This document shows, piece by piece, positions 1 to 64,000 of a stretch of 64,000 bases of DNA. Both the position numbers and the translations under genes were made by a program. Positions within the stretch are counted from its first letter, which is position 1. Every line of letters begins with the position of its first letter. Source of the DNA: an uncultured Clostridia bacterium (GTDB taxonomy: Bacteria; Acidobacteriota; Blastocatellia; UBA7656). A model generated the notes under the pieces. It was given only the letters and a program-made list of their open reading frames with translations, made no database searches and was not told where the DNA came from. The stretch lies in NCBI GenBank assembly GCA_964615905.1, contig CAZTUB010000005.1, forward strand, positions 56,123 to 120,122, in the 5' to 3' direction.

Positions 1-1132
1 CTTGATTGAAGACGTAGTAGCTTTTGTCCTGCGGCGCAAGCTCGGGGTTTAGGGTCGCGTCGGAAGCGCTCTTTTCCGGCTTCTGATGCTTTATGCCGGG
101 GTCGACTATCGTGACGACTTTCACCCCCTTCCGCTCAAGCCTTTCGGTGAAAGCGCGCGGGTCCGGGAATCGCGAGGTGTTCCAGGTAAAGACGCGGTAC
201 TCGTTCATGTAGTCTATGTCGAGATGGAGCACGTCGAGCGGCAGGTCGTCTTTTCTGTACCGGTCGACGACCGCCTCCGCGACTGCTTGCGGGTAGTAGC
301 CCCAGCGGCTCTGTTGATTGCCGAGCGCCCACTTTGGCGGCATAGGCATGTGGCCCGTAAGCTCCGAGTAGCGGCCGATGATCTTCTTCATCGAAGGCCC
401 CCAGAAGAAGTAATAGTTCATCTCGCCGCCGTCCGCGGAAAACGCCATGTGCTCTTGCGACGACCGGCCCAGATCGAAATGGGTTCGGTAGCTATTATCG
501 AAAAAGATGCCGTAGCATTCGCCCCGCTCCCAGCCGATATAGAAAGGTATCGACTGGTAGATGGGGTCGGTCCCTTCCGTGTAGCCTGGCGTGTCCGAGT
601 TCCACATGGTGAAGTGACCGCGCCGCTTGTCGAGTCGCGCGGCCTTTTCGCCCAGGCCGTAGAAGTGCTCGTCGAACCCGAAGCGTTTGGCCGAGGCGAC
701 GGTCGTTCCCTTGGGGTCGAACATCATCGGGCGCGCGTCCGCATTTATCACCCTGCGCGTGCGCGCGTCTCGAAACTCGATCAAAAGCGGCGCGCGGCGC
801 ACTGCTACTTCAAGCTCGCCTGTAGAGATGATAATAAACGCCTCTTCCTCTCGGACCTGCCACGGCACGCTGTCCCAGGTGGTTCGAGCTATGGCCCACG
901 AGTGGTCGCGCTCCGGGAGCGGCTTCTTAAACGACGCTCGAACGCGCACAAGGTCGGGCGCGAGCACTGTTATTCGTACCTGCGAGTTGTCCCGGCAGTT
1001 GAGCGTGATCGCCGACTGGCTGCGAGTGTAACCGGAGACGCTGCCTATCGAATCGAGCCCGCCAAGGTCGATTGCCCCCGCGCTCAAGCAGAGCAAGAGG
1101 ATAAATGAAAACGAGGCGATGATTTTCTTCAT
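1..1132 (-). CDS. Glycoside hydrolase family 31 alpha-glucosidase (N-terminal ~377 aa; gene continues beyond window start)
   Basis: Minus-strand translation from the ATG at 1132 gives a signal peptide (MKKIIASFSFILLLCLSAGA) followed by GH31-typical motifs (KWALGNQQSRWGY, DVLHLDIDYM). The plus-strand ORF 86..1108 in the track is Arg-rich antisense. Confidence 0.8.
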   Translation of the reverse strand, partial: MKKIIASFSFILLLCLSAGAIDLGGLDSIGSVSGYTRSQSAITLNCRDNSQVRITVLAPDLVRVRASFKKPLPERDHSWAIARTTWDSVPWQVREEEAFIIISTGELEVAVRRAPLLIEFRDARTRRVINADARPMMFDPKGTTVASAKRFGFDEHFYGLGEKAARLDKRRGHFTMWNSDTPGYTEGTDPIYQSIPFYIGWERGECYGIFFDNSYRTHFDLGRSSQEHMAFSADGGEMNYYFFWGPSMKKIIGRYSELTGHMPMPPKWALGNQQSRWGYYPQAVAEAVVDRYRKDDLPLDVLHLDIDYMNEYRVFTWNTSRFPDPRAFTERLERKGVKVVTIVDPGIKHQKPEKSASDATLNPELAPQDKSYYVFNQ

Positions 1133-1204
1133 GTTCGATTTCCTGTCCGACGCTGGTTTGAAAAATGCAGTCTGTCATGCTCTCGCGAATTTGTGGAGTC
1201 GGTT

Positions 1205-1237
1205 TTGAAATCGGCACGCTGCTTGACTTGAAATCGG
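1205..1237. promoter_or_regulatory. Direct repeats TTGAAATCGG (1205-1214 and 1228-1237) in the divergent GH31/ROK intergenic region; candidate operator overlapping a TTGACT/TATAAA promoter-like pair
   Basis: Two exact 10-mers spaced 23 bp apart start-to-start, with a third similar TTGAAAAAT at ~1158. They are adjacent to TTGACT (1224-1229) and TATAAA (1244-1249), upstream of the ROK regulator gene. Confidence 0.3.
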
Positions 1238-1315
1238 TTTTTTTATAAAAGGGTGGTCTGGCTCCTCGCTAACAAGGTTGATCTTGCAGCTTAAAACTCG
1301 GAGTTCGGTCGGCCA

Positions 1316-2557
1316 ATGTCTGAGACCCATACGAAACATTTCCGCACAGCCAAATCAGAAACGATTCGCAGCATAAACTCAACCCTGATACTAAACGTCA
1401 TACGCAACAACCAGCCGATTTCCAGGGCCGAAGTCGCGCGCCGCACCGGGTTACAGCGCAGCACGATCTCGGAGATTTTCAGCGACCTGCTGAAAAAAGA
1501 GCTGCTGGTCGAGATAGGCGAAGGTATGTCGTCGGGCGGGCGCAAGCCTACGATGATGCGGCTGAACGCCGAGCGATTCTGCGTCTTCGGCATATCGATT
1601 GGCGTGCAGGACATTGACCTGGCCATGAGCGACTTGAACGGCCACATAATCTACAAAGAGGCCTTCCCGGTTCGCGAGACGCCCGAAGAGTTGTTCAAGG
1701 TGGTCGCTGAGAAGATCAACAGGATCATACACGCGCGCCGCTCCGAGCGGCTGCACTATGAAGGGATAGGCGTCAGCGTGCGCGGAATGGTCGATTACTC
1801 GACGGGAGAGATATTGTTTGCGCCCAATATGGGCTGGCGGCACGTCCGCGTGGAGGACTACTTGAAGGTAGGCGTGCCTGTGCCGATCTACGTCGATAAC
1901 GACGCGAACGCGGCGGCGCTTGCCGAAGCCTGGTACGACCCGAACGATGAGTCATCGCCCAACCTTGTGCTCGTGCTGGTAACGGACGGCGTTGGCGTCG
2001 GCATGGTGATAGACGGCGAAATCTACAGGGGCGCGAACGGGACAGCGGGCGAGTTCGGTCATATGGTCATCGTAGCGGGCGGCGAGAAATGCCGTTGCGG
2101 AAATTCCGGTTGCTGGGAGGTCTACGCTTCCGACGACGCGACGCTTGCGCGCTATGTCGCGCCCGGCTCAAAGGGCGAGGGTCGCGCGGGCTTACACGCC
2201 GCGCCGGGTCGCGCTTTCAGCATCACCGTCCCAGAGTTGATAGCGCAAGCGCGCAACGGAGACGCGAGCGCCCGCCATACACTCACCGAAGCCGCGCGGT
2301 ACATCGGCATAGGGATCGGCAACATCTTATCCGGCCTCAACCCTTACGAGCTGGTCATAAGCGGCCAGATTATAGAGGGCTGGGAATTGATCGAGCCTAC
2401 TATGAAAGCGGCCATCGCTCGCAGCCCGCAGCACGACCTGACACGCACAACCGTCCGCCGCTCTAACCTCGGAAGCGACGGCGCGCTGATGGGAGCGGTA
2501 GCACTGGCAATCTCGCGCCGGTTCTCCTTCAAGCGCGTGGGCCACGCCGTAGCGTAG
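1316..2557 (+). CDS. ROK family transcriptional regulator (NagC/Mlc-like: N-terminal wHTH plus ROK sugar-kinase-like domain with a Cys zinc motif)
   Basis: N-terminal HTH (ISRAEVARRTGLQRSTISEIFSDLL). ROK glycine-rich motifs (DNDANAAALAE, GVGVGMVIDGE). Zinc motif CRCGNSGCWE. ATG at 1316. Confidence 0.85.
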   Translation: MSETHTKHFRTAKSETIRSINSTLILNVIRNNQPISRAEVARRTGLQRSTISEIFSDLLKKELLVEIGEGMSSGGRKPTMMRLNAERFCVFGISIGVQDIDLAMSDLNGHIIYKEAFPVRETPEELFKVVAEKINRIIHARRSERLHYEGIGVSVRGMVDYSTGEILFAPNMGWRHVRVEDYLKVGVPVPIYVDNDANAAALAEAWYDPNDESSPNLVLVLVTDGVGVGMVIDGEIYRGANGTAGEFGHMVIVAGGEKCRCGNSGCWEVYASDDATLARYVAPGSKGEGRAGLHAAPGRAFSITVPELIAQARNGDASARHTLTEAARYIGIGIGNILSGLNPYELVISGQIIEGWELIEPTMKAAIARSPQHDLTRTTVRRSNLGSDGALMGAVALAISRRFSFKRVGHAVA

Positions 2558-2561
2558 AAAA

Positions 2562-2661
2562 GGCGTAAACCGTGAACCGTAAACCGTGACAAGTCAGAGG
2601 TGAGTAGCAAGCTGCGCATCCCGCCTCATCTTGTCACGGTTTACGGTTCACGGTTTACGCC
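2562..2661. repeat. Long hairpin element, copy A: perfect 32-bp inverted arms made of tandem heptamers (GGCGTAAACCGTGAACCGTAAACCGTGACAAG / reverse complement) around a 36-nt loop, between convergent genes
   Basis: Left arm 2562-2593 and right arm 2630-2661 are exact reverse complements. Further partial heptads (CGGTTCACGCC) follow at 2664-2675. Confidence 0.85.
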
Positions 2662-2676
2662 TTCCGGTTCACGCCT

Positions 2677-4515
2677 TCATTTTGCGCCTTTGCCAGCCGT
2701 GAGCGTGACCGCGCGGTCTACGCCCGACACGCTGAATGTTTCGACCGCGCCGCCCGGCCAGCGGACTTCGAGCTTGTCTATCTTTGTCGCGGCTCCGAGC
2801 CCGAAGTGGAGCCGCGTGTCGTTTTGCGAAGAGTAGCTCGCCCCGCTTATGACGTCCATGCGCTGGCGGAGCTTGCCCGTGGTCACAAAGACGGTCGCGC
2901 CCGTGGCGTCTTTCGGGTCTTTCTTCGACACGTCGCCGATGAGTCGCACCGATAGCCAGTGACCCGGCTGCTTTGTCGCGTTGCGCAGGACGGTGGGCGG
3001 CGAGTCTATGTTGTTAAATACAACGTCCGGTCTGCCGTCTCCGTCGATGTCGCCTACGGCAAGCCCCCGCGCCTGGATCGCAATCGCGAGGCCGCTTGAA
3101 GGTGCGGCCGCGACGCGCTCGAACTTCCCGGTGGAGAGGTTTCTGAACAAGACCGGCTGCTGCGCGTAGCTCGTCCCCCACTGCTGCTGATCGACTCCGG
3201 GATAGACGTGGCCGTTGGCTATCAAAACGTCTTTCCACCCGTCGTTGTCATAGTCGATAAAGCTCGTTCCCCAGCCGAGGAAAGGGTATGTCGCCTCGCC
3301 GTGCCCCGCTTGAAAGGTCACGTCGACAAAGTTGCCGTCGCCGTCGTTTTGATAAAGAGTGTTTGAATCGTCAGAGAAATTTGTGACATAAAAATCGACG
3401 CGCCCGTCGTTGTCATAATCGCCTACGGCTAAACCCATGCCCGCCTGCTCGCGCCCGTTTTCATTCAATGCAAGACCTGACGGGTAGCCTAGCTCTTCAA
3501 ACGTGCCGTCGCCTTTGTTTATGTAAAGCTGCTTCGGGGTCGAGTCGTTCACGACGACTATGTCGAGCAGGTCGTCATCGTTTGCGCGGACAAAAGCCGA
3601 TGCGAAGCCGTAGTATTTCTGCGGGTCTGTGACTCCCGCCTTCTGGCTCACGTCTTCAAAGGTGCCGTCGGCGCGCTGGCGATAAAGCGTGTCGCCTTCG
3701 CCTTTCAAACCGCGCGGCCCGCATAAGACGGGGATGCCTCGGAACTGGCAGAAGTTCATCCCTATCCCGCCTTGCCGCGCCGCCTCGGAGGGGTTGGGCG
3801 GGAGGTTGTCTATATCGAATTCGATGTAGCCGGGCACGAAAAGATCGAGTCGCCCGTCGCTGTCATAATCGCCAAAGCTCGCGCCTGTTGACCACCCCTT
3901 TCGCGCAACTCCAAGCTTTTCGGCCACGTCCGTAAAAGTGCCGTTGCCGTTGTTACGGTAAAGACGCGACACGCCGAAGTTGCCTATGAAGAGGTCTGCG
4001 TTCCCATCATTATCATAATCGCCGACGGCCACGCCCATGCCCCATCGCTCGTTGGCTACACCGGCTTTGTCGGTCACCTCTTCAAACTGCCAGTTGCCCA
4101 GATTGCGATAGAGCGCGGCGCGCGGAGCCTTCTCTTTGCCCCGAAGCGCGCCTATCGTCGAGCCGTTTAGAAGGTAGATGTCGGGCCGCCCGTCGTTATC
4201 ATAATCGAACAGGGCAACGCCGCTGCCGGGCGCTTCGAGTATGTAGTCTTTTGCCGCGCCGCCCGACTTGTGCACAAAGCGAGCCATAGGAGTCCGCGCG
4301 GTAACGTCTTCAAAGACCAGCGGGGCGCGGGGGTCTGTGATGCCGACCGTTCGGCGCGAGGTGTATGCTCGCGCCGCGCCCGTCGATACACCGCCCTGGC
4401 TCTCCTGCGCGGGCTGCTTTTGCTGCGCGGGTTGCCTTTGCTCTTGCGCCATCAGCAGGGCAGGCGCGAGCGCGAGCGCCAGACCTGCCGCAAATTTTAG
4501 AGAGTAACGGTTCAT
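2677..4515 (-). CDS. Secreted FG-GAP repeat / ASPIC-UnbV (CRTAC1-like) protein
   Basis: Signal peptide from the ATG at 4515 (MNRYSLKFAAGLALALAPALLMA). Repeated DYDNDG-type FG-GAP/VCBS calcium-binding motifs. C-terminal ASPIC/UnbV-like region (ASYSSQNDTRLHFGLG). Confidence 0.8.
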   Translation of the reverse strand: MNRYSLKFAAGLALALAPALLMAQEQRQPAQQKQPAQESQGGVSTGAARAYTSRRTVGITDPRAPLVFEDVTARTPMARFVHKSGGAAKDYILEAPGSGVALFDYDNDGRPDIYLLNGSTIGALRGKEKAPRAALYRNLGNWQFEEVTDKAGVANERWGMGVAVGDYDNDGNADLFIGNFGVSRLYRNNGNGTFTDVAEKLGVARKGWSTGASFGDYDSDGRLDLFVPGYIEFDIDNLPPNPSEAARQGGIGMNFCQFRGIPVLCGPRGLKGEGDTLYRQRADGTFEDVSQKAGVTDPQKYYGFASAFVRANDDDLLDIVVVNDSTPKQLYINKGDGTFEELGYPSGLALNENGREQAGMGLAVGDYDNDGRVDFYVTNFSDDSNTLYQNDGDGNFVDVTFQAGHGEATYPFLGWGTSFIDYDNDGWKDVLIANGHVYPGVDQQQWGTSYAQQPVLFRNLSTGKFERVAAAPSSGLAIAIQARGLAVGDIDGDGRPDVVFNNIDSPPTVLRNATKQPGHWLSVRLIGDVSKKDPKDATGATVFVTTGKLRQRMDVISGASYSSQNDTRLHFGLGAATKIDKLEVRWPGGAVETFSVSGVDRAVTLTAGKGAK

Positions 4516-4533
4516 GTGAGTTTGCTTTCCCAC

Positions 4534-6336
4534 TCAGTCCTGTTCCTTGATCGTATGATACCTGTCGATCTGTAGACCGGTGATTGTTTGGGCTGCGCGA
4601 CCGGGCCATTTGATCTCGATTGAGCGAACCGATCTGGCCGCGCCAAGGCCGACAACGAGCCGCGAGTCGTTGGACGAAAGATAGCTGGCAGCGCTGTTGA
4701 CATCAAAAACTTGCTTGCGACCGGTCTGGTCTATCACAGTGACGCGCGCGCCCAGACCGGCGCGATTCGATTTTGTGCCCGTAAGCTGAAGCCCTATCCA
4801 ATGGTTCTTCGTCCCGTTGTTGCGAAGCACAAGCGGTCTGCCGTCCGTCACGCCGATCACTATGTCTATGTCTCCGTCGTTATCGAGATCGCCCGTGGCC
4901 GCGCCGCGCGCCGATATGGGCGCGACGAAAGCCTGACCTGACGCGGCCGAGACGTTTAAGAACGACTTGCCGTTGTTTAACATCAAAAGCGGGGGCTGCT
5001 TGTGTCTCAGGTAGCTCGACGTCTTCTCGATAGTGTCGAGCACGTGTCCTTGAGCTACGAAGATGTCGCGCCAGCCGTCGTTGTCAATATCGACGAACCG
5101 CATCCCCCAGCCTGAGTACAGGAGCGTAATCTGGCCGACCCCGCTGGTGTTCGTGGTATAGGTAAACGTATTGTCGCTGTTGTTGCGAAAGAGCGGGTAA
5201 GTCTCGTTTGAAAGCGCCGTGATAAAGATGTCCGGGTGGCCGTCGTTATCGTAATCGCCTGCGTCTATGCCCATGCCTGCGAAGGTCTTTCCGTTTTCGT
5301 CATAGCCGACGCCCGAGGGCAAGGCTATGTCTTCAAAGGTGCCGTTGCCAAGGTTATGATAAAGCGACTGGCGAACGCTGTCGTTTGCGACAACGACATC
5401 GGTCCAGCCGTCCGAGTCGAAATCGGCGAAGGCTACGCCCAGAGCTTTGCCCTCGGCGTCTGCGATCTTGGCCGCCGCGCTCACGTCTTCAAAGGTGCCG
5501 TCGGCGCGCTGGCGATAAAGCACGTTCGACGCGCCTTTGAAATTGTCCGGGTGGCAGTATGCGCGAAACCCCGGCCGGTTGTCGCCGCAGTAGATCGAGC
5601 CTCGCTCGAAATCCCAATCGATGTAACGCGCCACGAAAAGATCGAGCCGCCCGTCACGGTTGTAATCGAACCACCCGGCGCTCGTGGCCCACCCGGCAGG
5701 GGCGAGCCCAGCCGACTTTGTCACGTCCGTGAAAGTGCCGTTGCCGTTGTTGCGATAAAGCGCCTGCGAGTTGTAGCCCGTGACGAAAAGATCGACCCGC
5801 CCGTCGTTATCGTAATCCCCGGCAGCCGCGCCCATGCTATAGCCTTCGCCGCCGAGCCCTGCGCGCTCCGTCACGTCCGTGAAAGTGCCGTCGGCTTTCT
5901 GGTGAAAAAGCCTGTTCCAGTATTTCGCCTCGCGTTTGTCAGGCGACTGGCCGCGAGGCATGGGGTCGTTGAGCCGCGCGCCGTTTGTGAAGAAGATGTC
6001 GAGCCTGCCGTCGTTATCATAATCAAGAAGGGCGACGCCCGCGCCCATCGTTTCCGGCAGGTATTTTTGCGAAGTGGGCGACGCTTCGTGCTTGAAGTCG
6101 ATGCCCGATTGCTGTGTTATATCGGTAAAGGTTACGGGCGAAGGGTGGTCGGGCGCGCTCGAAGGGGCTTTCTTTAACGGCTCGCCGCTTGAATAAGACC
6201 GCCCCGTGCGCGGCTCGCTCTGCGAAGGCTTTTGAGCGGGCGAAGCGGGCGGCTGACCCTGCTGCGCCTGGCCTGGAAGGGCTGCCGCAGACCACAGCAA
6301 TACGAGTAAATATGCGTGCCGTGCGAGATTCTTCAT
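4534..6336 (-). CDS. Secreted FG-GAP repeat / ASPIC-UnbV protein (paralog of 2677..4515)
   Basis: Signal peptide from the internal ATG at 6336 (MKNLARHAYLLVLLWSAAALPGQA). Many DYDNDG/DFDSDG repeats. C-terminal SYLSSNDSRLVVGLG. The upstream in-frame extension to 6504 is unlikely to be coding. Confidence 0.8.
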   Translation of the reverse strand: MKNLARHAYLLVLLWSAAALPGQAQQGQPPASPAQKPSQSEPRTGRSYSSGEPLKKAPSSAPDHPSPVTFTDITQQSGIDFKHEASPTSQKYLPETMGAGVALLDYDNDGRLDIFFTNGARLNDPMPRGQSPDKREAKYWNRLFHQKADGTFTDVTERAGLGGEGYSMGAAAGDYDNDGRVDLFVTGYNSQALYRNNGNGTFTDVTKSAGLAPAGWATSAGWFDYNRDGRLDLFVARYIDWDFERGSIYCGDNRPGFRAYCHPDNFKGASNVLYRQRADGTFEDVSAAAKIADAEGKALGVAFADFDSDGWTDVVVANDSVRQSLYHNLGNGTFEDIALPSGVGYDENGKTFAGMGIDAGDYDNDGHPDIFITALSNETYPLFRNNSDNTFTYTTNTSGVGQITLLYSGWGMRFVDIDNDGWRDIFVAQGHVLDTIEKTSSYLRHKQPPLLMLNNGKSFLNVSAASGQAFVAPISARGAATGDLDNDGDIDIVIGVTDGRPLVLRNNGTKNHWIGLQLTGTKSNRAGLGARVTVIDQTGRKQVFDVNSAASYLSSNDSRLVVGLGAARSVRSIEIKWPGRAAQTITGLQIDRYHTIKEQD

Positions 6337-6443
6337 GATTTTATATTTGATTGCCTGACCCATTCTTATGCAGTTTGACTCCCGTATGCAAGCCGGGCGC
6401 GCGACCGGCCTCAAATCCGGCTTAAAGGATTTATCGAAAGGAT

Positions 6444-6475
6444 TTGACACAGGGCGCGTATATATATTAGACTGC
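6444..6475 (+). promoter_or_regulatory. Candidate sigma70-like promoter (TTGACA ... TAGACT) in the 315-bp divergent region upstream of the TonB-dependent receptor gene
   Basis: TTGACA at 6444-6449 followed by an AT-rich TATATATATTAGACT stretch. The spacer is ambiguous (14-18 nt). Confidence 0.3.
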
Positions 6476-6650
6476 CGCCGAATTGACTTTGCTCGTATAG
6501 ACAACTAAGCTGCAAAAAAAACCGGGGATAAAGAGTTGGAGCAAGGTTGTAACGCTCCCTCGCATCGGCAAACGAAGTTAACTTCCAAGCTCACAAGACG
6601 GGATAGAGAGAAAACGGCTTTTTGGATCGACTCACAGGTGAGGCTCAGAT

Positions 6651-9600
6651 ATGACGAACCACTGTAAGACCCCAATGCTTAAGGCATGGGCCAGCGTTGC
6701 ATTACTGCTCGTCGTCTTCGTGCTTCCGTCCACCGCTCAAACTACAAAAGGCACCATCGTAGGGACAGTCACAGACGCAAGCGGCGCTGTGGTTGCGGGG
6801 GCGACCGTTACGGTGAAGAACGTAAACACCGGAGCGACGCGCGACGTTACGACGAGCGATGACGGCACATACACAGTGCCGTTGCTCGACATAGGCTATT
6901 ACACGGTGACGGCCGCTGCTCCTGGTTTCCAGACCGTCACGCGCGAAAACATAAAACTCGACATAGCAGACCGTCTCCCTGTCGATATTGAGCTGTCGGC
7001 TTCGGGCTCTGCCGAGGCGGTGACGGTGACTGCCGAAGCGCCGATAATTCAAAGCGAATCGAGCGAGCGCGGCAGCGTCATCTCCGGCCGCGAGGTGACG
7101 GAGCTTCCGCTCAACGGTCGAAACTTCACGCAACTGGCCACACTAACGCCGGGCGTCTCTCGCGTGACGATAGGCACGCTGTCGGACGCTCGCGCGAACA
7201 ACAACGGCGACCCGAACGCGGGCGGCCAGGGTCCGGGCGGCGGCGACTCTAGAGGCTCGACCGAATCGGCCCGCTTTGCCCGTTCGGGCGGCGCGGTGCT
7301 TTCGGCCAACGGCCAGCGCCCGACCAATAACAACTTCTCTGTTGATGGCGTTGACAACAACGAGCCTCAATTCGGCACCATCGGCGTATTCGTTAACCCC
7401 GATGCCATCGCCGAATTCAAGGTCACAACCAGCATACCGCCTGCCGAAATCGGGCGTGCCGCGGGCGCGGTCGTCAACACCTCTTTCAAGTCGGGGACCA
7501 ACGAGTTCCACGGCTCGCTCTACTATTTCGGGCAGAACTCTGCGCTGAATGCTTATCACCCGATCCTTTTGCGCAACCGCAACGATGCGATAATTCGCGG
7601 CGACCTTGTGCTCCCGGTGAAGGCCACGCAGCAGACGCACGAGTTCGGCGGGACGATTGGCGGCCCGATCATAAAGGACCGGACCTTCTTCTTCTTCGAT
7701 TACCTGGGCGGTCGCAATAACCTGCCGACCCCGCTTGGATCGACGGTGCCTTCGGCGGCGGTCCGCATGGGCGACTTCTCCGAATACACGAATGCGGTCC
7801 TCGACCCTCGCACGGGTCAGCCTTTCCCCGGAAACCAGATTCCCGAAAACAGACTGAGCCCGGCTGCGCGCAGGTTCTTCGACCTGTTCCCGCTGCCGAC
7901 GGTTGCGAGAAACAACCCCGGCCAGTTTGACAACAACTTTTTCGCGACCCGCGAGGTGCGCGAAGTCATAGACAACTTTGACATCAAGATCGACCATCGT
8001 TTGACGGCGAACAACGCGTTGTCGGGTCGCTACAGCTACCAGGACAACTCAAACGTTCGGGGCTCGTTCTTCGAGCAGGTCCCGGCCGGGTTCGGCGCAG
8101 GCAATGAAGTCGGCAACACCCGTCAGATCGTTATCACCGACACGCATTCGTTCAGCCCGACCGTACTAAACGACTTCCGCTTCGGGTTTACCAAGATCGA
8201 CATCGGTATTCTCAACTGCGGCGTCGGCGGCGCGTGCGGGATCAGCGAATCGTTCTCGGCTGACCTCGGCATCCCCAATGCCAACGACGGGTCGTTCGAG
8301 CAGTCGGGCTCGATACTCGTCGGCGGGTTCGGCAACGGGTTTGTCGAGTTCGCAGGCGACGGCGGTCCGTTCATCGTAAACAGCAAGAACCCGTATTTCG
8401 CAGACACGTTGACCGTCATCAAGGGCAGCCATACGTGGAAGATAGGCGGCGAAGTTCGCCTCCGCTATCTTGAGACGATTGACGGCGGTCGCACGGGCGG
8501 GTTGAAAGGCAACCTCTCTTACGCAGACAACGGCCCGGCGACGGGCGCGAACCCGAACTGCCCGCCCGGATCGGGCACTCCTGCCGCGTGTTTCGTCGAT
8601 GCCAACGGCATAGCGTTTGGCGGGTCGGGCAACGCGCTGGCGAACATTCTGCTCGCAGACGTCGCCGCGCTCCAGACCTTCCGTGGCAGCGTGCCCGGCG
8701 GCGCGTTCAACCTGCGCTCGCAAGAGTGGGGCCTGTTTATTCAGGACGACTGGAAGGTCTCTGACAGGCTGACGCTCAACCTCGGCCTGCGGTACGACCT
8801 CTTCCCGTCATCGACAGAGGCCGATGGCCGCCTGGGCAACTTCAGCATAGACGAGCGCCGCGTCATCCTTGCCGACGGCAGCGGCGACCGTTTGATTGAG
8901 ACGGACAAGAACAACTTCGGCCCGCGCATAGGCTTTGCTTACGCCGTAGGCCCTGAGAAGAAGATGGTCGTGCGCGGCGGGTACGGTCTGCTCTACACGC
9001 TCGACGCGACCGACCGGCCGCCGCTTGTCCAGAATCCGCCGTTTACAAACAGCGTAGGGTTCAACAACGCGTTTGACGCTTCGACGCCGCGCAGCGTCTT
9101 CAACCTCGACACGGGGCCGCCGGACGTTCCTGTTGTCGATCCCAACAACATCCCTGTGGCAGTCCGCGTCTTTTACGCCGACCCCGAACAGATCATCGCA
9201 TCGGTTCACCAGTTCAACCTCGGTATCCAGTATCAGTTCGCAAACGACTGGGCGTTCGATATCGGGTACGTGGGCAACCGGTCCAAGCACCTGCTTGCGA
9301 CACGCGACATAGGCGGCGGCGGCACCGCGCAAGCGCGCAACGCCGCGGGGCAGTTCATCGCCGCGTCCGCTTACGAGAACCGCGCTTCGGCTCAGTACGA
9401 CTCGTTGCAGATGCAGTTGCAGAAGCGCCTGTCGCACTACGTTCAGGGTCAGATCTCTTATACCTGGAGCCACAACATAGACGACTCGACAGGTGTGTTC
9501 CAGGGCATAGGCGAGGGCCGCGGGTCTGTGGGCGGGCCGCAAGACCCGTTCTGCCTGAGGTGCGAGCGAGGCAACTCTGCGCTCGATGTTCGTCACCTGA

Positions 9601-10127
9601 TGACCGCCAACGCGATTATCGATCTTCCGTTCGGAAGAGGGCGACGGTTCTTTAACTCGAACGCGACGGCCGATAAGATCGTGGGCGGCTTCCAGCTGAA
9701 CTTTATCGTGAGCGCAAGGTCGGGCTATCCGTTCACGGTGGTCGACGGCAATAACGGCAACCGCCGCGCAACACTGATTGGCGACCCGTTCGCGAATGCT
9801 CCTCCTGGCCGTTTTCTCGACCCGGCTGCATTCACAGGGGGCGACATTCAGGTGACGAATGAGGCGGGCACGGTGATCGCTTTCGGCTCCCTCGGTCGCA
9901 ACACGTTCCGGGGACCGGGATTTGTTCGCACGGACATGTCGGTCTTCAAGAACACTGGCATTACTGAGAGAATCAAGATGCAGTTCGGCATGGAGTTCTT
10001 CAACCTGTTCAACCAGGCTCACTTCACCGTGCCGAATAACAACTTCAGGGACGTGGGCGCATTCGGTCGGTTCGACGCCGCGCTCCCCGGACGCGTCATT
10101 CAATATCGGTTGAAGATTCTCTTCTAA
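6651..10127 (+). CDS. TonB-dependent receptor with N-terminal carboxypeptidase-regulatory-like domain (acidobacterial type outer-membrane beta-barrel)
   Basis: RBS AGGTGAGG 9 nt upstream. Signal peptide, then CarbopepD_reg-like segment (TIVGTVTDASGAVVAGATVTVKNVNTGATRDVTTSDDGTYTV). Plug/TonB-box region. 1158 aa with terminal aromatic residue (...YRLKILF). Confidence 0.85.
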   Translation: MTNHCKTPMLKAWASVALLLVVFVLPSTAQTTKGTIVGTVTDASGAVVAGATVTVKNVNTGATRDVTTSDDGTYTVPLLDIGYYTVTAAAPGFQTVTRENIKLDIADRLPVDIELSASGSAEAVTVTAEAPIIQSESSERGSVISGREVTELPLNGRNFTQLATLTPGVSRVTIGTLSDARANNNGDPNAGGQGPGGGDSRGSTESARFARSGGAVLSANGQRPTNNNFSVDGVDNNEPQFGTIGVFVNPDAIAEFKVTTSIPPAEIGRAAGAVVNTSFKSGTNEFHGSLYYFGQNSALNAYHPILLRNRNDAIIRGDLVLPVKATQQTHEFGGTIGGPIIKDRTFFFFDYLGGRNNLPTPLGSTVPSAAVRMGDFSEYTNAVLDPRTGQPFPGNQIPENRLSPAARRFFDLFPLPTVARNNPGQFDNNFFATREVREVIDNFDIKIDHRLTANNALSGRYSYQDNSNVRGSFFEQVPAGFGAGNEVGNTRQIVITDTHSFSPTVLNDFRFGFTKIDIGILNCGVGGACGISESFSADLGIPNANDGSFEQSGSILVGGFGNGFVEFAGDGGPFIVNSKNPYFADTLTVIKGSHTWKIGGEVRLRYLETIDGGRTGGLKGNLSYADNGPATGANPNCPPGSGTPAACFVDANGIAFGGSGNALANILLADVAALQTFRGSVPGGAFNLRSQEWGLFIQDDWKVSDRLTLNLGLRYDLFPSSTEADGRLGNFSIDERRVILADGSGDRLIETDKNNFGPRIGFAYAVGPEKKMVVRGGYGLLYTLDATDRPPLVQNPPFTNSVGFNNAFDASTPRSVFNLDTGPPDVPVVDPNNIPVAVRVFYADPEQIIASVHQFNLGIQYQFANDWAFDIGYVGNRSKHLLATRDIGGGGTAQARNAAGQFIAASAYENRASAQYDSLQMQLQKRLSHYVQGQISYTWSHNIDDSTGVFQGIGEGRGSVGGPQDPFCLRCERGNSALDVRHLMTANAIIDLPFGRGRRFFNSNATADKIVGGFQLNFIVSARSGYPFTVVDGNNGNRRATLIGDPFANAPPGRFLDPAAFTGGDIQVTNEAGTVIAFGSLGRNTFRGPGFVRTDMSVFKNTGITERIKMQFGMEFFNLFNQAHFTVPNNNFRDVGAFGRFDAALPGRVIQYRLKILF

Positions 10128-10195
10128 GCTGCGAAGTTTTAGCCATAAGGGCCTGAAGCGATAGCAATCGGGCTATCGCTTCAAGCTCCTGTTTA

Positions 10196-10231
10196 GCGAC
10201 CGGGGCGGGTGCGCGACCGGTCGCTTTTTTG
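10196..10231 (+). terminator. Rho-independent terminator after the TonB-dependent receptor gene
   Basis: GC-rich hairpin including the 12-bp perfect palindrome GCGACCGGTCGC (10213-10224), followed by TTTTTT (10225-10230). A second hairpin AGCGATAGC..GCTATCGCT lies at 10157-10180. Confidence 0.6.
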
Positions 10232-10275
10232 TTAGAATCGAAGTGGCTCTCCGCGTACCTAATCTTATTGGAAGT

Positions 10276-11877
10276 ATGAAAGCTCGGTCGTTTCAACTCA
10301 TCGCATCGATCCCGGTCCTGGCCGTCATGGCTTTAGGGCAGCCTCAAATTGCACAAAATCAAAACCCCAACATACAAAACTCGCAAAACCAGAACCAGAA
10401 CCTGCCGAATCAAGCCGTGCGCTCGCACGTCGAGCGGTTCTCGTCGCCTGAGTCTTTAGCCGAGCGCGACGAGACGGAAGCGGCCGCGAAGCTTTCGAAA
10501 AATCCTTCGGACGCGGAAGCGCTCAACGCGCGGGCGCACGCGCGAATGAGGCTGGGCCGTTACCAGGAAGCCCACGAAGATTTGCGGCGAGCGGTCTCGC
10601 TCAAACCCGCGAACGCCGATTATCACGCCAATCTCGGTTACGTGCTCTGGAAGATAGGGCGCGCGGCTGAGGCGATAGCCGCCGAGCGCGCCGCGTTAAA
10701 GCTCGACGAAAGGAACTTCACGGCGAATTATCAACTGGGCCGCTTCCTGTTGCTGACGGGCGACCCGAAGCTCTTGCAGGAAGCGGCATCGCTGCTGCGT
10801 CGCGCGCTTGAGATAGACCCGCGCCGGTCGGAGGTGCGGTTCGATCTGCTTACGACATATCGCGCGCTCGGCGACGCGCCGAACGCAATCGCGCAGTTGA
10901 ACCTCTTGCAGGACGCGCGGCCCGCGGACGCTCGCGTGACCTACGCCGAAGCGTTGCTTGCTTCCGACCGTGGAGATATGAACGCGGCCGTCAACGGATT
11001 CCGGCAGGCGCTCGCGCTCGATCAATCGCTTCACGGCGCGCTGCAAGACCTGGGGCTCGCCTTAATAAAGCTGAACCGCTGGGCCGAAGCCGTCGAAGCC
11101 TTCGCGGACCTCTCGCGCCGCAGGTCGGATTCGGTCGAGGCGGCTTACTTTCACGCCATCGCGCTCTTTAACGCGGGCAGGGTCAAAGAAGCCGAAGGCG
11201 AGACCCGCCGCGCATTGCGGCTCGACGCGGGCGCGGCTGCCGCTCACACTTTGCTTGGGATAATTCTGGCATCGCGAGGCGGTTCCGACACTGAGGCTAC
11301 GGAATCGCTGACGCAAGCCGTCGCGCTCGACCCTGCGAGCTTTGACGCGCAGTTTTACCTGGGCCGCGTACAGTACGCCTCGCTCGATCACGATGCGGCG
11401 GTGAAATCACTACGCGCAGCGGTTAAGATCAACCCAAAGCACTCGGACGCGCGTTTCTTTCTAGGCACGGCGCTTGAAGCAGCAGGCGACTCGGAAGCCG
11501 CGATGGTCGAGTATCAAGAACTGGTTCGACTCGCGCCCGATTCGGCCAACGGTCAGACGGGCCTTGGCGCGCTGCTTGTCAAGCAAGGGAAGCTCGACGA
11601 AGCGATAGCCGCGCTCAGGCGGGCGACTTCGCTCGACCCCAGAAGCTTTGAAGCGCACTGGGCGCTCGGGCGCGCGCTCGCGCTCGCGGAAAAGTACACC
11701 GAGGCAATCGAGGCTTTTCAGGTCGCGGTTCAACTTATACCCGACCGCGCCGACGCGCACTATCAACTTGGCCTGGCGTTACGACGCGCAGGGCGCAAAG
11801 ACGAAGCCGCGCGCGAGTTCGAAACCGTCGAGCGCATCAACGCCGAATTCCGCGCACGGTCGAAGGGGATGAAGTAG
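10276..11877 (+). CDS. Tetratricopeptide (TPR) repeat protein, secreted
   Basis: ATG at 10276 gives a signal-peptide-like MKARSFQLIASIPVLAVMALG. Multiple 34-aa TPR-like units (A..A..LG/YY.LG patterns). The GTG start at 10243 in the track sits only 12 nt after the terminator T-tract and is less likely. Confidence 0.7.
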   Translation: MKARSFQLIASIPVLAVMALGQPQIAQNQNPNIQNSQNQNQNLPNQAVRSHVERFSSPESLAERDETEAAAKLSKNPSDAEALNARAHARMRLGRYQEAHEDLRRAVSLKPANADYHANLGYVLWKIGRAAEAIAAERAALKLDERNFTANYQLGRFLLLTGDPKLLQEAASLLRRALEIDPRRSEVRFDLLTTYRALGDAPNAIAQLNLLQDARPADARVTYAEALLASDRGDMNAAVNGFRQALALDQSLHGALQDLGLALIKLNRWAEAVEAFADLSRRRSDSVEAAYFHAIALFNAGRVKEAEGETRRALRLDAGAAAAHTLLGIILASRGGSDTEATESLTQAVALDPASFDAQFYLGRVQYASLDHDAAVKSLRAAVKINPKHSDARFFLGTALEAAGDSEAAMVEYQELVRLAPDSANGQTGLGALLVKQGKLDEAIAALRRATSLDPRSFEAHWALGRALALAEKYTEAIEAFQVAVQLIPDRADAHYQLGLALRRAGRKDEAAREFETVERINAEFRARSKGMK

Positions 11878-11897
11878 AAGGGCGTGAAGTAGAAGAC

Positions 11898-13586
11898 ATG
11901 AAGCACCGATCTCACACGGCATTTCTGGCGGCCCTGTTTCTCTTGATAGCGGCCGACTTTTCGCCCGCGCAACGGCAGGACGCAAAGCGCAAGCCCGCAG
12001 CGGCCGCGCCTTCGTCCGCGAGCCGCGCATCCGCTACCTCCAACGCGAATCCCAACGCGAATCCCGACGGGCTGAGCCCGGCTGCGCGCGCAGCGCTCGA
12101 TAAAGCGGTAGCCGCTTTGCAATCAAACCAGCTTGCCGAAGCTGAGAAGGCGGCGCGCGCGGCAGTAGCAGCCGCCCCTCGCTCCGCCGTCACGCATAAC
12201 CTGCTCGGAGTTGTGCTCGACCGCGCTGGTCGCAGGCAGGAGGCGTACGCAGAGTTCAACCTGGCGATCCAGATCGACGCCAATTTTGTGAGCGCGCGCA
12301 ACAACCTCGGACGGTTTCTGGCCGAGCATGGGCGCACGGCAGAGGCAATAGCCGAGTTCGAGCGCGTGCTGAAGATAGACCCGCGACACACGCAGGCACA
12401 TTACAACCTCGGCGCTCTCTACGGCGACGGGCAGGACTTCAAGCGGGCGGCGGATCACTTTGCGCGCGCGCGCGAGGCCGCGCCCAATGACCCGCAGCTC
12501 GCGCTCGCCTTCTTGAACGTCGCTTATCGAGCCGGGCGCGAAGGCGAAGCTGACGCGGCTGCAGACCTTGTCGAGCAAGCTGTCGCGAAGGATGCGCGCG
12601 CCCTCTTCACGCTCGCTACCGCGCTTGCGCAGAATGAAAAATACGAGCGCGCGGCAAAGCTTTACACGGCCGTAAACCAGATGCGGCCTCGCACCTTCGA
12701 GGTGCTTTATAATCTCGGAATCGCGCTATTTAACCTTGATCGAAATGAAGAGGCCATGCGCGCGCTGGCCGAGGCTGCCGACGTCAACCCCGGCCCGGCC
12801 GAGACGCATTTTCGTCTGGGCTTGATCGCTAGCGGGCGCAACGATCATCCGAACGCTGTCGAAGAGTTCAAGCACGCAGTTGATCGCGACGGCAATCGCG
12901 CAGAGTACCGCTACATGCTTGGGCGCGAATATTTCCGTGTAGGCTACTGGGAGGGAGCAATCGAGCAGTACGGGCAGGCGATGCGGCTCGACCCTAAGAA
13001 TGCGGCTTACGTGCTCGCGCGCGCCAACGCTTATTACCGCAAAGGCGAGTGGACCGCTTCGGCAGACGACTTCGAAGCAGCCGCCGCGCTCGATGCCAAA
13101 ATCGAGAACCTCGATTACCTGCTCGGTTACGCGCATCGCGCGGCCGGCAATTTCACCCGCGCCCGCGAGTACCTTGATCGCTTCACCGCAAAGAACCCTG
13201 ACCACGTGGACGCGCTGGCTAATCTCGGCTACGTAGCGATAGAACAGGGTCGGCTTGAAGAGGCCGAAGCGCCGCTCAAGCGCGCCCTTACTCTTGCGCC
13301 GGACAATGTCCCGGTGCTTTACGATTACGCGCGGCTCGCCATAAAGCGGCGCGACTATGCCGAAGCGGTCGAGCGGTTGGAGCGCGTCATCGCGCGAAAC
13401 CCGACGCACACGCAGGCGCATTACCAGCTCTTTCTTGCCTACTCGCGTCTCAGGCAGACAGACAAGGCGCAGGCGCAACTCGCCGAATTCAAGCGGCTCG
13501 AAGCGTTAGAAAAGCAGGTCCGGCAAGAGCGCATTATGGACGAGCGGCTGCGCACGCAGCAGATGCTCGGCCAGCCCAACCAATAG
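11898..13586 (+). CDS. Tetratricopeptide (TPR) repeat protein, secreted
   Basis: Signal peptide MKHRSHTAFLAALFLLIAADFSPA. Many TPR units (AHYNLG.., EAI..F..AL.LDP..). Confidence 0.7.
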   Translation: MKHRSHTAFLAALFLLIAADFSPAQRQDAKRKPAAAAPSSASRASATSNANPNANPDGLSPAARAALDKAVAALQSNQLAEAEKAARAAVAAAPRSAVTHNLLGVVLDRAGRRQEAYAEFNLAIQIDANFVSARNNLGRFLAEHGRTAEAIAEFERVLKIDPRHTQAHYNLGALYGDGQDFKRAADHFARAREAAPNDPQLALAFLNVAYRAGREGEADAAADLVEQAVAKDARALFTLATALAQNEKYERAAKLYTAVNQMRPRTFEVLYNLGIALFNLDRNEEAMRALAEAADVNPGPAETHFRLGLIASGRNDHPNAVEEFKHAVDRDGNRAEYRYMLGREYFRVGYWEGAIEQYGQAMRLDPKNAAYVLARANAYYRKGEWTASADDFEAAAALDAKIENLDYLLGYAHRAAGNFTRAREYLDRFTAKNPDHVDALANLGYVAIEQGRLEEAEAPLKRALTLAPDNVPVLYDYARLAIKRRDYAEAVERLERVIARNPTHTQAHYQLFLAYSRLRQTDKAQAQLAEFKRLEALEKQVRQERIMDERLRTQQMLGQPNQ

Positions 13587-13616
13587 CGTTGGTCGCTTTT
13601 CGAGAAATGAGGATAC

Positions 13617-14378
13617 ATGAAACGTAGTTTGATTTTGTTAGGATTTATACTCGTATTGTGCGGAGTTGCGTCAGGACAGAGAGTTTTAGACAAGCCTTTC
13701 AACCAGTGGTCAAAGAGCGAAGCTAATAAGATTTTGAATGACTCGCCGTGGGTCAAGACGCGCGAGATACGTGTCGCCGTAAAACAGGGCAAGCGCCACG
13801 TCGCCGGGATGACCGCGAGTTCCGTAGAAGAACAGCGAGCGAACAAGGCCGAGCTTGGCGGAGCCAATGCGCCTGTAGATTTCAAAGTGACGCTTCGCCT
13901 GCGCTCCGCGCTCCCCGTCCGACAGGCGCTCGTCCGGCTCCGTCAGATCGAAGCGAAGTATGACAGTATGAGCGCGAGCGACCGCGCCGCGTTCGATGAA
14001 AAGATAAAGGGGCTGATGGAGTGCCCCGCCTGCGCGCAGAACTACGTCATCACCATTAGCGCGAAGTCTTCGAATGAACCTGGAGCCGATCCCGTATTCG
14101 AGATTTTAAAAGGCGCGACCTTGCCCGCTATCAAACAGTACATATATATCGCGAACGAGCGCGGCGAGCGGCGCGAGCTTGTACACTTCGTGCCGCCAAA
14201 GGCGGGCGGCGAGGAGGCTATGTTCTTCTTCGAGCGGCTGGACGAAGAAGACCGCCCGTTGCTCAGGCGGGGCGATAAGAAACTGATCTTCCGCATGAGC
14301 GACAAGGACGCGGGCGCGGTCACGAACTTTGAGTTCGACCTGAGCGAGCTTATGGTCAACGGCGAGATCGCCTTCTGA
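13617..14378 (+). CDS. Hypothetical exported protein (253 aa)
   Basis: RBS GAGGA and signal peptide MKRSLILLGFILVLCGVASG. Conserved-looking N-terminal block NQWSKSEANKILNDSPW. No family recognised with certainty. Confidence 0.5.
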   Translation: MKRSLILLGFILVLCGVASGQRVLDKPFNQWSKSEANKILNDSPWVKTREIRVAVKQGKRHVAGMTASSVEEQRANKAELGGANAPVDFKVTLRLRSALPVRQALVRLRQIEAKYDSMSASDRAAFDEKIKGLMECPACAQNYVITISAKSSNEPGADPVFEILKGATLPAIKQYIYIANERGERRELVHFVPPKAGGEEAMFFFERLDEEDRPLLRRGDKKLIFRMSDKDAGAVTNFEFDLSELMVNGEIAF

Positions 14379-14401
14379 AAACCGATACCGAGAAAGACCG
14401 G

Positions 14402-16267
14402 ATGAAAAAATTGAAGCTATCTGTGCAGGCAGGTCTGCTTGTCACGCTGCTGTCGCTTGCCGCGCAGGCCGCCGCCCCGGAAGTCCTGAAGGTAGAGCCG
14501 CCTAACTGGTGGGCGAGCCATTCCATAAACCCAGTCCGTGTGATGATACAAGGGCGCAACCTCGCTTCCGCTCGCGTCGAAGCGGTGGGAGCCGGGCTTG
14601 AGATAGGCGAAACGAAGCCGAGCGGCTCAGGCAATTACATCTTCGTCGATGTGAAGATAAGCCCGCGTGCGGCGGCTGGTCGCCGCGTGCTCAGGATCAT
14701 AACTTCGAGCGGCACCGCCGACGCAAGCTTTGAAATCTCGCCGCCCCTTGCCCGTCAGAACCGGTTTCAAGGATTCACGACAGGCGACGTGATCTATTTC
14801 ATCATGCCCGACAGGTTCAGCGACGGAGACGCCGCAAATAATAACCCCGCCGAATCTCCCGGCATGTACTCGCGCTCGAACCCCCGCGCATACCACGGCG
14901 GCGATCTTCAAGGCATCATCAACCGGCTGGGGTGGCTCAAGCAGCTTGGCATCACGGCCATCTGGACCACGCCTGTCTATGACAACACTTCGCGCATTCG
15001 CGATTATGAATGGGGCAAGCAAGTTACAGATTATCACGGGTACGGCACGGTCGATTTTTACCGTGTCGAAGAACATCTGGGCTCGCTCGCGCTTTACAGA
15101 GAACTGGTTGACCGCGCGCACGCGCTCGGCATAAAGGTGATTCAAGATCAGGTCGCGAATCACACGGGACCGGATCACCCGTGGGCTAAAGACGCGCCTA
15201 CGGAGACCTGGCTTAACGGCACGCTCGAAAAGCACCTGAACAACATCTATGACATCAAGTCGCTGACGGTGCCGAACCCGGACCGTGAGAGGTACGAAGC
15301 GACACTGCGCGGCTGGTTCGGGAACTCCTTGCCGGACATAAACCATGATGACGCGGAAGCCGCCCGCTACGTTATTCAAAACGCCGTGTGGTGGGTCGAG
15401 ATGACCGGACTTGACGGGATACGGCAGGACACCTTTCCTTACGTGCCGCGCAGGTTCTGGCCCGGCTGGAACCAGTCGCTCAAGCGCGCCTTCCCTCGCC
15501 TGACAGTCGTAGGTGAGGTCTTCGATCAAAGGCCGGAAGTAGTCTCTTTCTTTCAAGGCGGCAAGGCGCGATTTGACGGGATCGACACGGAGCTTTATAC
15601 GGTATTCGATTTCCCAAGCTACTTCGCGATGCGCGATGTCTTTATCAGAAACCACCCCATCAAGCGGCTCGCGGAGGTACTTGCCCAGGACCACCTTTAC
15701 ACGAACCCGCGCGTGCTTGTGACCTTTCTGGGCAACCACGACGTGACGCGCTTCGTAAGCGAGCAGGGCGCGCGAGACGAAGGGCTGATGCTCGCGTTCA
15801 CATACTTGCTCACGATGCGCGGGACTCCGCAGATATACTCAGGCGACGAGATTGGCCTCGAAGGGCGCGACGATCCCGACAACCGGCGCGACTTTCCGGG
15901 CGGGTTTCCCGGCGACACCCGCAGCGCGTTTGACGACGAGGGGCGCACGCCGAGAGAGCGCAAAATATTCAACCACGTCAAAGAGCTAACACGGCTGCGC
16001 GCGCGCCACCCCGCGCTTCGCGAAGGCGATATGCGCGTAGTTGTCGCGACCGACACGAGCCTGGCTTACCTGAGAGAGACGCCGCGCGAGCGCGTGATGG
16101 TCGCCATCAACAATTCGGGGAGCGCGGCCGAGATCGAAGCGCCCGTCCCTGCCGCGACACGCGTATGGGTCGAAGCTTCGAGCGGGCGGCTGCGATTAAG
16201 GCCTTCCGAAGGACGGATACGAATACCGCTCAAGGCGCGGGATTCTATTGTTTTAGTCGAGCGATAA
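14402..16267 (+). CDS. GH13 alpha-amylase family enzyme (cyclomaltodextrinase/neopullulanase-like, with N-terminal Ig-like domain), secreted
   Basis: Signal peptide. GH13 conserved regions: DVIYFIMPDRFSDGD, GIKVIQDQVANHTG (region I), GLDGIRQDT (nucleophile Asp region II), VVGEVFD (acid/base Glu region III), FLGNHD (region IV). Confidence 0.9.
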   Translation: MKKLKLSVQAGLLVTLLSLAAQAAAPEVLKVEPPNWWASHSINPVRVMIQGRNLASARVEAVGAGLEIGETKPSGSGNYIFVDVKISPRAAAGRRVLRIITSSGTADASFEISPPLARQNRFQGFTTGDVIYFIMPDRFSDGDAANNNPAESPGMYSRSNPRAYHGGDLQGIINRLGWLKQLGITAIWTTPVYDNTSRIRDYEWGKQVTDYHGYGTVDFYRVEEHLGSLALYRELVDRAHALGIKVIQDQVANHTGPDHPWAKDAPTETWLNGTLEKHLNNIYDIKSLTVPNPDRERYEATLRGWFGNSLPDINHDDAEAARYVIQNAVWWVEMTGLDGIRQDTFPYVPRRFWPGWNQSLKRAFPRLTVVGEVFDQRPEVVSFFQGGKARFDGIDTELYTVFDFPSYFAMRDVFIRNHPIKRLAEVLAQDHLYTNPRVLVTFLGNHDVTRFVSEQGARDEGLMLAFTYLLTMRGTPQIYSGDEIGLEGRDDPDNRRDFPGGFPGDTRSAFDDEGRTPRERKIFNHVKELTRLRARHPALREGDMRVVVATDTSLAYLRETPRERVMVAINNSGSAAEIEAPVPAATRVWVEASSGRLRLRPSEGRIRIPLKARDSIVLVER

Positions 16268-16293
16268 CGGGCCAAAATCACGCTGTTTTGACT

Positions 16294-16322
16294 TTGACAA
16301 AGCTCGCATAAGTAGATACAAC
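16294..16322 (+). promoter_or_regulatory. Candidate sigma70-like promoter for the second GH13 gene (TTGACA, 17-nt spacer, TACAAC)
   Basis: TTGACA at 16294-16299 and TACAAC at 16317-16322 with an exact 17-nt spacer, in the 158-bp gap between the tandem GH13 genes. Confidence 0.35.
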
Positions 16323-16449
16323 AAAGGTGCTACCGATCTGATTCAGGGGATGCGGCGCGCATCAGCAGTACCATTCAATCATCAATCATCAGGGTCCAGG
16401 TGCGTAGCGTCTTTCGGCATTCGCTTTGTTTCCCGGTTCCGCGAAGGAT

Positions 16450-18360
16450 ATGGTAAAGCCAATTAGATTATCTAAAGCCCGTTTTTTCTCCGCGCTGTCA
16501 GTCGCGTTGTTGCTGATCTCCGCCTCGCACGCGCTTGCGCAAACCGCCCCGGAAGTCCTGAAGGTAGAGCCGCCCAACTGGTGGGCGAACCATTCCATAA
16601 ATCCAGTCCGTGTGATGATACGAGGGCGCAACCTCGCTTCCGCCCGCGTCACGACCGCAGGCCAGGGCTTGCGCGTTGTGGGAGCGCCGAAGGTCAACCC
16701 GGCCGGCACATATCTTTTCGTAGACGTAATGATTGCTCCGGCGGCGCGACCGGCAATGCGCAAGCTCAAGATCACGACGCCGAGAGGGAGCGCAGAGGCG
16801 GATTTTGAAATCACGGCTCCGCTTGCGCGCCGGGGTCGATTTCAAGGGGTGACGACCGACGACGTTATCTACTTGCTGATGCCCGACCGCTTTAGCAACG
16901 GCGACACTACGAACGACGACCCGGCGAAATCGCGCGGGCTGCTCGACCGCTCGAAGGCCCGGTACTATCACGGCGGCGACCTTCGCGGAGTCATCAACCG
17001 GCTGCCTTATCTAAAAGACCTCGGCGTAACGGCGATATGGCTGAACCCGTGGTACGACAACAACGACGGGCTCAACGAGCGCGAGATGCCCGAAGGCAAG
17101 CCTATCACCGATTATCACGGTTACGGCGCGATAGATTTTTACGGCGTCGATGAGCACTTCGGCGACATGGCAATCCTGCGCGAGATGGTCGAGAAAGCGC
17201 ACGCGCTCGGCATAAAGGTGATTCAAGATCAGGTCGCCAATCACACGGGGCCTTATCACCCGTGGGTCAAAGAGACGCCGCTCGCGGACTGGTTTAACGG
17301 GACCGAAGCCAGCCACATCAACGAGACGTGGCAGACCTGGACGCTGCAAGACCCGCACGCGACCCCTGAGATCCAGCGGCCCATACTCGACGGATGGTTT
17401 ATCAACATACTCCCCGATCTCAACCAGAACAATCCTGAGGTTGCGCGCTACATCATACAGAACACGCTTTGGTGGGTCGGTATGACGGGACTCGACGCGA
17501 TCCGCCAGGACACGCTGCCGTACGTGCCGCGCTGGTTCTGGCGAGATTGGGTGACGGCGATCAAGCGCGAGTACCCGAACGTCAACGTGATAGGCGAGAC
17601 ATATGACGGCGACCCGGCGATAGTCTCGTTCTTTCAAGGCGGCGAGAAACGATTCGACGGCATCGATTCGCGAATCGACACTGAATTCGACTTCCCGCTC
17701 TTTTACCCCATACGCTCGGCTTTTGCTCAGGGCGAAACGATCAAGACGATCCCGCAGATGCTTGCGCGTGACCACCTATATCCGAACGCCGACGTGCTCG
17801 TCCCTTTTTTGGGGCTGCACGACATGCTCCGCTTTATGAGCGAGAAGGACGCGACCCGCGAAGGCTTGATGCTTGCGCAGACGCTTATCATGACGACGCG
17901 CGGGACTCCTTTGATCTACTACGGCGACGAGATAGCGATGGAGGGCGGGGGCGACCCCGACAACCGGCGCGATTTTCCGGGTGATTTTCCGGGCGACAGG
18001 CGAAACGCTTTTACCGAGACGGGACGCACGAAAGACGAGCGGGAGGTCTTCAATTACCTGCGGCGAGTCACGCGGCTTCGAGGCGAGCTTGAGCCGCTTC
18101 GTCGCGGGCGACTCGTGACGCTCGGCTTTACGGATCAACAGTACGCGTTTGCTCGCGCGACCGGGCGAGAGACTGTGATAGTCGTCTTTAACAACGCGAA
18201 GGATGACGCGGAGGTCGAGTTTGACATAGCGCCTTTAAAGCTAAAGCCGGGCGCGGCCTTTTCCGACAGGCTTGGGGTTGCGAAGCGCGTGACAATGGCC
18301 GGGACGATGATGAAAGTCGCCATGCCCGAGCGGTCGTCGAGCGTGTTGACCGTGCGGTGA
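16450..18360 (+). CDS. GH13 alpha-amylase family enzyme (tandem paralog of 14402..16267), secreted
   Basis: Same four GH13 regions (GIKVIQDQVANHTG, GLDAIRQDT, VIGETYD, FLGLHD). Signal peptide from the ATG at 16450 (MVKPIRLSKARFFSALSVALLLISASHALA). A TTG at 16426 is an alternative start. Confidence 0.9.
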   Translation: MVKPIRLSKARFFSALSVALLLISASHALAQTAPEVLKVEPPNWWANHSINPVRVMIRGRNLASARVTTAGQGLRVVGAPKVNPAGTYLFVDVMIAPAARPAMRKLKITTPRGSAEADFEITAPLARRGRFQGVTTDDVIYLLMPDRFSNGDTTNDDPAKSRGLLDRSKARYYHGGDLRGVINRLPYLKDLGVTAIWLNPWYDNNDGLNEREMPEGKPITDYHGYGAIDFYGVDEHFGDMAILREMVEKAHALGIKVIQDQVANHTGPYHPWVKETPLADWFNGTEASHINETWQTWTLQDPHATPEIQRPILDGWFINILPDLNQNNPEVARYIIQNTLWWVGMTGLDAIRQDTLPYVPRWFWRDWVTAIKREYPNVNVIGETYDGDPAIVSFFQGGEKRFDGIDSRIDTEFDFPLFYPIRSAFAQGETIKTIPQMLARDHLYPNADVLVPFLGLHDMLRFMSEKDATREGLMLAQTLIMTTRGTPLIYYGDEIAMEGGGDPDNRRDFPGDFPGDRRNAFTETGRTKDEREVFNYLRRVTRLRGELEPLRRGRLVTLGFTDQQYAFARATGRETVIVVFNNAKDDAEVEFDIAPLKLKPGAAFSDRLGVAKRVTMAGTMMKVAMPERSSSVLTVR

Positions 18361-19085
18361 TTATGGGATTTAAGACAAAGCCTTTTAGTGACCAGGCCGC
18401 GATCATAACCGGCGGCGGCACCGGCATCGGTCGCGCGTTTACAGAGGCGCTTGCGGAGGCGGGCGCGAACGTCGTAATCGCCGCGCGCCGCAAAGAAGTG
18501 CTGCACAGGGCGGCCGACGAGATAAATTCAAGGCTTGATGCGGAGCGCGTCTTTGCTTACGCCTTTGATATAAGGGAGCGCGCGCAGGTCGAGCAGCTTG
18601 TCAAATACGTCGGCAATCGCTTCGGCTCGATTGACGTGCTGGTGAACAATTCGGGGCTTGCGGTGCCGGAGGCCGTGACAGAGATCACGGATGACGGCTG
18701 GTCGACGGTGCTCGACACGAACCTGCGCGGCGCGATGTGGCTCATCCGAGCGGTCGTGCCTCACATGATCGCAGGTGATTTCGGCGACGTGGTGAACATC
18801 GCATCTCAGGCGGGCAAGCAGGGTTACGCGGACGTGCCGTCGTACTGCGCATCAAAGTTCGGCCTGCTTGGGCTGGCCGAGTCGTTGCGCGACGACGTTT
18901 TGAAGCGCGGCGCGAACATACGCGTCTTTAACTTTTGCCCCGGCCTGGTCGATGTCGAGAGCGCGACAGACCAGCCGCCACGGCCCGGCTTCGTCCACGT
19001 CTCGAATATGGCCAGGGCTTTGATGTTCGCTTTATCGCTTGACCGCAACGTGGTCGTAGAAGATATAAATCTGTATTCCCGGTAG
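18357..19085 (+). CDS. SDR family NAD(P)-dependent oxidoreductase
   Basis: TGGGTGIGRA cofactor motif, NNSG, YCASK (YxxxK) catalytic motif. Overlaps the upstream GH13 stop by 4 nt (GTG start 18357; ATG at 18363 also possible). Confidence 0.85.
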   Translation: MIMGFKTKPFSDQAAIITGGGTGIGRAFTEALAEAGANVVIAARRKEVLHRAADEINSRLDAERVFAYAFDIRERAQVEQLVKYVGNRFGSIDVLVNNSGLAVPEAVTEITDDGWSTVLDTNLRGAMWLIRAVVPHMIAGDFGDVVNIASQAGKQGYADVPSYCASKFGLLGLAESLRDDVLKRGANIRVFNFCPGLVDVESATDQPPRPGFVHVSNMARALMFALSLDRNVVVEDINLYSR

Positions 19086-19169
19086 CCCGAAACGGCCAGC
19101 TCGATACCGGATTAGAGAAGTTTTTAACCCGTGCTCTTCAATCTTTAGAATTGCCAAGGAGGTGGTGGT

Positions 19170-21374
19170 ATGTTAGGTAGACTCGTCGCTATGATGCTGG
19201 CGACCGCGATCTGCGCAACGCCTGTGCTCTCAATGCAGAACCCTGCTCCGACGCCCGCCGCGCAAGACAAAGATACGATCAGGATCTCCACGTCGAGCGT
19301 GCAGATGGACGTGATCGTTACAGACAAGTCCGGCAAGCGGATAACCGGTCTGACCGCTTCGGATTTCCAGGTCCTTGACGAAGGCGTCCCGCAGAAGGTC
19401 GATTTCTTCTCGGCCATTGAAGGCTCTCGCGTGATCGCCTCGCTCGACGGCAAGCCGGCAGCGGGCGCGGCGGTAGGCGGGGCGACGAGGCCTAACGCGT
19501 CGCCGCTAGCCACACCTTTCGAGGGCCGTTTCGTCGTCCTCGTGATGGACGACCTCCACCTCACGACGGAGAACCTTATGCGGTCACGCGGCGCGCTGCT
19601 CGACTATGTAAACACGCAGATGAAGCCGACAGACATGGTGGCGGTCACCGCCACGACCGGCGCTATCGGCGCGTTGCAGCAGTTCACGAACGACAAGCAG
19701 CGGCTGATAGCGGCGATCAACCGGATCGGCGCGCTCGGCGGTTTTTCGGACCGCGCTCGCGATTCACGGTTCAACATGACGGCGGCAGAGGCTGTCCGCA
19801 TTGATGCGGGCGACCAGGGAGTGCTCACCAATGTAAAACGGCGCATGGCCCAGGACGACCCGGGTTTTAATCTCTATAAACCGCCCCAAAGAGAAAGCGG
19901 TAGTCGCGCCGGGAATAGGCCAACCACCAGGCCGGAAGAGCAGAACCCTGAAACAGCGACCGCGACCGAAAACGAAGATGACAATGACGCGCTCCAGAGC
20001 ATGATAAAGAGCGCGGCAAAGGCTCTCGTAAGCCAGATGTCAATGGCGGCGCAGGCCAGTTTGAAAACTCTCGCGAGCCTGTTTCAAAGCATGAGTGATC
20101 TGCCCGGGCGCAAGGTCGTCGTCCTTGTGACCGAGCAGCTTGTTACGGCAAGCTCGACGACAGGCGACCTGAGCGGGCAGCTCAACAACCTGATCGACAT
20201 CGCGCGGCGAAGCGGCGTGAGCGTCTACGCGGTCGATGCGTCGGGGCTCAGGGCCAATAACAGCCAGGCCAGCGAGCGTATCACCGGTCGCGAGTTACAG
20301 GTAAAAGCGACGAGGCTCGAAGCCACTTTCAGCGATTTTGAAAACCTCGGCGCGGCCCGCACGCTCGTGCTCGGCACAGGCGGCGAGATGATATTAAACA
20401 CGAACGACCTGTCGGTCGGCTTACAGAAAGCGATGGAGGATTCGAGCAGCTATTACGTCGTGGGCTTCACGCCCTCGGCCACGCCTGACAACAAGTTCCA
20501 CCAGCTGAACGTGTCGGTCAAGGGGCGGAGCGACCTCGTAGTGCGAACGCGGCACGGCTACCTTGCGGTCAACGCGGACACAGTGCGCGGGACCAATACG
20601 GAGCTTGTAGCGGCGTTGATCTCGCCGGTTCAGCGCATGGACATCCCGCTCGATGTGGTTGCCAACGTCCTGCCGGGCGAGGGCGGCCAGGTGACGATCA
20701 CGGGCTTTCGTGTCGGGCGCAACTACCTGAGCCTGCCCGCCGCAACCGCAGCAGACCAGACCGCCGCTTACGAGCTTGTGGCGTGGGTGTTCCCGGCGGG
20801 GCGCGACGAGCCAGTCGGGCGAATTGAAAAGACATTCACGTACGACGTGAAGGACCCGGAAGCGGTCAAGAAGCTAAAGACGGAAGGGTTTCTCTATGTC
20901 AGCAAATCGACGCAGCTCGCGCCGGGGCCTTATCAAGTCAGGGCAGTGGTAAGGGAAAAGACGACAGGCCATGTCGGGTCTGCGTACCAGTTCTTTGAAG
21001 TGCCGGACGTTAAGAACAAGAAAGACGTTTCGCTTTCGAGCGTGCTGCTTACGCCTACGGGGCAGGGTGAGTTCGGCGGCCATAACGCATTCAAGCCCTC
21101 AAGCGAAGTCGATATGAGGTGGGTGATATACAACGCGCCGAAGGACATAAAGACGCTTGAGCAACGAGTGAAGATGATCGACGCGCACGGGAAGGTCTTG
21201 ATGGACAGCCCGCTCGCGCCGGTCCCGGCGCAGGGCGCGGACCAGTCACAGGCGGCGCAGGGAACCAGATTCAAGCTGCCGCCGATGCGCGGGCGGTATT
21301 CGCTTATAGTGAGCTTGCAAGGTGATAAGGATAAGATAAGCGAAGAACGACGAGCAGATTTCAGCATCGAATAA
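19170..21374 (+). CDS. VWA domain protein of the acidobacterial VWFA-related type (TIGR03436-like), secreted
   Basis: Strong RBS GGAGGTGGTGG. Signal peptide. N-terminal hallmark block IRISTSSVQMDVIVTDKSGKRITGLTASDFQVLDEGVPQKV. VWA-like segment RFVVLVMDDLHLT... Confidence 0.65.
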   Translation: MLGRLVAMMLATAICATPVLSMQNPAPTPAAQDKDTIRISTSSVQMDVIVTDKSGKRITGLTASDFQVLDEGVPQKVDFFSAIEGSRVIASLDGKPAAGAAVGGATRPNASPLATPFEGRFVVLVMDDLHLTTENLMRSRGALLDYVNTQMKPTDMVAVTATTGAIGALQQFTNDKQRLIAAINRIGALGGFSDRARDSRFNMTAAEAVRIDAGDQGVLTNVKRRMAQDDPGFNLYKPPQRESGSRAGNRPTTRPEEQNPETATATENEDDNDALQSMIKSAAKALVSQMSMAAQASLKTLASLFQSMSDLPGRKVVVLVTEQLVTASSTTGDLSGQLNNLIDIARRSGVSVYAVDASGLRANNSQASERITGRELQVKATRLEATFSDFENLGAARTLVLGTGGEMILNTNDLSVGLQKAMEDSSSYYVVGFTPSATPDNKFHQLNVSVKGRSDLVVRTRHGYLAVNADTVRGTNTELVAALISPVQRMDIPLDVVANVLPGEGGQVTITGFRVGRNYLSLPAATAADQTAAYELVAWVFPAGRDEPVGRIEKTFTYDVKDPEAVKKLKTEGFLYVSKSTQLAPGPYQVRAVVREKTTGHVGSAYQFFEVPDVKNKKDVSLSSVLLTPTGQGEFGGHNAFKPSSEVDMRWVIYNAPKDIKTLEQRVKMIDAHGKVLMDSPLAPVPAQGADQSQAAQGTRFKLPPMRGRYSLIVSLQGDKDKISEERRADFSIE

Positions 21375-21408
21375 CACGAACGCGATGAGAGGAATGCGGA
21401 CCGTAGAT

Positions 21409-21503
21409 CGTGAACCGTGAACCGTAAACCGTGACAAGAGGGAGCAGATGCCTGGTCTGCCGCTCCTCTCTGACTTGTCACGGTTTACGGTTCACGGTTC
21501 ACG
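21409..21503. repeat. Long hairpin element, copy B: perfect 30-bp inverted arms (CGTGAACCGTGAACCGTAAACCGTGACAAG / reverse complement) with a 35-nt loop, between the VWA gene stop and the transporter gene start
   Basis: Arms 21409-21438 and 21474-21503 are exact reverse complements. Loop 5' AGGGAGCAG and 3' CTGCCGCTCCTCT can extend the stem imperfectly. Confidence 0.85.
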
Positions 21504-21521
21504 AAAGAAGGGGTGATTTAG

Positions 21522-22970
21522 ATGGAAAAGCCGCGTTTGAGCTTCTGGCAGATCTGGAATATGAGCTTCGGCTTTCTGGGTATACAGTTCGGCTGGGGGT
21601 TACAGCTTGCCAACATGAGCGGCATATACACGTACCTGGGCGCAAGGCCGGAAGAAGTGCCGATACTGTGGCTGGCTGGCCCCGTCACAGGGTTGCTTGT
21701 CCAGCCGATAGTTGGCTCGATGAGTGACCGCACGTGGAACCGTCTGGGTCGCCGCCGCCCCTATTTCCTGGTCGGGGCAATTTTCGCAAGCGTCGCGCTC
21801 TTTTTCATGCCCAACTCGTCCGCGCTGTGGATGGCCGCCGGTATGCTGTGGATACTCGACGCCAGCATAAACGTCAGCATGGAGCCGTTCCGCGCATTCG
21901 TCGCCGATAAGCTCAACACTGACCAGCGCACCGCGGGGTTTGTGATGCAGAGCTTCTTCATCGGCGTGGGCGCTACGCTTGCGAACATACTCCCGTATAT
22001 CTTCAGAGAGTACGGCGTAGACGCCGGAACGTCCACGACTGCAAACGCCATCCCGCCGAGCGTGACCTACTCATTCAAGATCGGCGCGGTGGCATTTTTG
22101 GCGGCCGTCTTATGGACGGTCTTCACAACCAAAGAGTACCCGCCTGAGAACATCGAGGAGTTCGAGCGTCACCGCCGAGAGCACAAGGGGATAGCCGCGG
22201 GGTTTGCCGAGATAACATCGGCAATGCGCGATATGCCGCGAACCATGAAGCAGCTGGCCGTCGTTCAGTTCTTCACCTGGCTCGGTCTGTTTTGCATGTG
22301 GATGTTTTTCGGGCTTACCACTTCATACCACATCTTCGGCGCGGCAAATGATAATGACCCGCTCTTTAAAGACGGGCAGGCGTGGGGAGGCATCGCCTTC
22401 GCCGTCTATTCGATCACCTGCTTCGTCGTAGCCTTCGCGCTGCCAAAGCTTGCAAAGGCGACCAGCCGCAAGACCGTGCACGCGGGCGCGCTCATCTGTG
22501 GCGGCATAGGTCTGCTGTCGGTCTACTTCATTCACGACAAGAACCTCTTGCTGCTGACGATGGTCGGCGTCGGCATAGCCTGGGCATCTATCCTGTCGAT
22601 GCCCTACGCGATACTTGCCGGCTCGCTCCCTGCGGCCCGCATGGGCGTCTACATGGGGATATTCAACTTCTTCATCGTCATCCCTGAGATAATCGCGTCA
22701 TTCAGTTTCGGCCCCGTCATACGCGCGCTCTTTGGGCCGGATAATCCATCGGCCCCGCTTTACGTGGTGATGGCGGGAGGCGCGTTCATGGTGATCGCCG
22801 CTTTATGCGTGGGGCTTGTCAGTGACGTGGCCGACCAGCCCGTCCCTGTGGGCGCCGTCTTGCGCGCAGACGAGTACGAGCCACTGATTGTTCCCGAATC
22901 GGCGCATCCTGTCCCAAGCACAGGCATGATCGACGAGCCGTCGAAGGGCGGTCGTCGCGAAAGCCAGTAA
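21522..22970 (+). CDS. GPH/SLC45-like sugar:cation symporter (MFS superfamily), probable maltose/sucrose-type transporter
   Basis: 12 predicted TM segments. SLC45/GPH signature [13 protein letters not shown] after TM2. RBS AAGGGG. Confidence 0.85.
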
Positions 22971-23019
22971 GAGGTGTGGGGCCGGGCGGCGAGCAACCGG
23001 GCAAGGCGCAAAATCAAGG

Positions 23020-24432
23020 ATGACGAGATCATTTAAAAAGAGATTTGAGCGAACCCTGCTGGTCATCGTTGCAGTCGCGGCGGCCGCCCCTGCACTGGCG
23101 CAACAGCCTGCGCGCGACTTCTCTCGCGAGACCGCGCTCAAGGCTCCAGCCTGGGTCGAAAGCGGCGTATTCTATGAAATATTTCCCCGCCAGTTTTCCG
23201 CCGAAGGCAACTTCAACGGCATCACCGCCCGGCTCGACGACCTGAAAAAACTCGGAGTCAACATACTCTGGCTAATGCCTATCCACCCGGTCGGACAGGA
23301 GAAGAAGAAAGGGACCATCGGCAGCCCTTACGCCGTGCGGGATTTCTACGCGATCAACCCCGATTACGGCACAGCCGAAGACCTCCGCCGGTTGGTCCGC
23401 GAAGCGCACCGTCGCGGACTCAAAGTCATAATAGACATCGTGGCGAACCACACGTCGTGGGACTCGGTGATGATGAAGACGGCTGATTTCTACACGCGCG
23501 ACGCTAGCGGCCGTGTCATCCCCCCTGTGCCCGACTGGGCGGACGTGGCCGATCTGAACTATGACAACCCGCGCTTGCGCGACTACATGATCGAGATGAT
23601 GAAGCACTGGATCAGGGAGTTCGACCTTGACGGTTTTCGCTGCGACGTTGCGGGGTTCGTGCCGACAGATTTCTGGGAGCGCGCGCGGGGGGAGCTGGAG
23701 CGCATCAAGCCTGACATAGTGATGCTTGCCGAATGGCACTCGCCCGACCTGATGGTCAAAGCCTTCGACGCCGATTATGCGTGGCCCTTTCACAGCGCGA
23801 TCACGGAGGTGCTGCAAGGGCGAGCGCCAGCGTCTCAGCTTCGGGCGGTGTGGCAAGAGGAGCGCTCAAAGTTTCCTCGAAACACGCTGCACATGCGTTT
23901 TTCGGATAACCACGACGAGCGCCGCGCAATCGCGAGGTTCGGCGAGCGCGCGGCGCTTGCCGCCTCCGCGCTGGTCTTTACGATGGACGGAGTGCCGCTC
24001 GTCTACAACGGGATGGAGGTCGGCGACACGACAGAATCGGGAGCGCCGGCGCTCTTTGAAAAGCTCCCGGTATTCTGGAAGATCGCCGAGCGGCGACCGG
24101 AATTTCCGCGCTTTTACGAGCAGATGATCGCGTTGCGCCGCAAGTCGCCCGCCCTGCAACAAGGCGAAACATTGTGGCTCGCAAACTCTGACGATTCGCG
24201 AATCGTCACATACCTCAGGCGCGGCCGCGACGAAGAGTTCCTTGTGGCGATCAATATGTCGAGCCGCCCGTTCGTCGGGTTTGTTGAAGTCGAAGGCGGC
24301 TCGACTTTCACCGACATCACGCCGAATCTGGATGCGCAAGGGAGTAAAGACGCGGTGAGGCGGACCGTCGGGCTTCCGTCTATCGCTCTCGATTCCTGGG
24401 GTTTTCGCATATTTCGCCGCGCGACGCGATGA
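23020..24432 (+). CDS. GH13 alpha-amylase family enzyme (470 aa), secreted
   Basis: Signal peptide. GLKVIIDIVANHTSWD (region I), DGFRCDVAGFV (region II nucleophile), MLAEW (region III Glu), FSDNHDERR (region IV). Confidence 0.85.
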   Translation: MTRSFKKRFERTLLVIVAVAAAAPALAQQPARDFSRETALKAPAWVESGVFYEIFPRQFSAEGNFNGITARLDDLKKLGVNILWLMPIHPVGQEKKKGTIGSPYAVRDFYAINPDYGTAEDLRRLVREAHRRGLKVIIDIVANHTSWDSVMMKTADFYTRDASGRVIPPVPDWADVADLNYDNPRLRDYMIEMMKHWIREFDLDGFRCDVAGFVPTDFWERARGELERIKPDIVMLAEWHSPDLMVKAFDADYAWPFHSAITEVLQGRAPASQLRAVWQEERSKFPRNTLHMRFSDNHDERRAIARFGERAALAASALVFTMDGVPLVYNGMEVGDTTESGAPALFEKLPVFWKIAERRPEFPRFYEQMIALRRKSPALQQGETLWLANSDDSRIVTYLRRGRDEEFLVAINMSSRPFVGFVEVEGGSTFTDITPNLDAQGSKDAVRRTVGLPSIALDSWGFRIFRRATR

Positions 24433-24475
24433 TCAAGAAGAAACGATGATACGAAATTTGATTGGAGATTTGACG

Positions 24476-25567
24476 ATGCAGAACCGAGGAAAGCTGATGG
24501 CCGTTTTGCTTGCGGTGGCGCTACTCGCGGCCGGGTGTGTGACTACGCCGCCCGGTCAACAACCGGCCAACCGCGAGCCGAAGTCGGGCAAGATTCGTAT
24601 AGGGTTTTCGATGGACACTCTGAAAGAAGAGCGGTGGCAAAAAGACCGCGACCTGTTTATGGCGCGCGCCGCAGAGCTTGGAGCGGAAGTCCTTTTACAA
24701 GTGGCCAACGGCGACGACGCGGCGCAGACGCAGCAGGCTGAAAATCTGCTCACTCAAAAAGTGGATGTGCTGGTCGTGGTCCCGCATAACGCCGAGGTGG
24801 CGGCTTCGATAGTCGATTCGGCCAACCGCCAGGGCGTTCCCGTCATCAGCTATGACCGTTTGATACGGAGAGCGGATGTCGATCTCTATATCTCGTTCGA
24901 CAACGAAAAGGTGGGCGAGTTGCAGGCGAGTTACTTGCTGGAGCGAGCGCCGAGGGGGAACTACGTGCTGATACAGGGCGCGCCCACAGACAACAACGCG
25001 CGACAGTTTCACGATGGGCAGATGAGAGTTCTGAAGCCCGCGATTGATCGCGGCGACGTGAAGGTGGTCCTCGACCAGCCCGCCCGCGAGTGGCTGGCCA
25101 GCGAGGCGTTGAAGCATACCGAAAACGCGCTGACTCAGGCCAACAACGACGTCGCGGCAATCGTCGCTTCAAACGACGGGGTGGCGGGCGGCGTTATACA
25201 GGCGCTCGAAGAGCAGAAGCTCGCGGGCCGCGTGCTCGTGTCGGGCCAGGACGCGGACCTCGCGGCGTTGCAGCGCATAGTTCAGGGGTCGCAGACGATG
25301 ACCGTCTACAAGCCGATTGACCCGCTTGCTCGCCGCGCAGCCGAAGCGGCCGTGTTGCTTGCTCGCGGCGAAAAGCCCGCAACCACCGCGACCGTAAACA
25401 ATGGCAAGCGAGACGTGCCGTCGATCTTGCTCGAACCCGTAGTGGTCGATAAATCGAACATCGCCGCGACCGTTGTAAAAGACGGCTTCCTCAGGCTCGA
25501 AGATATTTATAAGAACGTGCCGCGTGACCAGTGGCCCGCTCAACCGACGGCAATCGGCGGCAATTGA
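24476..25567 (+). CDS. xylF: D-xylose/monosaccharide ABC transporter substrate-binding protein (XylF family, CUT2), lipoprotein-type signal
   Basis: Extensive collinear similarity to E. coli XylF (RWQKDRD, YISFDNEKVGELQA, QGAPTDNNA, VASNDG.AGG.IQAL, VSGQDADLA, GSQTMTVYKPI, DVPS.LL.P..V.K.NI...V.KDGF). Start at ATG 24476 after GGAG. LLAAGC lipobox. Confidence 0.8.
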   Translation: MQNRGKLMAVLLAVALLAAGCVTTPPGQQPANREPKSGKIRIGFSMDTLKEERWQKDRDLFMARAAELGAEVLLQVANGDDAAQTQQAENLLTQKVDVLVVVPHNAEVAASIVDSANRQGVPVISYDRLIRRADVDLYISFDNEKVGELQASYLLERAPRGNYVLIQGAPTDNNARQFHDGQMRVLKPAIDRGDVKVVLDQPAREWLASEALKHTENALTQANNDVAAIVASNDGVAGGVIQALEEQKLAGRVLVSGQDADLAALQRIVQGSQTMTVYKPIDPLARRAAEAAVLLARGEKPATTATVNNGKRDVPSILLEPVVVDKSNIAATVVKDGFLRLEDIYKNVPRDQWPAQPTAIGGN

Positions 25568-25570
25568 GGA

Positions 25571-25664
25571 GGTGACAAGTGACAAGTGACGAGTGACAAG
25601 AGGGAGGAACTTTCCGACCGATCCTTTTTCTCTATCTTGTCACTCGTCACTTGTCACTTGTCAC
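25571..25664. repeat. Long hairpin element, variant copy D: 29/30-bp inverted arms of tandem GTGACAA heptamers (GGTGACAAGTGACAAGTGACGAGTGACAAG / reverse complement) with a 35-nt loop, between xylF and xylG
   Basis: Arms 25571-25600 and 25636-25664. Shares the GTGACAAG...CTTGTCAC core and a purine-rich/pyrimidine-rich loop layout with copies A-C. Confidence 0.8.
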
Positions 25665-25673
25665 TAAAACATT

Positions 25674-27212
25674 ATGGCGACAGGCACACCGCTTCTTGAG
25701 ATGCGCGACATTACAAAGTCTTTCCCAGGCGTGCGCGCTCTCGACGGGGTGACGTTCGATCTTTACGGGGGAGAGGTGCACGCGCTTGTCGGGGAAAACG
25801 GCGCGGGCAAATCTACTTTGATGAAGATATTGGGCGGCGTCTACCCTTACACAGACTACGGCGGGGAGCTGAAGATCGAAGGCCGTGAGCGCCGCTTCTC
25901 AGGCGTTCGCGATGCGGAGAGTGCGGGCGTCGCGGTTATCTTTCAAGAGCTGTCGCTTGTGAAGGATATGACGGTCGGTGAGAACATCTTTCTCGGTCGA
26001 GAGCCGCGCCGCTTCGGCGTGATCCGCTGGGGCGAGCTTTACGCTAAAGCCCAGCGCCTGCTCGACGACCTGCACCTGAATATTGACCTTCGCACGCCTG
26101 TCCGCAACCTCGGCATAGGCCAGCAGCAGCTTGTAGAGATAGCCAAAGCCCTTGCCTCCGAAGACGCGCGCATACTGGTGCTTGACGAGCCGACCGCCGC
26201 GCTCACGGACGCCGAGGTGGCGACGCTCTACTCGATCATAGACAAGCTGCGCGCTCGCAAAGTGGGAATGGTCTATATCTCGCACAAGCTCGAAGAGGTC
26301 TTTCATCTGGCCGACCGCATAACCGTTTTGCGCGACGGGCGCACAGTGGGCACGCACCCGAAGGACTCGATAAACGAGCAGCGCGTCATTGAATTGATGG
26401 TCGGGCGCGAAGTCAGCCAGCTTTTTCCCGTCCCTGAGCACGAGCCCGGCGAGACCGTCTTCGAGGCTCAAAATATCACCGTCTTCGATCCGGCGGTTGA
26501 TGGAAAGAAGCTCGTCGACAACGTCAGCTTTTCAGTGCGCCGGGGCGAAGTGCTCGGCATTGCGGGGCTGATGGGAGCAGGCCGCAGCGAATTGCTGATG
26601 GCGATATTCGGCGCGCACGCGGGGCGGCACTCGGGCGAGGTCCGTATCAACGGGAAGCCCGCGCGGCTCGCGAGCCCCGCGGCCGCTATCAAGCGAGGCG
26701 TCGGGTTCGTCACCGAAGACCGTAAACGTTTCGGCCTTGTGCTCGACCAGACGATCCTGAACAATATGACGCTTGCGAGCCTGGGCCGCGTGTCGGGCCG
26801 CTTCGTCACAGACGTAGATAGAGAGGCGTCCGCAGCAGAGCGCGAGATGCGCGCGCTTCGCATCAAAGCACCCACGGTCTTTACGGTCGCAGGGACGCTG
26901 TCGGGCGGGAATCAGCAAAAAGTCGTGCTCGCGAAATGGCTTATGACAGAGCCGGTCGTGCTCTTTTTAGACGAGCCGACGCGCGGGATAGACATAGGCG
27001 CAAAGCAGGAGATATACGCGCAGATCAACGCGCTTGCGAAAGCGGGCCTCGCTATAGTGCTCGTATCGTCCGAGCTGCCGGAAGTGCTCGGCCTGTCCGA
27101 CCGCGTGATCGTTCTTCACGAAGGGCGCGAGACGGGCCGGTTCACGCGCGCCGAAGCGACCCCCGAAGACGTGATGGCCTGCGCCACGGGCCATATGAAA
27201 CGGACAGCCTGA
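25674..27212 (+). CDS. xylG: Sugar ABC transporter ATP-binding protein, duplicated ABC domains (XylG family)
   Basis: Two Walker A motifs (GENGAGKST, GLMGAGRSE) and two signature motifs (LGIGQQQLVEIAKAL, LSGGNQQKVVLAKWL). High collinear similarity to E. coli XylG. 512 aa. Confidence 0.85.
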   Translation: MATGTPLLEMRDITKSFPGVRALDGVTFDLYGGEVHALVGENGAGKSTLMKILGGVYPYTDYGGELKIEGRERRFSGVRDAESAGVAVIFQELSLVKDMTVGENIFLGREPRRFGVIRWGELYAKAQRLLDDLHLNIDLRTPVRNLGIGQQQLVEIAKALASEDARILVLDEPTAALTDAEVATLYSIIDKLRARKVGMVYISHKLEEVFHLADRITVLRDGRTVGTHPKDSINEQRVIELMVGREVSQLFPVPEHEPGETVFEAQNITVFDPAVDGKKLVDNVSFSVRRGEVLGIAGLMGAGRSELLMAIFGAHAGRHSGEVRINGKPARLASPAAAIKRGVGFVTEDRKRFGLVLDQTILNNMTLASLGRVSGRFVTDVDREASAAEREMRALRIKAPTVFTVAGTLSGGNQQKVVLAKWLMTEPVVLFLDEPTRGIDIGAKQEIYAQINALAKAGLAIVLVSSELPEVLGLSDRVIVLHEGRETGRFTRAEATPEDVMACATGHMKRTA

Positions 27213-27267
27213 AGCATGTAGTTTCGAGGTCAGCTTTCGCAGAGCTACTCTCTTACGCGAGGTTGAA

Positions 27268-28473
27268 ATGGAGAGACCCGCAAACGAGCCGGTGATCGAC
27301 CGCCCGCCCGCGAACGCAGACGCAACGCCGCAGGTCAATCTGGGCGGCTTCCGCATACAGACCTCCGTGCTGCGCGCATATACGATGGTCATAGCGCTTG
27401 TGGCCGTCTGGATATTCTTCCATTACTCGACCGGCGGGATATTCCTCGAAGCTCGCAACTTCTCGAACCTCATGCGGCAAACGGCCGTGACGGGCGTGCT
27501 CGCGGTCGGGATGCTTATGGTAATAGTCACGGGGCAGATCGATCTTTCGGTCGGCTCTGTCGTAGGGCTTGCGGGCGGGCTCGCCGCAATCGCGCAAGGG
27601 TGGCTCGGATGGGGGCTTGTGCCGTCGCTTGCCGCGGGCGTAATGGTCGGCCTTGCGATAGGCGCGGTCCAGGGCGGGCTTGTCGCATATGCCAACATAC
27701 CCGCTTTCATCGTGACGCTCGGCGGGCTGCTCGCCTGGCGCGGGGTGATAAAAGGGGTCACGGCGGGAAACACGATCCCCGTTGAGCTGGCGGGTTTCAA
27801 GGCGCTGGGCCAATCTTATATCACGCCTGAGTCGGGGTATGTAATCGCGGGGTTTGCGGTCGCCATGATTGTCTGGCTTGCTATTCGTCGTGACCGTGCG
27901 CGCCGCAGGCACGGGTTTGCTCAAGAAAAGACTCTCGGCTTGATCGCGCGCATATTCTTTCCGTCAATCGTCGTCGTAGGGTTTATCTACGCGCTCAACT
28001 CATACTCAGGCGTGCCGATACCCGTAGTCATACTGATTGCGGTAGCGCTCGCGGGAGCGTTTATAACTCAGAACACGACCTTTGGCCGGTATCTTTACGC
28101 GATTGGCGGCAACCCGGACGCGGCGCGGCTGAGCGGTATAAACATACGCGCCCACCTGCTCGCGGTATTCTGCATAATGGGCGTGCTGACAGGCGTAGCG
28201 GCGATCATCTACACGGCGCGAGTTGGAAGCGGCGCTCCTGACGCGGGCGTGTTGCTTGAGCTTGACGCAATCGCGGCCTGCGTAATCGGCGGGGCGAGCT
28301 TGATGGGCGGTCGCGGCAGCGTTTTCGGCGCGTGCCTGGGCGCGCTCTTTATGGCGAGCCTCGACAACGGGATGTCGCTCAAGAACGTGCCCGATTTCAC
28401 GCAGGACATCGTCAAAGGCGCGATCCTTGTGACCGCCGTAGGGCTCGACATGCTTGGAAGAAAACGGAGGTAA
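27268..28473 (+). CDS. xylH: Sugar ABC transporter permease (XylH family, CUT2)
   Basis: Polytopic membrane protein, 401 aa, immediately downstream of the ATPase. Branched-chain/CUT2 permease-like conserved loop ...NPDAARLSGIN... Confidence 0.8.
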   Translation: MERPANEPVIDRPPANADATPQVNLGGFRIQTSVLRAYTMVIALVAVWIFFHYSTGGIFLEARNFSNLMRQTAVTGVLAVGMLMVIVTGQIDLSVGSVVGLAGGLAAIAQGWLGWGLVPSLAAGVMVGLAIGAVQGGLVAYANIPAFIVTLGGLLAWRGVIKGVTAGNTIPVELAGFKALGQSYITPESGYVIAGFAVAMIVWLAIRRDRARRRHGFAQEKTLGLIARIFFPSIVVVGFIYALNSYSGVPIPVVILIAVALAGAFITQNTTFGRYLYAIGGNPDAARLSGINIRAHLLAVFCIMGVLTGVAAIIYTARVGSGAPDAGVLLELDAIAACVIGGASLMGGRGSVFGACLGALFMASLDNGMSLKNVPDFTQDIVKGAILVTAVGLDMLGRKRR

Positions 28474-28478
28474 GACGG

Positions 28479-28991
28479 ATGGTTACCTTAGAGACGGAAC
28501 GCCTTCTTTTAAGGATGTGGAGAGAGAGTGATTTTGAAGCCTATGCGCGTTTCTGTTCCGACCCGGAAGTGATGCAGTTTCTCGGAGAGGGCCGTCCGCT
28601 CAGCCGTCTGGAAGCCTGGCGGCACATGGCCACGATTGTAGGGCACTGGCACTTGCGGGGCTACGGCATATGGGCGGTCGAGGAGCGAGAGACGGGAAAG
28701 CTTGTAGGGCGGATAGGGTTCTTCAACCCTGAAGGCTGGCCGGGCTTCGAGCTTGGCTGGGTGCTTGATAGAGAACACTGGGGTAAAGGCTTTGCGAGCG
28801 AGGGCGCCAGGCGCGCGCTCGACTATGCGTTCACAGAGATGAACCGCGATCACGTCATCAGCCTTATCCACCCCGACAACATCGGATCAATCCGCGTAGC
28901 CGAGCGGCTGGGGGAAAAACTTGAAGGGAAGACAGAGCTGTTCGGCCACGACGTTCTGATTTACGGCATCGACCGTGTGCGGGAACCCTGA
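28479..28991 (+). CDS. GNAT family N-acetyltransferase (RimJ/RimL-like)
   Basis: Start at ATG 28479 after GGAGG. LETERLLLR opening typical of RimL-type GNATs. Acetyl-CoA-binding-like region GRIGF...W..WGKG.A.E. Confidence 0.75.
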   Translation: MVTLETERLLLRMWRESDFEAYARFCSDPEVMQFLGEGRPLSRLEAWRHMATIVGHWHLRGYGIWAVEERETGKLVGRIGFFNPEGWPGFELGWVLDREHWGKGFASEGARRALDYAFTEMNRDHVISLIHPDNIGSIRVAERLGEKLEGKTELFGHDVLIYGIDRVREP

Positions 28992-29018
28992 TCAAACCTC
29001 AAACGGAGATAGACTTCA

Positions 29019-29876
29019 ATGGACATAAGACTGCGTGCAGGCACGCCCGGCGACTCTGAAAGGTGCGGCCTGATCTGTTACGAAGCATTCAAGGTTATTT
29101 CGGAACAGCACAACTTCCCGCGCGATTTCCCAACCCCTGAAGTCGCCGCCGAGTTGCTGTTTCAACTCTTCTCGCGCGACGACATCTACTCCGTCGTTGC
29201 GGAAGCTGACGGGCAACCCGTCGGCAGTAACTTTCTCTGGGAGAACGGCGTCATCGCGGGGGTCGGTCCCATCACTATTGACCCGACTATTCAGAATGTC
29301 GCCGTCGGGCGGCGATTGATGGAAGACGTGATGCGGCGCGCGCAGGACAGGGGGTTCGCTGGCGTGAGGTTAGTGCAGGCCGCTTATCATAACCGCTCAT
29401 TATCTCTATACACCAAGCTCGGCTTTTACACGCGCGAGCCGCTTTCAACTCTTCAAGGCCCGGCTATAGGGCTTGAGACGCCCGGCCACCCCGTCCGCCC
29501 GGCAACCGAGGCCGACCTGGACGGCTGCAACAGGTTATGCTTCAAGGTCCACGGCCACGACAGAGGGCCGGACCTGCTGGACGCTATAAAGCAAGGGACG
29601 GCAACCGTGGTCGAGCGCGGCGGGCGCATCACAGGTTACGCTACTCTTGTGGGGTTCTTCGGGCACGCCGTCGCAGAGAGCAACGACGATATGAAGGCGC
29701 TCATCGGCGCGGCGACGGAATTTCCTGGGCCGGGGCTCTTGCTGCCGACCCGCAATAGCGACCTGCTCCGCTGGTGTCTGGAGCGCGGGCTGCGCATAGT
29801 TCAGCCCATGACTTTGATGAGCACAGGTTTGTACAACGAGCCTGCCGGTCCATTCCTGCCTTCGGTCGTCTATTAA
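29019..29876 (+). CDS. GNAT family N-acetyltransferase (two-lobed, 285 aa)
   Basis: N-lobe with VAVGRRLMEDVMRRAQDRGFAGVRL...LY.KLGF, the GNAT motif A/B pattern. A second GNAT-like lobe is C-terminal. Confidence 0.6.
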   Translation: MDIRLRAGTPGDSERCGLICYEAFKVISEQHNFPRDFPTPEVAAELLFQLFSRDDIYSVVAEADGQPVGSNFLWENGVIAGVGPITIDPTIQNVAVGRRLMEDVMRRAQDRGFAGVRLVQAAYHNRSLSLYTKLGFYTREPLSTLQGPAIGLETPGHPVRPATEADLDGCNRLCFKVHGHDRGPDLLDAIKQGTATVVERGGRITGYATLVGFFGHAVAESNDDMKALIGAATEFPGPGLLLPTRNSDLLRWCLERGLRIVQPMTLMSTGLYNEPAGPFLPSVVY

Positions 29877-29887
29877 GATGTAGTGTT

Positions 29888-32620
29888 ATGAGATCACCAG
29901 CGATCATGCGGCTTTCTATCGCTTTGCTCCTGACGGCGGCGGCTTCAACCTCTATCGCTCAAGCCCCTAACTCAATAGCGCCCGGCGCGCCCGGTGCCAG
30001 GCCTGCGTGGACCAACGGCAACAAGCAAGGCGTCGGCACTTCAAACACACTCGAATCGAAGGTCTGGTTCACTCTCGGCGAAGGCGTGCTTCAGGAGACC
30101 TATTACCCGACCGTTGACAAAGCCAACACGCGCAGCCTCGAATTTATCGTCACAGACAACCGCAGCTTTGCCGAGCTTGAAAGCCGCGATACGACGCACG
30201 AGATCGAAGTCGTAGCCAGTGATTCGCTGGCTTTCCGACAGATCAATACCTCGAAGTCAGGCCGCTATCGCTTGACCAAGACTTACATAACCGACCCCGT
30301 ACGTGACACAGTTCTTATAAACGTCGACTTCGTGCCGCTCAAAGGGGAAGGGCTGCGGCTTTACCTGCTCTACGACCCGGCGATTAACAACAGCGGCTTT
30401 CACGACACCGGCTACTCGGAAAACGGCGCGCTTATCGCGGCTGACGCTCGCGTTGCTTCCGCGCTTATATCGAGCACCGGCTTTGCACGCGCGTCGAGCG
30501 GCTACATGGGAGCGAGCGACGGCTGGGTTGACTTGAAAGATGATTTCAAACTCGATCAGGCGTACCGGCGAGCCGTCGATGGAAACGTTGTGCAGACGGC
30601 GGAGCTGCCCGCCGCCGCTCGGTCGTTTACGCTCGCGCTTGGGTTTGGCACAGAGGGCGCGGCTGCGCTTGCTGCGGCCCAGATGTCGCTCAAGCAAGGC
30701 TTTGCCCGGAAGATGGATCATTACAACACCGGCTGGCGAAATTATCTCGCCACGCTCAAGACCGTGGAAGCGAAATACCGCGACCAGTACCTTATGGCCG
30801 CGATGATGCTGAAGGCGCACGAAGACAAGACGTATCGCGGCGCGGGCGTCGCTTCGCTGACAGTGCCGTGGGGCGACGCGGCCGACGCGAGCGAGCCGAA
30901 CGTCGGCGGGTACCACAACGTCTGGTCGCGCGACCTCTATCAAGTCGCCACAGCGTTTTATGCTATGGGCGACAAAGAGGCCGCCGACCGCGCGCTCGAT
31001 TACCTGTTCAAAGTTCAGCAAAAACCGGACGGCTCGTTCCCGCAGAATTCATGGCTGGACGGACGGCCCTTCTGGAACTCTGTGCAGATGGATGAAGTGG
31101 CCTACCCGCTCATACTCGCTCACGAGCTTGGGCGCACTGACGCCGAGACTTTCGAGAAACACATAAAGCGCGCGGCGAACTATCTAGTCAAACACGGCCC
31201 GGCTACGCCTCAAGAGAGATGGGAAGAAGAGAGCGGCTATTCGCCTTCGACCATAGCGGCCGAGATCGCCGGGCTTATCTGTGCGGCTGAGATCGCTTCA
31301 AAGAACCGCGACGAAGCGTCGTCCGTTTTGTGGCGCGCGGCGGCTGATGATTGGGCACGCAAGGTGGAATCGTGGACCGTCACAACCGGCGGCCCGCACG
31401 GCGGGCGCTACTTTTTGCGCGTCTCTCAAACGGGAGAGCCAGACTCAGGCCAACCCCTTGAGATCAACAACGGCGGCGGGAGCTTTGACGAGCGCGAGAT
31501 CGTTGACGCAGGATTTTTAGAGCTTGTCCGGCTTGGGATTCGTCCGGCCGACGATCCGCTTATCAAACGCTCGCTTGAGGTCGTCGATCAAAAGATCAAA
31601 GTGGAGACGCCCAACGGCGCTGCGTGGTACAGGTACAACCACGACGGCTACGGAGAAAAGCCGGACGGACGCGGCTATGACGGCACGGGCAAGGGGCGGT
31701 TATGGGTGCTGCTCACGGGCGAGCGCGGCGAGTACGCGCTCCAAGCTGGTCTGGACGCTCGCCCTTATCTTGACGCCATGCTTCGCATGGCAACAAAAGC
31801 TCGCATGCTTCCCGAACAGGTGTGGGACCGCGCCGAAAGCCCCCTGCCTCACCTGAAATTCGGCCAGGGGACGGGCTCGGCTACACCGCTCGCCTGGACC
31901 AACGCGCAGTTCATAAGGCTCGCACTCGCGATTCGAGAAGGCCGCCCCCAGGCCATGCCCGCCCCTGTCGCAGCACGTTATCTAGGGCAGGGCGCGCGGC
32001 TATCGACGACCGCGCGCGCATCGCTCACGCGGCCGCCTGAGATCACCGCTGTCAAGCCCGGCCAGCAGATCGAGATAGCCGGTTTCACTGAAGGCACGCA
32101 GGCCGTCTTATTCACGGGCGGGGAAGTTAAGGAGATCAAACCCGGACCTTTCAGACTGCCTGTCACTGTCACTGAAGACGAAACGCGCGTGGTGGTCGCC
32201 GCAACCGGCGCAGACGGCACGACTGCGATTGACTCGATCACGGTCAGACAGTCTCGCCCCGCCTCGGAAGACGCGCCGCCCGATTGGAGCGACCGCAGGC
32301 TCGGCGACCAGTTGATGAACGGGCTCTCTCCAAAGATCACAGGCTCGTGGGTAACGTTCATCTACAGGGGCGACGCGAAATCGGTCGAGGTCGTGGGCGA
32401 GATGACCGGCTGGAAGAGGCGCGGGTTAGTGATGAGGCCGCTCGCGGGCACGAACGTCAAATACCTCTCGCTCAAGTTTCCTGAAGACGCGCGCATCGAA
32501 TACAAGTACGTGGTCGATGAGAAATGGGTGCTTGACGAGCTTAACCCGAACAGGATCGATAAACGCGTCGGCGGTGAAAACAACTTCTTCCAGATGCCGG
32601 GCTACAGGCAACGGGACTGA
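29888..32620 (+). CDS. GH15 glucoamylase/glucodextranase-type enzyme with C-terminal AMPK-beta/CBM48-like glycogen-binding domain, secreted
   Basis: Signal peptide from ATG 29888. (alpha/alpha)6 GH15 blocks (YHNVWSRDLYQVATAF, TPQERWEEESGYSPST, GSFDEREIVDAGFLELV). C-terminal WVTFIYRGDAKSVEVVGEMTGWK...KYVVDEKWVLDELNP resembles the AMPK-beta GBD/CBM48. The longer upstream extension in the ORF track overlaps the preceding GNAT gene and is rejected. Confidence 0.8.
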   Translation: MRSPAIMRLSIALLLTAAASTSIAQAPNSIAPGAPGARPAWTNGNKQGVGTSNTLESKVWFTLGEGVLQETYYPTVDKANTRSLEFIVTDNRSFAELESRDTTHEIEVVASDSLAFRQINTSKSGRYRLTKTYITDPVRDTVLINVDFVPLKGEGLRLYLLYDPAINNSGFHDTGYSENGALIAADARVASALISSTGFARASSGYMGASDGWVDLKDDFKLDQAYRRAVDGNVVQTAELPAAARSFTLALGFGTEGAAALAAAQMSLKQGFARKMDHYNTGWRNYLATLKTVEAKYRDQYLMAAMMLKAHEDKTYRGAGVASLTVPWGDAADASEPNVGGYHNVWSRDLYQVATAFYAMGDKEAADRALDYLFKVQQKPDGSFPQNSWLDGRPFWNSVQMDEVAYPLILAHELGRTDAETFEKHIKRAANYLVKHGPATPQERWEEESGYSPSTIAAEIAGLICAAEIASKNRDEASSVLWRAAADDWARKVESWTVTTGGPHGGRYFLRVSQTGEPDSGQPLEINNGGGSFDEREIVDAGFLELVRLGIRPADDPLIKRSLEVVDQKIKVETPNGAAWYRYNHDGYGEKPDGRGYDGTGKGRLWVLLTGERGEYALQAGLDARPYLDAMLRMATKARMLPEQVWDRAESPLPHLKFGQGTGSATPLAWTNAQFIRLALAIREGRPQAMPAPVAARYLGQGARLSTTARASLTRPPEITAVKPGQQIEIAGFTEGTQAVLFTGGEVKEIKPGPFRLPVTVTEDETRVVVAATGADGTTAIDSITVRQSRPASEDAPPDWSDRRLGDQLMNGLSPKITGSWVTFIYRGDAKSVEVVGEMTGWKRRGLVMRPLAGTNVKYLSLKFPEDARIEYKYVVDEKWVLDELNPNRIDKRVGGENNFFQMPGYRQRD

Positions 32621-32704
32621 CTGGCAAGTCCAGCCAGGTAATTTCTATCATCGGCTTCCGGCGCGGGTTCCGGCTGATTACAATAGAGCAGGAGGAAAAT
32701 CATA

Positions 32705-32986
32705 ATGAAAGCAATTTGGAACGGCGCTGTGCTGGCCGATAGCGATGACACAGTGGTCGTGGAAGGGAATCAGTACTTCCCGCCCGACTCGATAAACCGC
32801 GAATACTTTCGCGAGAGCGGTACTCACACGACCTGCCCGTGGAAAGGCGAGGCGAGCTACTACGACGTTGTGGTCAACGGCGAGTCGAACAAGGATGCGG
32901 CGTGGTATTACCCCGCGCCAAAGGACGCGGCTAAAGAGATAAAAGATCACGTTGCGTTCTGGCGGGGCGTGCGGGTAGAGCAATGA
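32705..32986 (+). CDS. DUF427 domain protein
   Basis: RBS GGAGG. Sequence VVVEGNQYFPPDSINREYFRESGTHTTCPWKGEASYYDV matches the DUF427 (PF04248) conserved core. Confidence 0.75.
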   Translation: MKAIWNGAVLADSDDTVVVEGNQYFPPDSINREYFRESGTHTTCPWKGEASYYDVVVNGESNKDAAWYYPAPKDAAKEIKDHVAFWRGVRVEQ

Positions 32987-33010
32987 TCGAGTAGCGCTTG
33001 ATTGTAGATC

Positions 33011-33045
33011 GGTCGAGGGCATGAGGTGAGCGTATGCCCTCGACC
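33011..33045. terminator. Bidirectional intrinsic-terminator-like hairpin between the convergent DUF427 and kinase genes
   Basis: Perfect 12-bp stem GGTCGAGGGCAT / ATGCCCTCGACC with an 11-nt loop. No strong U-tract. Confidence 0.5.
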
Positions 33046-33057
33046 GAGACAGGCGTT

Positions 33058-34665
33058 TCAGTTCTTCTTCTTAGCTTCCTTCTTGATAGCGTCGCCGACA
33101 GCATCCTTGATCTTACCGAAGAGGCCTTTCTTCTTCTCCTTCTTCTCTTCTTTCTTCTCTTCTTTCTCAGGCTCTTTGGCTACGACTTTTGGCTCTTCTC
33201 TTGGTTGAGGCTTAGGCGGCGGCGCGGTGACAACGGGTTGTGGTTGAGCGGTAGCCGCTGGCGCGCTGCTCTCCGCAACCTTTTCCGCGCGACCGCCCCG
33301 TGTGCGGCTGGTCTTGCTTGCCTCGGTTGGGGAGGTGTCGGCGGGTGTCGAGCCCGTGTCGAGTTTTGGCGGATTTGTCGGGTCGGTGACCGCCTGCGCC
33401 GGAGCTTGCGACTGCGCGGGCGCAGGGGCGGGCGCGCTTGCCGAGGGCGGCGTAAGGTTTTGAGGCTGCGCGGGCTGACTGCCGCCTCCCATAAAGGCGA
33501 GCGGCACTCCGAGCAGTGCGAGGATTGCCACGCCCGCTCCCGCGTAATGTTTCCAATTCAGCTTGCTCAGAAGAGAAGCCTGCGCGGCCTGACCGGCAAT
33601 GTCATGCGAGGGGGTCCTTATGGTCGGCACGTTTGAAAAATCCATGTAAGGCGCTTGCGCGCCAGTGCCCGCGCCGAGGCGTGTCTCCTTGGGCTGAGCA
33701 TCATTAAAGTGAGCGGGAGCGGACGGCTGGTAATTGCCCCCCGCGCCCGGAGCGAGCCGCGTCTCCTTCAAGCCGCCGGCCGCTGGCGGCTCTCCGAGTC
33801 GTGTCGCGGGCGCTACGTAACCGGGGTGCGCTCGTTCCGCGGGGGTCGCGCCCGCGTTTAGCGCGCCGAGCAGCACCGCGCGAAACTCGCCCGCGCTCTG
33901 AAAGCGTGCGGTCGGTCGTTTTGCTAGCGACCGCATAATGGCTTCTTCGATGACCGGAGGGATCGACGCAGTAAATCTTGTCGGCGGCGGCGGCGCATCC
34001 TCGATCTGTGATTTCATCAGATCGAATTCGCTCGGACTGCTAAACGGCACGCGACCGGTGAGCATCTCGTAGAGCAATATGCCTAGCGAATAGATGTCGG
34101 AACTCGCGCCTGTCTCTTCGCCGCGAACCTGCTCAGGAGACATGTACTCGATGGTGCCGACGATGTTGCCCTGCCGCGTCATTCGCGCGGTCCCAAGCAC
34201 GCGGGCGATTCCAAAGTCCATCACCTTGATGGTCCCTGTCTCGGTCAGCATCATGTTGGCGGGCTTTACGTCCCGGTGAATTATGCCGAGCTTGTGCGCG
34301 TGGTCGATACCTTCGAGCGCCTGGCAGAAGAGCGTGACCGCGCGCTCCCACCCAATCGCGCCGTTTCTTCTTATCACGTCGTCGAGCGTCTGGCCGCGCA
34401 CGAATTCGAGCACCATGAAGAAGTCTTCGCCCTGGCGGAAGAAGCTGTGAAGCGTTGCGATATTGGGATGGTTGAGCTTGGCCAAGGTGACGGCCTCGGA
34501 GCGGAAGCGCTCGACGACCTGGGGCTGGCTGGCAAGCTCAGGCCGCAGCATCTTTATCGCCACCTCGCGTTCGAGCATGAGGTCTACGCCTTTGAATACG
34601 GCCCCCATCCCGCCTTCGCCTATCTTCTCCGTGATCTTATAACTTCCTACTACATTGCCGATCAT
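33058..34665 (-). CDS. Ser/Thr protein kinase with single TM and low-complexity P/A/Q-rich plus K/E-rich C-terminal tail
   Basis: Hanks kinase subdomains (GEGGMGAVFKG, AIKML, HRDVKPAN, DFGIA, SPEQ). TM segment AGAGVAILALLGVPLAF. C-terminal EKEEKKEEKKEKKKGLFGKIKDAVGDAIKKEAKKKN. Confidence 0.9.
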   Translation of the reverse strand: MIGNVVGSYKITEKIGEGGMGAVFKGVDLMLEREVAIKMLRPELASQPQVVERFRSEAVTLAKLNHPNIATLHSFFRQGEDFFMVLEFVRGQTLDDVIRRNGAIGWERAVTLFCQALEGIDHAHKLGIIHRDVKPANMMLTETGTIKVMDFGIARVLGTARMTRQGNIVGTIEYMSPEQVRGEETGASSDIYSLGILLYEMLTGRVPFSSPSEFDLMKSQIEDAPPPPTRFTASIPPVIEEAIMRSLAKRPTARFQSAGEFRAVLLGALNAGATPAERAHPGYVAPATRLGEPPAAGGLKETRLAPGAGGNYQPSAPAHFNDAQPKETRLGAGTGAQAPYMDFSNVPTIRTPSHDIAGQAAQASLLSKLNWKHYAGAGVAILALLGVPLAFMGGGSQPAQPQNLTPPSASAPAPAPAQSQAPAQAVTDPTNPPKLDTGSTPADTSPTEASKTSRTRGGRAEKVAESSAPAATAQPQPVVTAPPPKPQPREEPKVVAKEPEKEEKKEEKKEKKKGLFGKIKDAVGDAIKKEAKKKN

Positions 34666-34701
34666 ATTTTATCCTCCTACTCGCGCGCGGCGATTTATAC
34701 C

Positions 34702-35838
34702 CTAGTTGTAACTCTGGATCAAACTGATTATTAGGTTCGATTCCGCCTTCTTGCGTGTCGCGGGCGCGAAGTTATAAGTCTTTGACTTGTCCTTCGCCTT
34801 CTGTTGCTCCGGTTCTCTAAAGACCTTCAGATGAAAAGCGCCAAGCTCTGAGCCGACAAACCCGTTCAGCTTCGCCTCTTTTATCTTCGTATCTTCCGCT
34901 TCAAAAGTATGGTTGCCGTCTTTTGCCTTGAATGTCACGGCAGCCTTTGTGACAAAGAGCGAGCCCTCGCAGTAAGTCTTAAAGAAGCCGTCGTGATCGT
35001 GATAAACATAAAAGACCGCGGACCCGCCGCGATCAAGCGCGGCGCGCATGGACTGTTCGGCCGAAAAGATATCTTGATTGCCGTACAACTGCGCAAACCC
35101 CATCAATTGATACGCAGTCGGTCTTGCCGAGTCCATCCTGACCGCTTCTTGAAGCAGACGAATGGCGCGATGAGAGTCGCTTGCCTGCATCGCGGCGACC
35201 GACTGGTCTGTCAGATCATCATAATCGGGAGTGTTGGCCGAGGCAACTCTCGACGCAGAGCTTGACGGTGCGGTCGTAGCTTTTTCCGAGATCGCGCCGA
35301 GGAGCGAGCGGTTGCCGCCAGCGGCGGTGATCTCGCGTGCGATCTCAGGCGTCATAGAAAAACTGACGCCTCGCACTTCGACAAACTGCTCGACGCGCGC
35401 GACGGGGACGCCGCTTTGCAAGAGCGTGATGACCTCGTTCTTTCCGAGCGGCGGCCCGGCGGGCACTGCCGCCGAATTCCGCCCCGCGCTGTTCGAGCTG
35501 GCCGGGCGCGACGAGGTTGAAACCGGCGTCGCCGGGCGGTAATTGGCATGGATGGCAGCTATAAGCTCCGGCCGCGCGCCTGCTTGCTGGAACTCGGATT
35601 CGATTGAAGGGGTCATTTGAAAATCGACCCCGCGCTGCTCGATGGCCTGGACGACCTCCTGCGTGGACAGAGCGTTCAGGCGCACAACTTTCAAAAGCCG
35701 CTCCTTGTCATAAGGATTTTTCCGCGCCTGCATCTCGGCTGTTGCGAAACCGAATGAAGCGACTAATATCGCGGTCGCAAGGAATGTGACCGCGCGGGCG
35801 AGCCGGGCTTTTTTGTGGTCTTCAAACTCTCTTTTCAT
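34702..35838 (-). CDS. Hypothetical membrane-anchored (periplasm-facing) protein with two tandem ~55-aa repeats and a C-terminal unknown domain
   Basis: RBS GGAGA. N-terminal anchor AVTFLATAILVASFGFATA. Repeats LNALSTQEVVQAIEQRGVDFQMTPSIESEFQQAGARPELIAAI and LLQSGVPVARVEQFVEVRGVSFSMTPEIAREITAAGGNRSLLGAI. Located between two kinase genes on the same strand. Confidence 0.55.
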   Translation of the reverse strand: MKREFEDHKKARLARAVTFLATAILVASFGFATAEMQARKNPYDKERLLKVVRLNALSTQEVVQAIEQRGVDFQMTPSIESEFQQAGARPELIAAIHANYRPATPVSTSSRPASSNSAGRNSAAVPAGPPLGKNEVITLLQSGVPVARVEQFVEVRGVSFSMTPEIAREITAAGGNRSLLGAISEKATTAPSSSASRVASANTPDYDDLTDQSVAAMQASDSHRAIRLLQEAVRMDSARPTAYQLMGFAQLYGNQDIFSAEQSMRAALDRGGSAVFYVYHDHDGFFKTYCEGSLFVTKAAVTFKAKDGNHTFEAEDTKIKEAKLNGFVGSELGAFHLKVFREPEQQKAKDKSKTYNFAPATRKKAESNLIISLIQSYN

Positions 35839-35866
35839 GAACGAATCTCCTGCCCCTGCTGACGAA

Positions 35867-37300
35867 TTACTGATCGAGCAGCCTCCTTGCCTCTTCGCGT
35901 TTTCGCGCTCGCTCGCGCGCCGCAGTGTCTGTTTCCTTGCGCGTAACCTTAGGCTGCTGCTTTGGCTGGTTTACGGCCTCGCGCGGACGGGCGATGTTGT
36001 CGGAAGGTACGTTGACCGCCTCGGCCGGTTGCACCTTGGTCTGGCCCGGAAGCGGCTCGGCCACGGGCGCGGGTGGGGCGGGCGTATCCGCCTGTTTTTG
36101 CGCGGGCGCTGCGGCAGCCGGTTGTATAATTGTGGCTGGCGCATCGACGGCTTCGCCTTTCTTTCCCCCCACAAGCGCGAACCCAAGCCCGATGACCGCG
36201 ACCAGAACGACCGCCGCCGCCGCATAATGCATCCAGTTGAGCTTTGATAAAGGCGAGCCTTGCGCGGACGGCTGAGCGTTGCCGTATTGAGCCGCGTTGT
36301 AATAAGCCGGGGCTGGCTGAGCGCCCGCAACGGAGCCGAGCCGCGTGGCAGGCGCTTCGTCCTGAGCGTTTGCGGCTCCGAGCCTCGTCTCTTTTAGCGC
36401 CGCAGGGTTTGTTGAAACGCCTTGGCCGAGCCTTGTCGGCGGAACGGCCGGGCGTCTCTCTTCAAACTGTTTGTCGACGGGGCTCGTGGCAAGGCTTTTT
36501 TGAAGCGCATCGCGAAACTCGCTCGCGGTCTGAAACCGCGCGGCAGGGTTCTTTGCGAGCGCGCGCATTATAGCGTCTTCGACCGCTTCGGGTATCTGCG
36601 GCGCGAACGATCTTGGCGGCGGCGGCGCTTCTTGAATCTGCGCCATCATCAAGCCGAACTCCGTGTCGCTCGCAAACGGCACGCGGCCCGTCACCATCTC
36701 GTAAAGCAGAATACCGGCCGAGTATATGTCTGACCTCGCATCGGACTCGTTCCCTTGGATCGCCTCGGGAGACATGTACTCGATGGTGCCGACGATATTG
36801 CCCTGCCGCGTCATCCGCGCGGAGCCGAGCATACGCGCGATGCCGAAATCCATCACCTTGATCGAGCCGTCCTCGCGCATCAACATTATGTTGGCGGGCT
36901 TGATGTCGCGATGGACGATGCCGAGCTTGTGGGCGCGGCCTATGCCTTCGAGCGCCTGGCAGAAGAGCGAGATCGCGTGGCCGCATTCCATAGCGCCGGT
37001 TCTGCGGACGAGGCTGTCGAGCGTCTCGCCCTCGACATACTCCATCACCATAAAGAAGTCTTCGCCCTGTCTTATAAAGCTGTAGAGAGTGGCGATGTTA
37101 GGGTGGTTGAGCTTGGCCAAGGTGACGGCCTCGGAGCGGAAGCGCTCGACGACCTGGGGCTGGCTGGCAAGCTCAGGCCGCAGCATCTTTATCGCCACCT
37201 CGCGTTCGAGCATGAGGTCTACGCCTTTGAATACGGCCCCCATCCCGCCTTCGCCTATCTTCTCCGTGATCTTATAACTTCCTACTACATTGCCGATCAT
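35867..37300 (-). CDS. Ser/Thr protein kinase with single TM and P/A/Q-rich extracytoplasmic tail
   Basis: Hanks kinase motifs. First 65 codons are nucleotide-identical to the kinase at 33058..34665. Its start overlaps the PP2C gene stop (ATGA overlap at 37297-37300). Confidence 0.9.
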   Translation of the reverse strand: MIGNVVGSYKITEKIGEGGMGAVFKGVDLMLEREVAIKMLRPELASQPQVVERFRSEAVTLAKLNHPNIATLYSFIRQGEDFFMVMEYVEGETLDSLVRRTGAMECGHAISLFCQALEGIGRAHKLGIVHRDIKPANIMLMREDGSIKVMDFGIARMLGSARMTRQGNIVGTIEYMSPEAIQGNESDARSDIYSAGILLYEMVTGRVPFASDTEFGLMMAQIQEAPPPPRSFAPQIPEAVEDAIMRALAKNPAARFQTASEFRDALQKSLATSPVDKQFEERRPAVPPTRLGQGVSTNPAALKETRLGAANAQDEAPATRLGSVAGAQPAPAYYNAAQYGNAQPSAQGSPLSKLNWMHYAAAAVVLVAVIGLGFALVGGKKGEAVDAPATIIQPAAAAPAQKQADTPAPPAPVAEPLPGQTKVQPAEAVNVPSDNIARPREAVNQPKQQPKVTRKETDTAARERARKREEARRLLDQ

Positions 37301-38166
37301 CTTAACCCCTCCACTTCACGGGTTTCAGGAACAGGTCGCTCATTTTCGGGCGCGAGGCTCAGGATGCCGACCGTTATGTTGTCGTGGCCGCCTCGCTCTT
37401 TCGCCACATTGACCAGATGCTCGCACGCCCGCTGCGGGTGATAATTCAAGACCGCATCTTTTAGCTCCGCGTCTTCTACGAGGTCGTACAACCCGTCGGA
37501 GCAGAGCAGAAAGCGGTCGCCCGTTTTGACAGGGAAGGGCTCTTCCCACGTAGCCACGTCGATGTCGGACTGCGTGCCCATGGCGCGCAGTATCACATTT
37601 TTGTCCGGGTGATACCGCGCCTGCTCCTGGGTGATCCAGCCGCGCTTGACCATCTCCATAACCGCCGAGTGGTCTTCGGTCATCACGTAAATCTCGCCCT
37701 CGCGCACGAGGTATATGCGGCTGTCGCCGACGTGCGCGGCTATCGCGGAGTTGTTGAGCAGCACGAGCGCCGTGCAGGTCGTCCCCATCCCGCTCAACTC
37801 CTCGTTGTCCTGAGAAGCGTTGTGAATAGCCTTGTTCGCTTCTCGAAATGCCCGCTTCAAAGCCTGTGTGGGGTCGTTGCCGTCCGAATAATAGATGTCG
37901 CTTACAATATCGACCGCCGTCGAGCTTGCCACCTCTCCAGCGGTGTGGCCGCCCATGCCGTCGGCCACGATAAAGAGCACCCCCTTGGTTGCGAGCGTAT
38001 GCGGGTCGTTGGGGTAGACGTATTTGCCTGAGTCTTCGTTTACCTCGCGCACGCAACCGACATCCGTCTTGAGACCCGAAATAATATCATATTCGGGCAA
38101 CAGGCTGCCGGTGGCTGCGTGCTGCCCGTCGTTGCCTGTCTTGTGTCTTTTCAGTAGGTTGAACAT
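37297..38166 (-). CDS. PP2C-family Ser/Thr protein phosphatase (Stp1/PrpC-like)
   Basis: PP2C motifs DGMGGHTAGEVAS, VGDSRIYL, DGLYD, GGHDNITV. Confidence 0.9.
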   Translation of the reverse strand: MFNLLKRHKTGNDGQHAATGSLLPEYDIISGLKTDVGCVREVNEDSGKYVYPNDPHTLATKGVLFIVADGMGGHTAGEVASSTAVDIVSDIYYSDGNDPTQALKRAFREANKAIHNASQDNEELSGMGTTCTALVLLNNSAIAAHVGDSRIYLVREGEIYVMTEDHSAVMEMVKRGWITQEQARYHPDKNVILRAMGTQSDIDVATWEEPFPVKTGDRFLLCSDGLYDLVEDAELKDAVLNYHPQRACEHLVNVAKERGGHDNITVGILSLAPENERPVPETREVEGLR

Positions 38167-38253
38167 AAAATGATGGCTCTCTCTGAGGCTCTCCCCGGTT
38201 TAGTATAAATAGAGAATGAACATACCATGTGCTCGTCAAAAACTGTGCAGCCG

Positions 38254-39534
38254 TTACTTGCTGCCGGTCGTTTTATCAAGGTTGAAGGTATAGACTTTAC
38301 GGTTGTCTGTGACTGAAAAATCTACCTTCTTATCGACGAACCCCTCGCTTTTGAGCGTGAAGTTGATCTGCTCTCCTTGCGCAGCCTCAAACTTGTAGGG
38401 CGTGCTGCCGACCTTCTGGCCGTTGCGATAAACTTCTGCGCGCCCTTCGGCCACGTCTATCGTAAGCGATTTTATCTGCGCGCCCGGCTGGGCTTTATTC
38501 GAAGACCGGTTCTGAGGCGCAATCTGCTGCGTGGCCGGGACGGTCTGCTCGCCGTCTCCGCCCGCGCCGGTTATAAAGTAAAGGCCGCCCGCTACGGCCA
38601 GGACGAGCGCCGCCGCGCCGCCCGCCATCAGCGCTCGCGGGTTGTTGAGAGGCCCCGGCAATGACGGCCCCTTTGCCGCGAGTCCCGACGGGCCGCCGGG
38701 TTGAGGCGCTGCCATCCCTGCCCGCCCGACATCTCTCAACAGGTCGACTGCCGACTGGTATCTTTCCGAGGCGTTCTTTCTCAGGCACCGCGAGATTATA
38801 TTCTCGATCTCGCGCGGCGTCGAAGGGATGATCGCCGAAGCGCGCACGAAATCCACTCGCGTGACCTTCTCGTAAAGCTCGCCTATCGTGTTCGCTTCGA
38901 AAGGCAGGTAGCCCGTCACCATCTCGTAAAGCAGCACGCCCAGCGCCCAGATGTCCGAGCGCGCGTCGGCGTACCCGCCTTTGAGCTGTTCCGGCGACAG
39001 GTATTGGAGCGTGCCGATAAAGCCTCCGGCCTGCGTAAGCGCGGGCGACGATCCAGACTTGGCAATGCCGAAGTCGAGCATCTTTACCTGGCCCGCCGTG
39101 CTGATCTTTACGTTGCTCGATTTTATGTCCCTGTGAACAATGCCCTGGCTGTGTGTGTAATTTATGGCGTCGACTATAGAATGATAGATAGAAAGCGAGG
39201 TCGATAGCGGCATGACGCCTCGCCCTCTGATAAGCTCGTCGAGTGTCTGCCCCTCGACGTATTCCATGATTATGCAGGGGTGTCCCTGGAATTCCAGAAA
39301 GTCGTAGAGCGTGGCTATGTTGGGGTGCTGAAGGCTTGCCTGAATCCGCGCTTCGTTATAGAACCGCTCGATAAATTCGGGAGTGCGGACGCTCTGGCTC
39401 AGGACTTTGACTGCGACTATGCGCCCGATCTTCAAGTGTACGGCGCGATAAACCTCGCCCATGCCGCCCGCGCCCAACTGGTCTACGAGCCGGTACTCGC
39501 CGATGACCGAATTTATAAGTGAAGCTCCGTTCAT
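38254..39534 (-). CDS. Ser/Thr protein kinase with TM and C-terminal PEGA-like extracytoplasmic domain
   Basis: Kinase motifs (GAGGMGEVYRAV, HRDIKSSN, DFGIA). TM segment LMAGGAALVLAVAGGLYFI. C-terminal RAEVYRNGQKVGSTPYKFE resembles a PEGA domain. ATG at 39534; the track uses a TTG at 39543. Confidence 0.85.
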   Translation of the reverse strand: MNGASLINSVIGEYRLVDQLGAGGMGEVYRAVHLKIGRIVAVKVLSQSVRTPEFIERFYNEARIQASLQHPNIATLYDFLEFQGHPCIIMEYVEGQTLDELIRGRGVMPLSTSLSIYHSIVDAINYTHSQGIVHRDIKSSNVKISTAGQVKMLDFGIAKSGSSPALTQAGGFIGTLQYLSPEQLKGGYADARSDIWALGVLLYEMVTGYLPFEANTIGELYEKVTRVDFVRASAIIPSTPREIENIISRCLRKNASERYQSAVDLLRDVGRAGMAAPQPGGPSGLAAKGPSLPGPLNNPRALMAGGAAALVLAVAGGLYFITGAGGDGEQTVPATQQIAPQNRSSNKAQPGAQIKSLTIDVAEGRAEVYRNGQKVGSTPYKFEAAQGEQINFTLKSEGFVDKKVDFSVTDNRKVYTFNLDKTTGSK

Positions 39535-39544
39535 ATGAACCAAA

Positions 39545-39582
39545 GGCGGGATGTCTAACTTCGCGACATCCCGCCTCGTTTT
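39545..39582. terminator. Intergenic hairpin (11-bp perfect stem GGCGGGATGTC/GACATCCCGCC) between the FHA-protease and kinase genes; possible attenuator/terminator
   Basis: Stem 39545-39555 / 39565-39575 followed by TCGTTTT on the plus strand. The genes are on the minus strand, where the flanking tract is weaker. Confidence 0.35.
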
Positions 39583-39599
39583 CGATGTTCAGCGCAAAG

Positions 39600-41307
39600 T
39601 TACCTGGATGAGCTGACGCTCATAAGCTCTTTGCCGTAGCGTATGGGTACCGCGAAAGTTATCATCGCATCCGAGCGGCTGCTGGCAAAGAATATGCCCG
39701 TCACGCGCCCGCGATCATCAAAGACAGGCCCGCCCGAATTGCCCGACCCCGTCGAGTTGATCGTCAACTGGTACGCGTCGCCAAAGGCGCTGTAGGCCGA
39801 ATCTTTGCCCGCGCTCTCCGAACTGCGAATGATGCGCCCGATATTGCCGACGCTCACGGTCGGGTCGGGCACGATCTTGACCTTCGATTCGCGGTTAAAG
39901 ACATCCTGCGATTTGGTGACGCCGTACACGGGAGGGCTGACCGCAGGATAACCCAGCACGATTGCCGCGTCGCCCGGCTTGATCGCGTCGTAGTTGTCAT
40001 AAAGCTCAACCTTTGATACCGCTTCAGGAACGTCCACCTTCATCATCGCTACGTCGTGGCGGTCGCTCACGCGAGCCAGCTTGGCAGGGATGCGCAGGTC
40101 GTTTTTGGCAAAGGTTACGTTGAGATAATCGTTGCGGCCTTCAAACCCGCCCTGTAGCTTCTGGCCCGCTTGCTTGGTCTCGGAAGGGACCCAGTCTTGC
40201 GGCGAGCGGATGAGAATGGGGTTGCCCTCATTGTCCAAAGCGATCTGACCGCCCTGCACGACGATTCCGGGCGTGGCGTCCTGCGGGAACTGGTAGCTCG
40301 TGCGCCAGGTGGCGGCGACGTGACGGTTTGTGAGGATAAAGCCGTCGCTTGTGACGGTAAAGCCGGAGCCCGTGTGCTCGCCGCCTATGGGTCGCCCGCC
40401 ACGGCTATCCGTAGTCAGGTAAGGCTCGATAGTGTCTTGCGACACCATGACGTAAGCGGCCACGGATTGCCGCCCGTCCGGTACGATCTGCCGACCCTTG
40501 AAGTTATTCGGTATATACATCTGATAGACCTGGCCGCCCGTCGGGGTGTAGATAAGCTTCCAGCCGCACTCGATGTAGACAGCCGAGTTCGTATAGTTTT
40601 TTACGATGTCTGCGGGCGACATAGGCCCGGCTGCTGCCAGCGCCTCAAGCCTCCCTGATGTCTCGCTTGCCAGCTGCTTGCTCGAAGAATATTGCATGTA
40701 CCACAGGACCGCGCCGACCGCCGCGATCACGACCAGCAGCGCGCCCGCGCCGATAATCATGAAATTGCGCGAATCGCTCTTGCTCTGCGTTATCATGCGC
40801 TCGACGGTCGCTTTGCCCGGCCCCTGCTGATAATGCTGCTGCGGGTAGCCCTGCGACGAGCCGTAGCCTTGCGGCACAGCGGTTTGAGGCACTGTCCCGC
40901 CAACGCGAGTCGCGGGCGGGCCGCCCGCCGTCGGGTTGTCGCCCACGCGCGTAGGTTTCACGGCGTTTGCCGGTCGCGGTTCGAGATCGAACTGGAACTC
41001 AGGACCGCCCGCGCCGAACTGCACCATGTCGCCCGGCCCGACCTGTACGGTGCCCACAATCCGCTGCTTGTTGACGAACGTGCCGTTGCGGCTGTTGAGG
41101 TCTGTCACGTTAAACCGCGTCGGGTCGGCCGGGTCCTGCGATATTCGCGCGTGTTGACGCCCGACCAGATCGTCTCTTTCTGGATCGTATTTGACGGTCG
41201 CGGACGTATCCCGCCCGATAATGAGTTCTTTAAAATGTGTGAGCGGAAACTCTTCGACCTGTCCGGCCTTCGACCCGCTAATATGCCTGAGAACTATACG
41301 CTCCATG
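39600..41307 (-). CDS. FHA domain / TM / trypsin-like (S1) serine protease fusion protein
   Basis: N-terminal FHA (LIIGRDTSATVKYDPERDDLVGRQHARI....TDLNSRNGTFVN). TM segment FMIIGAGALLVVIAAVGAVLWYM. C-terminal chymotrypsin-fold motifs GSGFTVTSDGFILTNRHV and GNSGGPVFD. Start at ATG 41307 preceded by GGAGG. Confidence 0.8.
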
Positions 41308-41618
41308 GTAGCCTCCATTTGAGCCCGTTGTTATTCGGGTGATTCTTGGACGAAAGCAAAGGGTAATGCGTGCCTCTCGCGACTAAATCAAAGTTTAAGT
41401 TCAGCCACATACTATCAAGATTCTGACCGCTACTTACCGCACCCTTTCGTTCGTGTTTAGTTGTTCTGGGTTTGTCGCACAGGTAATCTTTAGTCCCTTG
41501 CGGGGGTTCGTGAAAATTACCTCACAAAACGGCGTGATTTTATGCCTGTTCCTTTTCTATGGCAAGGCCAAAATGGCACTGAATGAAACATAAAAGATAA
41601 CGCCGCCGGGTTATCGAG

Positions 41619-42548
41619 TTAAGCGCGCGTGCTGGCATCCCTCGGCGGAGGCTGAACCGGTTGCGCGTTTTCATCATCGTGTGTCATAAGCCCTGTCGTC
41701 CCTTCGGTCACGGACGGCGGCTGCGGCAGGGGAACTTCTCTCGCAAAAGGATCGGTTCGCGCACTGAAAGCTTCGGGAACGGGCGGCAAGACCTGCTGTC
41801 GAGCCCCGGCAATCTGAGGCTGCGCGTTTGTCTCTTTAGTATTGATGGCCCGCTTCAAACGGCCCAGGCCGAAAAATGTCCCCGCGAGCCCAAGCGCGGC
41901 AAAGACGCCGAACAGTATCATCAGCACTGTGAAAACTTTTATCCCTTCGTCCCCTTTTAATCCGAAGACCAGGAACGCAAAAAATGCGAAAAGAAAGGCG
42001 ATGCCGGAAAAGATCGCGCTCATCAAAAAGTTTGACTGTCCCGCTCGCGTCTCTGCCGCTATGCGCAACACTTCAAGCTCGGCGATGTCCGCAGAGATTG
42101 GCGCGCCGCACCGGCGGCAGAATTTGGAATCGTCCGTCGTGCCGACGCCGCAGCCAGAGCAGACCGTAGGCGTCGCGCGCGAGGTCGCGAGCGCGGCAAT
42201 AGCCTTGGCCTCGCGCGACAGGATGCGCTTGTCGCCCTTCGTAAGCATCGGGTGCTTTACGACGTAATCGAAGGTGGCTCGCGTGGCGAACGCGCTGTCG
42301 GCTTTGAGCCGGACAGTGAGCGTCGCCGGGTAATCCATCACGTCGGAAGATGCCATGGCCTCGGCCCATCCTCGCGCCCCGCGCCGCCCAAGCACAACGG
42401 GCTCCTCCGCGATGATCGTGTAGCCGCACCTCTCCATCGCCGCTGAAATACTCGCTCGCACGGTTTCGATATTACCGGCGACGATGTGCGTGACATAGTG
42501 CCCGCTCGCGCCGCTGCTTTCCATTCCGAGCAGGTATTCTGTTGACAT
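41619..42548 (-). CDS. Hypothetical protein with zinc-ribbon (CxxC...CxxC) followed by two TM helices and a Pro-rich tail
   Basis: CSGCGVGTTDDSKFCRRCGAP zinc ribbon. Hydrophobic segments FLMSAIFSGIAFLFAFFAFLVF and VFTVLMILFGVFAALGLAGTFF. 300 bp upstream of the FHA-protease gene. Confidence 0.5.
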   Translation of the reverse strand: MSTEYLLGMESSGASGHYVTHIVAGNIETVRASISAAMERCGYTIIAEEPVVLGRRGARGWAEAMASSDVMDYPATLTVRLKADSAFATRATFDYVVKHPMLTKGDKRILSREAKAIAALATSRATPTVCSGCGVGTTDDSKFCRRCGAPISADIAELEVLRIAAETRAGQSNFLMSAIFSGIAFLFAFFAFLVFGLKGDEGIKVFTVLMILFGVFAALGLAGTFFGLGRLKRAINTKETNAQPQIAGARQQVLPPVPEAFSARTDPFAREVPLPQPPSVTEGTTGLMTHDDENAQPVQPPPRDASTRA

Positions 42549-42657
42549 CTCTCTCCTGTCGAGTCATTAACGAGCTTGAAGTGGTTTTACGCCGCAAGAT
42601 TTTATCAGGTTTCAATATTCAATCCCAGCGGTCTCCAATACCGCCACAGCCTTCGGT

Positions 42658-42687
42658 TTGCCTACGGGCCGCGCCAGTCCATATAAT
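42658..42687 (+). promoter_or_regulatory. Candidate sigma70 promoter for rlmN (TTGCCT, 18-nt spacer, TATAAT); TATAAT ends 6 nt before the ATG, suggesting a leaderless or near-leaderless transcript
   Basis: TTGCCT at 42658-42663. Perfect TATAAT at 42682-42687. rlmN ATG at 42694. Confidence 0.35.
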
Positions 42688-42693
42688 TTTTCT

Positions 42694-43764
42694 ATGAGTC
42701 TTAGCACGCCCGACCCGAAGCCTGAGCTGCTCGGTATGACCGCCCAGGAGCTGACAGAGTTCATGCTGTCGCTTGGCGAAAAGCCTTACCGCGCCCGCCA
42801 GCTCTACCAGTCCATCTACCACCGCCGCATAACCGACTTTGACCGGATGACCGATTTGCCGAAGACGCTCAGGCGGATACTGGCCGACCGCGCGCATATC
42901 ACTGATACGCGCGTGCGAGACGTCTTTCTTTCGCTTGACGGCACAAGGCGATTTCTTTTGACGCTTGGCGACGGTCGCGAAGTCGAGTCGGTCTTCATGC
43001 CCGAATCGCGCCGCGACACCATCTGCATATCGAGCCAGGTCGGGTGCCCGCTCGCCTGTGATTTCTGTATGACGGGCGTATTGGGCTTGAAGCGAAACAT
43101 GACCGCGAGCGAGATAGTCTCGCAGGTCGTCGTCGTGCTGAACGAGGTTTACGGCCAGGGCGAGCAGACGCCGCACCGCACCAACATCGTCATGATGGGC
43201 ATGGGCGAGCCTTTGTTGAACTACGATAACGCGATCAAGTCCGTAAGGATTTTTGCCGATCAAGAAGGGCTCTCCATAGCCGCGCGGTATGTGACCCTTT
43301 CGACCGCCGGGATAGTTCCGCGCATATACGATCTTGCGAAAGAAGAGGTGCGCCCGCAGCTTGCCATCTCGCTCACGGCGGCAAATGACGAATTACGCGA
43401 CAGGCTCTTCCCGATCAATCGTAAGTACCCGCTCGCGGAATTGATCGAAGCCTGCCGCCTTTATCCGCTCAAGGAGCGCGAGCGTTTGACCTTCGAGTAC
43501 GTGATGCTCGCGGGCGTAAACGACAGCCCGCGTGACGCTCGCGAGCTTGTCAGATTGCTTTCGAGGGTGAAGGCAAAGGTTAACCTTATACCGCATAATC
43601 CCGCGCCTGAGCTTCCGTACCTGGCATCTTCAATGGAGAGCATAATCGCTTTTCAAAAGGTGCTGACCGACGCGGCGCTGCCTTCATTCATTCGCCGCCC
43701 GCGCGGGCAGGATATATCTGCGGCCTGCGGCCAGCTCGCCGCACGCCACCAGGCGACAGCCTAG
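42694..43764 (+). CDS. rlmN: 23S rRNA m2A2503 / tRNA m2A37 methyltransferase RlmN (radical SAM)
   Basis: LGEKPYRARQLYQSIY N-terminal signature. Radical-SAM CPLACDFCMTG. Conserved GMGEPLLN. Length and collinearity match RlmN. Start at ATG 42694 chosen by alignment logic. Confidence 0.9.
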   Translation: MSLSTPDPKPELLGMTAQELTEFMLSLGEKPYRARQLYQSIYHRRITDFDRMTDLPKTLRRILADRAHITDTRVRDVFLSLDGTRRFLLTLGDGREVESVFMPESRRDTICISSQVGCPLACDFCMTGVLGLKRNMTASEIVSQVVVVLNEVYGQGEQTPHRTNIVMMGMGEPLLNYDNAIKSVRIFADQEGLSIAARYVTLSTAGIVPRIYDLAKEEVRPQLAISLTAANDELRDRLFPINRKYPLAELIEACRLYPLKERERLTFEYVMLAGVNDSPRDARELVRLLSRVKAKVNLIPHNPAPELPYLASSMESIIAFQKVLTDAALPSFIRRPRGQDISAACGQLAARHQATA

Positions 43765-43817
43765 CTCAACCCCCAGGTCTTATCACTTAGAAATGCCCCG
43801 GGTCTGAAAAGAGGCAT

Positions 43818-45347
43818 GTGACAGATCGTTTTAGCGCCGCCGACGACGTTATCGGCGCGAAGCTTGAGCTTGAGCTTTTCTTCCTTGGCGGCGCGTTCGA
43901 CCTGTACGAAGACCGCGCCTTTGTCGCTACAGTCGAGCCCGGTCATACGTCCGTAGAAATATCTTACGGAAAGCTCATACTGTCGTGCTGGGGCGAAGCG
44001 TGGTCGAGATCGTGGCGCGTAGTCGCGCACCGGTCGACCGCGAGCGGTTTTAGTCTCGAATGCGCAAGACAGTTGAACCGCGCGCACTCCGTCATATCGC
44101 TCGAAAGAGCCTTCGGACGAGACCCGGCTGAAAGGGCGCGCTTTGTCACTCGCGATGAGTTCCCGGCGTGGCTCGCAAGGATGATCGAGGCTCGATTCAC
44201 AGGTTGCCGCGTCGAGCCTGCCAAAACCCCGCGCGAAGCCGCTTACAACTTTTCCGCCCTCCACACACGGCTATTGATGAGAAATCGCGGCTCGCACGCC
44301 CTCTGCCTCGGCGTCCGAAGCCAGGAGCCGCAAACGAGCGTTGACGCGCTGTTGGGGCAGGGGATTATGTGGCTCGACGCGCACGCCGGTTCGCGCCCGT
44401 TCATCAACCGCTTGATGCTCTTTGTTCCGTGGGGGCGTGCGCTCAATCTCGCCACACGGCTCGCGCTTATCGACAGAGTTCCGGCCGAGGTTTCACTCTA
44501 CGAATACGACGAGAAGCGCGAGTCGATAAGCTCTGTTGCCCCGGTCGATCAAGGCGATCTTTCCGACAATTTGAAGCGCGCTTCACGCGGGGCGCTCTGG
44601 CCGAAAGAGCCTCGGCTTGACCGGGAAGCCGCATCGCTCGTCGAGCGAATAGTTCAACTCGCGCCCTCGCATATCGACACCGTATTTAGAGAAGGTCGCG
44701 TAAAGATGATGATTCGCGGCCTTGAGTTTGCCGAACTGTCTGTGAAGCAAAGGCGAGGGTGGTTCATGGGCCAAGGCGGGAACGTGAGCCTGAGCCAGGC
44801 CACCTGGCCCGACCTGGAAAGGTTGGTTCGGAAGATAACGCGCGTGCGGAGCGGAAATTCCGATTGCCGCGACCACGAATTTTACCGCGCGCAAGCCGAG
44901 CGGTGGCTTGAATCGCTCCTCAAAAAGGATATAACCGTGCTCGATGCGCGGCTCGACCCGCTACACGTATACTCGCAGGTCCCTGCGTACAGAGGCGAGA
45001 AGCGAGCCTACATAGACCTGCTCGCTGTGACAGGTGAAGGCAGGCTCGTAGTGATTGAGTTAAAAGTTTCCGAAGACGCGGAACTGCTCTTTCAAGGGCT
45101 CGACTACTGGGCGCGCGTCGAGTGGCATCGCAGGCGCGGCGACTTCGAGCGGCGCGGCTATTTCAAAGGGGTGAGTCTCCTAGACCTGCCGCCGTTGCTC
45201 TACCTTGTCGCGCCGTTGTTTCGTTTCCACGCCGCGACTCGTCTGCTCGCGCGGACGATAAGCGACCGCGTCACGGTCTGTCGCATAGGGATAAACAGCG
45301 ACTGGCGCGCAGCCGTACGCGTGCTTTTGAAGGAGCAGTTGAGCTGA
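43818..45347 (+). CDS. Hypothetical protein (509 aa) with C-terminal PD-(D/E)xK nuclease-like motif
   Basis: GTG start after AGAGG. C-terminal ...KRAYIDLLAVTGEGRLVVIELKVSEDAELLFQGLDYW matches the D...ExK pattern of the restriction-endonuclease-like fold. N-terminal ~380 aa unrecognised. Confidence 0.55.
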   Translation: MTDRFSAADDVIGAKLELELFFLGGAFDLYEDRAFVATVEPGHTSVEISYGKLILSCWGEAWSRSWRVVAHRSTASGFSLECARQLNRAHSVISLERAFGRDPAERARFVTRDEFPAWLARMIEARFTGCRVEPAKTPREAAYNFSALHTRLLMRNRGSHALCLGVRSQEPQTSVDALLGQGIMWLDAHAGSRPFINRLMLFVPWGRALNLATRLALIDRVPAEVSLYEYDEKRESISSVAPVDQGDLSDNLKRASRGALWPKEPRLDREAASLVERIVQLAPSHIDTVFREGRVKMMIRGLEFAELSVKQRRGWFMGQGGNVSLSQATWPDLERLVRKITRVRSGNSDCRDHEFYRAQAERWLESLLKKDITVLDARLDPLHVYSQVPAYRGEKRAYIDLLAVTGEGRLVVIELKVSEDAELLFQGLDYWARVEWHRRRGDFERRGYFKGVSLLDLPPLLYLVAPLFRFHAATRLLARTISDRVTVCRIGINSDWRAAVRVLLKEQLS

Positions 45348-45367
45348 AGCGGGGTTGAATTGAGACG

Positions 45368-45441
45368 GCAACGCGGGTATCCAGTTATATGGACTCCTTT
45401 TGATGAATCCAGATAACCAGACACCCGCGTTGCTGTTTTCC
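45368..45441 (+). terminator. Terminator-like hairpin (11-bp stem GCAACGCGGGT/ACCCGCGTTGC, long loop) followed by TGTTTTCC after the hypothetical gene
   Basis: Stem 45368-45378 / 45423-45433, then T-rich tract 45434-45441. Confidence 0.45.
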
Positions 45442-45501
45442 CTTGTTCGCACTGGCCGGCCCGGCACAGGTGCCAGACCGGGATGGTTAATGCAAGTAGT
45501 C

Positions 45502-45651
45502 TTAGACTACGGTTCGGCGACCACTCAACAAGTTGAAGATGAGCACAATCGCCGCGACGACCAGCAGCAGGTGAATCAAACCACCGCCGATGCCGCCGAT
45601 CAGGCCTAACAGCCACAGTACCAAAAGAATTACTAGAATTGTCCAAAGCAT
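45502..45651 (-). CDS. lmo0937-family small membrane protein (49 aa), not in the supplied ORF track
   Basis: Translation MLWTILVILLVLWLLGLIGGIGGGLIHLLLVVAAIVLIFNLLSGRRTVV matches the lmo0937-family pattern (MLWTI..ILL.LWLLG......LIH.LLV.A.IV...NL..GRR). Confidence 0.55.
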   Translation of the reverse strand: MLWTILVILLVLWLLGLIGGIGGGLIHLLLVVAAIVLIFNLLSGRRTVV

Positions 45652-45693
45652 GATTTTCTCCTTACCCTCCTAAAGATGTTGATTAAGCGATTA

Positions 45694-45930
45694 TCAAGCC
45701 GCTGCCTCTTCGGCCCAATCAATCGCGTTCATACCGGTTTCCACTCGTGTGAGGTGTATGACTGCGGGCGCGCTCGTTTGCTCAACAGCTTCGACAACCG
45801 GTGTCGAAAGGTATCGGCTGATTCCTAAAAGAACCAGTTCAATCACCAGCCCCCCAATAGCAACCGCTAGCGCCGTCATGATCAACCCAATCCCTATTGC
45901 CAGAATCACCATCGTCATCCACCTCCGCAT
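45694..45930 (-). CDS. Hypothetical small membrane protein (78 aa)
   Basis: Hydrophobic N-terminus MTMVILAIGIGLIMTALAVAIGGLVIELVLLGI. Same strand as the adjacent small protein. Weak evidence only. Confidence 0.3.
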   Translation of the reverse strand: MRRWMTMVILAIGIGLIMTALAVAIGGLVIELVLLGISRYLSTPVVEAVEQTSAPAVIHLTRVETGMNAIDWAEEAAA

Positions 45931-46195
45931 CTACATTCTGCAACCGGTATTCCAATCCTTGGCCGCGCGCGGTGCTGTTCGCTAAACGCTAGATTTATTA
46001 AGAGGATAATCAGGCGAGACCGATTTTCGGGTCGAGCGTCAATCGATTTTTGAATCTTTTTCGGACGGCGCGAGAAAATCGTCACGTATCAGTTTAGGAC
46101 TGGGGGGCGGAGCGCCGGGCTGGAGAGTATACGAGACCAGCCTTCATAAGAGACCTGGTTGGCAGACCATCCGCCGAGCGCTCCGCTCCTCGTCT

Positions 46196-47452
46196 CTATT
46201 CATACCTGAGGCACTCGATGGGGTCGAGGCGCGAAGCCTTGCGCGCGGGCCAGACTCCGAAGATAAGGCCGACCGCTATTGAGACCGTGAGCCCCGCGAT
46301 GACCGCCCACACGGGGATTGATGAGGGAAGGGCCGGCAAGAGCAGGCCGAGCAACTGGCTTATGATGACCGCCAGCACCACGCCCGCGAAACCGCCGATG
46401 AAGGTCAGCGTCATGGCTTCGATCAAGAACTGGCGGACTATATCGCCCTTGCGAGCGCCTATGGCCTTTCGTATGCCTATCTCTTTCGTGCGCTCCGTGA
46501 CGGAGACGAGCATGATGTTCATCACGCCTATGCCGCCCACCAGAAGGCCGACGCCCGATATAGCGATTGCGATCAACCCTACGGCTGCGGTGATAGAGTC
46601 GAACTGTTCGATGAAGCGGTCGGCGGTGTTGAGGTCGAAATTGTTCGGCTCGTTGTACTTTACCCCGCGCTGGCGGCGGAGAATGTCTTCCACCTGATCG
46701 AGCGCGACCTTCAGCTGGCCCGAGTGCGCGCGTATGAGCATCATCATCCACTCGCTTTCCGGCGAAAGCTTTCGCGCGGTTCGATAAGGGATGAAGATCG
46801 CGTTGTCTTCTTCGTTTTCGCCGAACAGCCCTGTCTTTCTCTTCTCCAGCACGCCAATGACATCGAAAGGCTTGCCCGCAAGATATACCTGCTCGCCTAT
46901 GATCTGGCCACGGTGCGGAAAGAGGGCCTCGGCCACGTTTATGCCCAGCACCATGACGTCGCGGCGGTGCTGGTCGTCGATCTCTGTGACAAAGCGGCCT
47001 TCGGTCAGGCTCACGTTCGCAATCTCTGCGTAACTGGCCGAGACGCCCTGTAGATCGCCGCGCTTATAGGTAACGCCTTTGTATGTGACGGTCTTATCGA
47101 AATTCCAGCTGATGAAGGCTATCGAGGCCACGTCGTCTACGGCGGTCGCGTTCTGGCGTATAGCTTCAGCGTCTTCGGGCGTGAGCGGCGGGCGCGCCCA
47201 CTCTTTTCGGTCGCGGTTGCCGACCGAAATCCCTGTCGAGAGGTGAAATGCCCAGATATTGTTTGTGCCGTACTCCTCTATGTACTGTATCAGGTTGCTG
47301 CGCAGACCCGTGAGGATTGAAGAGATCGCGATTACCGTCATGACCCCGATAACGATGCCGAGCATAGTCAGGAAGCTGCGGAACTTGTTCGCTCGAAGGT
47401 TATCGAACGCCATCAGCACGGTCTCTTTTGGAAGTATTGATTTGATCTTCAC
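46196..47452 (-). CDS. ABC transporter permease, MacB/FtsX type (no fused ATPase)
   Basis: N-terminal TM, large periplasmic domain, C-terminal FtsX 3-TM bundle (...IGIRKAIGARKGDIVRQFLIEAM...). Confidence 0.85.
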   Translation of the reverse strand: MKIKSILPKETVLMAFDNLRANKFRSFLTMLGIVIGVMTVIAISSILTGLRSNLIQYIEEYGTNNIWAFHLSTGISVGNRDRKEWARPPLTPEDAEAIRQNATAVDDVASIAFISWNFDKTVTYKGVTYKRGDLQGVSASYAEIANVSLTEGRFVTEIDDQHRRDVMVLGINVAEALFPHRGQIIGEQVYLAGKPFDVIGVLEKRKTGLFGENEEDNAIFIPYRTARKLSPESEWMMMLIRAHSGQLKVALDQVEDILRRQRGVKYNEPNNFDLNTADRFIEQFDSITAAVGLIAIAISGVGLLVGGIGVMNIMLVSVTERTKEIGIRKAIGARKGDIVRQFLIEAMTLTFIGGFAGVVLAVIISQLLGLLLPALPSSIPVWAVIAGLTVSIAVGLIFGVWPARKASRLDPIECLRYE

Positions 47453-47474
47453 GGTGCGCCTCTCGCTCCTGCTC

Positions 47475-48719
47475 TTAGCTCTTGGTCAACGCGACAATAG
47501 GGTCGAGCCGCGCAGCCTTAAACGCGGGGTATATCCCCGCGACGACTCCGATGACGCTGGAAAAGGCCAGCGACAGAAATACGTAAATTATTGTGATCGT
47601 CATCGGTATGGGCGTCGTCGCGCTTATGACCCAAGAGAGCGCCGAAGCCAGCAGAATCCCGATTGCGCCGCCGAGCGCGCACAGGATCGAAGACTCGATC
47701 AAAAACTGCACGAGTATCTGCCGCTTTGTGGCCCCGAGCGCCTTGCGCAGCCCTATCTCGAACGTTCGCTCGGTGACCGATACGAGCATTATGTTCATCA
47801 CAACTATCCCGCCTACGAGCAGAGAGATCAGCGTGATGGGAGTGACGACCATCGCTATGCTGCCGGTGAACTCGTCCACCTGATTGTTAAGCTCTTGAAC
47901 ATTCACAAGCCCGAACGTGTCCTTCTCGTTGCCTCTTAGCTTGTGGCGGTTCCGCATCGCGGTGCGGGCCTCTTCAATCGTGGCCAGAAACTGCTCGCGG
48001 GTGTTCGCCTTGCCGTGGAGTTGTATGCTCTGGCGGCGGCCAAACATCCGGCCGTAGGTGGTAAGCGGGATGTATATGTGATTGTCGAGCGAGTTGCCGA
48101 ACATCGAGCCGCGCTTCTCCTCGACGCCCACGATTCGCAGCGGGATGTCGTTGACTTTTAACTCGCGGCCTATGGGGTCGACGCCGGGGAAGAACTTCTC
48201 TTTTATGTCGTAGCCGATCACGCAAACGAGCGAGGGGTTATCCACCTCGTGCGGCAGGATGAAGCGGCCTTCGACTATTGTCTTGTCTTCGATCTTGTCC
48301 ATGTTGGCGGTGACGCCGTTTACGCCTGTCGAGAAGATCTCCTGCCCGTCTTGCTTCAGATCGACGCGGGTGCTGGCCTGCGCCCCGACCTCCGAGCAGT
48401 TCGCGCAATGCTCGCGGAGCCATTCGAAGTCTTCGAGGTCGAGCCGCTTGTTGCGGCGGTCCATCTCTTTCCACTCTTCTTCGGTCACGTTCCCTGAGCT
48501 TGCCATGCGAGCGATCATGAAGTGGTTGACGCCAAGCACCTTCGACACGCGCTCGATGACGTAAGAGTTAAGCCCGCCGATGGCGGCGCCCACCACGACG
48601 ACCGACGCAACGCCAATGATGACGCCTAGCAGCGTGAGGAACGCGCGCAGCTTGTGAGCAAAGATAGATTGCAGGGCAATCTTGGCCGCGTCTGTGTAGA
48701 AAGAGTAAAAACTTCTCAT
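47475..48719 (-). CDS. ABC transporter permease, MacB/FtsX type (paralog of 46196..47452)
   Basis: Same architecture (MacB_PCD plus FtsX; ...[22 protein letters not shown]...). Confidence 0.85.
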
Positions 48720-48819
48720 AAAATATTTTATAGTCCGAAAGTTCTGCGGATACCTGTGTTGTACGAGCCAGTTGGCCAGGATGTTTAGGAAAAGTTCTGG
48801 CTAAACGCGAACCGAGAGC

Positions 48820-48912
48820 CGTGAACCGTGAACCGTAAACCGTGACAAGCCAGAGTAGAGCGGTAGACCGGGCATCTCTCCTCTTGTCACGGTTTACGGT
48901 TCACGGTTCACG
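48820..48912. repeat. Long hairpin element, copy C: perfect 30-bp inverted arms (same arm sequence as copy B) with a 33-nt loop; right arm overlaps the 3' end of the CapK-like CDS
   Basis: Arms 48820-48849 and 48883-48912 are exact reverse complements and identical to the arms of copy B. Confidence 0.85.
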
Positions 48913-50270
48913 ATCTTCGTAATCTCTTGTATGACGAGGCGGAACTTGCCGCTTGCTACGAGCGGTATCTCTTCGGGAAAGCTCAGCGTGATCTCCATGG
49001 TGTCGCCCATCTTTTCAGATAGTGCGGCACGTATACGGTGGCTATCCCGGTCCGTGTAGCCGGACCTTCGTCTGATCCGAAGCTCAACCTTGCCTTTTTC
49101 ACGCTGATAAAACTGTATCTGGTGTACGTTGTCAAAGATGTCCGAGTGCATATTCAATGCCGTCACCGAGATCAGGTTATCGAGCCTGCCCACAAGCACC
49201 TCTTGGTGCCAGCGGCCGCGCGTCTCTCTTAGCAATCTATAATTGCGCCCGCAGGCGCAGGACGACGGGCCGACGACTGCCCAATCGTCCGTGCGGTAGC
49301 GAATGAGCGGCATGGCAAAGTTGTCGAGCGACGTGCCGACAAGCTCGCCCATCTCGCCTTCTTCGGTCGCGTCCGCGCCTTCGGCGGTGAGCACTTCGAC
49401 CACGCCGTACTCAGGGAAGATGTGATAGTTATTGCTCGCCTCGCATTCGCCCGCGAGGATGGTGGTCTCGCTGTGGCCGTACCAGGAAAATAGCCGCGCG
49501 CCGTAGAAAGATTCTATAAACTCGCGCTGGCCGGGATAGAGGTTCTCGGATGACGCGAGTATGGCTTTGAACCGGGGCGGCTCCTGACCGAGCGCTTGCA
49601 GGTGTCGCGCAAAGTCTATGACCGCCGACGGGTACGAGTGCAGAAACGGCAGCCGTTTCTCTCGCATGACGCGAGCGTAAGCGGCCACGTTTTCAGGGGT
49701 CATATGAAAGTTGGAGAAGACATAGGATCGCTCCGAAACCTGATACTCCCAGTGGCGGCGGTTCTTGACCGCCCAGCCCCTCAGCGCAGCCCGCAGGTCT
49801 CGCGGGCGAAACCCCACGCGCGCCCACTGCGTGAACATGAAAGCTCGCTCGCGCCCGCCCGCGTGCTTGAGGTTGTAGACTCCGAGAGGCGTGCCCATCG
49901 TGCCGCCGGTCGTGAAGTAGAGCCTGTCGCGCGGCTTTATATTCTCGGCAAGAAGATCGCGCAGGTTTTCGCGCACGGTCTCTTTGTCCAGAAGCGGCAG
50001 TACGCGCAGGTCTGCGACCGTTCGCACGCCTTCGGGGTCGAACCCGCGCTCTCGAAAGAGCCTGCGATAATAAGGCACATTCTTCGCAGCGTGACATAAC
50101 ATGCGGCGGAGCTTTTTCAGCTGATAATCCGCGAGCCTGTCTTCGCTCCAATGCTCGGACTGTTTTAGCAGGCTTAGTGTGGGCGCATACTGCGGCCCGT
50201 AGCATATAGGATCGGGCAGGCGGTAGTAGACCGGCTTTAATAGGGATTTAATCGAGTCTTTCGCGCCCAT
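48894..50270 (-). CDS. Adenylate-forming enzyme of the phenylacetate-CoA ligase / coenzyme F390 synthetase (CapK-like) family
   Basis: Start at ATG 50270 (MGAKDSIK...). PaaK/CapK-like blocks (LRRMLCHAAKNVPYYRRLF, YFTTGGTMGTPLG, ILASSENLYPGQREFIE). The last five codons (VNREP) and the stop lie within the repeat arm. Confidence 0.75.
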   Translation of the reverse strand: MGAKDSIKSLLKPVYYRLPDPICYGPQYAPTLSLLKQSEHWSEDRLADYQLKKLRRMLCHAAKNVPYYRRLFRERGFDPEGVRTVADLRVLPLLDKETVRENLRDLLAENIKPRDRLYFTTGGTMGTPLGVYNLKHAGGRERAFMFTQWARVGFRPRDLRAALRGWAVKNRRHWEYQVSERSYVFSNFHMTPENVAAYARVMREKRLPFLHSYPSAVIDFARHLQALGQEPPRFKAILASSENLYPGQREFIESFYGARLFSWYGHSETTILAGECEASNNYHIFPEYGVVEVLTAEGADATEEGEMGELVGTSLDNFAMPLIRYRTDDWAVVGPSSCACGRNYRLLRETRGRWHQEVLVGRLDNLISVTALNMHSDIFDNVHQIQFYQREKGKVELRIRRRSGYTDRDSHRIRAALSEKMGDTMEITLSFPEEIPLVASGKFRLVIQEITKIVNREP

Positions 50271-50317
50271 CGAAAGCCTTATAACGCGCCGCGAGCCTGT
50301 CGAGCGCCCGAAACCTT

Positions 50318-52696
50318 CTAACCTTTCGCGCCCACCGGCTCCGCGACCCTGAGCGCAGACCCTGCCTGCTCGTCGCTTCCTTGCGGGCGAGTGATAAAGA
50401 AAACAGCCGCGAGATAGAGCAACGAGCCTACGACGAGCGCCTGATTGAACCCCGTCAGGATGGCGATGACAAGCGCGGCGACCGACCCCATGACGGAGGT
50501 CGCGCCGTTTACGCCCCACGCCCACGGAATTATCTCAGGCTGGTTGCGCGCAAGCAGGCGTATCCCCATCGGCATAGGCATTCCCATAACAGTTGCCAGC
50601 GGCCCCATCAGCGCAATTGCTATCAGGATGCGCAACGGGTGCGCCAGGTGGACGAGCCCGTAAAAGATGGGCGGCAGCACGACTATGTAAACAAAGACGA
50701 GCGCGACCACCGCGACAAGGATTTTGATGATCGTCTTTGACAGCCCGGCTTCGGCAAAGCGCCCGCTCAGGTAACTGCCGATGGCGCTGAACGTGAGCAG
50801 CGAGAAAAGGACCACTGCGAGCGCGTAGACGGGGTGTCCGAGAAAGAGTATGAACTTCTGAATCATCGCCACCTCGACGATGATAAAACCCGCGCCTAGA
50901 CATCCGAAGTAGAGCAGGTAAGAGAGCCGCCCGCCGCCTTGTTTAAGCTCGCGCCCCCGCGCAAGGACAAGCGGCCCGATGATGAACAGAATCACCATGA
51001 CGGTAGTGATAGCGAGCAGCGCGAACAGTACGAACGTGCCGAGATTGGTCTTCTGCCACTCGCCCGCGCCGCTCAACGCGCGGCCGAGATTCGACAACCG
51101 TATCGAGTTAAAGAAGAACGGGTTGTTGTCCCAGGTCGGGTCCACGTTCGTCTCGAAGGATTGCCATACCTGTTCAGGGTCGTCGGCCTCGATCATCCGT
51201 GTGAAGACGTTGGCGGGCCTCGTCAGCGGAGTGTATAAAAGCTCGAACCCGTTAAGGGCCGCGTGCGCTTCGATTGCTCGAACCTCTTCGTCCGTGAACT
51301 CGCTCTTCTTAAAAAGAAAAGTTGCGGGGGTCCGCTCGTCGTTGTAGCGGGCATCGCGGATGAGCATGACGTGGCGGGGCGCGTTCCCGATCCCAAGCTC
51401 TGTCATCATCGCTCGCGTCAGCGTCAGCAATCTGAGCAACTGGTCGGGCGGCTCGAAATACCACCGCGTCATCGTAAAGATGCCGTCGTCTGTGAGGTGA
51501 GTCGCGTAATCCTTGAACGCTTCGACCGTGTAGAGGTTGTTTTCGGTAAGCGAGAATGCGCCCGCCGCCGTCGCCGCCCACGTGTCGACCATCGTCGCTT
51601 GCAGTATGTCGTAGCGGTCGCTCGACCGCCGGATAAAGCTCCGGCCTTCATCGACGACGAGCCGCACTTCCGGGTGATGGTATATGCCGCCCGAATAACT
51701 CTTAAACGGTTCCGACGACATCACGTCTTCAGCGATGATCGGGTTGATCTCGACCGCTGTGATCGCGCGCGCGCCGAACAACCGCGCGGCCAAAACGTCA
51801 TAGCCGCCGCCGGGTCCGACTATCAACACGTTCGGCTGATGTTTGAGGTGATAGACGAGCGCGGCTATGCGATTGCGCTCGCTTTCATGCCTTGCGAAAT
51901 CGTTCGAATCCTTTACTATCCCGGTCGCGGCGTCGGCGTCGATCTTTATCTCTACAAGGTCGTTCAGGTCGCCTTCGACAGTGATGCGCGAAAAAGAGTT
52001 CCACTTCGAGAAGAGGACTCTATTCTCTTTAAGCCCCTTCGACTGTTTGATGTCGATTGCGCGGGTCGCGCTGTTGTAAGCCGCGAGCCCCGCGAATGCC
52101 GCGGCAAACAGAAGCGACGCTGCGAGATAACCGCGCCCGCCCGGCGTGGCTGTGCTAAAGAGCGCGGCTGCCAGGGCCGCGAGCGCCGCGACGATTATCA
52201 CGGTGTTGATAGCGCCTATGAGGTTTAAGACGGGGATCATCAGCAGACACCCCAGTGCTGCCCCCGCAAGGTCGAACAGGTACAACCGGCTTATATCTTT
52301 GGCGAGCCTCGTGATGGAGAGCGTCACCGCGCACCCGCCAAAGAAGAAGGGAAGCGAGGTCGCCGCGTAAATCCGAGCCAGCTTGTAATAGTTCTCTTCG
52401 CCCATCTCGAACGCCAGCGGGTTTGCGAGTATCACGTAGAGCGCAAAAACCGTGGTTACCGCAAAGAGGATCGAAGCAAGGCTCAGCCACTGGCCCGTGC
52501 GCTCGCCGGCAAGCCTGCGCTGTACGAGATAGATAAAGACGCCGCTCGCGCCCGATCCGAACAGCGCCAGCGAGATCGCCAGGAAGGCGAAGTGATAATA
52601 CATCGTCGCCGAAAAGAGCCGCGTCAGCGACAGCTCAAGCATCAAGATCGAAAGCGTTATCAGGCCGATACCCGCGAAGATTCTTCTATGATCCAT
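50318..52696 (-). CDS. Polytopic membrane protein with central spermidine-synthase-like (class I SAM-dependent fold) domain
   Basis: ~8 N-terminal TM helices. Central VLIVGPGGGYDVLAARLFGARAITAVEINP...RYDILQATMVD resembles aminopropyltransferase motifs. Additional C-terminal TM helices. 792 aa. Confidence 0.6.
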   Translation of the reverse strand: MDHRRIFAGIGLITLSILMLELSLTRLFSATMYYHFAFLAISLALFGSGASGVFIYLVQRRLAGERTGQWLSLASILFAVTTVFALYVILANPLAFEMGEENYYKLARIYAATSLPFFFGGCAVTLSITRLAKDISRLYLFDLAGAALGCLLMIPVLNLIGAINTVIIVAALAALAAALFSTATPGGRGYLAASLLFAAAFAGLAAYNSATRAIDIKQSKGLKENRVLFSKWNSFSRITVEGDLNDLVEIKIDADAATGIVKDSNDFARHESERNRIAALVYHLKHQPNVLIVGPGGGYDVLAARLFGARAITAVEINPIIAEDVMSSEPFKSYSGGIYHHPEVRLVVDEGRSFIRRSSDRYDILQATMVDTWAATAAGAFSLTENNLYTVEAFKDYATHLTDDGIFTMTRWYFEPPDQLLRLLTLTRAMMTELGIGNAPRHVMLIRDARYNDERTPATFLFKKSEFTDEEVRAIEAHAALNGFELLYTPLTRPANVFTRMIEADDPEQVWQSFETNVDPTWDNNPFFFNSIRLSNLGRALSGAGEWQKTNLGTFVLFALLAITTVMVILFIIGPLVLARGRELKQGGGRLSYLLYFGCLGAGFIIVEVAMIQKFILFLGHPVYALAVVLFSLLTFSAIGSYLSGRFAEAGLSKTIIKILVAVVALVFVYIVVLPPIFYGLVHLAHPLRILIAIALMGPLATVMGMPMPMGIRLLARNQPEIIPWAWGVNGATSVMGSVAALVIAILTGFNQALVVGSLLYLAAVFFITRPQGSDEQAGSALRVAEPVGAKG

Positions 52697-53918
52697 TTCC
52701 CACTCTGCCCTTGACCCTCAGTCCTAAAATATCCCTGCTCACCTCTTCGGTCCGCGCGTCCCAGGTCGACTCTTTTACGGCCTGCTGTCGCGCGTGGCGG
52801 TCCGCTGCCGTGTCGTTGCCGAGCGCGTCTTCAACCTTTCGGATGAAATCGTCATACCCGCGCGAAATGCGCAGTATACCATCGAGTGACTCGTACTCGT
52901 AAAGCGGCGTTATCACCACTGGCTTGCCTGTCGCCAGGTACTCTCTGACTTTGATCGCGCTGCCGTAGCTGACAAACTCGTTGTCGGTCACCCACGGCAG
53001 CACGCACACGTCGAACGAAGCGGCATAACGCGGCATCTCGGCGTAAGGCTTTGAGCCGAGGTAATGGACGTTCGGCAAACTTTCTATATCGAGCCGCGCG
53101 GCCTTTAACCCCATCAGAACCCAGTGCCAGTCGGGTCGCCGCTCGCTTATGTAGCGGATCATCTGCTGGTCGAGCAGCCACGTCTCTATCGCGCCGAAGT
53201 AGCCGAGGCGCGGGCGAGGGATTCGAGCCACATCTGCGGGCTCCTCCCAGCGGTCCGCCGCCTGCGCGAAATGATCGAAGTCAACCGCCTGGGCCAGCAT
53301 ACGCGATTTCGCAAGCGTGTGCGGATAGGCGGCGAGGTGCTCTTCATAAAGCTTGCGGCCAGAAAAATAGATCAGGTCCGCCCGCTCGACCAGTTCTTCA
53401 TGCATGCGGGTTATGATATTGCCGCTCGTCGCGTGGTCCATCCGGTTAGCGTCGTACTTGTCGGAGACTTGATAGATCAACGCGCGCTCAGACAACCGGC
53501 CCGCCATGTCGCGCGCGGTCGGTATGGCGATCCACAGCAGCGGGCTTCTCATGTCAAAAGCGATCATCAGCAACTTCATCTGAAGCGACAACAGCCAGCG
53601 GTTAAGAGCGCGGCCCCACGGGCTTGAATAAAACGGCGTGACGATGGGCGAGACGACTATGATCCCTTCCTCGGTCCGGCGGACAAAGCGCGCGTAGCTT
53701 TTGAGCTTGCGTTTGATCTTGCCGAAAAAATCGGGGCTCTTGACCGAGGGCAGACCCATCGAGATGGAGTTGACGAAGATTACGCGGTTGCCTGCGCGAG
53801 CGAACCTCCGCATTATGTGGTTCTTCGAATGCGGGTGGTGATACCACCAGTCCTCGCCTGCGAAACAGATTATCGATTGGTTTTCGAGCATAGAAGGAAG
53901 CCGCTGAGGCCGCTGCAC
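52686..53918 (-). CDS. Glycosyltransferase family 1 (GT4-like)
   Basis: GT-B C-terminal motif KVREYLATGKPVVITPL. N-terminal Rossmann-like half. 410 aa. Confidence 0.7.
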   Translation of the reverse strand: MQRPQRLPSMLENQSIICFAGEDWWYHHPHSKNHIMRRFARAGNRVIFVNSISMGLPSVKSPDFFGKIKRKLKSYARFVRRTEEGIIVVSPIVTPFYSSPWGRALNRWLLSLQMKLLMIAFDMRSPLLWIAIPTARDMAGRLSERALIYQVSDKYDANRMDHATSGNIITRMHEELVERADLIYFSGRKLYEEHLAAYPHTLAKSRMLAQAVDFDHFAQAADRWEEPADVARIPRPRLGYFGAIETWLLDQQMIRYISERRPDWHWVLMGLKAARLDIESLPNVHYLGSKPYAEMPRYAASFDVCVLPWVTDNEFVSYGSAIKVREYLATGKPVVITPLYEYESLDGILRISRGYDDFIRKVEDALGNDTAADRHARQQAVKESTWDARTEEVSRDILGLRVKGRVGNGS

Positions 53919-53940
53919 AGGTGAGACAGAAGATTCTTCG

Positions 53941-56520
53941 CTAAACCTTAAGCCCTTTCTTAAAGACTCGCTCGGCGTTGTGCCGCCAGGTGTACCGCTC
54001 TATGACCTTCTGCCGCGCATTCTTGCCGAGTCGCTCGCGCAAGTGCGCATCAGCGGCGAGCCGCTCGATGCTGCGCGCCAGCGCGTCCGGGTCACCCGGC
54101 GCGACTAAAATCCCTGTCTGCTCGTCGCCTATCACGTCGGCAATCTGGCCGAGGCGGCTGGCGACGATTGGCCGGGCCATCGCCATATACTCGAACAGCT
54201 TTGTCGGAGACCCGAAGAACTCGCTGCCGTCTTCACTCTCGACGTGAGGCGACACGAGTATGTCGCAAGCGTCAAGATAAGCGCGCACGCTCTTGTGCTC
54301 GATGCGACCTGTGAAGGTCGCAGTCTGAGATTTGCCCGCGTCCTCAAGACGCGCTTCGGTCATCGCTCGCTGGTCGCCGTCGCCTATGAAAAGGAAATGG
54401 CAGTTTGCCGGTTCCGCAACTCGCGTGGCCGCTTCGGCAAGCACAGGCGCTCCGTGCCACGGTCCGAACGTCCCAAGAAACCCGACGACCACGCGATCAT
54501 CAATGCCAAGCTCGCGGCGAATCTCACGACCTCCACAGCCAGGGTAAAACTCGTCCGCGTCAACGCCGTTCGGGTTCGTGATAACACGCGCGGGCTCGAC
54601 GCCTGCCTCGATCAGGTTGCGCCGCTCTACCTCCGAGACTACAAAGATCAGATCGGCTGCGCGGTGGTTAAGCCGCTCGAACCGCTCCAGAAGCCATAGC
54701 TGGTCGATAGGGTCCCAGTGACGGCCCAGCCACAACTCAGACCCGTTGTACTCAAGAAGCAGCGGCAGGCCCGTCATCATCGACAAAACGACGCCTGTCC
54801 AGTTGAACCGGCTGTAGCGTTGATAGATAAAAGCCGTCTCGCCGGTATCGCCACGGTCGCGGATATAGCCGAGCGCGCGGACAGTAAAGACAAGGTTATT
54901 CCAAAGCTCAAACAGCACCCTGGTGGCGCTGATTTCGGGCGATAAAGGGATAATGTTGACTTCGACGCCGGGATTTTCGATGCCGACATCGCCCACGGTG
55001 ACGAATTTCAGTTGATGACCGAGCGCGAGCGCGCCGCGCGTGAATCCCGCGACGTGGCTCGCCATGCCGCCTGCCGAGGCCGCGCCCGTAAGCGTCGAAG
55101 CCGAAAGCGTGCCCCTCAGATAAAGGACCGCCTGAGGTTCGCCATCTCGAAAGGTCCGTGGTGGCGACGCAGACTCGCGCGTCATCTTGCGATAGCCAAG
55201 CAGGGCTCCCAGCATCACAGTGAGAAGCCACGAAAGCGGAACGAGCAGCCCGTAGCCCAGGATTAGCTCAAGCGCGAGCCGGGGCGCTTCGAGCGCAAAC
55301 GCGCCCGCGCGTCGGCGTGAAATCTTTCGGCCAGCGCAGTCTCCGAGCAGGATGCGCCGCGCGCCCGCGAGAGCCGCAAACATTATTATCGAGCCGCGCG
55401 CGCTCTGCGCGTTCAAGTCCGATGTAAATACCGCAAATGTATCGGGAGCAAGTTCGCGGATTCGCGCAAGCGCTTCGCGTTTCGATCCCCATTTCAAATC
55501 GGCCTTGTTCAGCAGGACGATCTCTTTATCCTTGATCTGATCCGAGGCCCAGCGTTCCGCCGCGTCTTTGTTACCCGAAAGGTCGAGCAGCGCCGCCACC
55601 CCCTTGCGACTGGCGGCGCGCGCGCGCGAGTCGGCTTGTGTAGAGATCTGGTGAGTTGACGAAGGCAGCGATTTTTCGGCCGTTATTATCAGGTTCCAGC
55701 CAAAACGGACCGCGAGCCATGTGAAGAGAGGTTCGGGGAGTTTTTTGCCGACCACCCCAAGCTCGGGGCGGGTCAATTGGTTTACTTCAACGGCGCAGCG
55801 GCCAAAGTCTTTGAACAGCTCGTAGCTTTCGCCGCGCGTGAAAGCTTTGACAAGCGGACGCCCGCCAGTTTCCGTGTGCTCGACATAGCGGCTCATGATC
55901 TCGGCAGGGCCGTATTTGAATAACTCGCCGCCGAAGATGCCGCGCTTGAGCATGAGCCCGAGCCAGTAATAAAAAGAGCTGCGGTGATAGACCATCACGA
56001 CCGCTTTGCCGCCGGGGCGCAGCACGCGGTGAATCTCACTCACTGCGCGCTGGGTATCGGGCGTGTGGTGTATGACTCCGAACGAGTAGACCAGATCGAA
56101 ACTCTCGTCCGGGAAGCTCAGATTCTCGGCGTCGCTTATGGAGAACTGGCCTTCGAGGCCGTAGACTTTGAACCTGCGCCGCGCGATCTCTACGCTGCGC
56201 GGCGTCAGGTCGCAGCCCGTTACGACCGCGCCGCCTCTGGCAAACTGCAAGAGGTCCGTGCCGGTCCCGCAACCGACTTCGAGAACGCGCTTGTGCTCAT
56301 ACCTGTCGAACCCAATTACCTTTTTCATCCACGGCGCGTAGATGCGGTAGCGGTAATCTTCAATCGCGTCGAAATACCCGCGCGTGCCGAATTCAAGCCC
56401 GCGCGCCACGTGCGCCCCGCAAGGGTTCTTGCTCCACTGCTCAAGCGCGCGGCGCTTCGCCTGCTCGGCTGCGGGCCGAATCGGTGCGAGCGAAGCTGCC
56501 TGTTTTTCGAGACTATTCAT
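53941..56520 (-). CDS. Bifunctional class I SAM-dependent methyltransferase / GT4 glycosyltransferase fusion (859 aa)
   Basis: N-terminal MTase motif I VLEVGCGTGTDLLQFARGG and LRPGGKAVVMV. C-terminal GT4 region (FLGTFGPWHGAPVL...FIGDG.....SPH.ESEDGSEFFGSPTKLFEYMAMARPIVAS). Confidence 0.7.
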   Translation of the reverse strand: MNSLEKQAASLAPIRPAAEQAKRRALEQWSKNPCGAHVARGLEFGTRGYFDAIEDYRYRIYAPWMKKVIGFDRYEHKRVLEVGCGTGTDLLQFARGGAVVTGCDLTPRSVEIARRRFKVYGLEGQFSISDAENLSFPDESFDLVYSFGVIHHTPDTQRAVSEIHRVLRPGGKAVVMVYHRSSFYYWLGLMLKRGIFGGELFKYGPAEIMSRYVEHTETGGRPLVKAFTRGESYELFKDFGRCAVEVNQLTRPELGVVGKKLPEPLFTWLAVRFGWNLIITAEKSLPSSTHQISTQADSRARAASRKGVAALLDLSGNKDAAERWASDQIKDKEIVLLNKADLKWGSKREALARIRELAPDTFAVFTSDLNAQSARGSIIMFAALAGARRILLGDCAGRKISRRRAGAFALEAPRLALELILGYGLLVPLSWLLTVMLGALLGYRKMTRESASPPRTFRDGEPQAVLYLRGTLSASTLTGAASAGGMASHVAGFTRGALALGHQLKFVTVGDVGIENPGVEVNIIPLSPEISATRVLFELWNNLVFTVRALGYIRDRGDTGETAFIYQRYSRFNWTGVVLSMMTGLPLLLEYNGSELWLGRHWDPIDQLWLLERFERLNHRAADLIFVVSEVERRNLIEAGVEPARVITNPNGVDADEFYPGCGGREIRRELGIDDRVVVGFLGTFGPWHGAPVLAEAATRVAEPANCHFLFIGDGDQRAMTEARLEDAGKSQTATFTGRIEHKSVRAYLDACDILVSPHVESEDGSEFFGSPTKLFEYMAMARPIVASRLGQIADVIGDEQTGILVAPGDPDALARSIERLAADAHLRERLGKNARQKVIERYTWRHNAERVFKKGLKV

Positions 56521-56523
56521 CGT

Positions 56524-57819
56524 TTATACGGTCTGGGCGACGGGCTCTTTGCACAACTCGCTGCGCAGCCTTCGATAGTAGTAAAGGTGCAGCAGGTAGT
56601 CCAGCGCCATCGCCGACGCGCTCGTCCAGGCGGCCCCCTTCACTCCGTAAAGAGGGACTATCACTATAAGCCCCGCGACGCTTGCCACCGTAACCATAAC
56701 CGCGATGTTGCGAAGCTCGGCCCCGCGCCCGTGGGAGGCAAGGAACATGTTGTACGGCTGAAAAAGACCTACGCACAGGCCGAAGACCGCGAACGGAACG
56801 AGCAGCGGCGCGGCTTCGCTGTATTCCGGGAAGAGCAGGCGGAGCGCGAACGGCCCGAACAATATAAGCCCTGTCGATAACCCTACGAGCACGAGCGCGT
56901 TCCAGCGGGCGATTCGTCTTGGCACGCGGTCGAGCCTGGCAAAGGCGCGAAACCTCGTTATGGCAAGCGAGCGAGAGACCGTTGAGATGGGGCTCGCGAG
57001 TTTCTGCGCCAGCGCGTATAGACCGAGCGGCGAAAGGTCCGTTACGAAATAGGCTATGATGAGGTTGTCGAACCTTGAAGATATCTGCCCGGTTATACGC
57101 GCAAGGTATACGTTCAGCCCATAGCCGCGCGCTTCCCCAAGCACGCGCTTTATATTGCCCCGCACGTCGTTGAACTTCGGCTTCAACCCGGCGAGCGCCC
57201 AGACCGCGCCCATGCCTATGCCGGATAGATAGGCCACCAGCGCAGTCCCGGCCGTCAACCGGTGCGAGAGCGCAAGCGGGACCAGTATCAACAGGTAAAG
57301 GAGCGACGTTATCAACTGGAACACAGAGAGGCGGCGAATCTGGTTCAAGCCCTGACAACTCTGTTCGACGAGCCATTGAAACGGTTGAAAAAAGGCGAAG
57401 GCGGCGACCGCAATGAGCAGCCACTTAACGTCTTTGTCGAAGAAGAAAGCGATTGGCGCGGCAGCCAGAGCCACGAAGATTGCGAAGATTGCCCCGATCC
57501 CTGCGGCCATCAAGATGAGCGCGGCCAGCGCTCGCCGCTCGGCATTGCGCGACCCGGCCAGCGCAAGCACTCGCGAGCCTGCCGAAAAGATGCCGAACTC
57601 GAAAAACAACCCGCCAAGCACGATGATCGTCAGGCAGAACGTGAACCGGCCAAGCTCCTTCGGCTCCATCCACTTTGCCTGTATGAGGCCCGTGACAACC
57701 CCTAACGCCATCGAGCCCGTGTGCGCCGAAAAGAGCATGCCGGCTTGCCGCGATGTCTCGCCCATACGCGCCCACAGCGCGCGCGCGCCCGTCGGCCCCG
57801 AGCCTTCGCCTGCTATCAC
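56524..57819 (-). CDS. Polysaccharide biosynthesis flippase (Wzx-like, MOP/PST family)
   Basis: ~12 TM helices. Length 431 aa. Lies within the EPS cluster. The other-frame ORF 56513..57424 is rejected. Confidence 0.7.
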   Translation of the reverse strand: MIAGEGSGPTGARALWARMGETSRQAGMLFSAHTGSMALGVVTGLIQAKWMEPKELGRFTFCLTIIVLGGLFFEFGIFSAGSRVLALAGSRNAERRALAALILMAAGIGAIFAIFVALAAAPIAFFFDKDVKWLLIAVAAFAFFQPFQWLVEQSCQGLNQIRRLSVFQLITSLLYLLILVPLALSHRLTAGTALVAYLSGIGMGAVWALAGLKPKFNDVRGNIKRVLGEARGYGLNVYLARITGQISSRFDNLIIAYFVTDLSPLGLYALAQKLASPISTVSRSLAITRFRAFARLDRVPRRIARWNALVLVGLSTGLILFGPFALRLLFPEYSEAAPLLVPFAVFGLCVGLFQPYNMFLASHGRGAELRNIAVMVTVASVAGLIVIVPLYGVKGAAWTSASAMALDYLLHLYYYRRLRSELCKEPVAQTV

Positions 57820-57856
57820 AGATGATTGCGCTTCGATCTTCAGACGCTCGTGCTCC

Positions 57857-59884
57857 TCACGCTATAAGACCTGAGCCGACCGCTTCGACGGACCCGCTCT
57901 TGCTCACAGGATTCCCGCTGCCTTCGATCCATCGCTCGTACCAGAGGCTCAGATTTAACAGGCTCCACAGGAAGAAAGAGTTGTTGACGCGCCCCTGGCG
58001 ATGCTGCGCGAGCAGTAGTTTGATGTAGTCGTAATCGAACAGTTCAAGCCTGCGGAGCGACCCGTTTAAGAGCGAGTCTTCGACAAACCCGCTCATCCGG
58101 CCGAACATCCACTCGTTTATCGGAACGCCGAAGCCGCGCTTCTTTCGGCCGATCACGCGGTCGGGGATGATGCCTTCGAGCGCGCGTTTGAGCAGGTACT
58201 TCGTCTGGCCATCGCGGTATTTCATCTCTCGCGGCAGGCTCAGGGCAAACTCCACCAGGTGATGGTCGAGAAAGGGCACGCGGGCTTCGACCGATGTCGC
58301 CATGGTTATCTTGTCCACTCGCATCAAGAGAAGCTCTGCCAGGCGCAGCTTCAGATCGAGATAGGTCATGCGCTCAAGCTGGTCCGCTTCGGGCCTTTGT
58401 GCGAGCAGCCGGTCGAGGTCTTCGCGCACGACTTTGTGTGACGACAGCCGCGCGCCGCCGTTTGATGATGCGGCAATCATCCGCATCGCCTCCGGCGTAA
58501 GCAACTGCCGCTTTCGCGTTTCGTCGAAGATGAACGCGCCGCTCCAGAAAAGCTCTTCTCCTTCGCCGAGCCTGCGCAGCAGGTCGGGCGCAATCTTCCC
58601 CCACGCAGGCGGAAGCACCGGTTCTGCTGCGCGGAAAACGGCGAGCGCGGACCGCGCCGCCGCCTTTCTTAGCGCCGGTGGGAGCGCGGCCAGGTAGCGC
58701 CAGGCGTAATCGTAAAACTTTAGATAGTGAGTGTAATCGCGATACCCGCAGAAAAGCTCGTCCGCCCCTTCGCCGACCTGAACGACCGTGACGCCCGCCT
58801 CGCGCGCGAGCTTCGAGACGTAGTAGAGCGGCACGCAGACAGGGTCCGCAATCGGCTCGTCCTGGTGATAGATCAGGTCCGGGATGAAGTCTACAAAATC
58901 GCGCTCGGTTATGATGATCTCGTGATGATCCGTGTGGTACTCCGAGGCGATGGCTCGCGCCTCTTCTATCTCGTTGTAGCCGGGATTGTCGCCAAACCCG
59001 ACCGTAAAGGTGCGCACGGGTCTTGTCATCAACCTCGACATCAAAGCGACGTTTGCGGTCGAGTCGATCCCGCCCGACAGGAAGACCCCGAAATCGACAT
59101 CGCTCATCATACGCTTTTCGATAGACCGCTCAAGCAACTCGACAAGTCTTGCCGTCAGCTCCTGCTCCGAACCGTTTTCGGCTTCGCGGCGGCTCGCGAT
59201 GGCGTCCCAGTAGCGCGTGATATTCACATCGCCGCGAGCGTCAACTGTCATCAGGCATCCGGCGGGCAGTTTCTTTATCCCACGAAAGAGCGTGTCGGGC
59301 GCGGGCGTGGTCAGAAAGGTCAGGTAGTGATAGAGCGATTCGAGGTCGACTTCGCGGCCTGCGCTCTCATGAGCGAGGATCGCTTTTATCTCGGAGGCGA
59401 AGATGAGCCGCCCGTTCTCTATCGTGTAATAGAGCGGGTTAACCCCTATACGGTCGCGGGCCAGCACAAGCCGCTGCCTGCCCTCGTCCCACAAGGCTAT
59501 CGCGAAATCGCCTTCGATCTCTTGAACGAAATCGAGCCCGCGCTCCTCGTAAAGATGGATGATCGTTTCTGTATCGGTTCGCGAGCGATATGTGTGGCCT
59601 CGCTCTTGAAGGCGCGCTCTGATGGGTTCGTGGTTGTATATCTCGCCGTTGAAGATTATCCACACCGTCTCGTCTTCGTTCGGCATGGGGTTATGCCCCG
59701 CGGGCGAAAGATCGACTATCGAAAGCCGCCGGTGTCCGAGCCCCACGCGGCGGTCGGCGCTCAGGTAGATGCCCGCGTCGTCGGGGCCGCGATGGCTCAG
59801 CACATCGCGCATACGGGTGATCTGCCCGGCGGTCACGCCCGGCTGGCTCACTCCGAATTCATAGACTCCGCAGATGCCGCACAT
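57857..59884 (-). CDS. asnB: Asparagine synthase (glutamine-hydrolysing), AsnB family, EPS-cluster type
   Basis: N-terminal MCGICGV Ntn-glutaminase start. SGGIDS PP-loop motif (FGVFLSGGIDSTANVAL). 675 aa. Confidence 0.85.
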   Translation of the reverse strand: MCGICGVYEFGVSQPGVTAGQITRMRDVLSHRGPDDAGIYLSADRRVGLGHRRLSIVDLSPAGHNPMPNEDETVWIIFNGEIYNHEPIRARLQERGHTYRSRTDTETIIHLYEERGLDFVQEIEGDFAIALWDEGRQRLVLARDRIGVNPLYYTIENGRLIFASEIKAILAHESAGREVDLESLYHYLTFLTTPAPDTLFRGIKKLPAGCLMTVDARGDVNITRYWDAIASRREAENGSEQELTARLVELLERSIEKRMMSDVDFGVFLSGGIDSTANVALMSRLMTRPVRTFTVGFGDNPGYNEIEEARAIASEYHTDHHEIIITERDFVDFIPDLIYHQDEPIADPVCVPLYYVSKLAREAGVTVVQVGEGADELFCGYRDYTHYLKFYDYAWRYLAALPPALRKAAARSALAVFRAAEPVLPPAWGKIAPDLLRRLGEGEELFWSGAFIFDETRKRQLLTPEAMRMIAASSNGGARLSSHKVVREDLDRLLAQRPEADQLERMTYLDLKLRLAELLLMRVDKITMATSVEARVPFLDHHLVEFALSLPREMKYRDGQTKYLLKRALEGIIPDRVIGRKKRGFGVPINEWMFGRMSGFVEDSLLNGSLRRLELFDYDYIKLLLAQHRQGRVNNSFFLWSLLNLSLWYERWIEGSGNPVSKSGSVEAVGSGLIA

Positions 59885-59913
59885 CTTGATCTTTTGCCCT
59901 TAATCTCGATCTC

Positions 59914-62010
59914 TCAATCTTGCGAGTACCGCTCCTCGAACTCCCTTGCGATCATCTCCACTTTCGCATCGTCCCCGATCTGGTAGGGGATGAGCAGCGT
60001 GATATTTTCTAAGGGGGCGCTCCTGTTCAAGCGATATATGATAGCAGAAGAAGGCTCGCGCACGCCGTAACTCGGAGAGATCCAACGGGGGGCGACCTCT
60101 GCCTCGAACTGGTGACGCGAGACAACGATCACTGCAAGCGTGGCATGCTCGCCCCGCGCCGACGCGCGGAGATTGTCTTCGAGCCGAACCTCAAGACCTG
60201 AATCGAAATTGAAGAAGAACTCGAAGAGGTGGCGGCCGTCGCCTGAAAAAGTGTCGCGGATAATCCAGAACCCTCTCTGCTTTTCAAATATCACCGCGCG
60301 GCGATGAACCAGACCCCCCGCCTCGCCCGAATATGCGTGGTGCTCGGCGTCGAGCAGATCGCGGTCTGTCGAAGACTGCCAGTCGTTTATCACAGGCTTG
60401 ATGTTGGGACCGAGCGCGAACAGGTGGCCTTCGGTTATCGAGCTGATGTCGCGGCGGTCGATTCGGACGGTGTTGTGATAGGCGGTCGAGCGAAACAGGT
60501 TTCGCCACCGCTCGCTCGCCGAGTAAACGTATGTGCCGGGGTCGCGCAAGAATGTATGGCCATAAGCGAATAGCTCAAGCGAGAGCGCGTCTGAATGAGC
60601 GTGTGAGCCGCGCCCAAGCGTGCCGTGGTCACCGCAATCTATGATCGAGTAGAGCGGCCCGCTCCGCTCTATGAAAATCTGCGCGTCGGGGAATGCGCGA
60701 GAGCGAGGCTCCTCACCGTGCGCGGGCAGGCTTTCGAACGCCTCGCGGCCTTCAGCGCCGAACCACCAGACGGCCTCTTGATCCAGGCGGCTCGATTGCT
60801 TGTACTTCTCCTGTTCGAGCAGAACCGCCGCTATCGACATCAAATATGAATGATCGCGCGGCTCGCGAGCCTTGAAACACAAGAGCCTTCCGTCGTCGCT
60901 GTCTCCGATTATAGGCGCGGTCCCGTCTGGCTTGATGTAGCTTTGCGCGAAGTCGAACATCGCTTCCAATCTATGCCAGTAACGACCGGGAACCTCGATT
61001 CTGTTTGCGCGACAGAGCGCGAAAAAGAGCGTGAAGATTTCAAGCACAAGCCTGTGATAGCCGACAGAGCCTTCGTAGCTGACCCCGTCCGGGTAGACCT
61101 GCCGCTCAAGCTCGAACAGCAGTCGGGGGGCGCTGAAAGCTACCCACTCGCGGGCCTCGTCAAGCTCCGGCGCGCACAACCCTGTTGCGAACAGCCCTAT
61201 CAAATCCGACAGGTAATGATTGCTGGGCGCGCGGTTTGAATATTCGAGATTGCTGCGAATAAACCGGCCGTGCGAGAGCAGCGTCTTTAAGATGAGCTTG
61301 ATCGCATCGTCGCTCAAGAGCTTTGAGCCGCGAAAAAGCTGGAGCGCGGCGATGAGGTTTATCGCGCGAATCGCCGCTTCCATCGCCACCATCCAGTTGA
61401 CGCCAAAACGCGGGGGGTTATCTTCGTACCACGAGGCGAGCTGGATCAAAAACTCTTCGGCATATCGCTCGTCGCCCGTGAGCGCAAAGGCGCGACCGAG
61501 CGTTGTGAAGTGGTGCAGCCGGTTCAGCTCCCACACGCGGCGCGCGTCAGAGCCTGGCTCGACTTGAACATTCATGCGCGTGAAGTGGTCGAACGGCCAT
61601 TTGACTTGAGTGGCGGGGTCGGCGTGCCAGTCGATGACCGGGCCGAGATTGAATTCGCTGTCGAAGATCGTGATTCGGTGAGAGAGCACGAGGCTGGCTT
61701 CTGCGACCGCCTCTTTGACCGAGTCGGGAAAAAACTGTGAGAGCGTGCGAGCCGTACCGGACAGGTCTGCCAGCCCCGCCGTCAGGGATGGCTCGCGGCG
61801 CTCGCGTATACTGGCGGCGACTTTGTAGAGCGTGTCGCCCTTTAATGCGCGCGACAGGTTTTCGTCTGTGATGTATGTCGAGCCGGGTTTATCGAGAGCA
61901 CGGCTCGTCGCGCGGCCGACGCGTCGCTCGATGCGGAGCATGACCTCGGCGACTATTTCGCCTGCCGTCATTCCCCGGATTTTAGACCGCAGGTTGGTCA
62001 GGCGTTCCAC
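59914..62010 (-). CDS. Heparinase II/III-like family protein
   Basis: Conserved heparinase II/III blocks (IDWHADPATQVKWPFDHF, RVWELNRLHHF, NHYLSDL..). Typical partner of AsnB in EPS clusters. Confidence 0.7.
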   Translation of the reverse strand: MERLTNLRSKIRGMTAGEIVAEVMLRIERRVGRATSRALDKPGSTYITDENLSRALKGDTLYKVAASIRERREPSLTAGLADLSGTARTLSQFFPDSVKEAVAEASLVLSHRITIFDSEFNLGPVIDWHADPATQVKWPFDHFTRMNVQVEPGSDARRVWELNRLHHFTTLGRAFALTGDERYAEEFLIQLASWYEDNPPRFGVNWMVAMEAAIRAINLIAALQLFRGSKLLSDDAIKLILKTLLSHGRFIRSNLEYSNRAPSNHYLSDLIGLFATGLCAPELDEAREWVAFSAPRLLFELERQVYPDGVSYEGSVGYHRLVLEIFTLFFALCRANRIEVPGRYWHRLEAMFDFAQSYIKPDGTAPIIGDSDDGRLLCFKAREPRDHSYLMSIAAVLLEQEKYKQSSRLDQEAVWWFGAEGREAFESLPAHGEEPRSRAFPDAQIFIERSGPLYSIIDCGDHGTLGRGSHAHSDALSLELFAYGHTFLRDPGTYVYSASERWRNLFRSTAYHNTVRIDRRDISSITEGHLFALGPNIKPVINDWQSSTDRDLLDAEHHAYSGEAGGLVHRRAVIFEKQRGFWIIRDTFSGDGRHLFEFFFNFDSGLEVRLEDNLRASARGEHATLAVIVVSRHQFEAEVAPRWISPSYGVREPSSAIIYRLNRSAPLENITLLIPYQIGDDAKVEMIAREFEERYSQD

Positions 62011-63346
62011 CGCGCTCCCGTTCGTGCTTACCGGCTGAACCGTTCAGCAGCAAGCCGAGAAGAAAGAAAAAATAGAGATTAAGGTCGGAGTACGCGCCGC
62101 TTGTGAGCGTCAGCCCCGGTATCCAGTAGGCGAAGGCAATCGCCAGGTAACAGGCCGCGCGCCGCCGCTCGCTGCCCGAGCGTGCGCGCTTGAACGCCCT
62201 GTATCCCGCGAGGAAGATGTAGACGTTTGCCAGCAGGTATAAAACGGAAGCCGCGAGCCCAAGCTCTGACGCTATCCATAAGATGTTCGAGTGAGGGCTT
62301 GCCGCCGCGCGCGCGTCGAGCACCGATTCTCGAAGCCTGTCCTGGCCAACATACGTCTGTTGAAAGTATGTGGTGTAGTTTCCAAGCCCCACTCCGAGAA
62401 GAGGGTTCTCAAGCGCGATCTTTGTCGCCGTCTGCCAGGTGGCAACACGGCCGTAGATGTTTCTCGGATCGGCAAGCCGTCTCTCTAGAGACTGCCACCC
62501 GATTATCGCAAAGAGCAGGGCGATCATCGCAAGCAAACCAAGCGTCTTTGCGTTTACTCTCGTAAGCCAGCCACGGTGGCCCGCAAGCGAATATAGCGCC
62601 CAGCAGATGACAAGCGCCGCCGCGACGACGCGGAACAGCGGCAGCAGGCAGGCGAGCGCCGCAGAGGCCAGCGCGATAACGTAAAGCAAACGCGCGCTCT
62701 TATCGAGCCGCGCGCCCACAGCGGCGGGCGCGGCCCTGACAAACAGCGCGACCATCAGGCATATGACCGCGTAAGACGAATCGGAAGCAAACGGGCCGTT
62801 GACACGCAGCTCGCCTTCGCGGACAAGCTCCGACCCTTTATACGGGAAGAGGTTCGACCCGGTCAGGTATTCGTACGCGCCCGTTGCAAACAGGAAGGCC
62901 GCGAGCCACATCGCAAGCAGAATGAGCGTGGGACCTTTTCGCCTGAGATCGAGATTGCGGCGCGCTATGTGAAACGCCGCGAGCGGGAGCAGGAATGAAT
63001 CGAGCGCGGTCTTGGATGCGGCCCCTATGTCGAATGATTGCGCCACCGCGCTTACCACCGCCAGAACCGACACTAGCGCCCAGAAGATTTCGAGCTTGAC
63101 GAGCGGCAGCGTCTTCGCGCGCAAAGCACGGCGGGCGGCGACAAAAATTGCGGTTGCAAAGACCGCGCGGTCGAATGTGATTATTGATCTCTCCGCCGGG
63201 TAGCGTATAAAAAAGGAGGCGATTGGCGAGAGCGCAAACCACGCGAGCAGCAATAGCTCAAGGCTGAAAAGGGTTTGAATAGAAGATTGAAGCCTGAAAG
63301 GCGGCGACCACGAAGCGGGGTTTGGGATTGGAATCACGTTGCGCAT
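61982..63346 (-). CDS. O-antigen ligase/polymerase family membrane protein (Wzy-like)
   Basis: Start at ATG 63346 (MRNVIPIP...). ~10-12 TM helices with a large periplasmic loop, typical of the Wzy_C/O-antigen ligase family. Confidence 0.6.
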   Translation of the reverse strand: MRNVIPIPNPASWSPPFRLQSSIQTLFSLELLLLAWFALSPIASFFIRYPAERSIITFDRAVFATAIFVAARRALRAKTLPLVKLEIFWALVSVLAVVSAVAQSFDIGAASKTALDSFLLPLAAFHIARRNLDLRRKGPTLILLAMWLAAFLFATGAYEYLTGSNLFPYKGSELVREGELRVNGPFASDSSYAVICLMVALFVRAAPAAVGARLDKSARLLYVIALASAALACLLPLFRVVAAALVICWALYSLAGHRGWLTRVNAKTLGLLAMIALLFAIIGWQSLERRLADPRNIYGRVATWQTATKIALENPLLGVGLGNYTTYFQQTYVGQDRLRESVLDARAAASPHSNILWIASELGLAASVLYLLANVYIFLAGYRAFKRARSGSERRRAACYLAIAFAYWIPGLTLTSGAYSDLNLYFFFLLGLLLNGSAGKHERERGGTPDQPAV

Positions 63347-63357
63347 CGCCCACTCCT

Positions 63358-64000
63358 TCACGGCCTGCGCGCGGCTTCGGTCTGCTTCCCGGCCCTCTCG
63401 ATTGCATCGACGATGCGCGCCGCCGCATGGCCGTCCCAAAGCTCAGGAACTCGCGGCGCTCCGCGCTCGGCGTCGAGCGCGGCCGTAGCCTCGCGCTTGA
63501 TGGCTTCAGGATCGTTGCCGACTACGCGGTTTGTTCCTTCGGTGACGGTGATGGGCCGTTCAGTATTCTCTCTGAGCGTCAGGCAGGGTATGCCGAGCGC
63601 GGTTGTCTCTTCCTGCACGCCGCCGCTGTCTGTAAGCACGAGCCTTGAGTTGCTGTAAAGCTGCAAGAAATCGAGATAGCCAAGCGGCTCCGACAATATC
63701 AGATTCTTCTGCGCGGCAACTCTTTCGGTAAGCCCGAACTCTTCGAGCCGCGCGCGCGTGCGCGGGTGAACCGGAAAGACTACCGGCAGCCGCCGCTGAA
63801 GGAAATCGACCGCGTCTAGAATACCAGCCAGCACGTTGCTTGTGTCCACGTTCGACGGGCGGTGCAGGGTCATTGCCGCAAACTCGCGGGGCTTCAGTCC
63901 GAAGCGTTCGAGCGTCTGGCGCGCGCGCGCGCGCTCAAGATTGCGGCGCAACGTGTCGATCATCACGTTCCCGACAAAGCATATCTTGTCGGGCGAGATG
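63358..64000 (-). CDS. wecB: UDP-N-acetylglucosamine 2-epimerase (non-hydrolysing), C-terminal part; N-terminus beyond window end
   Basis: C-terminal epimerase_2 motifs (HRPSNVD, VVFPVHPRT, LVLTDSGGVQEETTALGIPCLTLRENTERP). Confidence 0.85.
   Translation of the reverse strand, partial: ISPDKICFVGNVMIDTLRRNLERARARQTLERFGLKPREFAAMTLHRPSNVDTSNVLAGILDAVDFLQRRLPVVFPVHPRTRARLEEFGLTERVAAQKNLILSEPLGYLDFLQLYSNSRLVLTDSGGVQEETTALGIPCLTLRENTERPITVTEGTNRVVGNDPEAIKREATAALDAERGAPRVPELWDGHAAARIVDAIERAGKQTEAARRP

What the first reader, a model, noticed from the sequence alone, without database searches (positions are those of the whole stretch)
2562..2661. Four long perfect hairpins built from tandem heptamers, all placed just after CDS ends
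Four copies lie in 64 kb: 2562-2661 (32-bp perfect arms), 21409-21503 and 48820-48912 (identical 30-bp arms), and the variant 25571-25664. The arms are tandem 7-mers (CGTGAAC, CGTAAAC, GTGACAA) that end in a shared GTGACAAG...CTTGTCAC core. The 33-36 nt loops are purine-rich on the 5' side and pyrimidine-rich on the 3' side, so the stems probably extend beyond 40 bp. Every copy is intergenic and starts 5-100 nt after a stop codon. Copy A lies between convergent genes, and copies B and D lie between co-directional genes. Such perfect arm conservation with variable loops is typical of REP/BIME/MITE-like dispersed elements that act as terminators, mRNA 3' stabilisers or protein-binding sites. No family of this kind is known to me from this lineage. 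Heptad periodicity could also indicate a repeat-binding protein.
Basis: seen in the sequence. Interest (0 to 1): 0.7.

Follow-up and report, generated by a model that had tools for sequence, protein, structure and literature searches.

The report
Heptamer-built palindromes hugging stop codons
The four hairpins are real copies of an apparently undescribed family of perfect DNA palindromes, built from tandem 7-base units rich in stop codons, that sit directly on gene ends in one family of soil Acidobacteria (Pyrinomonadaceae); they resemble REP elements, but how they spread and what they do remain unproven.

Summary
Four perfect hairpins (30-34 bp arms, 33-36 nt centres, RNA-fold z about -10 to -12) lie at 2560-2663, 21408-21504, 25572-25664 and 48820-48912, and all eight arms are period-7 arrays. 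The motif recurs in at least 60 loci from Pyrinomonadaceae/Blastocatellia MAGs. It is one flavour of a superfamily with about 39 heptamer types.

In 535 kb I catalogued 117 heptad hairpins.
- None lies inside a gene.
- They start a median of 1 nt from a stop codon. In about 40% of assessable cases the stop lies inside the arm.
- The 5' arm carries stops in all three frames in 68 of 117, against 8 for the 3' arm and 3 for shuffles.
- Arms covary: 17 of 29 pairs change on both sides.

Orthologous sites stay occupied (10 of 11), but 6 of those 10 hold a different heptamer. Sites B and C are empty in a syntenic relative.

Most copies lack a U-tract. Many lie 2-30 nt before the next start codon, and copy C sits between xylF and xylG. 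Stem mismatches show no sense-strand G.U bias (21 vs 22). I found no target-site duplication or transposase, and the only RAYT-like gene seen is flanked by a different repeat.

Best reading: REP-like dispersed palindromes kept perfect at the DNA level, giving stable 3'/intercistronic RNA hairpins. This is a new variant of a known kind.

The parts
2560..2663 (.). Copy A. 5' arm 2560-2593 (AAGG-CGTAAAC-CGTGAAC-CGTAAAC-CGTGACAAG), centre 2594-2629, 3' arm 2630-2663. It lies between convergent genes.
   Evidence: 34-bp perfect inverted repeat. Fold -81 / -84 kcal/mol, z -12. Period 7. On the - strand the stem is followed by UUUUC.
2664..2677 (.). Extra partial 3'-arm unit of copy A (CCGGTTCACGCCTT), two more heptads with no partner.
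   Evidence: Inverted-repeat pair I6. TRF period-14 array at 2634-2679.
21408..21504 (+). Copy B. Arms 21408-21438 / 21474-21504, centre 21439-21473. It lies 33 nt after the stop of gene 19170-21374 and 17 nt before the ATG of the MFS transporter gene.
   Evidence: The centre is about 80% identical to the reverse complement of copy D's centre. The syntenic relative L152 has only a 31-nt spacer here.
25572..25664 (+). Copy C, the GTGACAA/GTGACGA flavour. Arms 25572-25601 / 25635-25664. It lies 4 nt after the xylF-like stop and 9 nt before the xylG-like ATG.
   Evidence: Gene identities from Pfam and source names. The site is empty (30-nt spacer) in L152.
48820..48912 (-). Copy D. Arms 48820-48849 / 48883-48912, identical to the arms of B. 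The stop codon and last five codons (VNREP*) of the upstream - strand gene lie inside arm 48883-48912.
48807..48819 (.). Two degenerate heptads (CGCGAAC CGAGAGC) that extend copy D's array beyond the paired stem.
   Evidence: TRF array 48809-48845, 5.3 copies.
48894..50270 (-). CapK_C / phenylacetate-CoA-ligase-like gene. Its C-terminal tail is replaced by heptad-encoded residues, and its stop codon is supplied by the element.
   Evidence: Alignment with 11 homologues: the window and its 90% relative end in VNREP*/VNRQP*, while more distant homologues carry a different tail that runs 8-16 residues further in the alignment.
24446..25567 (+). D-xylose ABC transporter substrate-binding protein gene (xylF-like), immediately upstream of copy C.
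   Evidence: Pfam Peripla_BP_4. Homologues are named D-xylose SBP by their sources.
25674..27212 (+). ABC transporter ATPase gene (xylG-like), immediately downstream of copy C.
   Evidence: Pfam ABC_tran x2.
21522..22970 (+). MFS maltose/maltooligosaccharide transporter gene downstream of copy B. Its orthologues in three other genomes are preceded by heptad hairpins of three other flavours.
1316..2557 (+). ROK-family regulator/kinase gene that ends 2 nt before copy A.
2677..4533 (-). FG-GAP/ASPIC repeat protein gene that ends 13 nt from copy A.

Best explanation
The four hairpins belong to a lineage-specific superfamily of dispersed DNA palindromes in Pyrinomonadaceae (Acidobacteriota, Blastocatellia). 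I call them heptad-repeat hairpins.

Anatomy. The consensus of the window's main flavour is (A)AAGCC-[GTRAACC]n-GTGACAAG-purine run ... pyrimidine run-CTTGTCAC-[GGTTYAC]n-GGCTT(T).

Shown:
- They occupy the first nucleotides after, or overlapping, a stop codon, one per spacer that contains a gene 3' end.
- The 5' arm on either strand carries TGA/TAA/TAG in every unit. Because 7 is not a multiple of 3, three units close all three frames.
- The arms are kept almost perfectly complementary while their sequence changes.
- Copies are gained, lost and replaced by other flavours at the same site.

Inferred:
- The 7-nt period comes from replication slippage, which is known to favour heptamers.
- The arms are kept perfect by a DNA-level copying process, either intra-palindrome template switching or ectopic conversion between copies. 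RNA-level selection on the sense strand is less likely, because G.U and A.C mismatches are equally frequent.
- The three-frame stops make residence on a gene end nearly harmless, because at most about 6 extra codons are added.
- When transcribed, each copy forms a 30-45 bp perfect RNA duplex at the 3' end of a cistron. That duplex should act as a barrier to 3' exonucleases and as a substrate for RNase III, and, where AAAGCC/GGCTTT ends are intact, as a weak bidirectional terminator. This would be REP-like punctuation of operons, as at xylF-xylG.
- The agent that disperses copies is unknown.
For: 60 come from Acidobacteriota MAGs, mostly labelled Pyrinomonadaceae or Blastocatellia, and their arms are built of heptads.

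Superfamily: there are 117 heptad hairpins in 535 kb, with about 39 unit classes. Among strongly periodic arms the period is 7 in 58 hairpins, 8 in 2, and never 5, 6 or 9-12.

Position:
- 0 of 117 hairpins lie inside genes.
- The distance from stop codon to hairpin has a median of 1 nt (10-90%: -19 to +14). Hairpins not selected by the query give the same result.
- In long tandem spacers 12 of 14 lie at the stop-codon end (KS p = 3e-8).
- The apparent 'divergent' cases mostly have a coding-like ORF that ends at the hairpin.

Stop codons: all three frames are closed in the 5' arm of 68 of 117 hairpins, against 8 for the 3' arm and 3.3 for shuffles. In the 48 hairpins of other flavours there are 122 stops on the 5'-arm strand and 41 on the other. 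The CapK-like gene's tail VNREP* is heptad-encoded and replaces the ancestral tail.

Pairing maintained:
- 94% of cells are paired, and 17 of 29 pairs change on both sides. 0 of 500 shuffles reach this.
- The orthologous copy in an 87%-identical genome differs at 3 substitutions and 1 single-base indel within the stem, all mirrored in the other arm.

Turnover: 10 of 11 orthologous sites are occupied, 6 by another flavour. Four flavours occur upstream of one MFS gene. Sites B and C are empty in syntenic L152. B and D have identical arms and about 80% identical centres.

DNA-level signature: stem mismatches are G.U 21 against A.C 22 on the sense strand.

Intercistronic placement: many hairpins end 2-30 nt before the next start codon, and C lies between xylF and xylG. 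E. coli also has a stem-loop directly after xylF.

Outer ends AAAGCC/GGCTTT.
Against: - No transcript data exist, so every statement about function is inference.
- No mobilising enzyme, target-site duplication or parent element was found. Only 8-21 kb pieces of other genomes could be examined.
- Occupancy of 10 of 11 orthologous sites, and anchoring within a few nt of the stop even in 100-500 nt spacers, are hard to explain by tolerance alone. They point to targeting or to positive function.
- Composite L-R-R forms are always oriented with the upstream gene (7 of 7), and RNAfold counts slightly more G.U pairs on the sense strand (154 vs 118). Both hint at some transcription-linked asymmetry that a pure DNA-level model does not predict.
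- Gene calls in the loci are my own crude ORF/GC3 caller.
- About half of the catalogue was ascertained through the query motif.
Confidence: 0.5

Rival explanations
1. They are dedicated factor-independent, bidirectional transcription terminators. Their long stems were elaborated in place by heptamer slippage. They are not mobile elements.
For: - They sit directly after stop codons, one per spacer that has a gene 3' end, including convergent pairs.
- The family consensus ends in AAAGCC...GGCTTT, an A-tract/U-tract pair.
- Runs of 4 or more T are four times the intergenic background (21% vs 5%).
- Copy A on the - strand is followed by UUUUC.
- Occupancy of orthologous sites is conserved.
Against: - About 80% of copies lack a run of 4 or more T, and B, C and D have none.
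- The genome has ordinary GC-stem-plus-U-tract terminators elsewhere: 10195-10235, 45365-45445 and 39544-39576.
- Many copies end 2-30 nt before the next start codon, and C sits inside a xylFGH-type transporter operon. A strong terminator there would silence the downstream genes.
- Evolution in place cannot explain the same flavour at dozens of loci in many genomes, nor the identical arms and similar centres of B and D.
Confidence: 0.15
2. They are classical non-autonomous transposable elements (MITEs or REPINs), moved in trans by a dedicated transposase such as a RAYT/IS200-type Y1 enzyme that recognises the hairpin in single-stranded DNA.
For: - Multi-copy, multi-family palindromes with presence/absence differences between relatives.
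- Compensated changes, as reported for REPINs (PMC3116915).
- No sense-strand RNA signature.
- Y1_Tnp genes exist in this bacterial family (L160).
- REP ends are known to supply stop codons to flanking ORFs (PMC3733652).
Against: - The only Y1_Tnp gene seen is flanked by a different, ordinary REP (GGCGGGCAWTGCCCGCC-TCTAAA), not by heptad arrays.
- None of the 39 window proteins has a transposase or integrase domain.
- No target-site duplication flanks the four copies.
- No arm pair encloses a gene in 535 kb.
- A single arm is not itself a palindrome, unlike a REP.
- About 39 flavours would need many cognate enzymes, or one enzyme that reads shape rather than sequence.
Confidence: 0.15
3. The heptad arrays are binding sites for a protein that reads 7-nt repeats on DNA or RNA, for example a nucleoid-associated, regulatory or RNA-binding protein. 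The palindrome provides two arrays in mirror symmetry.
For: - Strict 7-nt periodicity.
- A shared xGT(G/A)Axx core in many flavours.
- The CGTRAAC-GTGACAAG sequence is conserved across many MAGs.
- Three units equal two turns of B-DNA (my arithmetic).
- Protein binding was proposed for TAACTGA heptamer repeats in Beggiatoaceae (PMC4679880).
Against: - About 39 different unit sequences, and free replacement of one by another at the same site, argue against sequence-specific recognition.
- The arrays almost never occur unpaired: 96 of 120 overlap a catalogued hairpin, and the rest are mostly arms of wider hairpins. The paired stem, not the array, seems to be what is kept.
- There is no candidate protein.
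Confidence: 0.1
4. Integron attC sites, chance inverted repeats or assembly artefacts.
For: - attC sites are also 57-141 bp palindromes that follow a cassette's stop codon and have 7-bp cores ending in AAC and starting with GTT (my knowledge of integrons).
- One short-read contig breaks inside copies B and C.
Against: - The stems are perfect, without extrahelical bases.
- GTTCACG and GTTTACG do not fit the GTTRRRY core.
- The flanking genes are housekeeping operons on both strands, and the window has no integrase.
- Chance is excluded by the shuffles.
- The same site carries a hairpin in three independent assemblies of a relative, and the elements occur in both long-read and short-read MAGs.
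Confidence: 0.02

Closest known systems
REP / BIME elements and REPINs (Enterobacteria, Pseudomonas and others)
   Same: - High-copy extragenic palindromes concentrated at gene 3' ends and between cistrons.
- Their ends often supply the stop codon of the flanking ORF (PMC3733652).
- Hairpin-preserving compensated changes (PMC3116915).
- The classical role is as a 3' exonuclease barrier between a binding-protein gene and the membrane-component genes of ABC transporter operons (malE-malF, hisJ-hisQ; my knowledge). Copy C sits in the equivalent xylF-xylG position.
   Different: - The arms are tandem heptamers, not a unique 20-40 nt imperfect palindrome.
- The stems are 30-45 bp and essentially perfect.
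- There is no GTAG/CGTC tag.
- No link to a RAYT gene was seen.
- There are dozens of unit flavours.
- There is a systematic three-frame stop content in the 5' arm.
Cyanobacterial STRR heptanucleotide repeats and other long heptamer simple-sequence repeats (Nostoc/Calothrix, Xanthomonas GGGAATC, Burkholderia)
   Same: - Intergenic tandem 7-nt units occur in several flavours per genome.
- Heptamers are the most over-represented long repeat unit in many bacteria, which has been attributed to polymerase slippage (Mrazek 2007, as cited in PMC4679880 and PMC4692102).
- Length and sequence vary between close relatives at the same site (PMC4692102).
- Nostoc has TTGTCAG arrays, whose complement CTGACAA is one base from GTGACAA (PMC2408588).
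   Different: - Those repeats are mostly direct arrays, and inverted pairs are the exception.
- Here nearly every array has a mirror partner that forms a perfect hairpin anchored on a stop codon.
- The phylum is different.
TAACTGA direct repeats of marine Beggiatoaceae, Cyanobacteria and Bacteroidetes (PMC4679880)
   Same: A heptamer that contains stop codons, so arrays close all three frames and can overlap a coding end by only a few codons. They are intergenic, and their distribution suggests spread between genomes.
   Different: - They are direct repeats with no predicted structure.
- They lie just upstream of start codons and overlap the ribosome-binding site, rather than on stop codons.
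- There is a single unit sequence.
Intrinsic (Rho-independent) terminators, including bidirectional ones
   Same: A stem-loop directly downstream of the stop codon. The family consensus has an A-tract and a U-tract at the stem base.
   Different: The stems are 3-5 times longer. The U-tract is absent in most copies. Many copies lie inside operons a few nt before the next start codon.
Intercistronic RNase III processing hairpins (phage T7 early mRNA, rRNA operon stems)
   Same: Long double-stranded RNA segments between cistrons that would be cleaved and leave a 3' hairpin on the upstream message. This is a functional analogy from my own knowledge and was not tested.
   Different: T7 sites contain internal loops that direct single cuts, and they are not repeated palindromic DNA families.

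Membership tests
REP / REPIN | High-copy, extragenic, palindromic repeat | tested here: met
   At least 60 Acidobacteriota loci carry the core. 0 of 117 hairpins lie inside genes.
REP / REPIN | The unit is a 20-40 nt imperfect palindrome; a REPIN is two such units inverted | tested here: not met
   A single arm (CGTGAACCGTGAACCGTAAACCGTGACAAG) has no internal self-complementarity. It is a tandem heptad array.
REP / REPIN | Conserved GTAG or CGTC tetranucleotide at one end (PMC3733652) | tested here: not met
   The outer ends are AAGGCG (A), TCGTG (B), GTGAC (C) and CGTG (D). The family consensus is AAAGCC.
REP / REPIN | Cognate RAYT (Y1 transposase) gene flanked by the same repeats | tested here: inconclusive
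   The window has no Y1_Tnp. The one Y1_Tnp seen in a carrier MAG (L160) is flanked by a different REP. Whole genomes could not be scanned.
MITE | Target-site duplication flanking the element | tested here: not met
   No direct repeat of 3 nt or more flanks any of the four copies. The filled-versus-empty comparison with L152 is too diverged to define junctions.
MITE | Terminal inverted repeats shared with an autonomous IS | tested here: inconclusive
   No arm pair encloses a coding segment in 535 kb, but complete genomes were not available.
Intrinsic terminator | GC-rich stem followed immediately by a U-tract | tested here: not met
   A run of 4 or more T follows about 21% of stems in the sense direction, with no sense/antisense difference. 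B, C and D have none, and A has one on the - strand only.
Intrinsic terminator | Located at the end of a transcription unit | tested here: inconclusive
   A is between convergent genes. C is inside a xylF-xylG-xylH-type cluster. Many family members end 2-30 nt before the next start codon. There are no transcript data.
Integron attC | Imperfect palindrome with RYYYAAC / GTTRRRY cores and extrahelical bases, in a one-directional cassette array next to intI | tested here: not met
   The stems are perfect. GTTCACG and GTTTACG do not fit GTTRRRY. The genes lie on both strands, and there is no integrase domain in the window.
Heptamer long simple-sequence repeats (STRR-like) | Tandem 7-nt units, intergenic, several flavours per genome | tested here: met
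   TRF period 7 in all arms. 58 of 60 strongly periodic arms (excluding one arm of N bases) have period 7. There are about 39 unit classes.
Heptamer long simple-sequence repeats (STRR-like) | Direct (head-to-tail) arrays without obligatory mirror partner | tested here: not met
   96 of 120 arrays overlap a catalogued hairpin, and most of the rest are arms of wider or composite hairpins.
Any Rfam family | Match to a curated covariance model | tested here: not met
   There are 0 gathering-level hits in the window and in four carrier loci.

The most novel reading that the evidence does not exclude
Heptad-repeat hairpins are a new class of self-propagating genome 'punctuation'. They are palindromic minisatellites that home to translation stop sites by an unidentified mechanism, either a shape-reading enzyme or ectopic template-switch conversion between hairpins. 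Each carries a built-in full stop for both strands: stop codons in all three frames, followed by a very stable hairpin. Their cargo-free architecture would have been shaped by selection to be insertable on any gene end, and the host would use them to set cistron boundaries in mRNA.
Probability: 0.2. Interest if true: 0.8.

Novelty: new variant of a known kind. Interest (0 to 1): 0.6.

Why it matters
Acidobacteria are among the most abundant soil bacteria, yet their genome architecture and gene-expression signals are almost unstudied.

In the carrier genomes sampled these elements occur about once per 5-10 kb. They break short-read assemblies, overlap and rewrite the last codons of genes, and place 30-45 bp perfect duplexes between cistrons. 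They will therefore affect annotation (gene ends, false ORFs), binning and assembly, and probably mRNA processing and stability.

They also offer a clean natural system for three open questions:
- how perfect palindromes are maintained and replaced in bacterial chromosomes;
- why heptamers dominate bacterial long repeats;
- whether REP-like elements are parasites, tools or both.

The three-frame-stop asymmetry of the arms is a simple, testable design rule that, as far as I could find, has not been reported for palindromic repeats.

Tried and rejected
1. Rfam: no family matches the window or four carrier loci.
2. Seeding of arrays from the gene's own stop codon. This was suggested by L021/L049 site 1, where TAG-type and TGA-type arrays start at TAG and TGA stops. 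It is rejected as a general rule: when the stop lies upstream of the arm it is in heptad register in 6 of 45 cases, against 6.4 expected.
3. Sense-strand RNA selection. MFE sense vs antisense is not significant (43 vs 34, p = 0.16). Stem mismatches are G.U 21 vs A.C 22.
4. Canonical terminator: U-tracts are mostly absent.
5. Phage carriage: two scans of viral contigs gave only 4 chance-like hits without the family architecture.
6. Transposase in the window: none among 39 proteins.
7. Arms flanking a coding segment (parent IS): none.
8. RAYT link: the Y1_Tnp gene in L160 is flanked by another repeat.
9. Insertion junctions and target-site duplications from filled vs empty sites: the only empty-site relative (L152, 78% protein identity) is too diverged.
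10. The metagenome scan with the amylase gave only relatives of 72% identity or less from diverse Acidobacteria. It showed that long hairpins of many kinds follow that gene's stop codon, but gave no close orthologue of sites B and C.
11. Literature: nothing on heptamer hairpins in Acidobacteria. Elhai's paper on small dispersed repeats in Nostoc is not in the library.
12. The 'divergent spacer' cases (13 of 110) were re-examined, and most are errors of my ORF caller.
Full report
OBSERVATION.
- A: arms 2560-2593 / 2630-2663, 34 bp perfect.
- B: arms 21408-21438 / 21474-21504, 31 bp perfect.
- C: arms 25572-25601 / 25635-25664, 30 bp perfect (38 bp at 92%).
- D: arms 48820-48849 / 48883-48912, 30 bp perfect, identical to the arms of B.

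TRF reports period-7 arrays in all eight arms. The arm patterns occur 12 times each, against 0.5 and 0.0 expected from shuffles. Either strand folds at -59 to -84 kcal/mol, 10-13 sd below shuffles. No other period-7 hairpin occurs in the window.

A starts 2 nt after one stop codon and ends 13 nt before the other. B starts 33 nt after its stop and C 4 nt after. The stop codon of the gene upstream of D lies inside the arm.

WHERE IT COMES FROM AND HOW OFTEN IT RECURS. Window proteins have their best named relatives in Pyrinomonadaceae/Blastocatellia MAGs.

60 loci come from Acidobacteriota MAGs, mostly labelled Pyrinomonadaceae or Blastocatellia, and one comes from a Tepidisphaeraceae bin with the same architecture. 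Nine hits in other phyla have only the 10-12 bp core and no heptads. That is the order expected by chance for a 20-base pattern in 596 Gb (my arithmetic).

A short-read contig of the window's own organism begins and ends inside copies B and C, as expected for a repeat. Three independent assemblies of a relative carry a copy at site D. The elements are therefore not assembly artefacts.

A SUPERFAMILY, NOT ONE FAMILY. I wrote a hairpin finder and ran it over the window plus 60 carrier loci (535 kb). It returned 117 hairpins with heptad-periodic arms, about 57 of which were not selected by my query.

Besides CGTGAAC/CGTAAAC/CGTCAAC + GTGACAAG and GTGACAA/GTGACGA, there are AGTGATG, GAATGAT, AGTAGTC/AGTAGCC, GGCAGTA, TTAGCTG, GGTGAAT/GGTAAAT, CTGAGTG, AAGGCAA and others. 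This gives about 39 rotation classes, most of them seen in several loci and several MAGs.

Among strongly periodic arms, 58 have period 7, two have period 8, and none has period 5, 6 or 9-12. Heptad arrays almost never occur without a mirror partner: 96 of 120 overlap a catalogued hairpin, and most of the rest are arms of wider or composite hairpins.

For the window's main flavour, the outer ends have the consensus AAAGCC...GGCTTT. The centre begins purine-rich and ends pyrimidine-rich (72% and 74%), so the stem continues inward. Centre length is bimodal, around 15-21 nt and 40-50 nt. The longer centres often contain decayed or extra arms.

Three unbiased 21-kb loci from other Blastocatellia have no heptad hairpins. 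The load is therefore lineage-specific.

POSITION. Gene positions in the loci come from my own rough ORF/GC3 gene caller.
- None of the 117 hairpins lies inside a gene, although 86% of the DNA is coding.
- 80 lie between co-directional genes, 17 between convergent genes, 13 between apparently divergent genes, and 7 at locus edges.
- Most of the 13 'divergent' cases have a coding-like ORF that ends at the hairpin, so they are calling errors.
- The tandem:convergent ratio equals the ratio of such spacers. This means one hairpin per spacer that contains a gene 3' end.
- The distance from stop codon to first paired base has a median of 1 nt (10-90%: -19 to +14). Non-query flavours give the same distribution.
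- This is not just a matter of small spacers. Where 60 nt or more of slack exists, 12 of 14 hairpins sit at the stop-codon end (KS p = 3e-8).
- On the other side, many hairpins end 2-30 nt before the next start codon.

Loci with pipeline gene calls agree. The hairpins there start -4 to +17 nt from a stop.

STOP CODONS IN THE 5' ARM. Nearly all abundant units contain TGA, TAA or TAG when read on the 5' arm. Because the element is a palindrome, the same holds on the other strand.

Three or more units close all three frames. This is the case in 68 of 117 5' arms, against 8 of 117 3' arms and 3.3 expected from composition-matched shuffles. In the 48 hairpins of flavours unrelated to my query there are 122 stops on the 5'-arm strand and 41 on the 3'-arm strand. 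TGG, one transition away from a stop, occurs 17 times.

In 34 of 79 assessable cases the gene's own stop is one of the array's stops. Copy D is an example. The CapK_C-type gene ends ...IVNREP*, encoded by ATC-GTG-AAC-CGT-GAA-CCG-TAA. Its 90% relative ends VNRQP* in the same kind of array. More distant homologues share a different tail that runs 8-16 residues further in the alignment. The element has therefore overwritten the gene's end and supplies its stop.

I tested whether arrays are seeded from the native stop codon. When the stop lies upstream of the arm it is not in heptad register (6 of 45 vs 6.4 expected). That idea is rejected as a general rule.

EVOLUTION. Over 54 copies of the main flavour, 94% of cells pair, 17 of 29 pairs show changes on both sides (74 cells), and 0 of 500 shuffles reach this. 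One caveat applies: copies were pre-filtered for at least 12 of 14 pairs next to the core.

The variable fourth base of CGT[G/A/C]AAC matches its partner in 45 of 54 and 43 of 54 copies in the two inner units, where independence predicts about half.

A genome 87% identical over 12.3 kb has a copy at site D. Its 27-bp stem differs from the window's by three substitutions and a one-base deletion, every one mirrored in the other arm. Its centre is unalignable, although the flanking intergenic DNA aligns well.

Across six pairs of orthologous loci (74-91% identity), 10 of 11 heptad-hairpin sites are occupied in both genomes. Only 4 hold the same flavour, and 6 hold a different one. Upstream of the MFS maltose-transporter gene, four genomes carry four flavours. 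The syntenic MAG GCA_035634255.1 has bare spacers of 31 and 30 nt at sites B and C.

B and D share identical arms, about 80% identical centres in the same orientation relative to their upstream genes, and the 5' flank AGAT. Copies are therefore duplicated to new places, lost or never gained at some sites, and replaced at others.

TESTS OF FUNCTION.

Terminator. A run of 4 or more T follows about 21% of stems (background 5%), with no sense/antisense difference. Of the window copies only A on the - strand has one. The genome does use ordinary U-tract terminators at 10195-10235, 45365-45445 and 39544-39576. With a start codon a few nt downstream there is no room for a promoter, so many copies must be transcribed through. 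C lies between a D-xylose binding-protein gene and its ABC ATPase gene. This is the classical position of REP elements in transporter operons (my knowledge). E. coli also has a stem-loop directly after xylF.

RNA-level selection. Sense and antisense folding energies do not differ significantly (43 vs 34, p = 0.16), with a weak G.U excess in predicted structures (154 vs 118). Within the catalogued stems, G.U mismatches on the sense strand (21) equal A.C mismatches (22). This parity argues that the pairing is maintained at the DNA level or on both strands, not by selection on the sense transcript alone.

One polar feature remains unexplained. Composite elements with a second 3' arm read L-R-R in the direction of the upstream gene in all seven cases where that gene is unambiguous.

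TESTS OF MOBILITY.
- No target-site duplication flanks the four copies.
- None of the 39 window proteins has a transposase or integrase domain.
- No arm pair encloses a coding segment in 535 kb.
- There is no presence in viral contigs.
- A Y1_Tnp (RAYT-type) gene occurs in one carrier MAG. It is flanked by an ordinary REP, GGCGGGCAWTGCCCGCC-TCTAAA, not by heptads.

EXPLANATION.

Shown: this is a dispersed, lineage-specific superfamily of perfect palindromes made of tandem heptamers. They are anchored on stop codons, carry three-frame stops in the 5' arm on both strands, covary, and turn over rapidly at conserved sites.

Inferred:
- The 7-nt period reflects the slippage preference described for bacterial long repeats (Mrazek 2007, as cited in PMC4679880 and PMC4692102).
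- The arms stay perfect through intra-palindrome template switching or ectopic conversion between copies. This would also explain flavour replacement without target-site duplications, and the mirrored indel.
- The stop-rich 5' arm is what lets an element sit on, or overwrite, a gene end at the cost of a few codons.
- The transcripts carry 30-45 bp duplexes that should block 3' exonucleases and be cut by RNase III. They would terminate transcription weakly where the AAAGCC/GGCTTT ends survive.

I put 0.5 on this composite. The rivals are dedicated terminators (0.15), classical transposase-driven MITE/REPIN (0.15), heptad-reading protein sites (0.1), and attC, chance or artefact (0.02 or less).

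COMPARISON AND NOVELTY. The closest functional analogue is REP/BIME/REPIN. The closest structural analogues are cyanobacterial STRR and other heptamer repeats. The closest analogue for stop-bearing heptamers is the TAACTGA repeat of Beggiatoaceae. Each differs in defining features (see the membership table). I found no description of such elements in Acidobacteria. I rate this a new variant of a known kind.

CAVEATS.
- Gene calls in the loci are approximate.
- Half of the catalogue was reached through the query motif. The key statistics were repeated on the rest.
- The genome scan was truncated at 70 rows.
- All the genomes are MAGs.
- No expression data were available.

Noticed in passing
window 21439-21515 and 48800-48882 (- strand): The centres of copies B and D contain a Shine-Dalgarno-like run (AGGGAG / AGGAGAG) followed by ATG. 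This opens a 22-24 codon ORF (MPGLPL[L/Y]S[D/G]LSRFTVHGSR...) that reads through the stop-free 3' arm. In B it ends at TGA, 6 nt before the MFS start codon. Two of the four codon differences between B and D are synonymous. Copy C has no such ATG. This may be coincidence.
   Followed up: no
L160 6501-7113: A RAYT-type Y1_Tnp gene (191 aa) in Pyrinomonadaceae MAG GCA_041749275.1 is flanked by inverted copies of an ordinary REP (TTTAGAGGCGGGCAATGCCCGCC ... GGCGGGCATTGCCCGCCTCTAAA). A classical REP-RAYT system therefore coexists with the heptad hairpins.
   Followed up: partly
L009 7679-7772, L014 7687-7780, L032 4292-4388; L032 3432, L037 2720, L041 7040, L160 2782 and 10987: Two further dispersed palindrome families without heptad periodicity occur in the same MAGs. 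One has 42-44 bp perfect arms (AACAGAACCGCGAGCGGTAGCGAGCGGGTGCGGGTGAC...). The other has arms of about 30 bp (GGTCAGAACCGCCYGCGGTAGCGGGYGG...). Both contain GGTAGCG.
   Followed up: no
L007 38, L024 4976, L034 7189, L036 2598, L058 1945, L067 5197, L043 405/4113/6684: A period-8 palindrome family (TTAACCACAGAGGCACAGAGGCAC / CACGGAGG units) is shared by Pyrinomonadaceae MAGs and the contig binned as Tepidisphaeraceae. That contig (L043) also has a CGTGAAC-GTGACAAG hairpin, so it may be mis-binned or horizontally related. Unlike heptad hairpins, the two members of this family that lie in orthologous locus pairs (L034 7189, L036 2598) had no partner at the orthologous site.
   Followed up: partly
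L072-L151 (amylase homologue loci): In many distant Acidobacteria a long hairpin of some family starts within 7-30 nt of the end of the amylase homologue match. Examples are L072 GATTGCG heptads, L077, L078/L093/L151 AGCGGGGGCAAGCCCCC, L096, L113 and L127. Stop-adjacent long palindromes therefore seem to be a phylum-wide habit, with different repeat families.
   Followed up: partly
window 39544-39576: A 13-bp GC-rich hairpin (AGGCGGGATGTC...GACATCCCGCCT, followed by TTGG) nearly fills the spacer between the stop of the FHA-trypsin gene (39600) and the start of a Ser/Thr kinase gene (39543). It has the same stop-hairpin-start packing as the heptad elements, but is an ordinary stem.
   Followed up: no
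window 33058-41318: A dense signalling cluster on the - strand: three Ser/Thr protein kinase genes, a PP2C phosphatase gene, an unknown gene and an FHA-trypsin-like protease gene.
   Followed up: no
L152 9495-9851 (also L153, L154): In the syntenic relative, a 118-aa 23S_rRNA_IVP / bAvd-like gene is inserted between the amylase and xylF genes. In the window these two genes are only 13 nt apart.
   Followed up: no
window 45348-46195 and 41319-41618: Two unusually long stretches without a called gene (about 850 nt and 300 nt). The first begins with a 32-bp imperfect hairpin plus T-run (45365-45445). There are no Rfam hits.
   Followed up: no
window 6651-25567: Copies B and C lie inside a carbohydrate-uptake region. 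It contains a TonB-dependent-type outer-membrane barrel, two TPR proteins, three alpha-amylase-family genes (two of them cyclomaltodextrinase-type), an SDR, an MFS maltose transporter and xylFGH-like ABC transporter genes. Gene order around the MFS gene differs between relatives (L152, L160, L161, L163).
   Followed up: partly

Follow-up and report, generated by a model that had tools for sequence, protein, structure and literature searches.

The kinase cluster

The window (the whole 64,000-nt stretch of DNA that was analysed) carries a gene cluster on a single minus strand, in the order FHA-protease, K3, PP2C, K2, U378, K1. The first gene of the cluster (39600-41318) encodes a protein with FHA and trypsin-like protease domains (Pfam FHA and Trypsin_2; synteny). 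It is followed by K3 (38254-39543), the third kinase of the operon, with Pkinase and PEGA domains (Pfam; synteny), and by a PP2C-type phosphatase (37297-38166; Pfam PP2C, E = 3e-20), whose product is identical on the independently assembled contig L098 described below. K2 (35867-37300; 477 aa; Pfam Pkinase, E = 2e-57) and K1 (33058-34665; 535 aa; Pfam Pkinase, E = 7e-57) are Hanks-type Ser/Thr kinases, and between them lies a conserved 378-aa gene, U378 (34702-35838). The ATG of K2 overlaps the PP2C stop codon (ATGA, 37300-37297) and PP2C is predicted to be translationally coupled to K2, while K1 has its own ribosome-binding site, GGAGG, at 34673-34677. The genomes closest to the host of the kinase cluster are Blastocatellia (Acidobacteriota) MAGs, and an identical 535-aa K1 product is recorded at NCBI, on a 338,561-nt contig.

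K1 and K2 share 64% amino-acid identity. The two kinases score 193 and 195 bits against PF00069, for which the cut-off is 31.7, and the catalytic motifs GEGGMG, VAIK, HRD(V/I)KPAN, DFG and SPE are intact in both translations. The best solved relatives of K1 are Mycobacterium tuberculosis PknA and PknB (E about 1e-61). Neither K1 nor K2 is a PASTA kinase of the PknB type, as a Pfam scan found no PASTA match in either and their C-termini are of low complexity. K1 has one hydrophobic, membrane-helix-like stretch as well as its low-complexity C-terminus. In the region that joins its kinase domain to its hydrophobic stretch, each of the two kinases has three short repeats of the form (K)ETRLG or P(A/P)TRLG (K1 residues ∼286-333, window ∼33667-33810; K2 residues ∼296-325), which could be candidate sites at which the operon's FHA protein docks on phospho-threonine. 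K3 has only ∼40% amino-acid identity to K1 and K2, and lies outside the exchange described below.

U378 gave no match in a Pfam search. It has 654 homologues at E ≤ 1e-3, and all the named ones are from Blastocatellia or Acidobacteriota MAGs. The protein has many invariant residues, including an internally duplicated 'RGV(D/S)F..TPEI' and a C-terminal 'YHDHDGFF'. A metagenome scan with the U378 alignment returned 5 loci, and the gene is syntenic in relatives, accompanying these kinases in every locus examined. The order PP2C, K2, U378, K1 is kept in six relatives (L002, L003, L085, L086, L090 and L094) and is seen in part in five more (L004, L006, L087, L092 and L093). Judging from their sequences and gene order, K1 and K2 are old paralogues of a conserved Blastocatellia operon. 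In two loci, L096 (MAG DATFXM; 5708-6025) and L089 (1692-2009), the K1 position holds only a remnant, starting from near kinase residue 134, and L002 and L003 have an additional tandem copy, K1b, after K1. Thus, gene content at the K1 position is unstable among relatives.

An identical 5' tract in K1 and K2

The earlier note on this DNA had reported that the first 65 codons of the two kinase genes, plus 2 nt, are 100% identical. Exact comparison bears this out: 34469-34665 in K1 and 37104-37300 in K2, both on the minus strand and both running from the ATG to the second base of codon 66, agree at 197/197 nt, with a mismatch immediately beyond each end. The two copies are direct repeats with a spacing of 2,635 nt and with U378 inside. 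The tract encodes β1-β3, the ATP-binding G-loop GEGGMG (aa 16-21), the VAIK lysine K38 and the αC helix up to LN(H), again in agreement with the earlier note, and alignment to the PknA and PknB structures places its end in the αC-β4 loop.

Both edges of the tract are sharp. On the 5' side, the base at −1 of the ATG already differs (T versus G), and the upstream flanks of K1 and K2 are unrelated except for the GGAGG ribosome-binding site, which lies at equal distance in the two genes. On the 3' side, nt 198-219 (codons 66-72) contain 6 synonymous differences in 7 codons, with amino acids identical to residue 72. The pair HSFFRQ and YSFIRQ, which the note had given as an example of quick divergence downstream, is found just 3' of the tract, and in blocks of 22 codons, identity over the remainder of the kinase domain is 62-89%. 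Identity along the whole genes, which had been named as a finding that would point to simple duplication, is not what is seen; the shared part of the coding sequences is confined to their first 197 nt.

The identity is not due to chance. Among the 810 aligned sites of the kinase domain, which hold 175 differences, the longest identical run is 197, and this was reached in none of 2000 permutations (0/2000). At third codon positions, the probability that the first 65 would be free of the 97 differences is about 1e-15. Synonymous differences between K1 and K2 number 0 at 45 sites in codons 1-65 versus 69 at 122 sites in codons 101-270 (Fisher p = 1e-13), giving proportions of synonymous differences (pS) of 0.00 and 0.57, respectively.

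Independent assembly of the repeat

The window comes from a MAG, and the earlier note had flagged a risk of assembly collapse. On this reading the 5' ends of the two genes would in reality differ, and their identity would have arisen through repeat collapse, chimeric joining or consensus polishing. Logan contigs provide an independent assembly of public sequencing runs, and two of them, L081 and L098, both from run SRR13766249, cover the locus. L081 equals window positions 34636-37133 at 100%, and ends 30 nt inside the K1 copy of the repeat and 30 nt inside the K2 copy. L098 equals positions 41166-37271 at 100%; it enters the K2 copy from the PP2C side and runs 30 nt into it before it ends. 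Together they reproduce 6.4 kb of the locus, with breaks of k−1 = 30 nt at three of the four repeat junctions, which is how a k = 31 graph behaves on meeting an exact repeat. These three 30-nt overhangs are consistent with k = 31, which we take to be the k of the Logan assembly. Contigs that break k−1 inside a repeat imply that the reads hold two upstream contexts on the same first 30 nt, and a branch right after nt 197.

In L082, from a 99.6% identical strain in a second run, there is a single difference in K1, at nt 6, and the contig ends 30 nt after that base. L083 and L084, from a relative with 86% nucleotide identity and from two different runs, break at the same place, 27 nt into K1. Furthermore, the same pattern is found in other species, in assemblies made independently, and some of the tracts there are partly decayed, which collapse could not produce. 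On the other side, the independent contigs stop short of the repeat interior (nt 31-167) and of its junction with the K1 body, and exact-product look-ups of K1, K2 and a 114-aa downstream ORF in the contig index gave no match, though an identical K1 product is recorded at NCBI. A 477-aa Logan protein, P0238, was considered as a full-length K2 spanning the repeat and was rejected, as it is a 63% orthologue. The contigs thus speak against collapse at three of the four junctions, and an assembly or polishing artefact is very unlikely.

Homogenisation of the 5' segment in relatives

The same contrast between the two parts of the kinase domain recurs in four relatives. The pS between K1 and K2 of one genome is 0.27 in codons 1-65 versus 0.52 in codons 101-270 for L085, 0.34 versus 0.61 for L086 and 0.33 versus 0.58 for L094. 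L087 gives 0.00 versus 0.51, where the first value covers codons 27-65 only. The distant relatives L002, L003 and L006 show no contrast in pS between codons 1-65 and 101-270, and no 5' similarity of the paralogues. Over the comparisons as a whole, pS in codons 1-65 is 0.00-0.34 within these homogenised genomes versus 0.46-0.83 between genomes, the latter being at least as high as in the rest of the domain; within-genome pS in codons 101-270 is 0.51-0.76.

Trees of the two parts differ accordingly. In neighbour-joining, codons 27-65 pair the paralogues by genome in five genomes (the window, L087, L085, L086 and L094), and codons 101-270 give separate K1-position and K2-position clades across genomes. 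Same-genome paralogues are mutual nearest neighbours in 68-100% of bootstraps for codons 1-65 (68-78% for L085, L086 and L094) and in 0% for codons 101-270. For a core of nt 28-171, which was picked after inspection of the alignments, the figure is 94-100%, and distances over this same core are 0.05-0.07 within genomes versus 0.11-0.22 between them.

L087 has an exact tract of its own, visible from nt 79, where the contig starts, as far as nt 204. This contig begins 126 nt inside the tract, which would fit an assembler with k = 127 breaking at the repeat. In relatives that show no conversion, exact matches between K1 and K2 reach at most 14-20 nt. Related loci had been proposed as a check for the same mosaic boundary; the 5' segment is indeed homogenised in four relatives, and the one exact tract among them ends at nt 204 rather than at nt 197. 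Comparison of these sequences places recurrent homogenisation of the ∼200-nt 5' segment beyond doubt, with at least two events (window and L087). The partly decayed cases in L085, L086 and L094 argue for more events, in what would be at least five lineages in all, and part of the signal in these three could come from one older event.

The β4 patch and the limits of the tract

Directly 3' of the tract lies a divergent patch comprising the αC-β4 loop and β4 (nt 198-231), at 34435-34468 on the minus strand in K1, where it is of the 'ATL-H-SFF' type, and at 37070-37103 on the minus strand in K2, where it is of the 'ATL-Y-SFI' type. Across genomes, codons 69-77 (K1 34435-34461, K2 37070-37096) take two forms, 'ATL-H-SFF' and 'ATL-Y-SFL/I', and all the compared genomes that have both kinases (11/11) hold one H-type and one Y-type kinase. 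The dimorphic position, 73, aligns with a His in PknA, and the corresponding residue of PknB is, we believe, a Tyr (Y75). In eight relatives K2 is the H-type and K1 the Y-type, and the assignment is reversed in the window, L002 and L003. The reversal hints at an exchange of the β4 patch; a swap of K1 and K2 patches within the lineage of the window comes down to 5 versus 6 mismatches, over a patch too short to tell.

The 3' ends of both exact tracts (nt 197 in the window and nt 204 in L087) fall just ahead of this patch. At the other end, the tract does not extend 5' of the start codons because homology between the genes is lost upstream of them. The 3' limit may also be made sharper by selection to retain a patch of each type, H and Y. 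A homogenised island that reinforces itself, as set out below, and selection against loss of the H/Y dimorphism are not mutually exclusive as explanations of that limit.

Probable gene conversion and its alternatives

The 197-nt identity is, with high probability, the product of recent interlocus (ectopic) gene conversion between old, tandem, same-strand kinase paralogues, and the newest event of a process that recurs in the clade. Three features of the data are those expected of gene conversion. In the segment, the paralogues are closer to one another within a genome than to their orthologues. Synonymous sites are homogenised, for which constraint at the protein level is no explanation. The tract is discrete and has diverged flanks, in genes that are older than the event. 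The earlier note had left the choice between recent gene conversion and segmental duplication; conversion stands, and duplication falls on the unshared flanks and on the separate orthologues of the two genes in many Blastocatellia. Going beyond that note, the orthologue comparisons indicate that the tract is the latest event of a recurrent concerted evolution limited to part of a domain, the N-lobe from β1 to αC.

In the proposed mechanism, one copy would act as the template for homologous-recombination repair of the other, or for strand exchange with it, 2,635 nt away. The stretch that begins at the start codon and ends in the αC-β4 loop would then be overwritten in a non-reciprocal transfer, probably RecA-type, within a chromosome or between sister chromosomes. 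The homogenised island would be the only segment with exact matches long enough for recombination to start. As the sole part that is similar enough for recombination, it would undergo conversion again and again with unchanged limits, as the remainder of both genes diverges. The direction of transfer is mixed in its signatures, since comparison with orthologues finds the first 13 residues K2-like and QVVERFR K1-like. GC3 showed no consistent shift of the kind that would indicate GC-biased conversion.

A further proposal, which we consider improbable though well short of negligible, is that selection maintains the homogenisation. K1 and K2 would then need an identical N-lobe face (β1-αC), either for K1/K2 heterodimerisation or for binding a shared N-lobe partner encoded in the operon, and the requirement for one H and one Y patch would set the 3' limit at nt ∼197-204. 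The residues that we take to form the back-to-back dimer of PknB, R10 and L33, align within the β1-αC segment of K1 and K2.

Programmed recombination, in which the direct repeats would serve as a switch that deletes or amplifies a module of the K2 body and U378, or would provide cassette variation, is very improbable. Recombination of repeat with repeat would delete precisely 2,635 nt and leave an intact K1 coupled to PP2C, and gene content does vary at this place (the K1 remnants in L096 and L089, and K1b in L002 and L003). Against this, a Pfam scan of the neighbouring genes found no recombinase of the kind that a cassette system or shufflon would need, and deletion or duplication variants are absent from the contigs examined. 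In addition, the repeats are in direct orientation. Each gene is complete and has a ribosome-binding site of its own, and neither is a silent cassette.

Slightly less probable again is selection at the nucleotide level, whereby some element that functions as RNA or DNA, such as a regulatory structure, a binding site or a target for an sRNA, would occupy the first ∼200 nt of both mRNAs and hold their synonymous sites the same. The identity does begin at the start codon, a common site of signals for translation control. However, the segment is as divergent synonymously between species as the rest of the gene, or more so (pS 0.46-0.83), and divergence this high means that no nucleotide element is conserved. 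Consistent with this, a scan of 32500-41500 against Rfam gave no hit up to E = 1, and L002, L003 and L006 have the same operon with no 5' similarity of the paralogues.

Least probable of all is a recent segmental or whole-gene duplication followed by fast divergence everywhere except at the 5' end, which the tandem, same-strand arrangement and the extra copy K1b in L002 and L003 might suggest, but in which K1 and K2 would be mutual closest relatives along their whole length; the orthologue trees reject this, with K1 and K2 orthologues forming separate clades across genomes in codons 101-270, pS outside the tract is about 0.57 and near saturation, and the flanks are not duplicated.

Relation to known systems

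The tufA and tufB genes of Salmonella are a known case of interlocus gene conversion and concerted evolution in bacterial paralogues. A survey across prokaryotes counted just 26 genes that undergo concerted evolution recurrently, most of them encoding members of stable complexes, and the word 'kinase' is absent from its main text (Wang & Chen 2018, PMC6053082). K1 and K2 resemble tufA/tufB and this 26-gene set in that paralogues are closer than orthologues, synonymous sites are homogenised, the process recurs in lineages and recombination between nearby copies is presumed. They differ from both in converting only a ∼200-nt segment smaller than a domain, the rest being ∼40% diverged synonymously, and from the 26-gene set in being signalling kinases. 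A literature search for gene conversion in bacterial Ser/Thr kinases found no report.

The babA/babB and sabA/sabB genes of Helicobacter pylori have identical 5' and 3' ends that are kept so by gene conversion. They share with K1 and K2 an identical terminal segment on divergent bodies. Those loci, however, lie scattered, and their role is antigenic or adhesin variation in response to pressure from the host, whereas K1 and K2 are adjacent genes for kinases with cytoplasmic kinase domains in a soil bacterium, with no sign of selection for variation. The PknA/PknB operon of M. tuberculosis is similar in having an FHA protein, a PP2C phosphatase and tandem membrane kinases. It differs in that K1 and K2 are without PASTA and that no cell-wall genes, such as homologues of rodA or pbpA, were found among the operon genes scanned. 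We know of no gene conversion between pknA and pknB.

A eukaryotic parallel is offered by mammalian TLR1 and TLR6, where gene conversion is described as limiting the divergence of tandem paralogues (PMC2077338). The likeness is one of partial-gene conversion in tandem paralogues, and the TLR1 and TLR6 proteins both pair with a common partner; unlike K1 and K2, they belong to another protein family and to a eukaryotic, meiotic context.

Gene conversion between adjacent paralogues is already known, and K1/K2 is a clean but ordinary example of it. What the pair offers is a single signalling-kinase domain in which one part evolves in concert while the rest diverges, so that an internal control is present. 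Since concerted evolution is partial, whole-domain kinase trees of such paralogues mix two histories, and orthology calls in the large kinase families of Acidobacteriota can be misled. Exact repeats of this size also break short-read contigs right at these genes, as in L081, L087 and L098. If selection does hold the 3' limit of the tract, the β4 patch would be marked as the site of functional difference between the two kinases.

Other repeats in the window

A second pair of tandem paralogues in the window, encoding GH13 cyclomaltodextrinase-like proteins (14402-16267 and 16426-18360, both on the plus strand), is 68% identical overall. Right after the signal peptide, a block of 107 nt (14472-14578 versus 16544-16650) is 95% identical, and is probably another 5'-localised conversion tract. 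Taking this block together with the kinase tract, this genome would seem prone in general to conversion between neighbouring paralogues.

An intergenic hairpin element of ∼110 nt is present in three copies, at 2561-2673, 21400-21503 and 48806-48919. Its stem of ∼30 bp is perfectly paired and is made up of the heptamers CGTGAAC and CGTAAAC, while the loops vary by copy. Folding energies of the three copies are −70 to −81 kcal/mol (z = −9 to −15), and the element resembles REP or MITE repeats.

Follow-up and report, generated by a model that had tools for sequence, protein, structure and literature searches.

A gene in the window (the whole stretch of 64,000 nucleotides analysed) encodes a protein in which an FHA domain is joined, through a linker with conserved Thr-Arg (TR) motifs and a single transmembrane helix, to an HtrA-type serine protease. 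The gene heads a cassette of Hanks-type Ser/Thr kinases and a PP2C-type phosphatase. From this arrangement we infer that phosphothreonine recognition is coupled to proteolysis; the shared operon suggests that intracellular phosphorylation controls envelope proteolysis. The mechanism we propose, tentatively and at somewhat less than an even chance, is that the cassette kinases phosphorylate threonines of the linker, that the FHA domain binds them and that the resulting assembly gates proteolysis in the periplasm. The coordinates of all features are collected in Table 1.

The protease gene is located on the minus strand, which corrects the original prediction, and its likely start is the ATG at 41306 instead of the feature end at 41307 given there. 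The reading frame is single and uninterrupted, with 572 codons (39600..41318, minus strand); residue numbers used here refer to this 572-residue frame, which starts at 41318, 12 nt upstream of ATG 41306. The latter is preferred because a GGAGG lies 5 nt upstream of it, the identical database protein P0001 has 568 residues and all homologs have MERIV as their amino-terminus. An assembly or frameshift artefact as the origin of the fusion is ruled out by hundreds of full-length homologs with the same architecture. Upstream of the gene is a gap of 312 nt, in which a promoter scan found a -35/-10-like site at 41565..41537, a consensus-level match only; in a terminator scan, terminator-like sites were not commoner than in shuffled sequences. 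The zinc-ribbon membrane protein encoded beyond the gap (41619..42548) was discarded as a cassette member, as it is not kept in related loci.

Table 1. Features of the protease and of the genes that follow it (window coordinates; all on the minus strand).
Feature	Coordinates	Strand	Basis
FHA-TM-HtrA-like protease gene	39600..41306	-	568 aa from ATG 41306
Predicted cytoplasmic FHA domain, residues 5-112 (Pfam core 33-102)	40983..41306	-	Pfam FHA, E 2e-14
Gly53 in place of the canonical phosphate-binding Ser	41160..41162	-	column of the 'SxxH' motif
Predicted cytoplasmic, disordered linker, residues 113-185 (~70 residues)	40764..40982	-	AF2 pLDDT ~30-35
First TR motif, KPTRVG, residues 121-126; T123 candidate phospho-acceptor/FHA ligand	40941..40958	-	conserved Thr-Arg
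Second TR motif, PATRVG, residues 135-140; T137 candidate phospho-acceptor	40899..40916	-	conserved Thr-Arg
Juxtamembrane motif PGKATVERMI, residues 167-176; near-invariant T171	40791..40820	-	alignment columns
Single transmembrane helix, residues 186-209, predicted N-in	40692..40763	-	Kyte-Doolittle maximum 2.71
Predicted periplasmic region, residues 210-572: post-TM helix, then PDZ-less HtrA/S1C-fold serine protease	39603..40691	-	fold and triad
Putative catalytic His333 (TNRHV)	40320..40322	-	His in 127/132; aligns with HtrA1 TNAHV
Putative catalytic Asp422 (RHDVAMMKV)	40053..40055	-	Asp in 130/132; aligns with HtrA1 DIALIKI
GNSGGP motif; putative nucleophile Ser528 at 39735..39737	39726..39743	-	aligns with HtrA1 GNSGGP
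STK1, Hanks-type Ser/Thr kinase, one TM, extracytoplasmic PEGA-like domain	38254..39543	-	Pkinase, E 1e-58
PP2C-type Ser/Thr phosphatase	37297..38166	-	PP2C, E 3e-20
STK2, Hanks kinase, one TM, basic carboxy-terminal tail ending LLDQ	35867..37300	-	Pkinase, E 2e-57
Protein X, 378 aa, amino-terminal signal or anchor	34702..35838	-	no Pfam match
STK3, STK2 paralog, three juxtamembrane TR motifs	33058..34665	-	Pkinase, E 7e-57

Surveying other genomes for the same fusion yielded 455 clusters of 50% identity at E ≤ 1e-30. Among the best 150 clusters, most align across query residues ~5-569, and the best 120 homologs are mostly full length, nearly all with both FHA and Trypsin_2. Family members with names come from the Acidobacteriota, Gemmatimonadota, Bacteroidota/Balneolales and Accumulibacter, and are entered in databases as 'FHA domain-containing protein' or 'trypsin-like peptidase domain-containing protein'. 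Taxonomic breadth was gauged by a representative search, cluster look-ups and a second homolog search seeded with a Fodinibius member; a scan of genome contigs with a single protein query and strict peptide patterns gave 7 loci. From end to end, the family shares its domain order, one transmembrane helix, two TR motifs in the linker and a downstream kinase/PP2C cassette. Conservation was read from a MAFFT fast progressive alignment of 132 full-length representatives of 50%-identity clusters, and the columns relied on sit within well-anchored motifs.

The FHA domain of the original prediction is confirmed by Pfam (PF00498, 54.1 bits against a cut-off of 20.7, residues 33-102) and by the AF2 model, in which it forms a beta-sandwich with a pLDDT of ~90 over residues 1-110. 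Canonical FHA domains contact the phosphopeptide through the Arg of GR, the Ser and His of SxxH and the Asn/Ser of the S-x-N-G-T loop; Arg36, His56, Ser76, Asn78 and Asn83 are all present here and at least 96% conserved among the 132 representatives. Position 53, which aligns with the phosphate-binding Ser of Vps64 and GarA, is a glycine, shared with close Blastocatellia relatives; across the family it is Ser in 85 of the 132 representatives and Gly in 44. Judging by the alignment, Gly53 could weaken phosphothreonine binding, and its presence here and in those 44 representatives could count against the mechanism we favour. It would fit better with an FHA domain that serves as a phospho-independent structural element or scaffold, like those of YscD and MxiG, the protein then being a constitutive, membrane-tethered quality-control protease co-transcribed with kinases. 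Pfam Yop-YscD_cpl gives a weak match below its cut-off (23.7 bits against 33.2), pointing the same way. Phosphopeptide binding by MxiG-N is said to be doubtful. MxiG-N is reported to have an FHA fold (PMC3162421). However, the five residues named above are essentially invariant and the Ser is kept in two thirds of the family; three near-invariant threonines in a freely drifting linker would be hard to explain without phospho-signalling, as would the cross-phylum synteny with kinases and PP2C described below. We regard such a structural role as decidedly unlikely.

Hydropathy analysis of the protease reveals only one hydrophobic segment and no amino-terminal signal-like segment; exactly one TM-like segment is found in 129 of 132 relatives, in agreement with the single helix originally claimed. 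Lys and Arg residues are more numerous on the amino-terminal flank of this segment than on the other in 103 of the 132 relatives (equal in 22, lower in 7). In the AF2 model a continuous helix spans model residues 180-225, including the transmembrane segment. In the partner kinases, the kinase domain is likewise amino-terminal, before the TM segment. We predict that the FHA domain is cytoplasmic and the protease periplasmic, on the basis of hydropathy and the positive-inside rule, together with the absence of a signal peptide, the helix modelled by AF2 and biological logic; the charge bias and the single helix would put the two on opposite sides of the membrane, as first suggested, and not on the same side.

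In the periplasmic part, residues 317-542 match Pfam Trypsin_2 (PF13365, clan PA; 57.8 bits against a cut-off of 27.6), and the nearest neighbours in sequence and structure are HtrA1, HhoA, DegP, DegS and PepD. These neighbours and the GNSGGP motif (GNSGG at residues 526-530) bear out the chymotrypsin fold of the protease in the original prediction. The triad has the canonical order His-Asp-Ser and is conserved in the family: the counts for His333 and Asp422 are in Table 1, Ser528 is Ser in 129 of 132 representatives and Gly529 is present in all 132. The periplasmic domain is modelled with a pLDDT of 86, AF2 predictions being of monomers. Pfam detects no PDZ domain, and the chain stops 44 residues past Ser528, the modelled carboxy-terminus being one short helix. 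Scores against NCBIfam HtrA-type models remain far under their cut-offs (TIGR02037, 48.5 against 416; HhoA/HhoB/HtrA, 46.6 against 450; DegS, 17.3 against 423). Compared with membrane-anchored HtrA proteases, such as E. coli DegS and M. tuberculosis PepD (Rv0983) and HtrA (Rv1223), the present protein lacks the PDZ domain; in its stead are an FHA domain on the cytoplasmic side and a linker that bears motifs. It also has large family-specific insertions, of ~60 residues between His and Asp (including the invariant Trp376-Val377-Pro378), of ~27 between Asp and Ser, and of another ~60 ahead of the first barrel. MarP (Rv3671c) differs in having four transmembrane helices and no FHA domain, whereas the present protease has a single helix; the NCBIfam MarP model NF033740 scores 43.7 against a cut-off of 250. 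Sequence and model combined, the protease is of the HtrA type (S1C), without PDZ domain, and is predicted to be catalytically competent.

The linker had been described as Q/G/P/Y-rich low complexity. That composition is indeed found in the window's ortholog, to which the stretch (residues ~142-167) is specific, but the linker is not mere low complexity, as conserved Thr-Arg motifs had been missed. Linker length and composition vary among homologs, short motifs excepted. The family consensus comprises two [K/R/P]-[A/P]-T-R-[V/L/I/E]-[A/G/V] motifs and a juxtamembrane V-G-K-x-T-V-E-R-M-I. Among the 132 representatives, position 123 is Thr in 127 (Ser once) and position 124 Arg in 121; position 137 is Thr in 124 and position 138 Arg in 102. 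In the juxtamembrane motif, Gly168 is kept in 122, Thr171 in 124, Glu173 in 104 and Arg174 in 107. All three positions, T123, T137 and T171, are thus Thr in 124-127 representatives and Ser in at most two, a bias seen in the alignment that would fit the selectivity of FHA domains for phosphothreonine over phosphoserine.

An alignment-free count gives 249 TR dipeptides in 131 linkers, against 54 ± 6 (maximum 72) in shuffled ones, a 4.6-fold enrichment; exactly two are present in 99 of the 131 linkers, and the median distance between motifs is 13 residues. Where a variant has two FHA domains (P0137 and P0273, the latter from Accumulibacter), each is followed by a pair of TR motifs; therefore, the FHA domain plus its two TR motifs appears to duplicate as a module. 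Within the window, the pattern TR[LVIM][GA] matches 11 times in 20,764 ORF residues, eight of these matches falling in the protease, STK2 and STK3 linkers. The full-length AF2 model, in which the linker is of low confidence, shows no TR motif docked on the FHA domain. Instead of FHA ligands, the TR motifs could be docking sites for kinase or phosphatase, or structural elements.

The kinase and phosphatase genes that the original prediction placed next to the protease are found directly downstream of it on the same strand, in the order protease, STK1, PP2C, STK2, X, STK3. PP2C and STK2 overlap at the stop of the former and the start of the latter; the remaining intergenic gaps are 28-87 nt. The PEGA assignment of STK1 is at 20.6 bits, slightly below the cut-off of 20.8. 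We examined 12 loci, which belong to Blastocatellia, Bryobacteraceae, Chloracidobacterium, Gemmatimonadales, a Bacteroidota MAG and Accumulibacter; in every one of them the protease heads the cassette, followed by kinase and PP2C. STK1 is syntenic in 10 of 11 related loci, intact in nine and frameshifted in L006, a low-quality MAG, and is absent from L011 (Chloracidobacterium validum); PP2C is syntenic in L001, L003-L008 and L010-L012. Protein X comes after STK2 in all five Acidobacteriota cassettes that reach beyond STK2, with homologs in L001 and L008 (50-59% identity), in C. validum (~37%) and in L007 (amino-terminal domain only). STK3 is the last gene of the extended Blastocatellia cassette, and the same slot is filled in L001 and L008. 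In at least four phyla the cassette keeps its gene order and lies beside housekeeping genes such as RlmN, LptE and LeuRS.

This constancy bears on a possible role in anti-phage defence, with the kinases as infection sensors and the protease as effector. The three kinases score high against PADLOC models of PD-T4-6 kinases, mostly across the kinase domain; the best match of STK2 and STK3, PDLC04061, is nearly full length, PADLOC models having no curated cut-off. The protease domain has a weak match to the protease portion of RT-Protease_XI (E 1e-9). However, what these matches span are Hanks-kinase and trypsin-fold domains of a generic kind, and neither PP2C nor X is matched by any PADLOC model. 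Defence islands are patchy, unlike this cassette with its constant gene order in at least four phyla and its housekeeping surroundings, and a periplasmic effector protease is no obvious device for abortive infection. Given the generic domain similarity and the housekeeping context, the defence role was rejected as highly improbable. A site-1-protease/anti-sigma role was also dropped; an ECF sigma gene is near the cassette only at the C. validum locus, and none is evident close to the cassette of the window.

TR motifs are not restricted to the protease. The juxtamembrane segment of STK2 contains three xTRLG motifs (T289, T305 and T319), and STK2 orthologs from five lineages have TR motifs in the same segment; the juxtamembrane segment of the C. 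validum kinase contains none, and STK1 orthologs are generally without them. The extracytoplasmic tail of STK2 ends in (A/L)LDQ in five Acidobacteriota loci (the window, L006, L007, L008 and L011), and in ALDN in L001. The FHA domain might thus dock on phosphorylated TR motifs of STK2 and STK3, the protease cleaving kinase ectodomains (the PEGA domain or the basic LLDQ tail) or protein X and so ending or propagating the signal. The occurrence of the motifs in STK2 and STK3 orthologs of several phyla, the conserved STK2 tail and the co-conservation of the exported X in the Acidobacteriota would all agree with this. On the other hand, neither a cleavage site nor a substrate can be recognised, the cassettes of Gemmatimonadales, Bacteroidota and Accumulibacter lack both X and the LLDQ tail, and the motifs of the protease linker are conserved better than those of the kinases, which argues for self-association or regulation in cis. 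We consider a feedback or shedding protease of this kind unlikely.

For the mechanism we favour, with phosphorylation gating proteolysis, the following steps can be envisaged. The cassette kinases would phosphorylate the TR-motif threonines of the protease linker as well as those in the juxtamembrane segments of STK2 and STK3. The FHA domain would bind these phosphothreonines in trans, tethering protease protomers to each other, to active kinases, or both. HtrA-fold proteases work as oligomers; the cytoplasmic assembly of FHA domains and linkers may therefore set the oligomeric state or the position of the periplasmic protease domains, gating envelope proteolysis. With a single transmembrane helix, oligomerisation is the only obvious allosteric route. 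The PP2C phosphatase would reset the system. A more specific version, possible but on the doubtful side, is an inside-out device, in which phosphorylation of the TR motifs, reading by the FHA domain and multivalent assembly switch on the PDZ-less protease. Its candidate substrates may be the kinase ectodomains and the exported protein X, and the FHA domain with its phospho-linker may functionally replace the PDZ sensor of DegS and DegP.

Signalling could also run from the outside in, the periplasmic domain oligomerising on unfolded or specific envelope proteins, clustering FHA domains and TR motifs, which would scaffold and activate the kinases; the protease would then be the input. DegP binds unfolded proteins and oligomerises. 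No extracytoplasmic sensor domain can be recognised in STK2 and STK3, just low-complexity tails, so these kinases would need an input. The co-operon of FHA protein, kinases and PP2C is also reminiscent of FhaA/FhaB-PstP-PknA/PknB, where kinase signalling is modulated by FHA proteins. But STK1 carries a PEGA-like extracytoplasmic domain of its own, and the strictly conserved triad and oxyanion motif favour true proteolysis, sensing and cleaving being compatible. An input role seems rather unlikely to us.

Inside-out or not, parts of the proposed mechanism have counterparts in known systems, the nearest analogy being the pairing of FHA domain and phospho-linker in M. tuberculosis Rv1747/PknF and in GarA. 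FhaB/FipA (Rv0019c) is similar in that it spans the membrane once, has an FHA domain and shares its gene cluster with PP2C and two Hanks kinases (fhaA-fhaB-pstP-...-pknA-pknB). Its NCBIfam model NF049868 is the best FHA-type match of the present protein, well below the cut-off and through the FHA domain alone (E 2e-12; 47.4 against 125). FhaB differs in having the transmembrane helix before the FHA domain, no protease and a location in a cell-wall synthesis cluster (rodA/pbpA) absent here. GarA/OdhI, which by sequence rank with the closest FHA relatives of solved structure (E ~1e-3), share with the present protein the pairing of an FHA domain with a flexible extension that carries a conserved Thr motif. 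In them, Hanks kinases phosphorylate the motif, and the FHA domain of the same protein binds it (PDB 2kfu, 'Rv1827 pThr 22'). GarA, however, is a small soluble metabolic regulator with an amino-terminal ETTS motif, while the motifs described here are carboxy-terminal to the FHA domain of a membrane-anchored protein, in which Gly takes the place of the phosphate-binding Ser of GarA. M. tuberculosis Rv1747, the regulation of which through phosphorylation by PknF is reported in PMC3138270, resembles the present protein as a membrane protein with one or more cytoplasmic FHA domains and a disordered linker that contains phospho-acceptor threonines, its gene sharing an operon with that of a Hanks kinase; it is modular too, like the FHA-plus-two-TR unit duplicated in the two-FHA variants. 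Its output is an ABC exporter instead of a periplasmic protease, the xTR-hydrophobic motif differs and the phospho-sites described here are candidates.

The same domain combination, compared by architecture alone, is found as FHA-FHA-Trypsin in Bacteroides thetaiotaomicron NP_811686.1, tabulated by Tripathi & Sowdhamini in 2008 (PMC2605481) and matched by the two-FHA variants mentioned above; in that survey table, the entry comes without transmembrane, topology, operon or functional analysis. It is the sole match of our literature search, which turned up no functional work on fusions of this kind. Both domains are recognised by automated annotation as well, and what is new is the system-level reading, not the existence of the fusion. 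The conserved Thr-Arg motifs provide concrete, mutable sites for testing the coupling, and the family is represented in at least one named species whose genome is finished, Chloracidobacterium validum.

Classical HtrA proteases such as DegS and DegP are activated from the periplasmic side, by peptides that bind to their PDZ domains. In the present family, the PDZ domain would be replaced by a cytoplasmic phosphothreonine reader, and in at least four phyla the gene shares its operon with those of kinases and a phosphatase. To our knowledge, few outputs of bacterial Hanks-type kinases are known, most of them cytoplasmic. If the coupling is true, cytoplasmic Ser/Thr phosphorylation would control envelope proteolysis, or envelope damage would feed into Ser/Thr kinase signalling. 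If the inside-out version is true, bacteria would gain a kinase-controlled way of remodelling or clipping envelope proteins.

The protein is bitopic, with a cytoplasmic FHA domain, a disordered, motif-bearing linker, one transmembrane helix and a periplasmic HtrA-fold protease domain that lacks a PDZ domain and retains its catalytic triad, and its gene is locked in an operon with Hanks-type kinases and a PP2C phosphatase. The reading frame is unbroken over 572 codons. Pfam places the FHA domain at residues 33–102 (54.1 bits, cut-off 20.7) and a Trypsin_2 domain at residues 317–542 (57.8 bits, cut-off 27.6), with GNSGG at residues 526–530; exactly one strong hydrophobic segment (residues 186–209) separates them. 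The original prediction of an FHA domain, a single transmembrane helix and a GNSGGP protease in one polypeptide is confirmed: the finding is real and its architecture was rightly read. The gene lies where predicted (39600–41307), with the end coordinate one base off. The second ATG (41306) is preceded by GGAGG at a distance of 5 nt; database protein P0001, identical to this one, has 568 residues, and every homologue begins with MERIV. The protein therefore most likely starts at this ATG.

The nearest solved proteins by sequence are HtrA1, HhoA, MucD/DegP and HtrA2, with TNRHV aligned to TNAHV, RHDVAMMKV to KADIALIKI and GNSGGPVF to GNSGGPLV. An AlphaFold2 model of residues 210–572, based on 73 homologues, is confident (mean pLDDT 86, pTM 0.83), and Foldseek matched it to HtrA1, DegP, AlgW and DegS in the PDB with E-values of about 1e-13 and a target-normalised TM-score of about 0.73 for isolated protease domains. 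In a set of 132 full-length proteins, each representing a 50%-identity cluster, His333 is conserved in 127, Asp422 in 130, Ser528 in 129 and Gly529 in all, so the triad on which the prediction depended is kept. The alignments, the structural matches and the conserved triad identify an S1C/HtrA-fold protease, very probably an active one. Compared with HtrA1, the protein has about 60 additional residues ahead of the first barrel and two insertions: one of roughly 60 residues from His to Asp, including the invariant W376-V377-P378, and one of roughly 27 from Asp to Ser. The chain stops 44 residues past the nucleophile, and the Pfam search found no PDZ domain. Membership of the curated Do/DegP/DegS/HtrA family is ruled out by the missing PDZ domain, the early chain end and NCBIfam scores about ten-fold under the cut-offs, and that of the curated MarP family by an NCBIfam score far under the cut-off.

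One hydrophobic segment is present in 129 of the 132 relatives, and AlphaFold2 places it within a single continuous helix. Lys and Arg are more frequent in the 15 residues before the helix than in the 15 after it in 103 relatives (equal in 22, lower in 7; means 3.8 and 2.3), which argues against both domains being on the same side of the membrane. No signal-like N-terminal segment was found in the protein. An FHA domain is expected to meet phosphothreonine only in the cytoplasm, where the kinase domains and ATP are. This evidence is indirect but points consistently to a cytoplasmic FHA domain and a periplasmic protease.

In the FHA domain, Gly35, Arg36, His56, Ser76, Asn78, Gly79 and Asn83 are at least 96% conserved among the 132 representatives. 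The Ser of the SxxH motif touches the phosphate in characterised FHA domains; at this position, aligned with the Ser of Vps64 and GarA, the protein has Gly53. Ser is found here in 85 representatives and Gly in 44, the latter predominating among close Blastocatellia relatives. Gly53 may weaken phosphothreonine binding, a caveat to a phospho-dependent role. The change favours an FHA domain that anchors a constitutive quality-control protease independently of phosphorylation, a quite unlikely reading in view of the invariant Thr motifs of the linker and the universal synteny.

The linker (AlphaFold2 pLDDT about 30–35) had been described as Q/G/P/Y-rich and of low complexity. This holds for residues 142–167 or so of the window orthologue, to which it is specific; the linkers of homologues are of differing lengths, most of them P/A/S/T-rich. 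As a full description it fails, missing three conserved short elements: KPTRVG (Thr123 in 127/132, Arg124 in 121/132), PATRVG (Thr137 in 124/132, Arg138 in 102/132) and a juxtamembrane (V/I)-G-(K/R)-x-T-V-E-R-(M/L)-(I/L/V), with Thr171 in 124/132. Ser replaces any of these Thr residues in at most 2 sequences, a near-absence that, for the Thr-Arg (TR) motifs, fits the phosphothreonine selectivity of FHA domains. An alignment-free count gave 249 TR dipeptides in 131 linkers, against 54 ± 6 (maximum 72) after shuffling; 99 linkers have exactly two, the median spacing is 13 residues and the consensus is [K/R/P]-[A/P]-T-R-[E/V/L/I]-[A/V/G]. Two variants of about 700 residues, P0137 and the Accumulibacter protein P0273 (700 residues; L010 7001..9103), have tandem FHA domains ahead of the transmembrane helix and protease. 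A separate TR pair comes after each FHA domain, so FHA plus two TR motifs behaves as a module.

STK2 and STK3 each have three TR motifs in their cytoplasmic juxtamembrane regions (e.g., PPTRLG, KETRLG, PATRLG). One to three copies occur in STK2 orthologues from Blastocatellia, Bryobacteraceae, Gemmatimonadales, a Bacteroidota MAG, Accumulibacter and a 'Solirubrobacteraceae' MAG; the Chloracidobacterium validum kinase has none in this region, and the STK1 orthologues examined have none bar one PTRN site (L003). Across the window ORFs that are 250 residues or longer (20,764 residues in total), 8 of the 11 matches to TR[LVIM][GA] fall in the linkers of the protease, STK2 and STK3. The first 180 nt or so of the paralogous STK2 and STK3 coding sequences are 100% identical, followed by about 75% identity (79% over 790 nt), which looks like a recent gene-conversion tract. 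STK2 ends in a conserved, extracytoplasmic basic helix, (K/R)-rich and terminating in (A/L)LDQ, an ending common to the Acidobacteriota orthologues of L006, L007, L008 and L011 (ALDN in L001).

Coordinates of the protease gene, its cassette and neighbouring features
Feature	Coordinates	Strand	Description
Protease reading frame	39600..41318	-	572 codons
Protease gene	39600..41306	-	most likely extent
STK1	38254..39543	-	Pkinase, PEGA-like ectodomain
PP2C	37297..38166	-	phosphatase, after STK1
STK2	35867..37300	-	kinase; start overlaps PP2C stop
STK2 C-terminal helix	35867..35940	-	
Protein X	34702..35838	-	exported or anchored, 378 aa, no Pfam family
STK3	33058..34665	-	kinase, after protein X
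Protein X homologue, L001	12556..13656		
Protein X homologue, L008	13860..15008		
Protein X homologue, L011	11099..12127		
Protein X homologue, L007	12113..12874		
Zinc-ribbon membrane protein	41619..42548	-	309 aa, sub-threshold Pfam matches, C-terminal hydrophobic segments
RlmN-type radical-SAM rRNA methyltransferase	42658..43764	+	
Large ORF	43818..45347	+	509 aa, no Pfam match at E<=0.001
MacB-type ABC permeases, tandem	46196..47452, 47475..48719	-	MacB_PCD and FtsX domains
Large ORF	48894..50525	-	543 aa, no Pfam match at E<=0.001
GH15 glucodextranase-like protein	29774..32620	+	948 aa, C-terminal glycogen-binding module

As predicted, the protease gene directly precedes kinase and phosphatase genes: STK1, PP2C and STK2 are next on the minus strand. 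Gaps within the cassette are 28–87 nt; the protease gene itself is preceded by 312 nt of intergenic sequence containing a single promoter-like consensus match. The order protease-STK(PEGA)-PP2C-STK recurs in L001, L003, L004, L005, L007, L008, L010 (Accumulibacter) and L012 (Bacteroidota MAG), and, frameshifted, in L006; L002 is cut after STK1 and L011 (C. validum) lacks STK1. The protease is paired with kinases and/or PP2C in all 12 loci, window included. The zinc-ribbon protein directly upstream is not conserved beside the cassette in the related loci examined. The housekeeping and metabolic neighbours (RlmN-type, GH15) argue against a mobile or defence-island setting, and the kinase matches from PADLOC are generic, making a defence system highly improbable.

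All five Acidobacteriota loci that continue beyond STK2 (window, L001, L007, L008, L011) have protein X after this kinase; the Gemmatimonadales, Bacteroidota and Accumulibacter cassettes examined lack it. The N-terminal part of protein X contains two repeats, each about 45 residues long (…GLSTQE.V..I..RGV.F..TP…), and its C-terminal domain is conserved; it may serve as a periplasmic partner or as a substrate. It is unlikely that the protease is recruited to active kinases for feedback or shedding and targets their ectodomains or protein X.

We tentatively favour, at somewhat less than even chances, a model in which the near-invariant Thr residues in the TR motifs would be targets of the cassette kinases and, once phosphorylated, would be bound in trans by the FHA domain, whether on other protomers of the protease, on STK2 and STK3, or on both. 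The resulting assembly may determine how the periplasmic protease domains oligomerise or where they are placed, and PP2C would reset the system. The converse, an outside-in sensor whose protease domain is driven by substrate to oligomerise and so scaffolds the kinases, is doubtful. For the favoured phosphorylation-driven assembly, the closest functional precedents are Rv1747/PknF, where a membrane transporter is reported to carry FHA domains together with a linker that is phosphorylated (PMC3138270), and GarA, in which the FHA domain recognises a phosphorylated Thr motif of the same protein (PDB 2kfu).

An exhaustive phmmer search of 1.84 billion 50%-identity representatives yielded 455 proteins with E<=1e-30; of the 150 best, most align end-to-end (query residues 5–569, approximately), with identities down to 37%. 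By source name, members belong to Blastocatellia, Pyrinomonadaceae, Chloracidobacterium, Vicinamibacterales, Bryobacteraceae, Gemmatimonadales, Bacteroidota, Fodinibius/Aliifodinibius and Accumulibacter. Just one of the cassette-bearing loci has an actinobacterial label: L006 (CBAAAA010000397.1, Solirubrobacteraceae MAG), a 4.9-kb contig with Ns and a frameshifted PEGA kinase, whose label may be a binning error. Full-text literature searches turned up no functional work on proteins that fuse FHA to a protease. A survey from 2008 covering prokaryotic serine proteases (PMC2605481) names one FHA-FHA-Trypsin protein, NP_811686.1 of Bacteroides thetaiotaomicron, and does not analyse it further. The domain combination is thus already catalogued, and the large family is annotated automatically ('FHA domain-containing protein' or 'S1-C subfamily serine protease'), without experimental study. 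To the known anchored HtrA proteases and FHA effectors of Hanks kinases, the present analysis adds an HtrA protease without PDZ domain, conserved Thr-Arg and juxtamembrane motifs, the former also in the partner kinases, a modular FHA-plus-two-TR unit and a four-gene cassette conserved across phyla.
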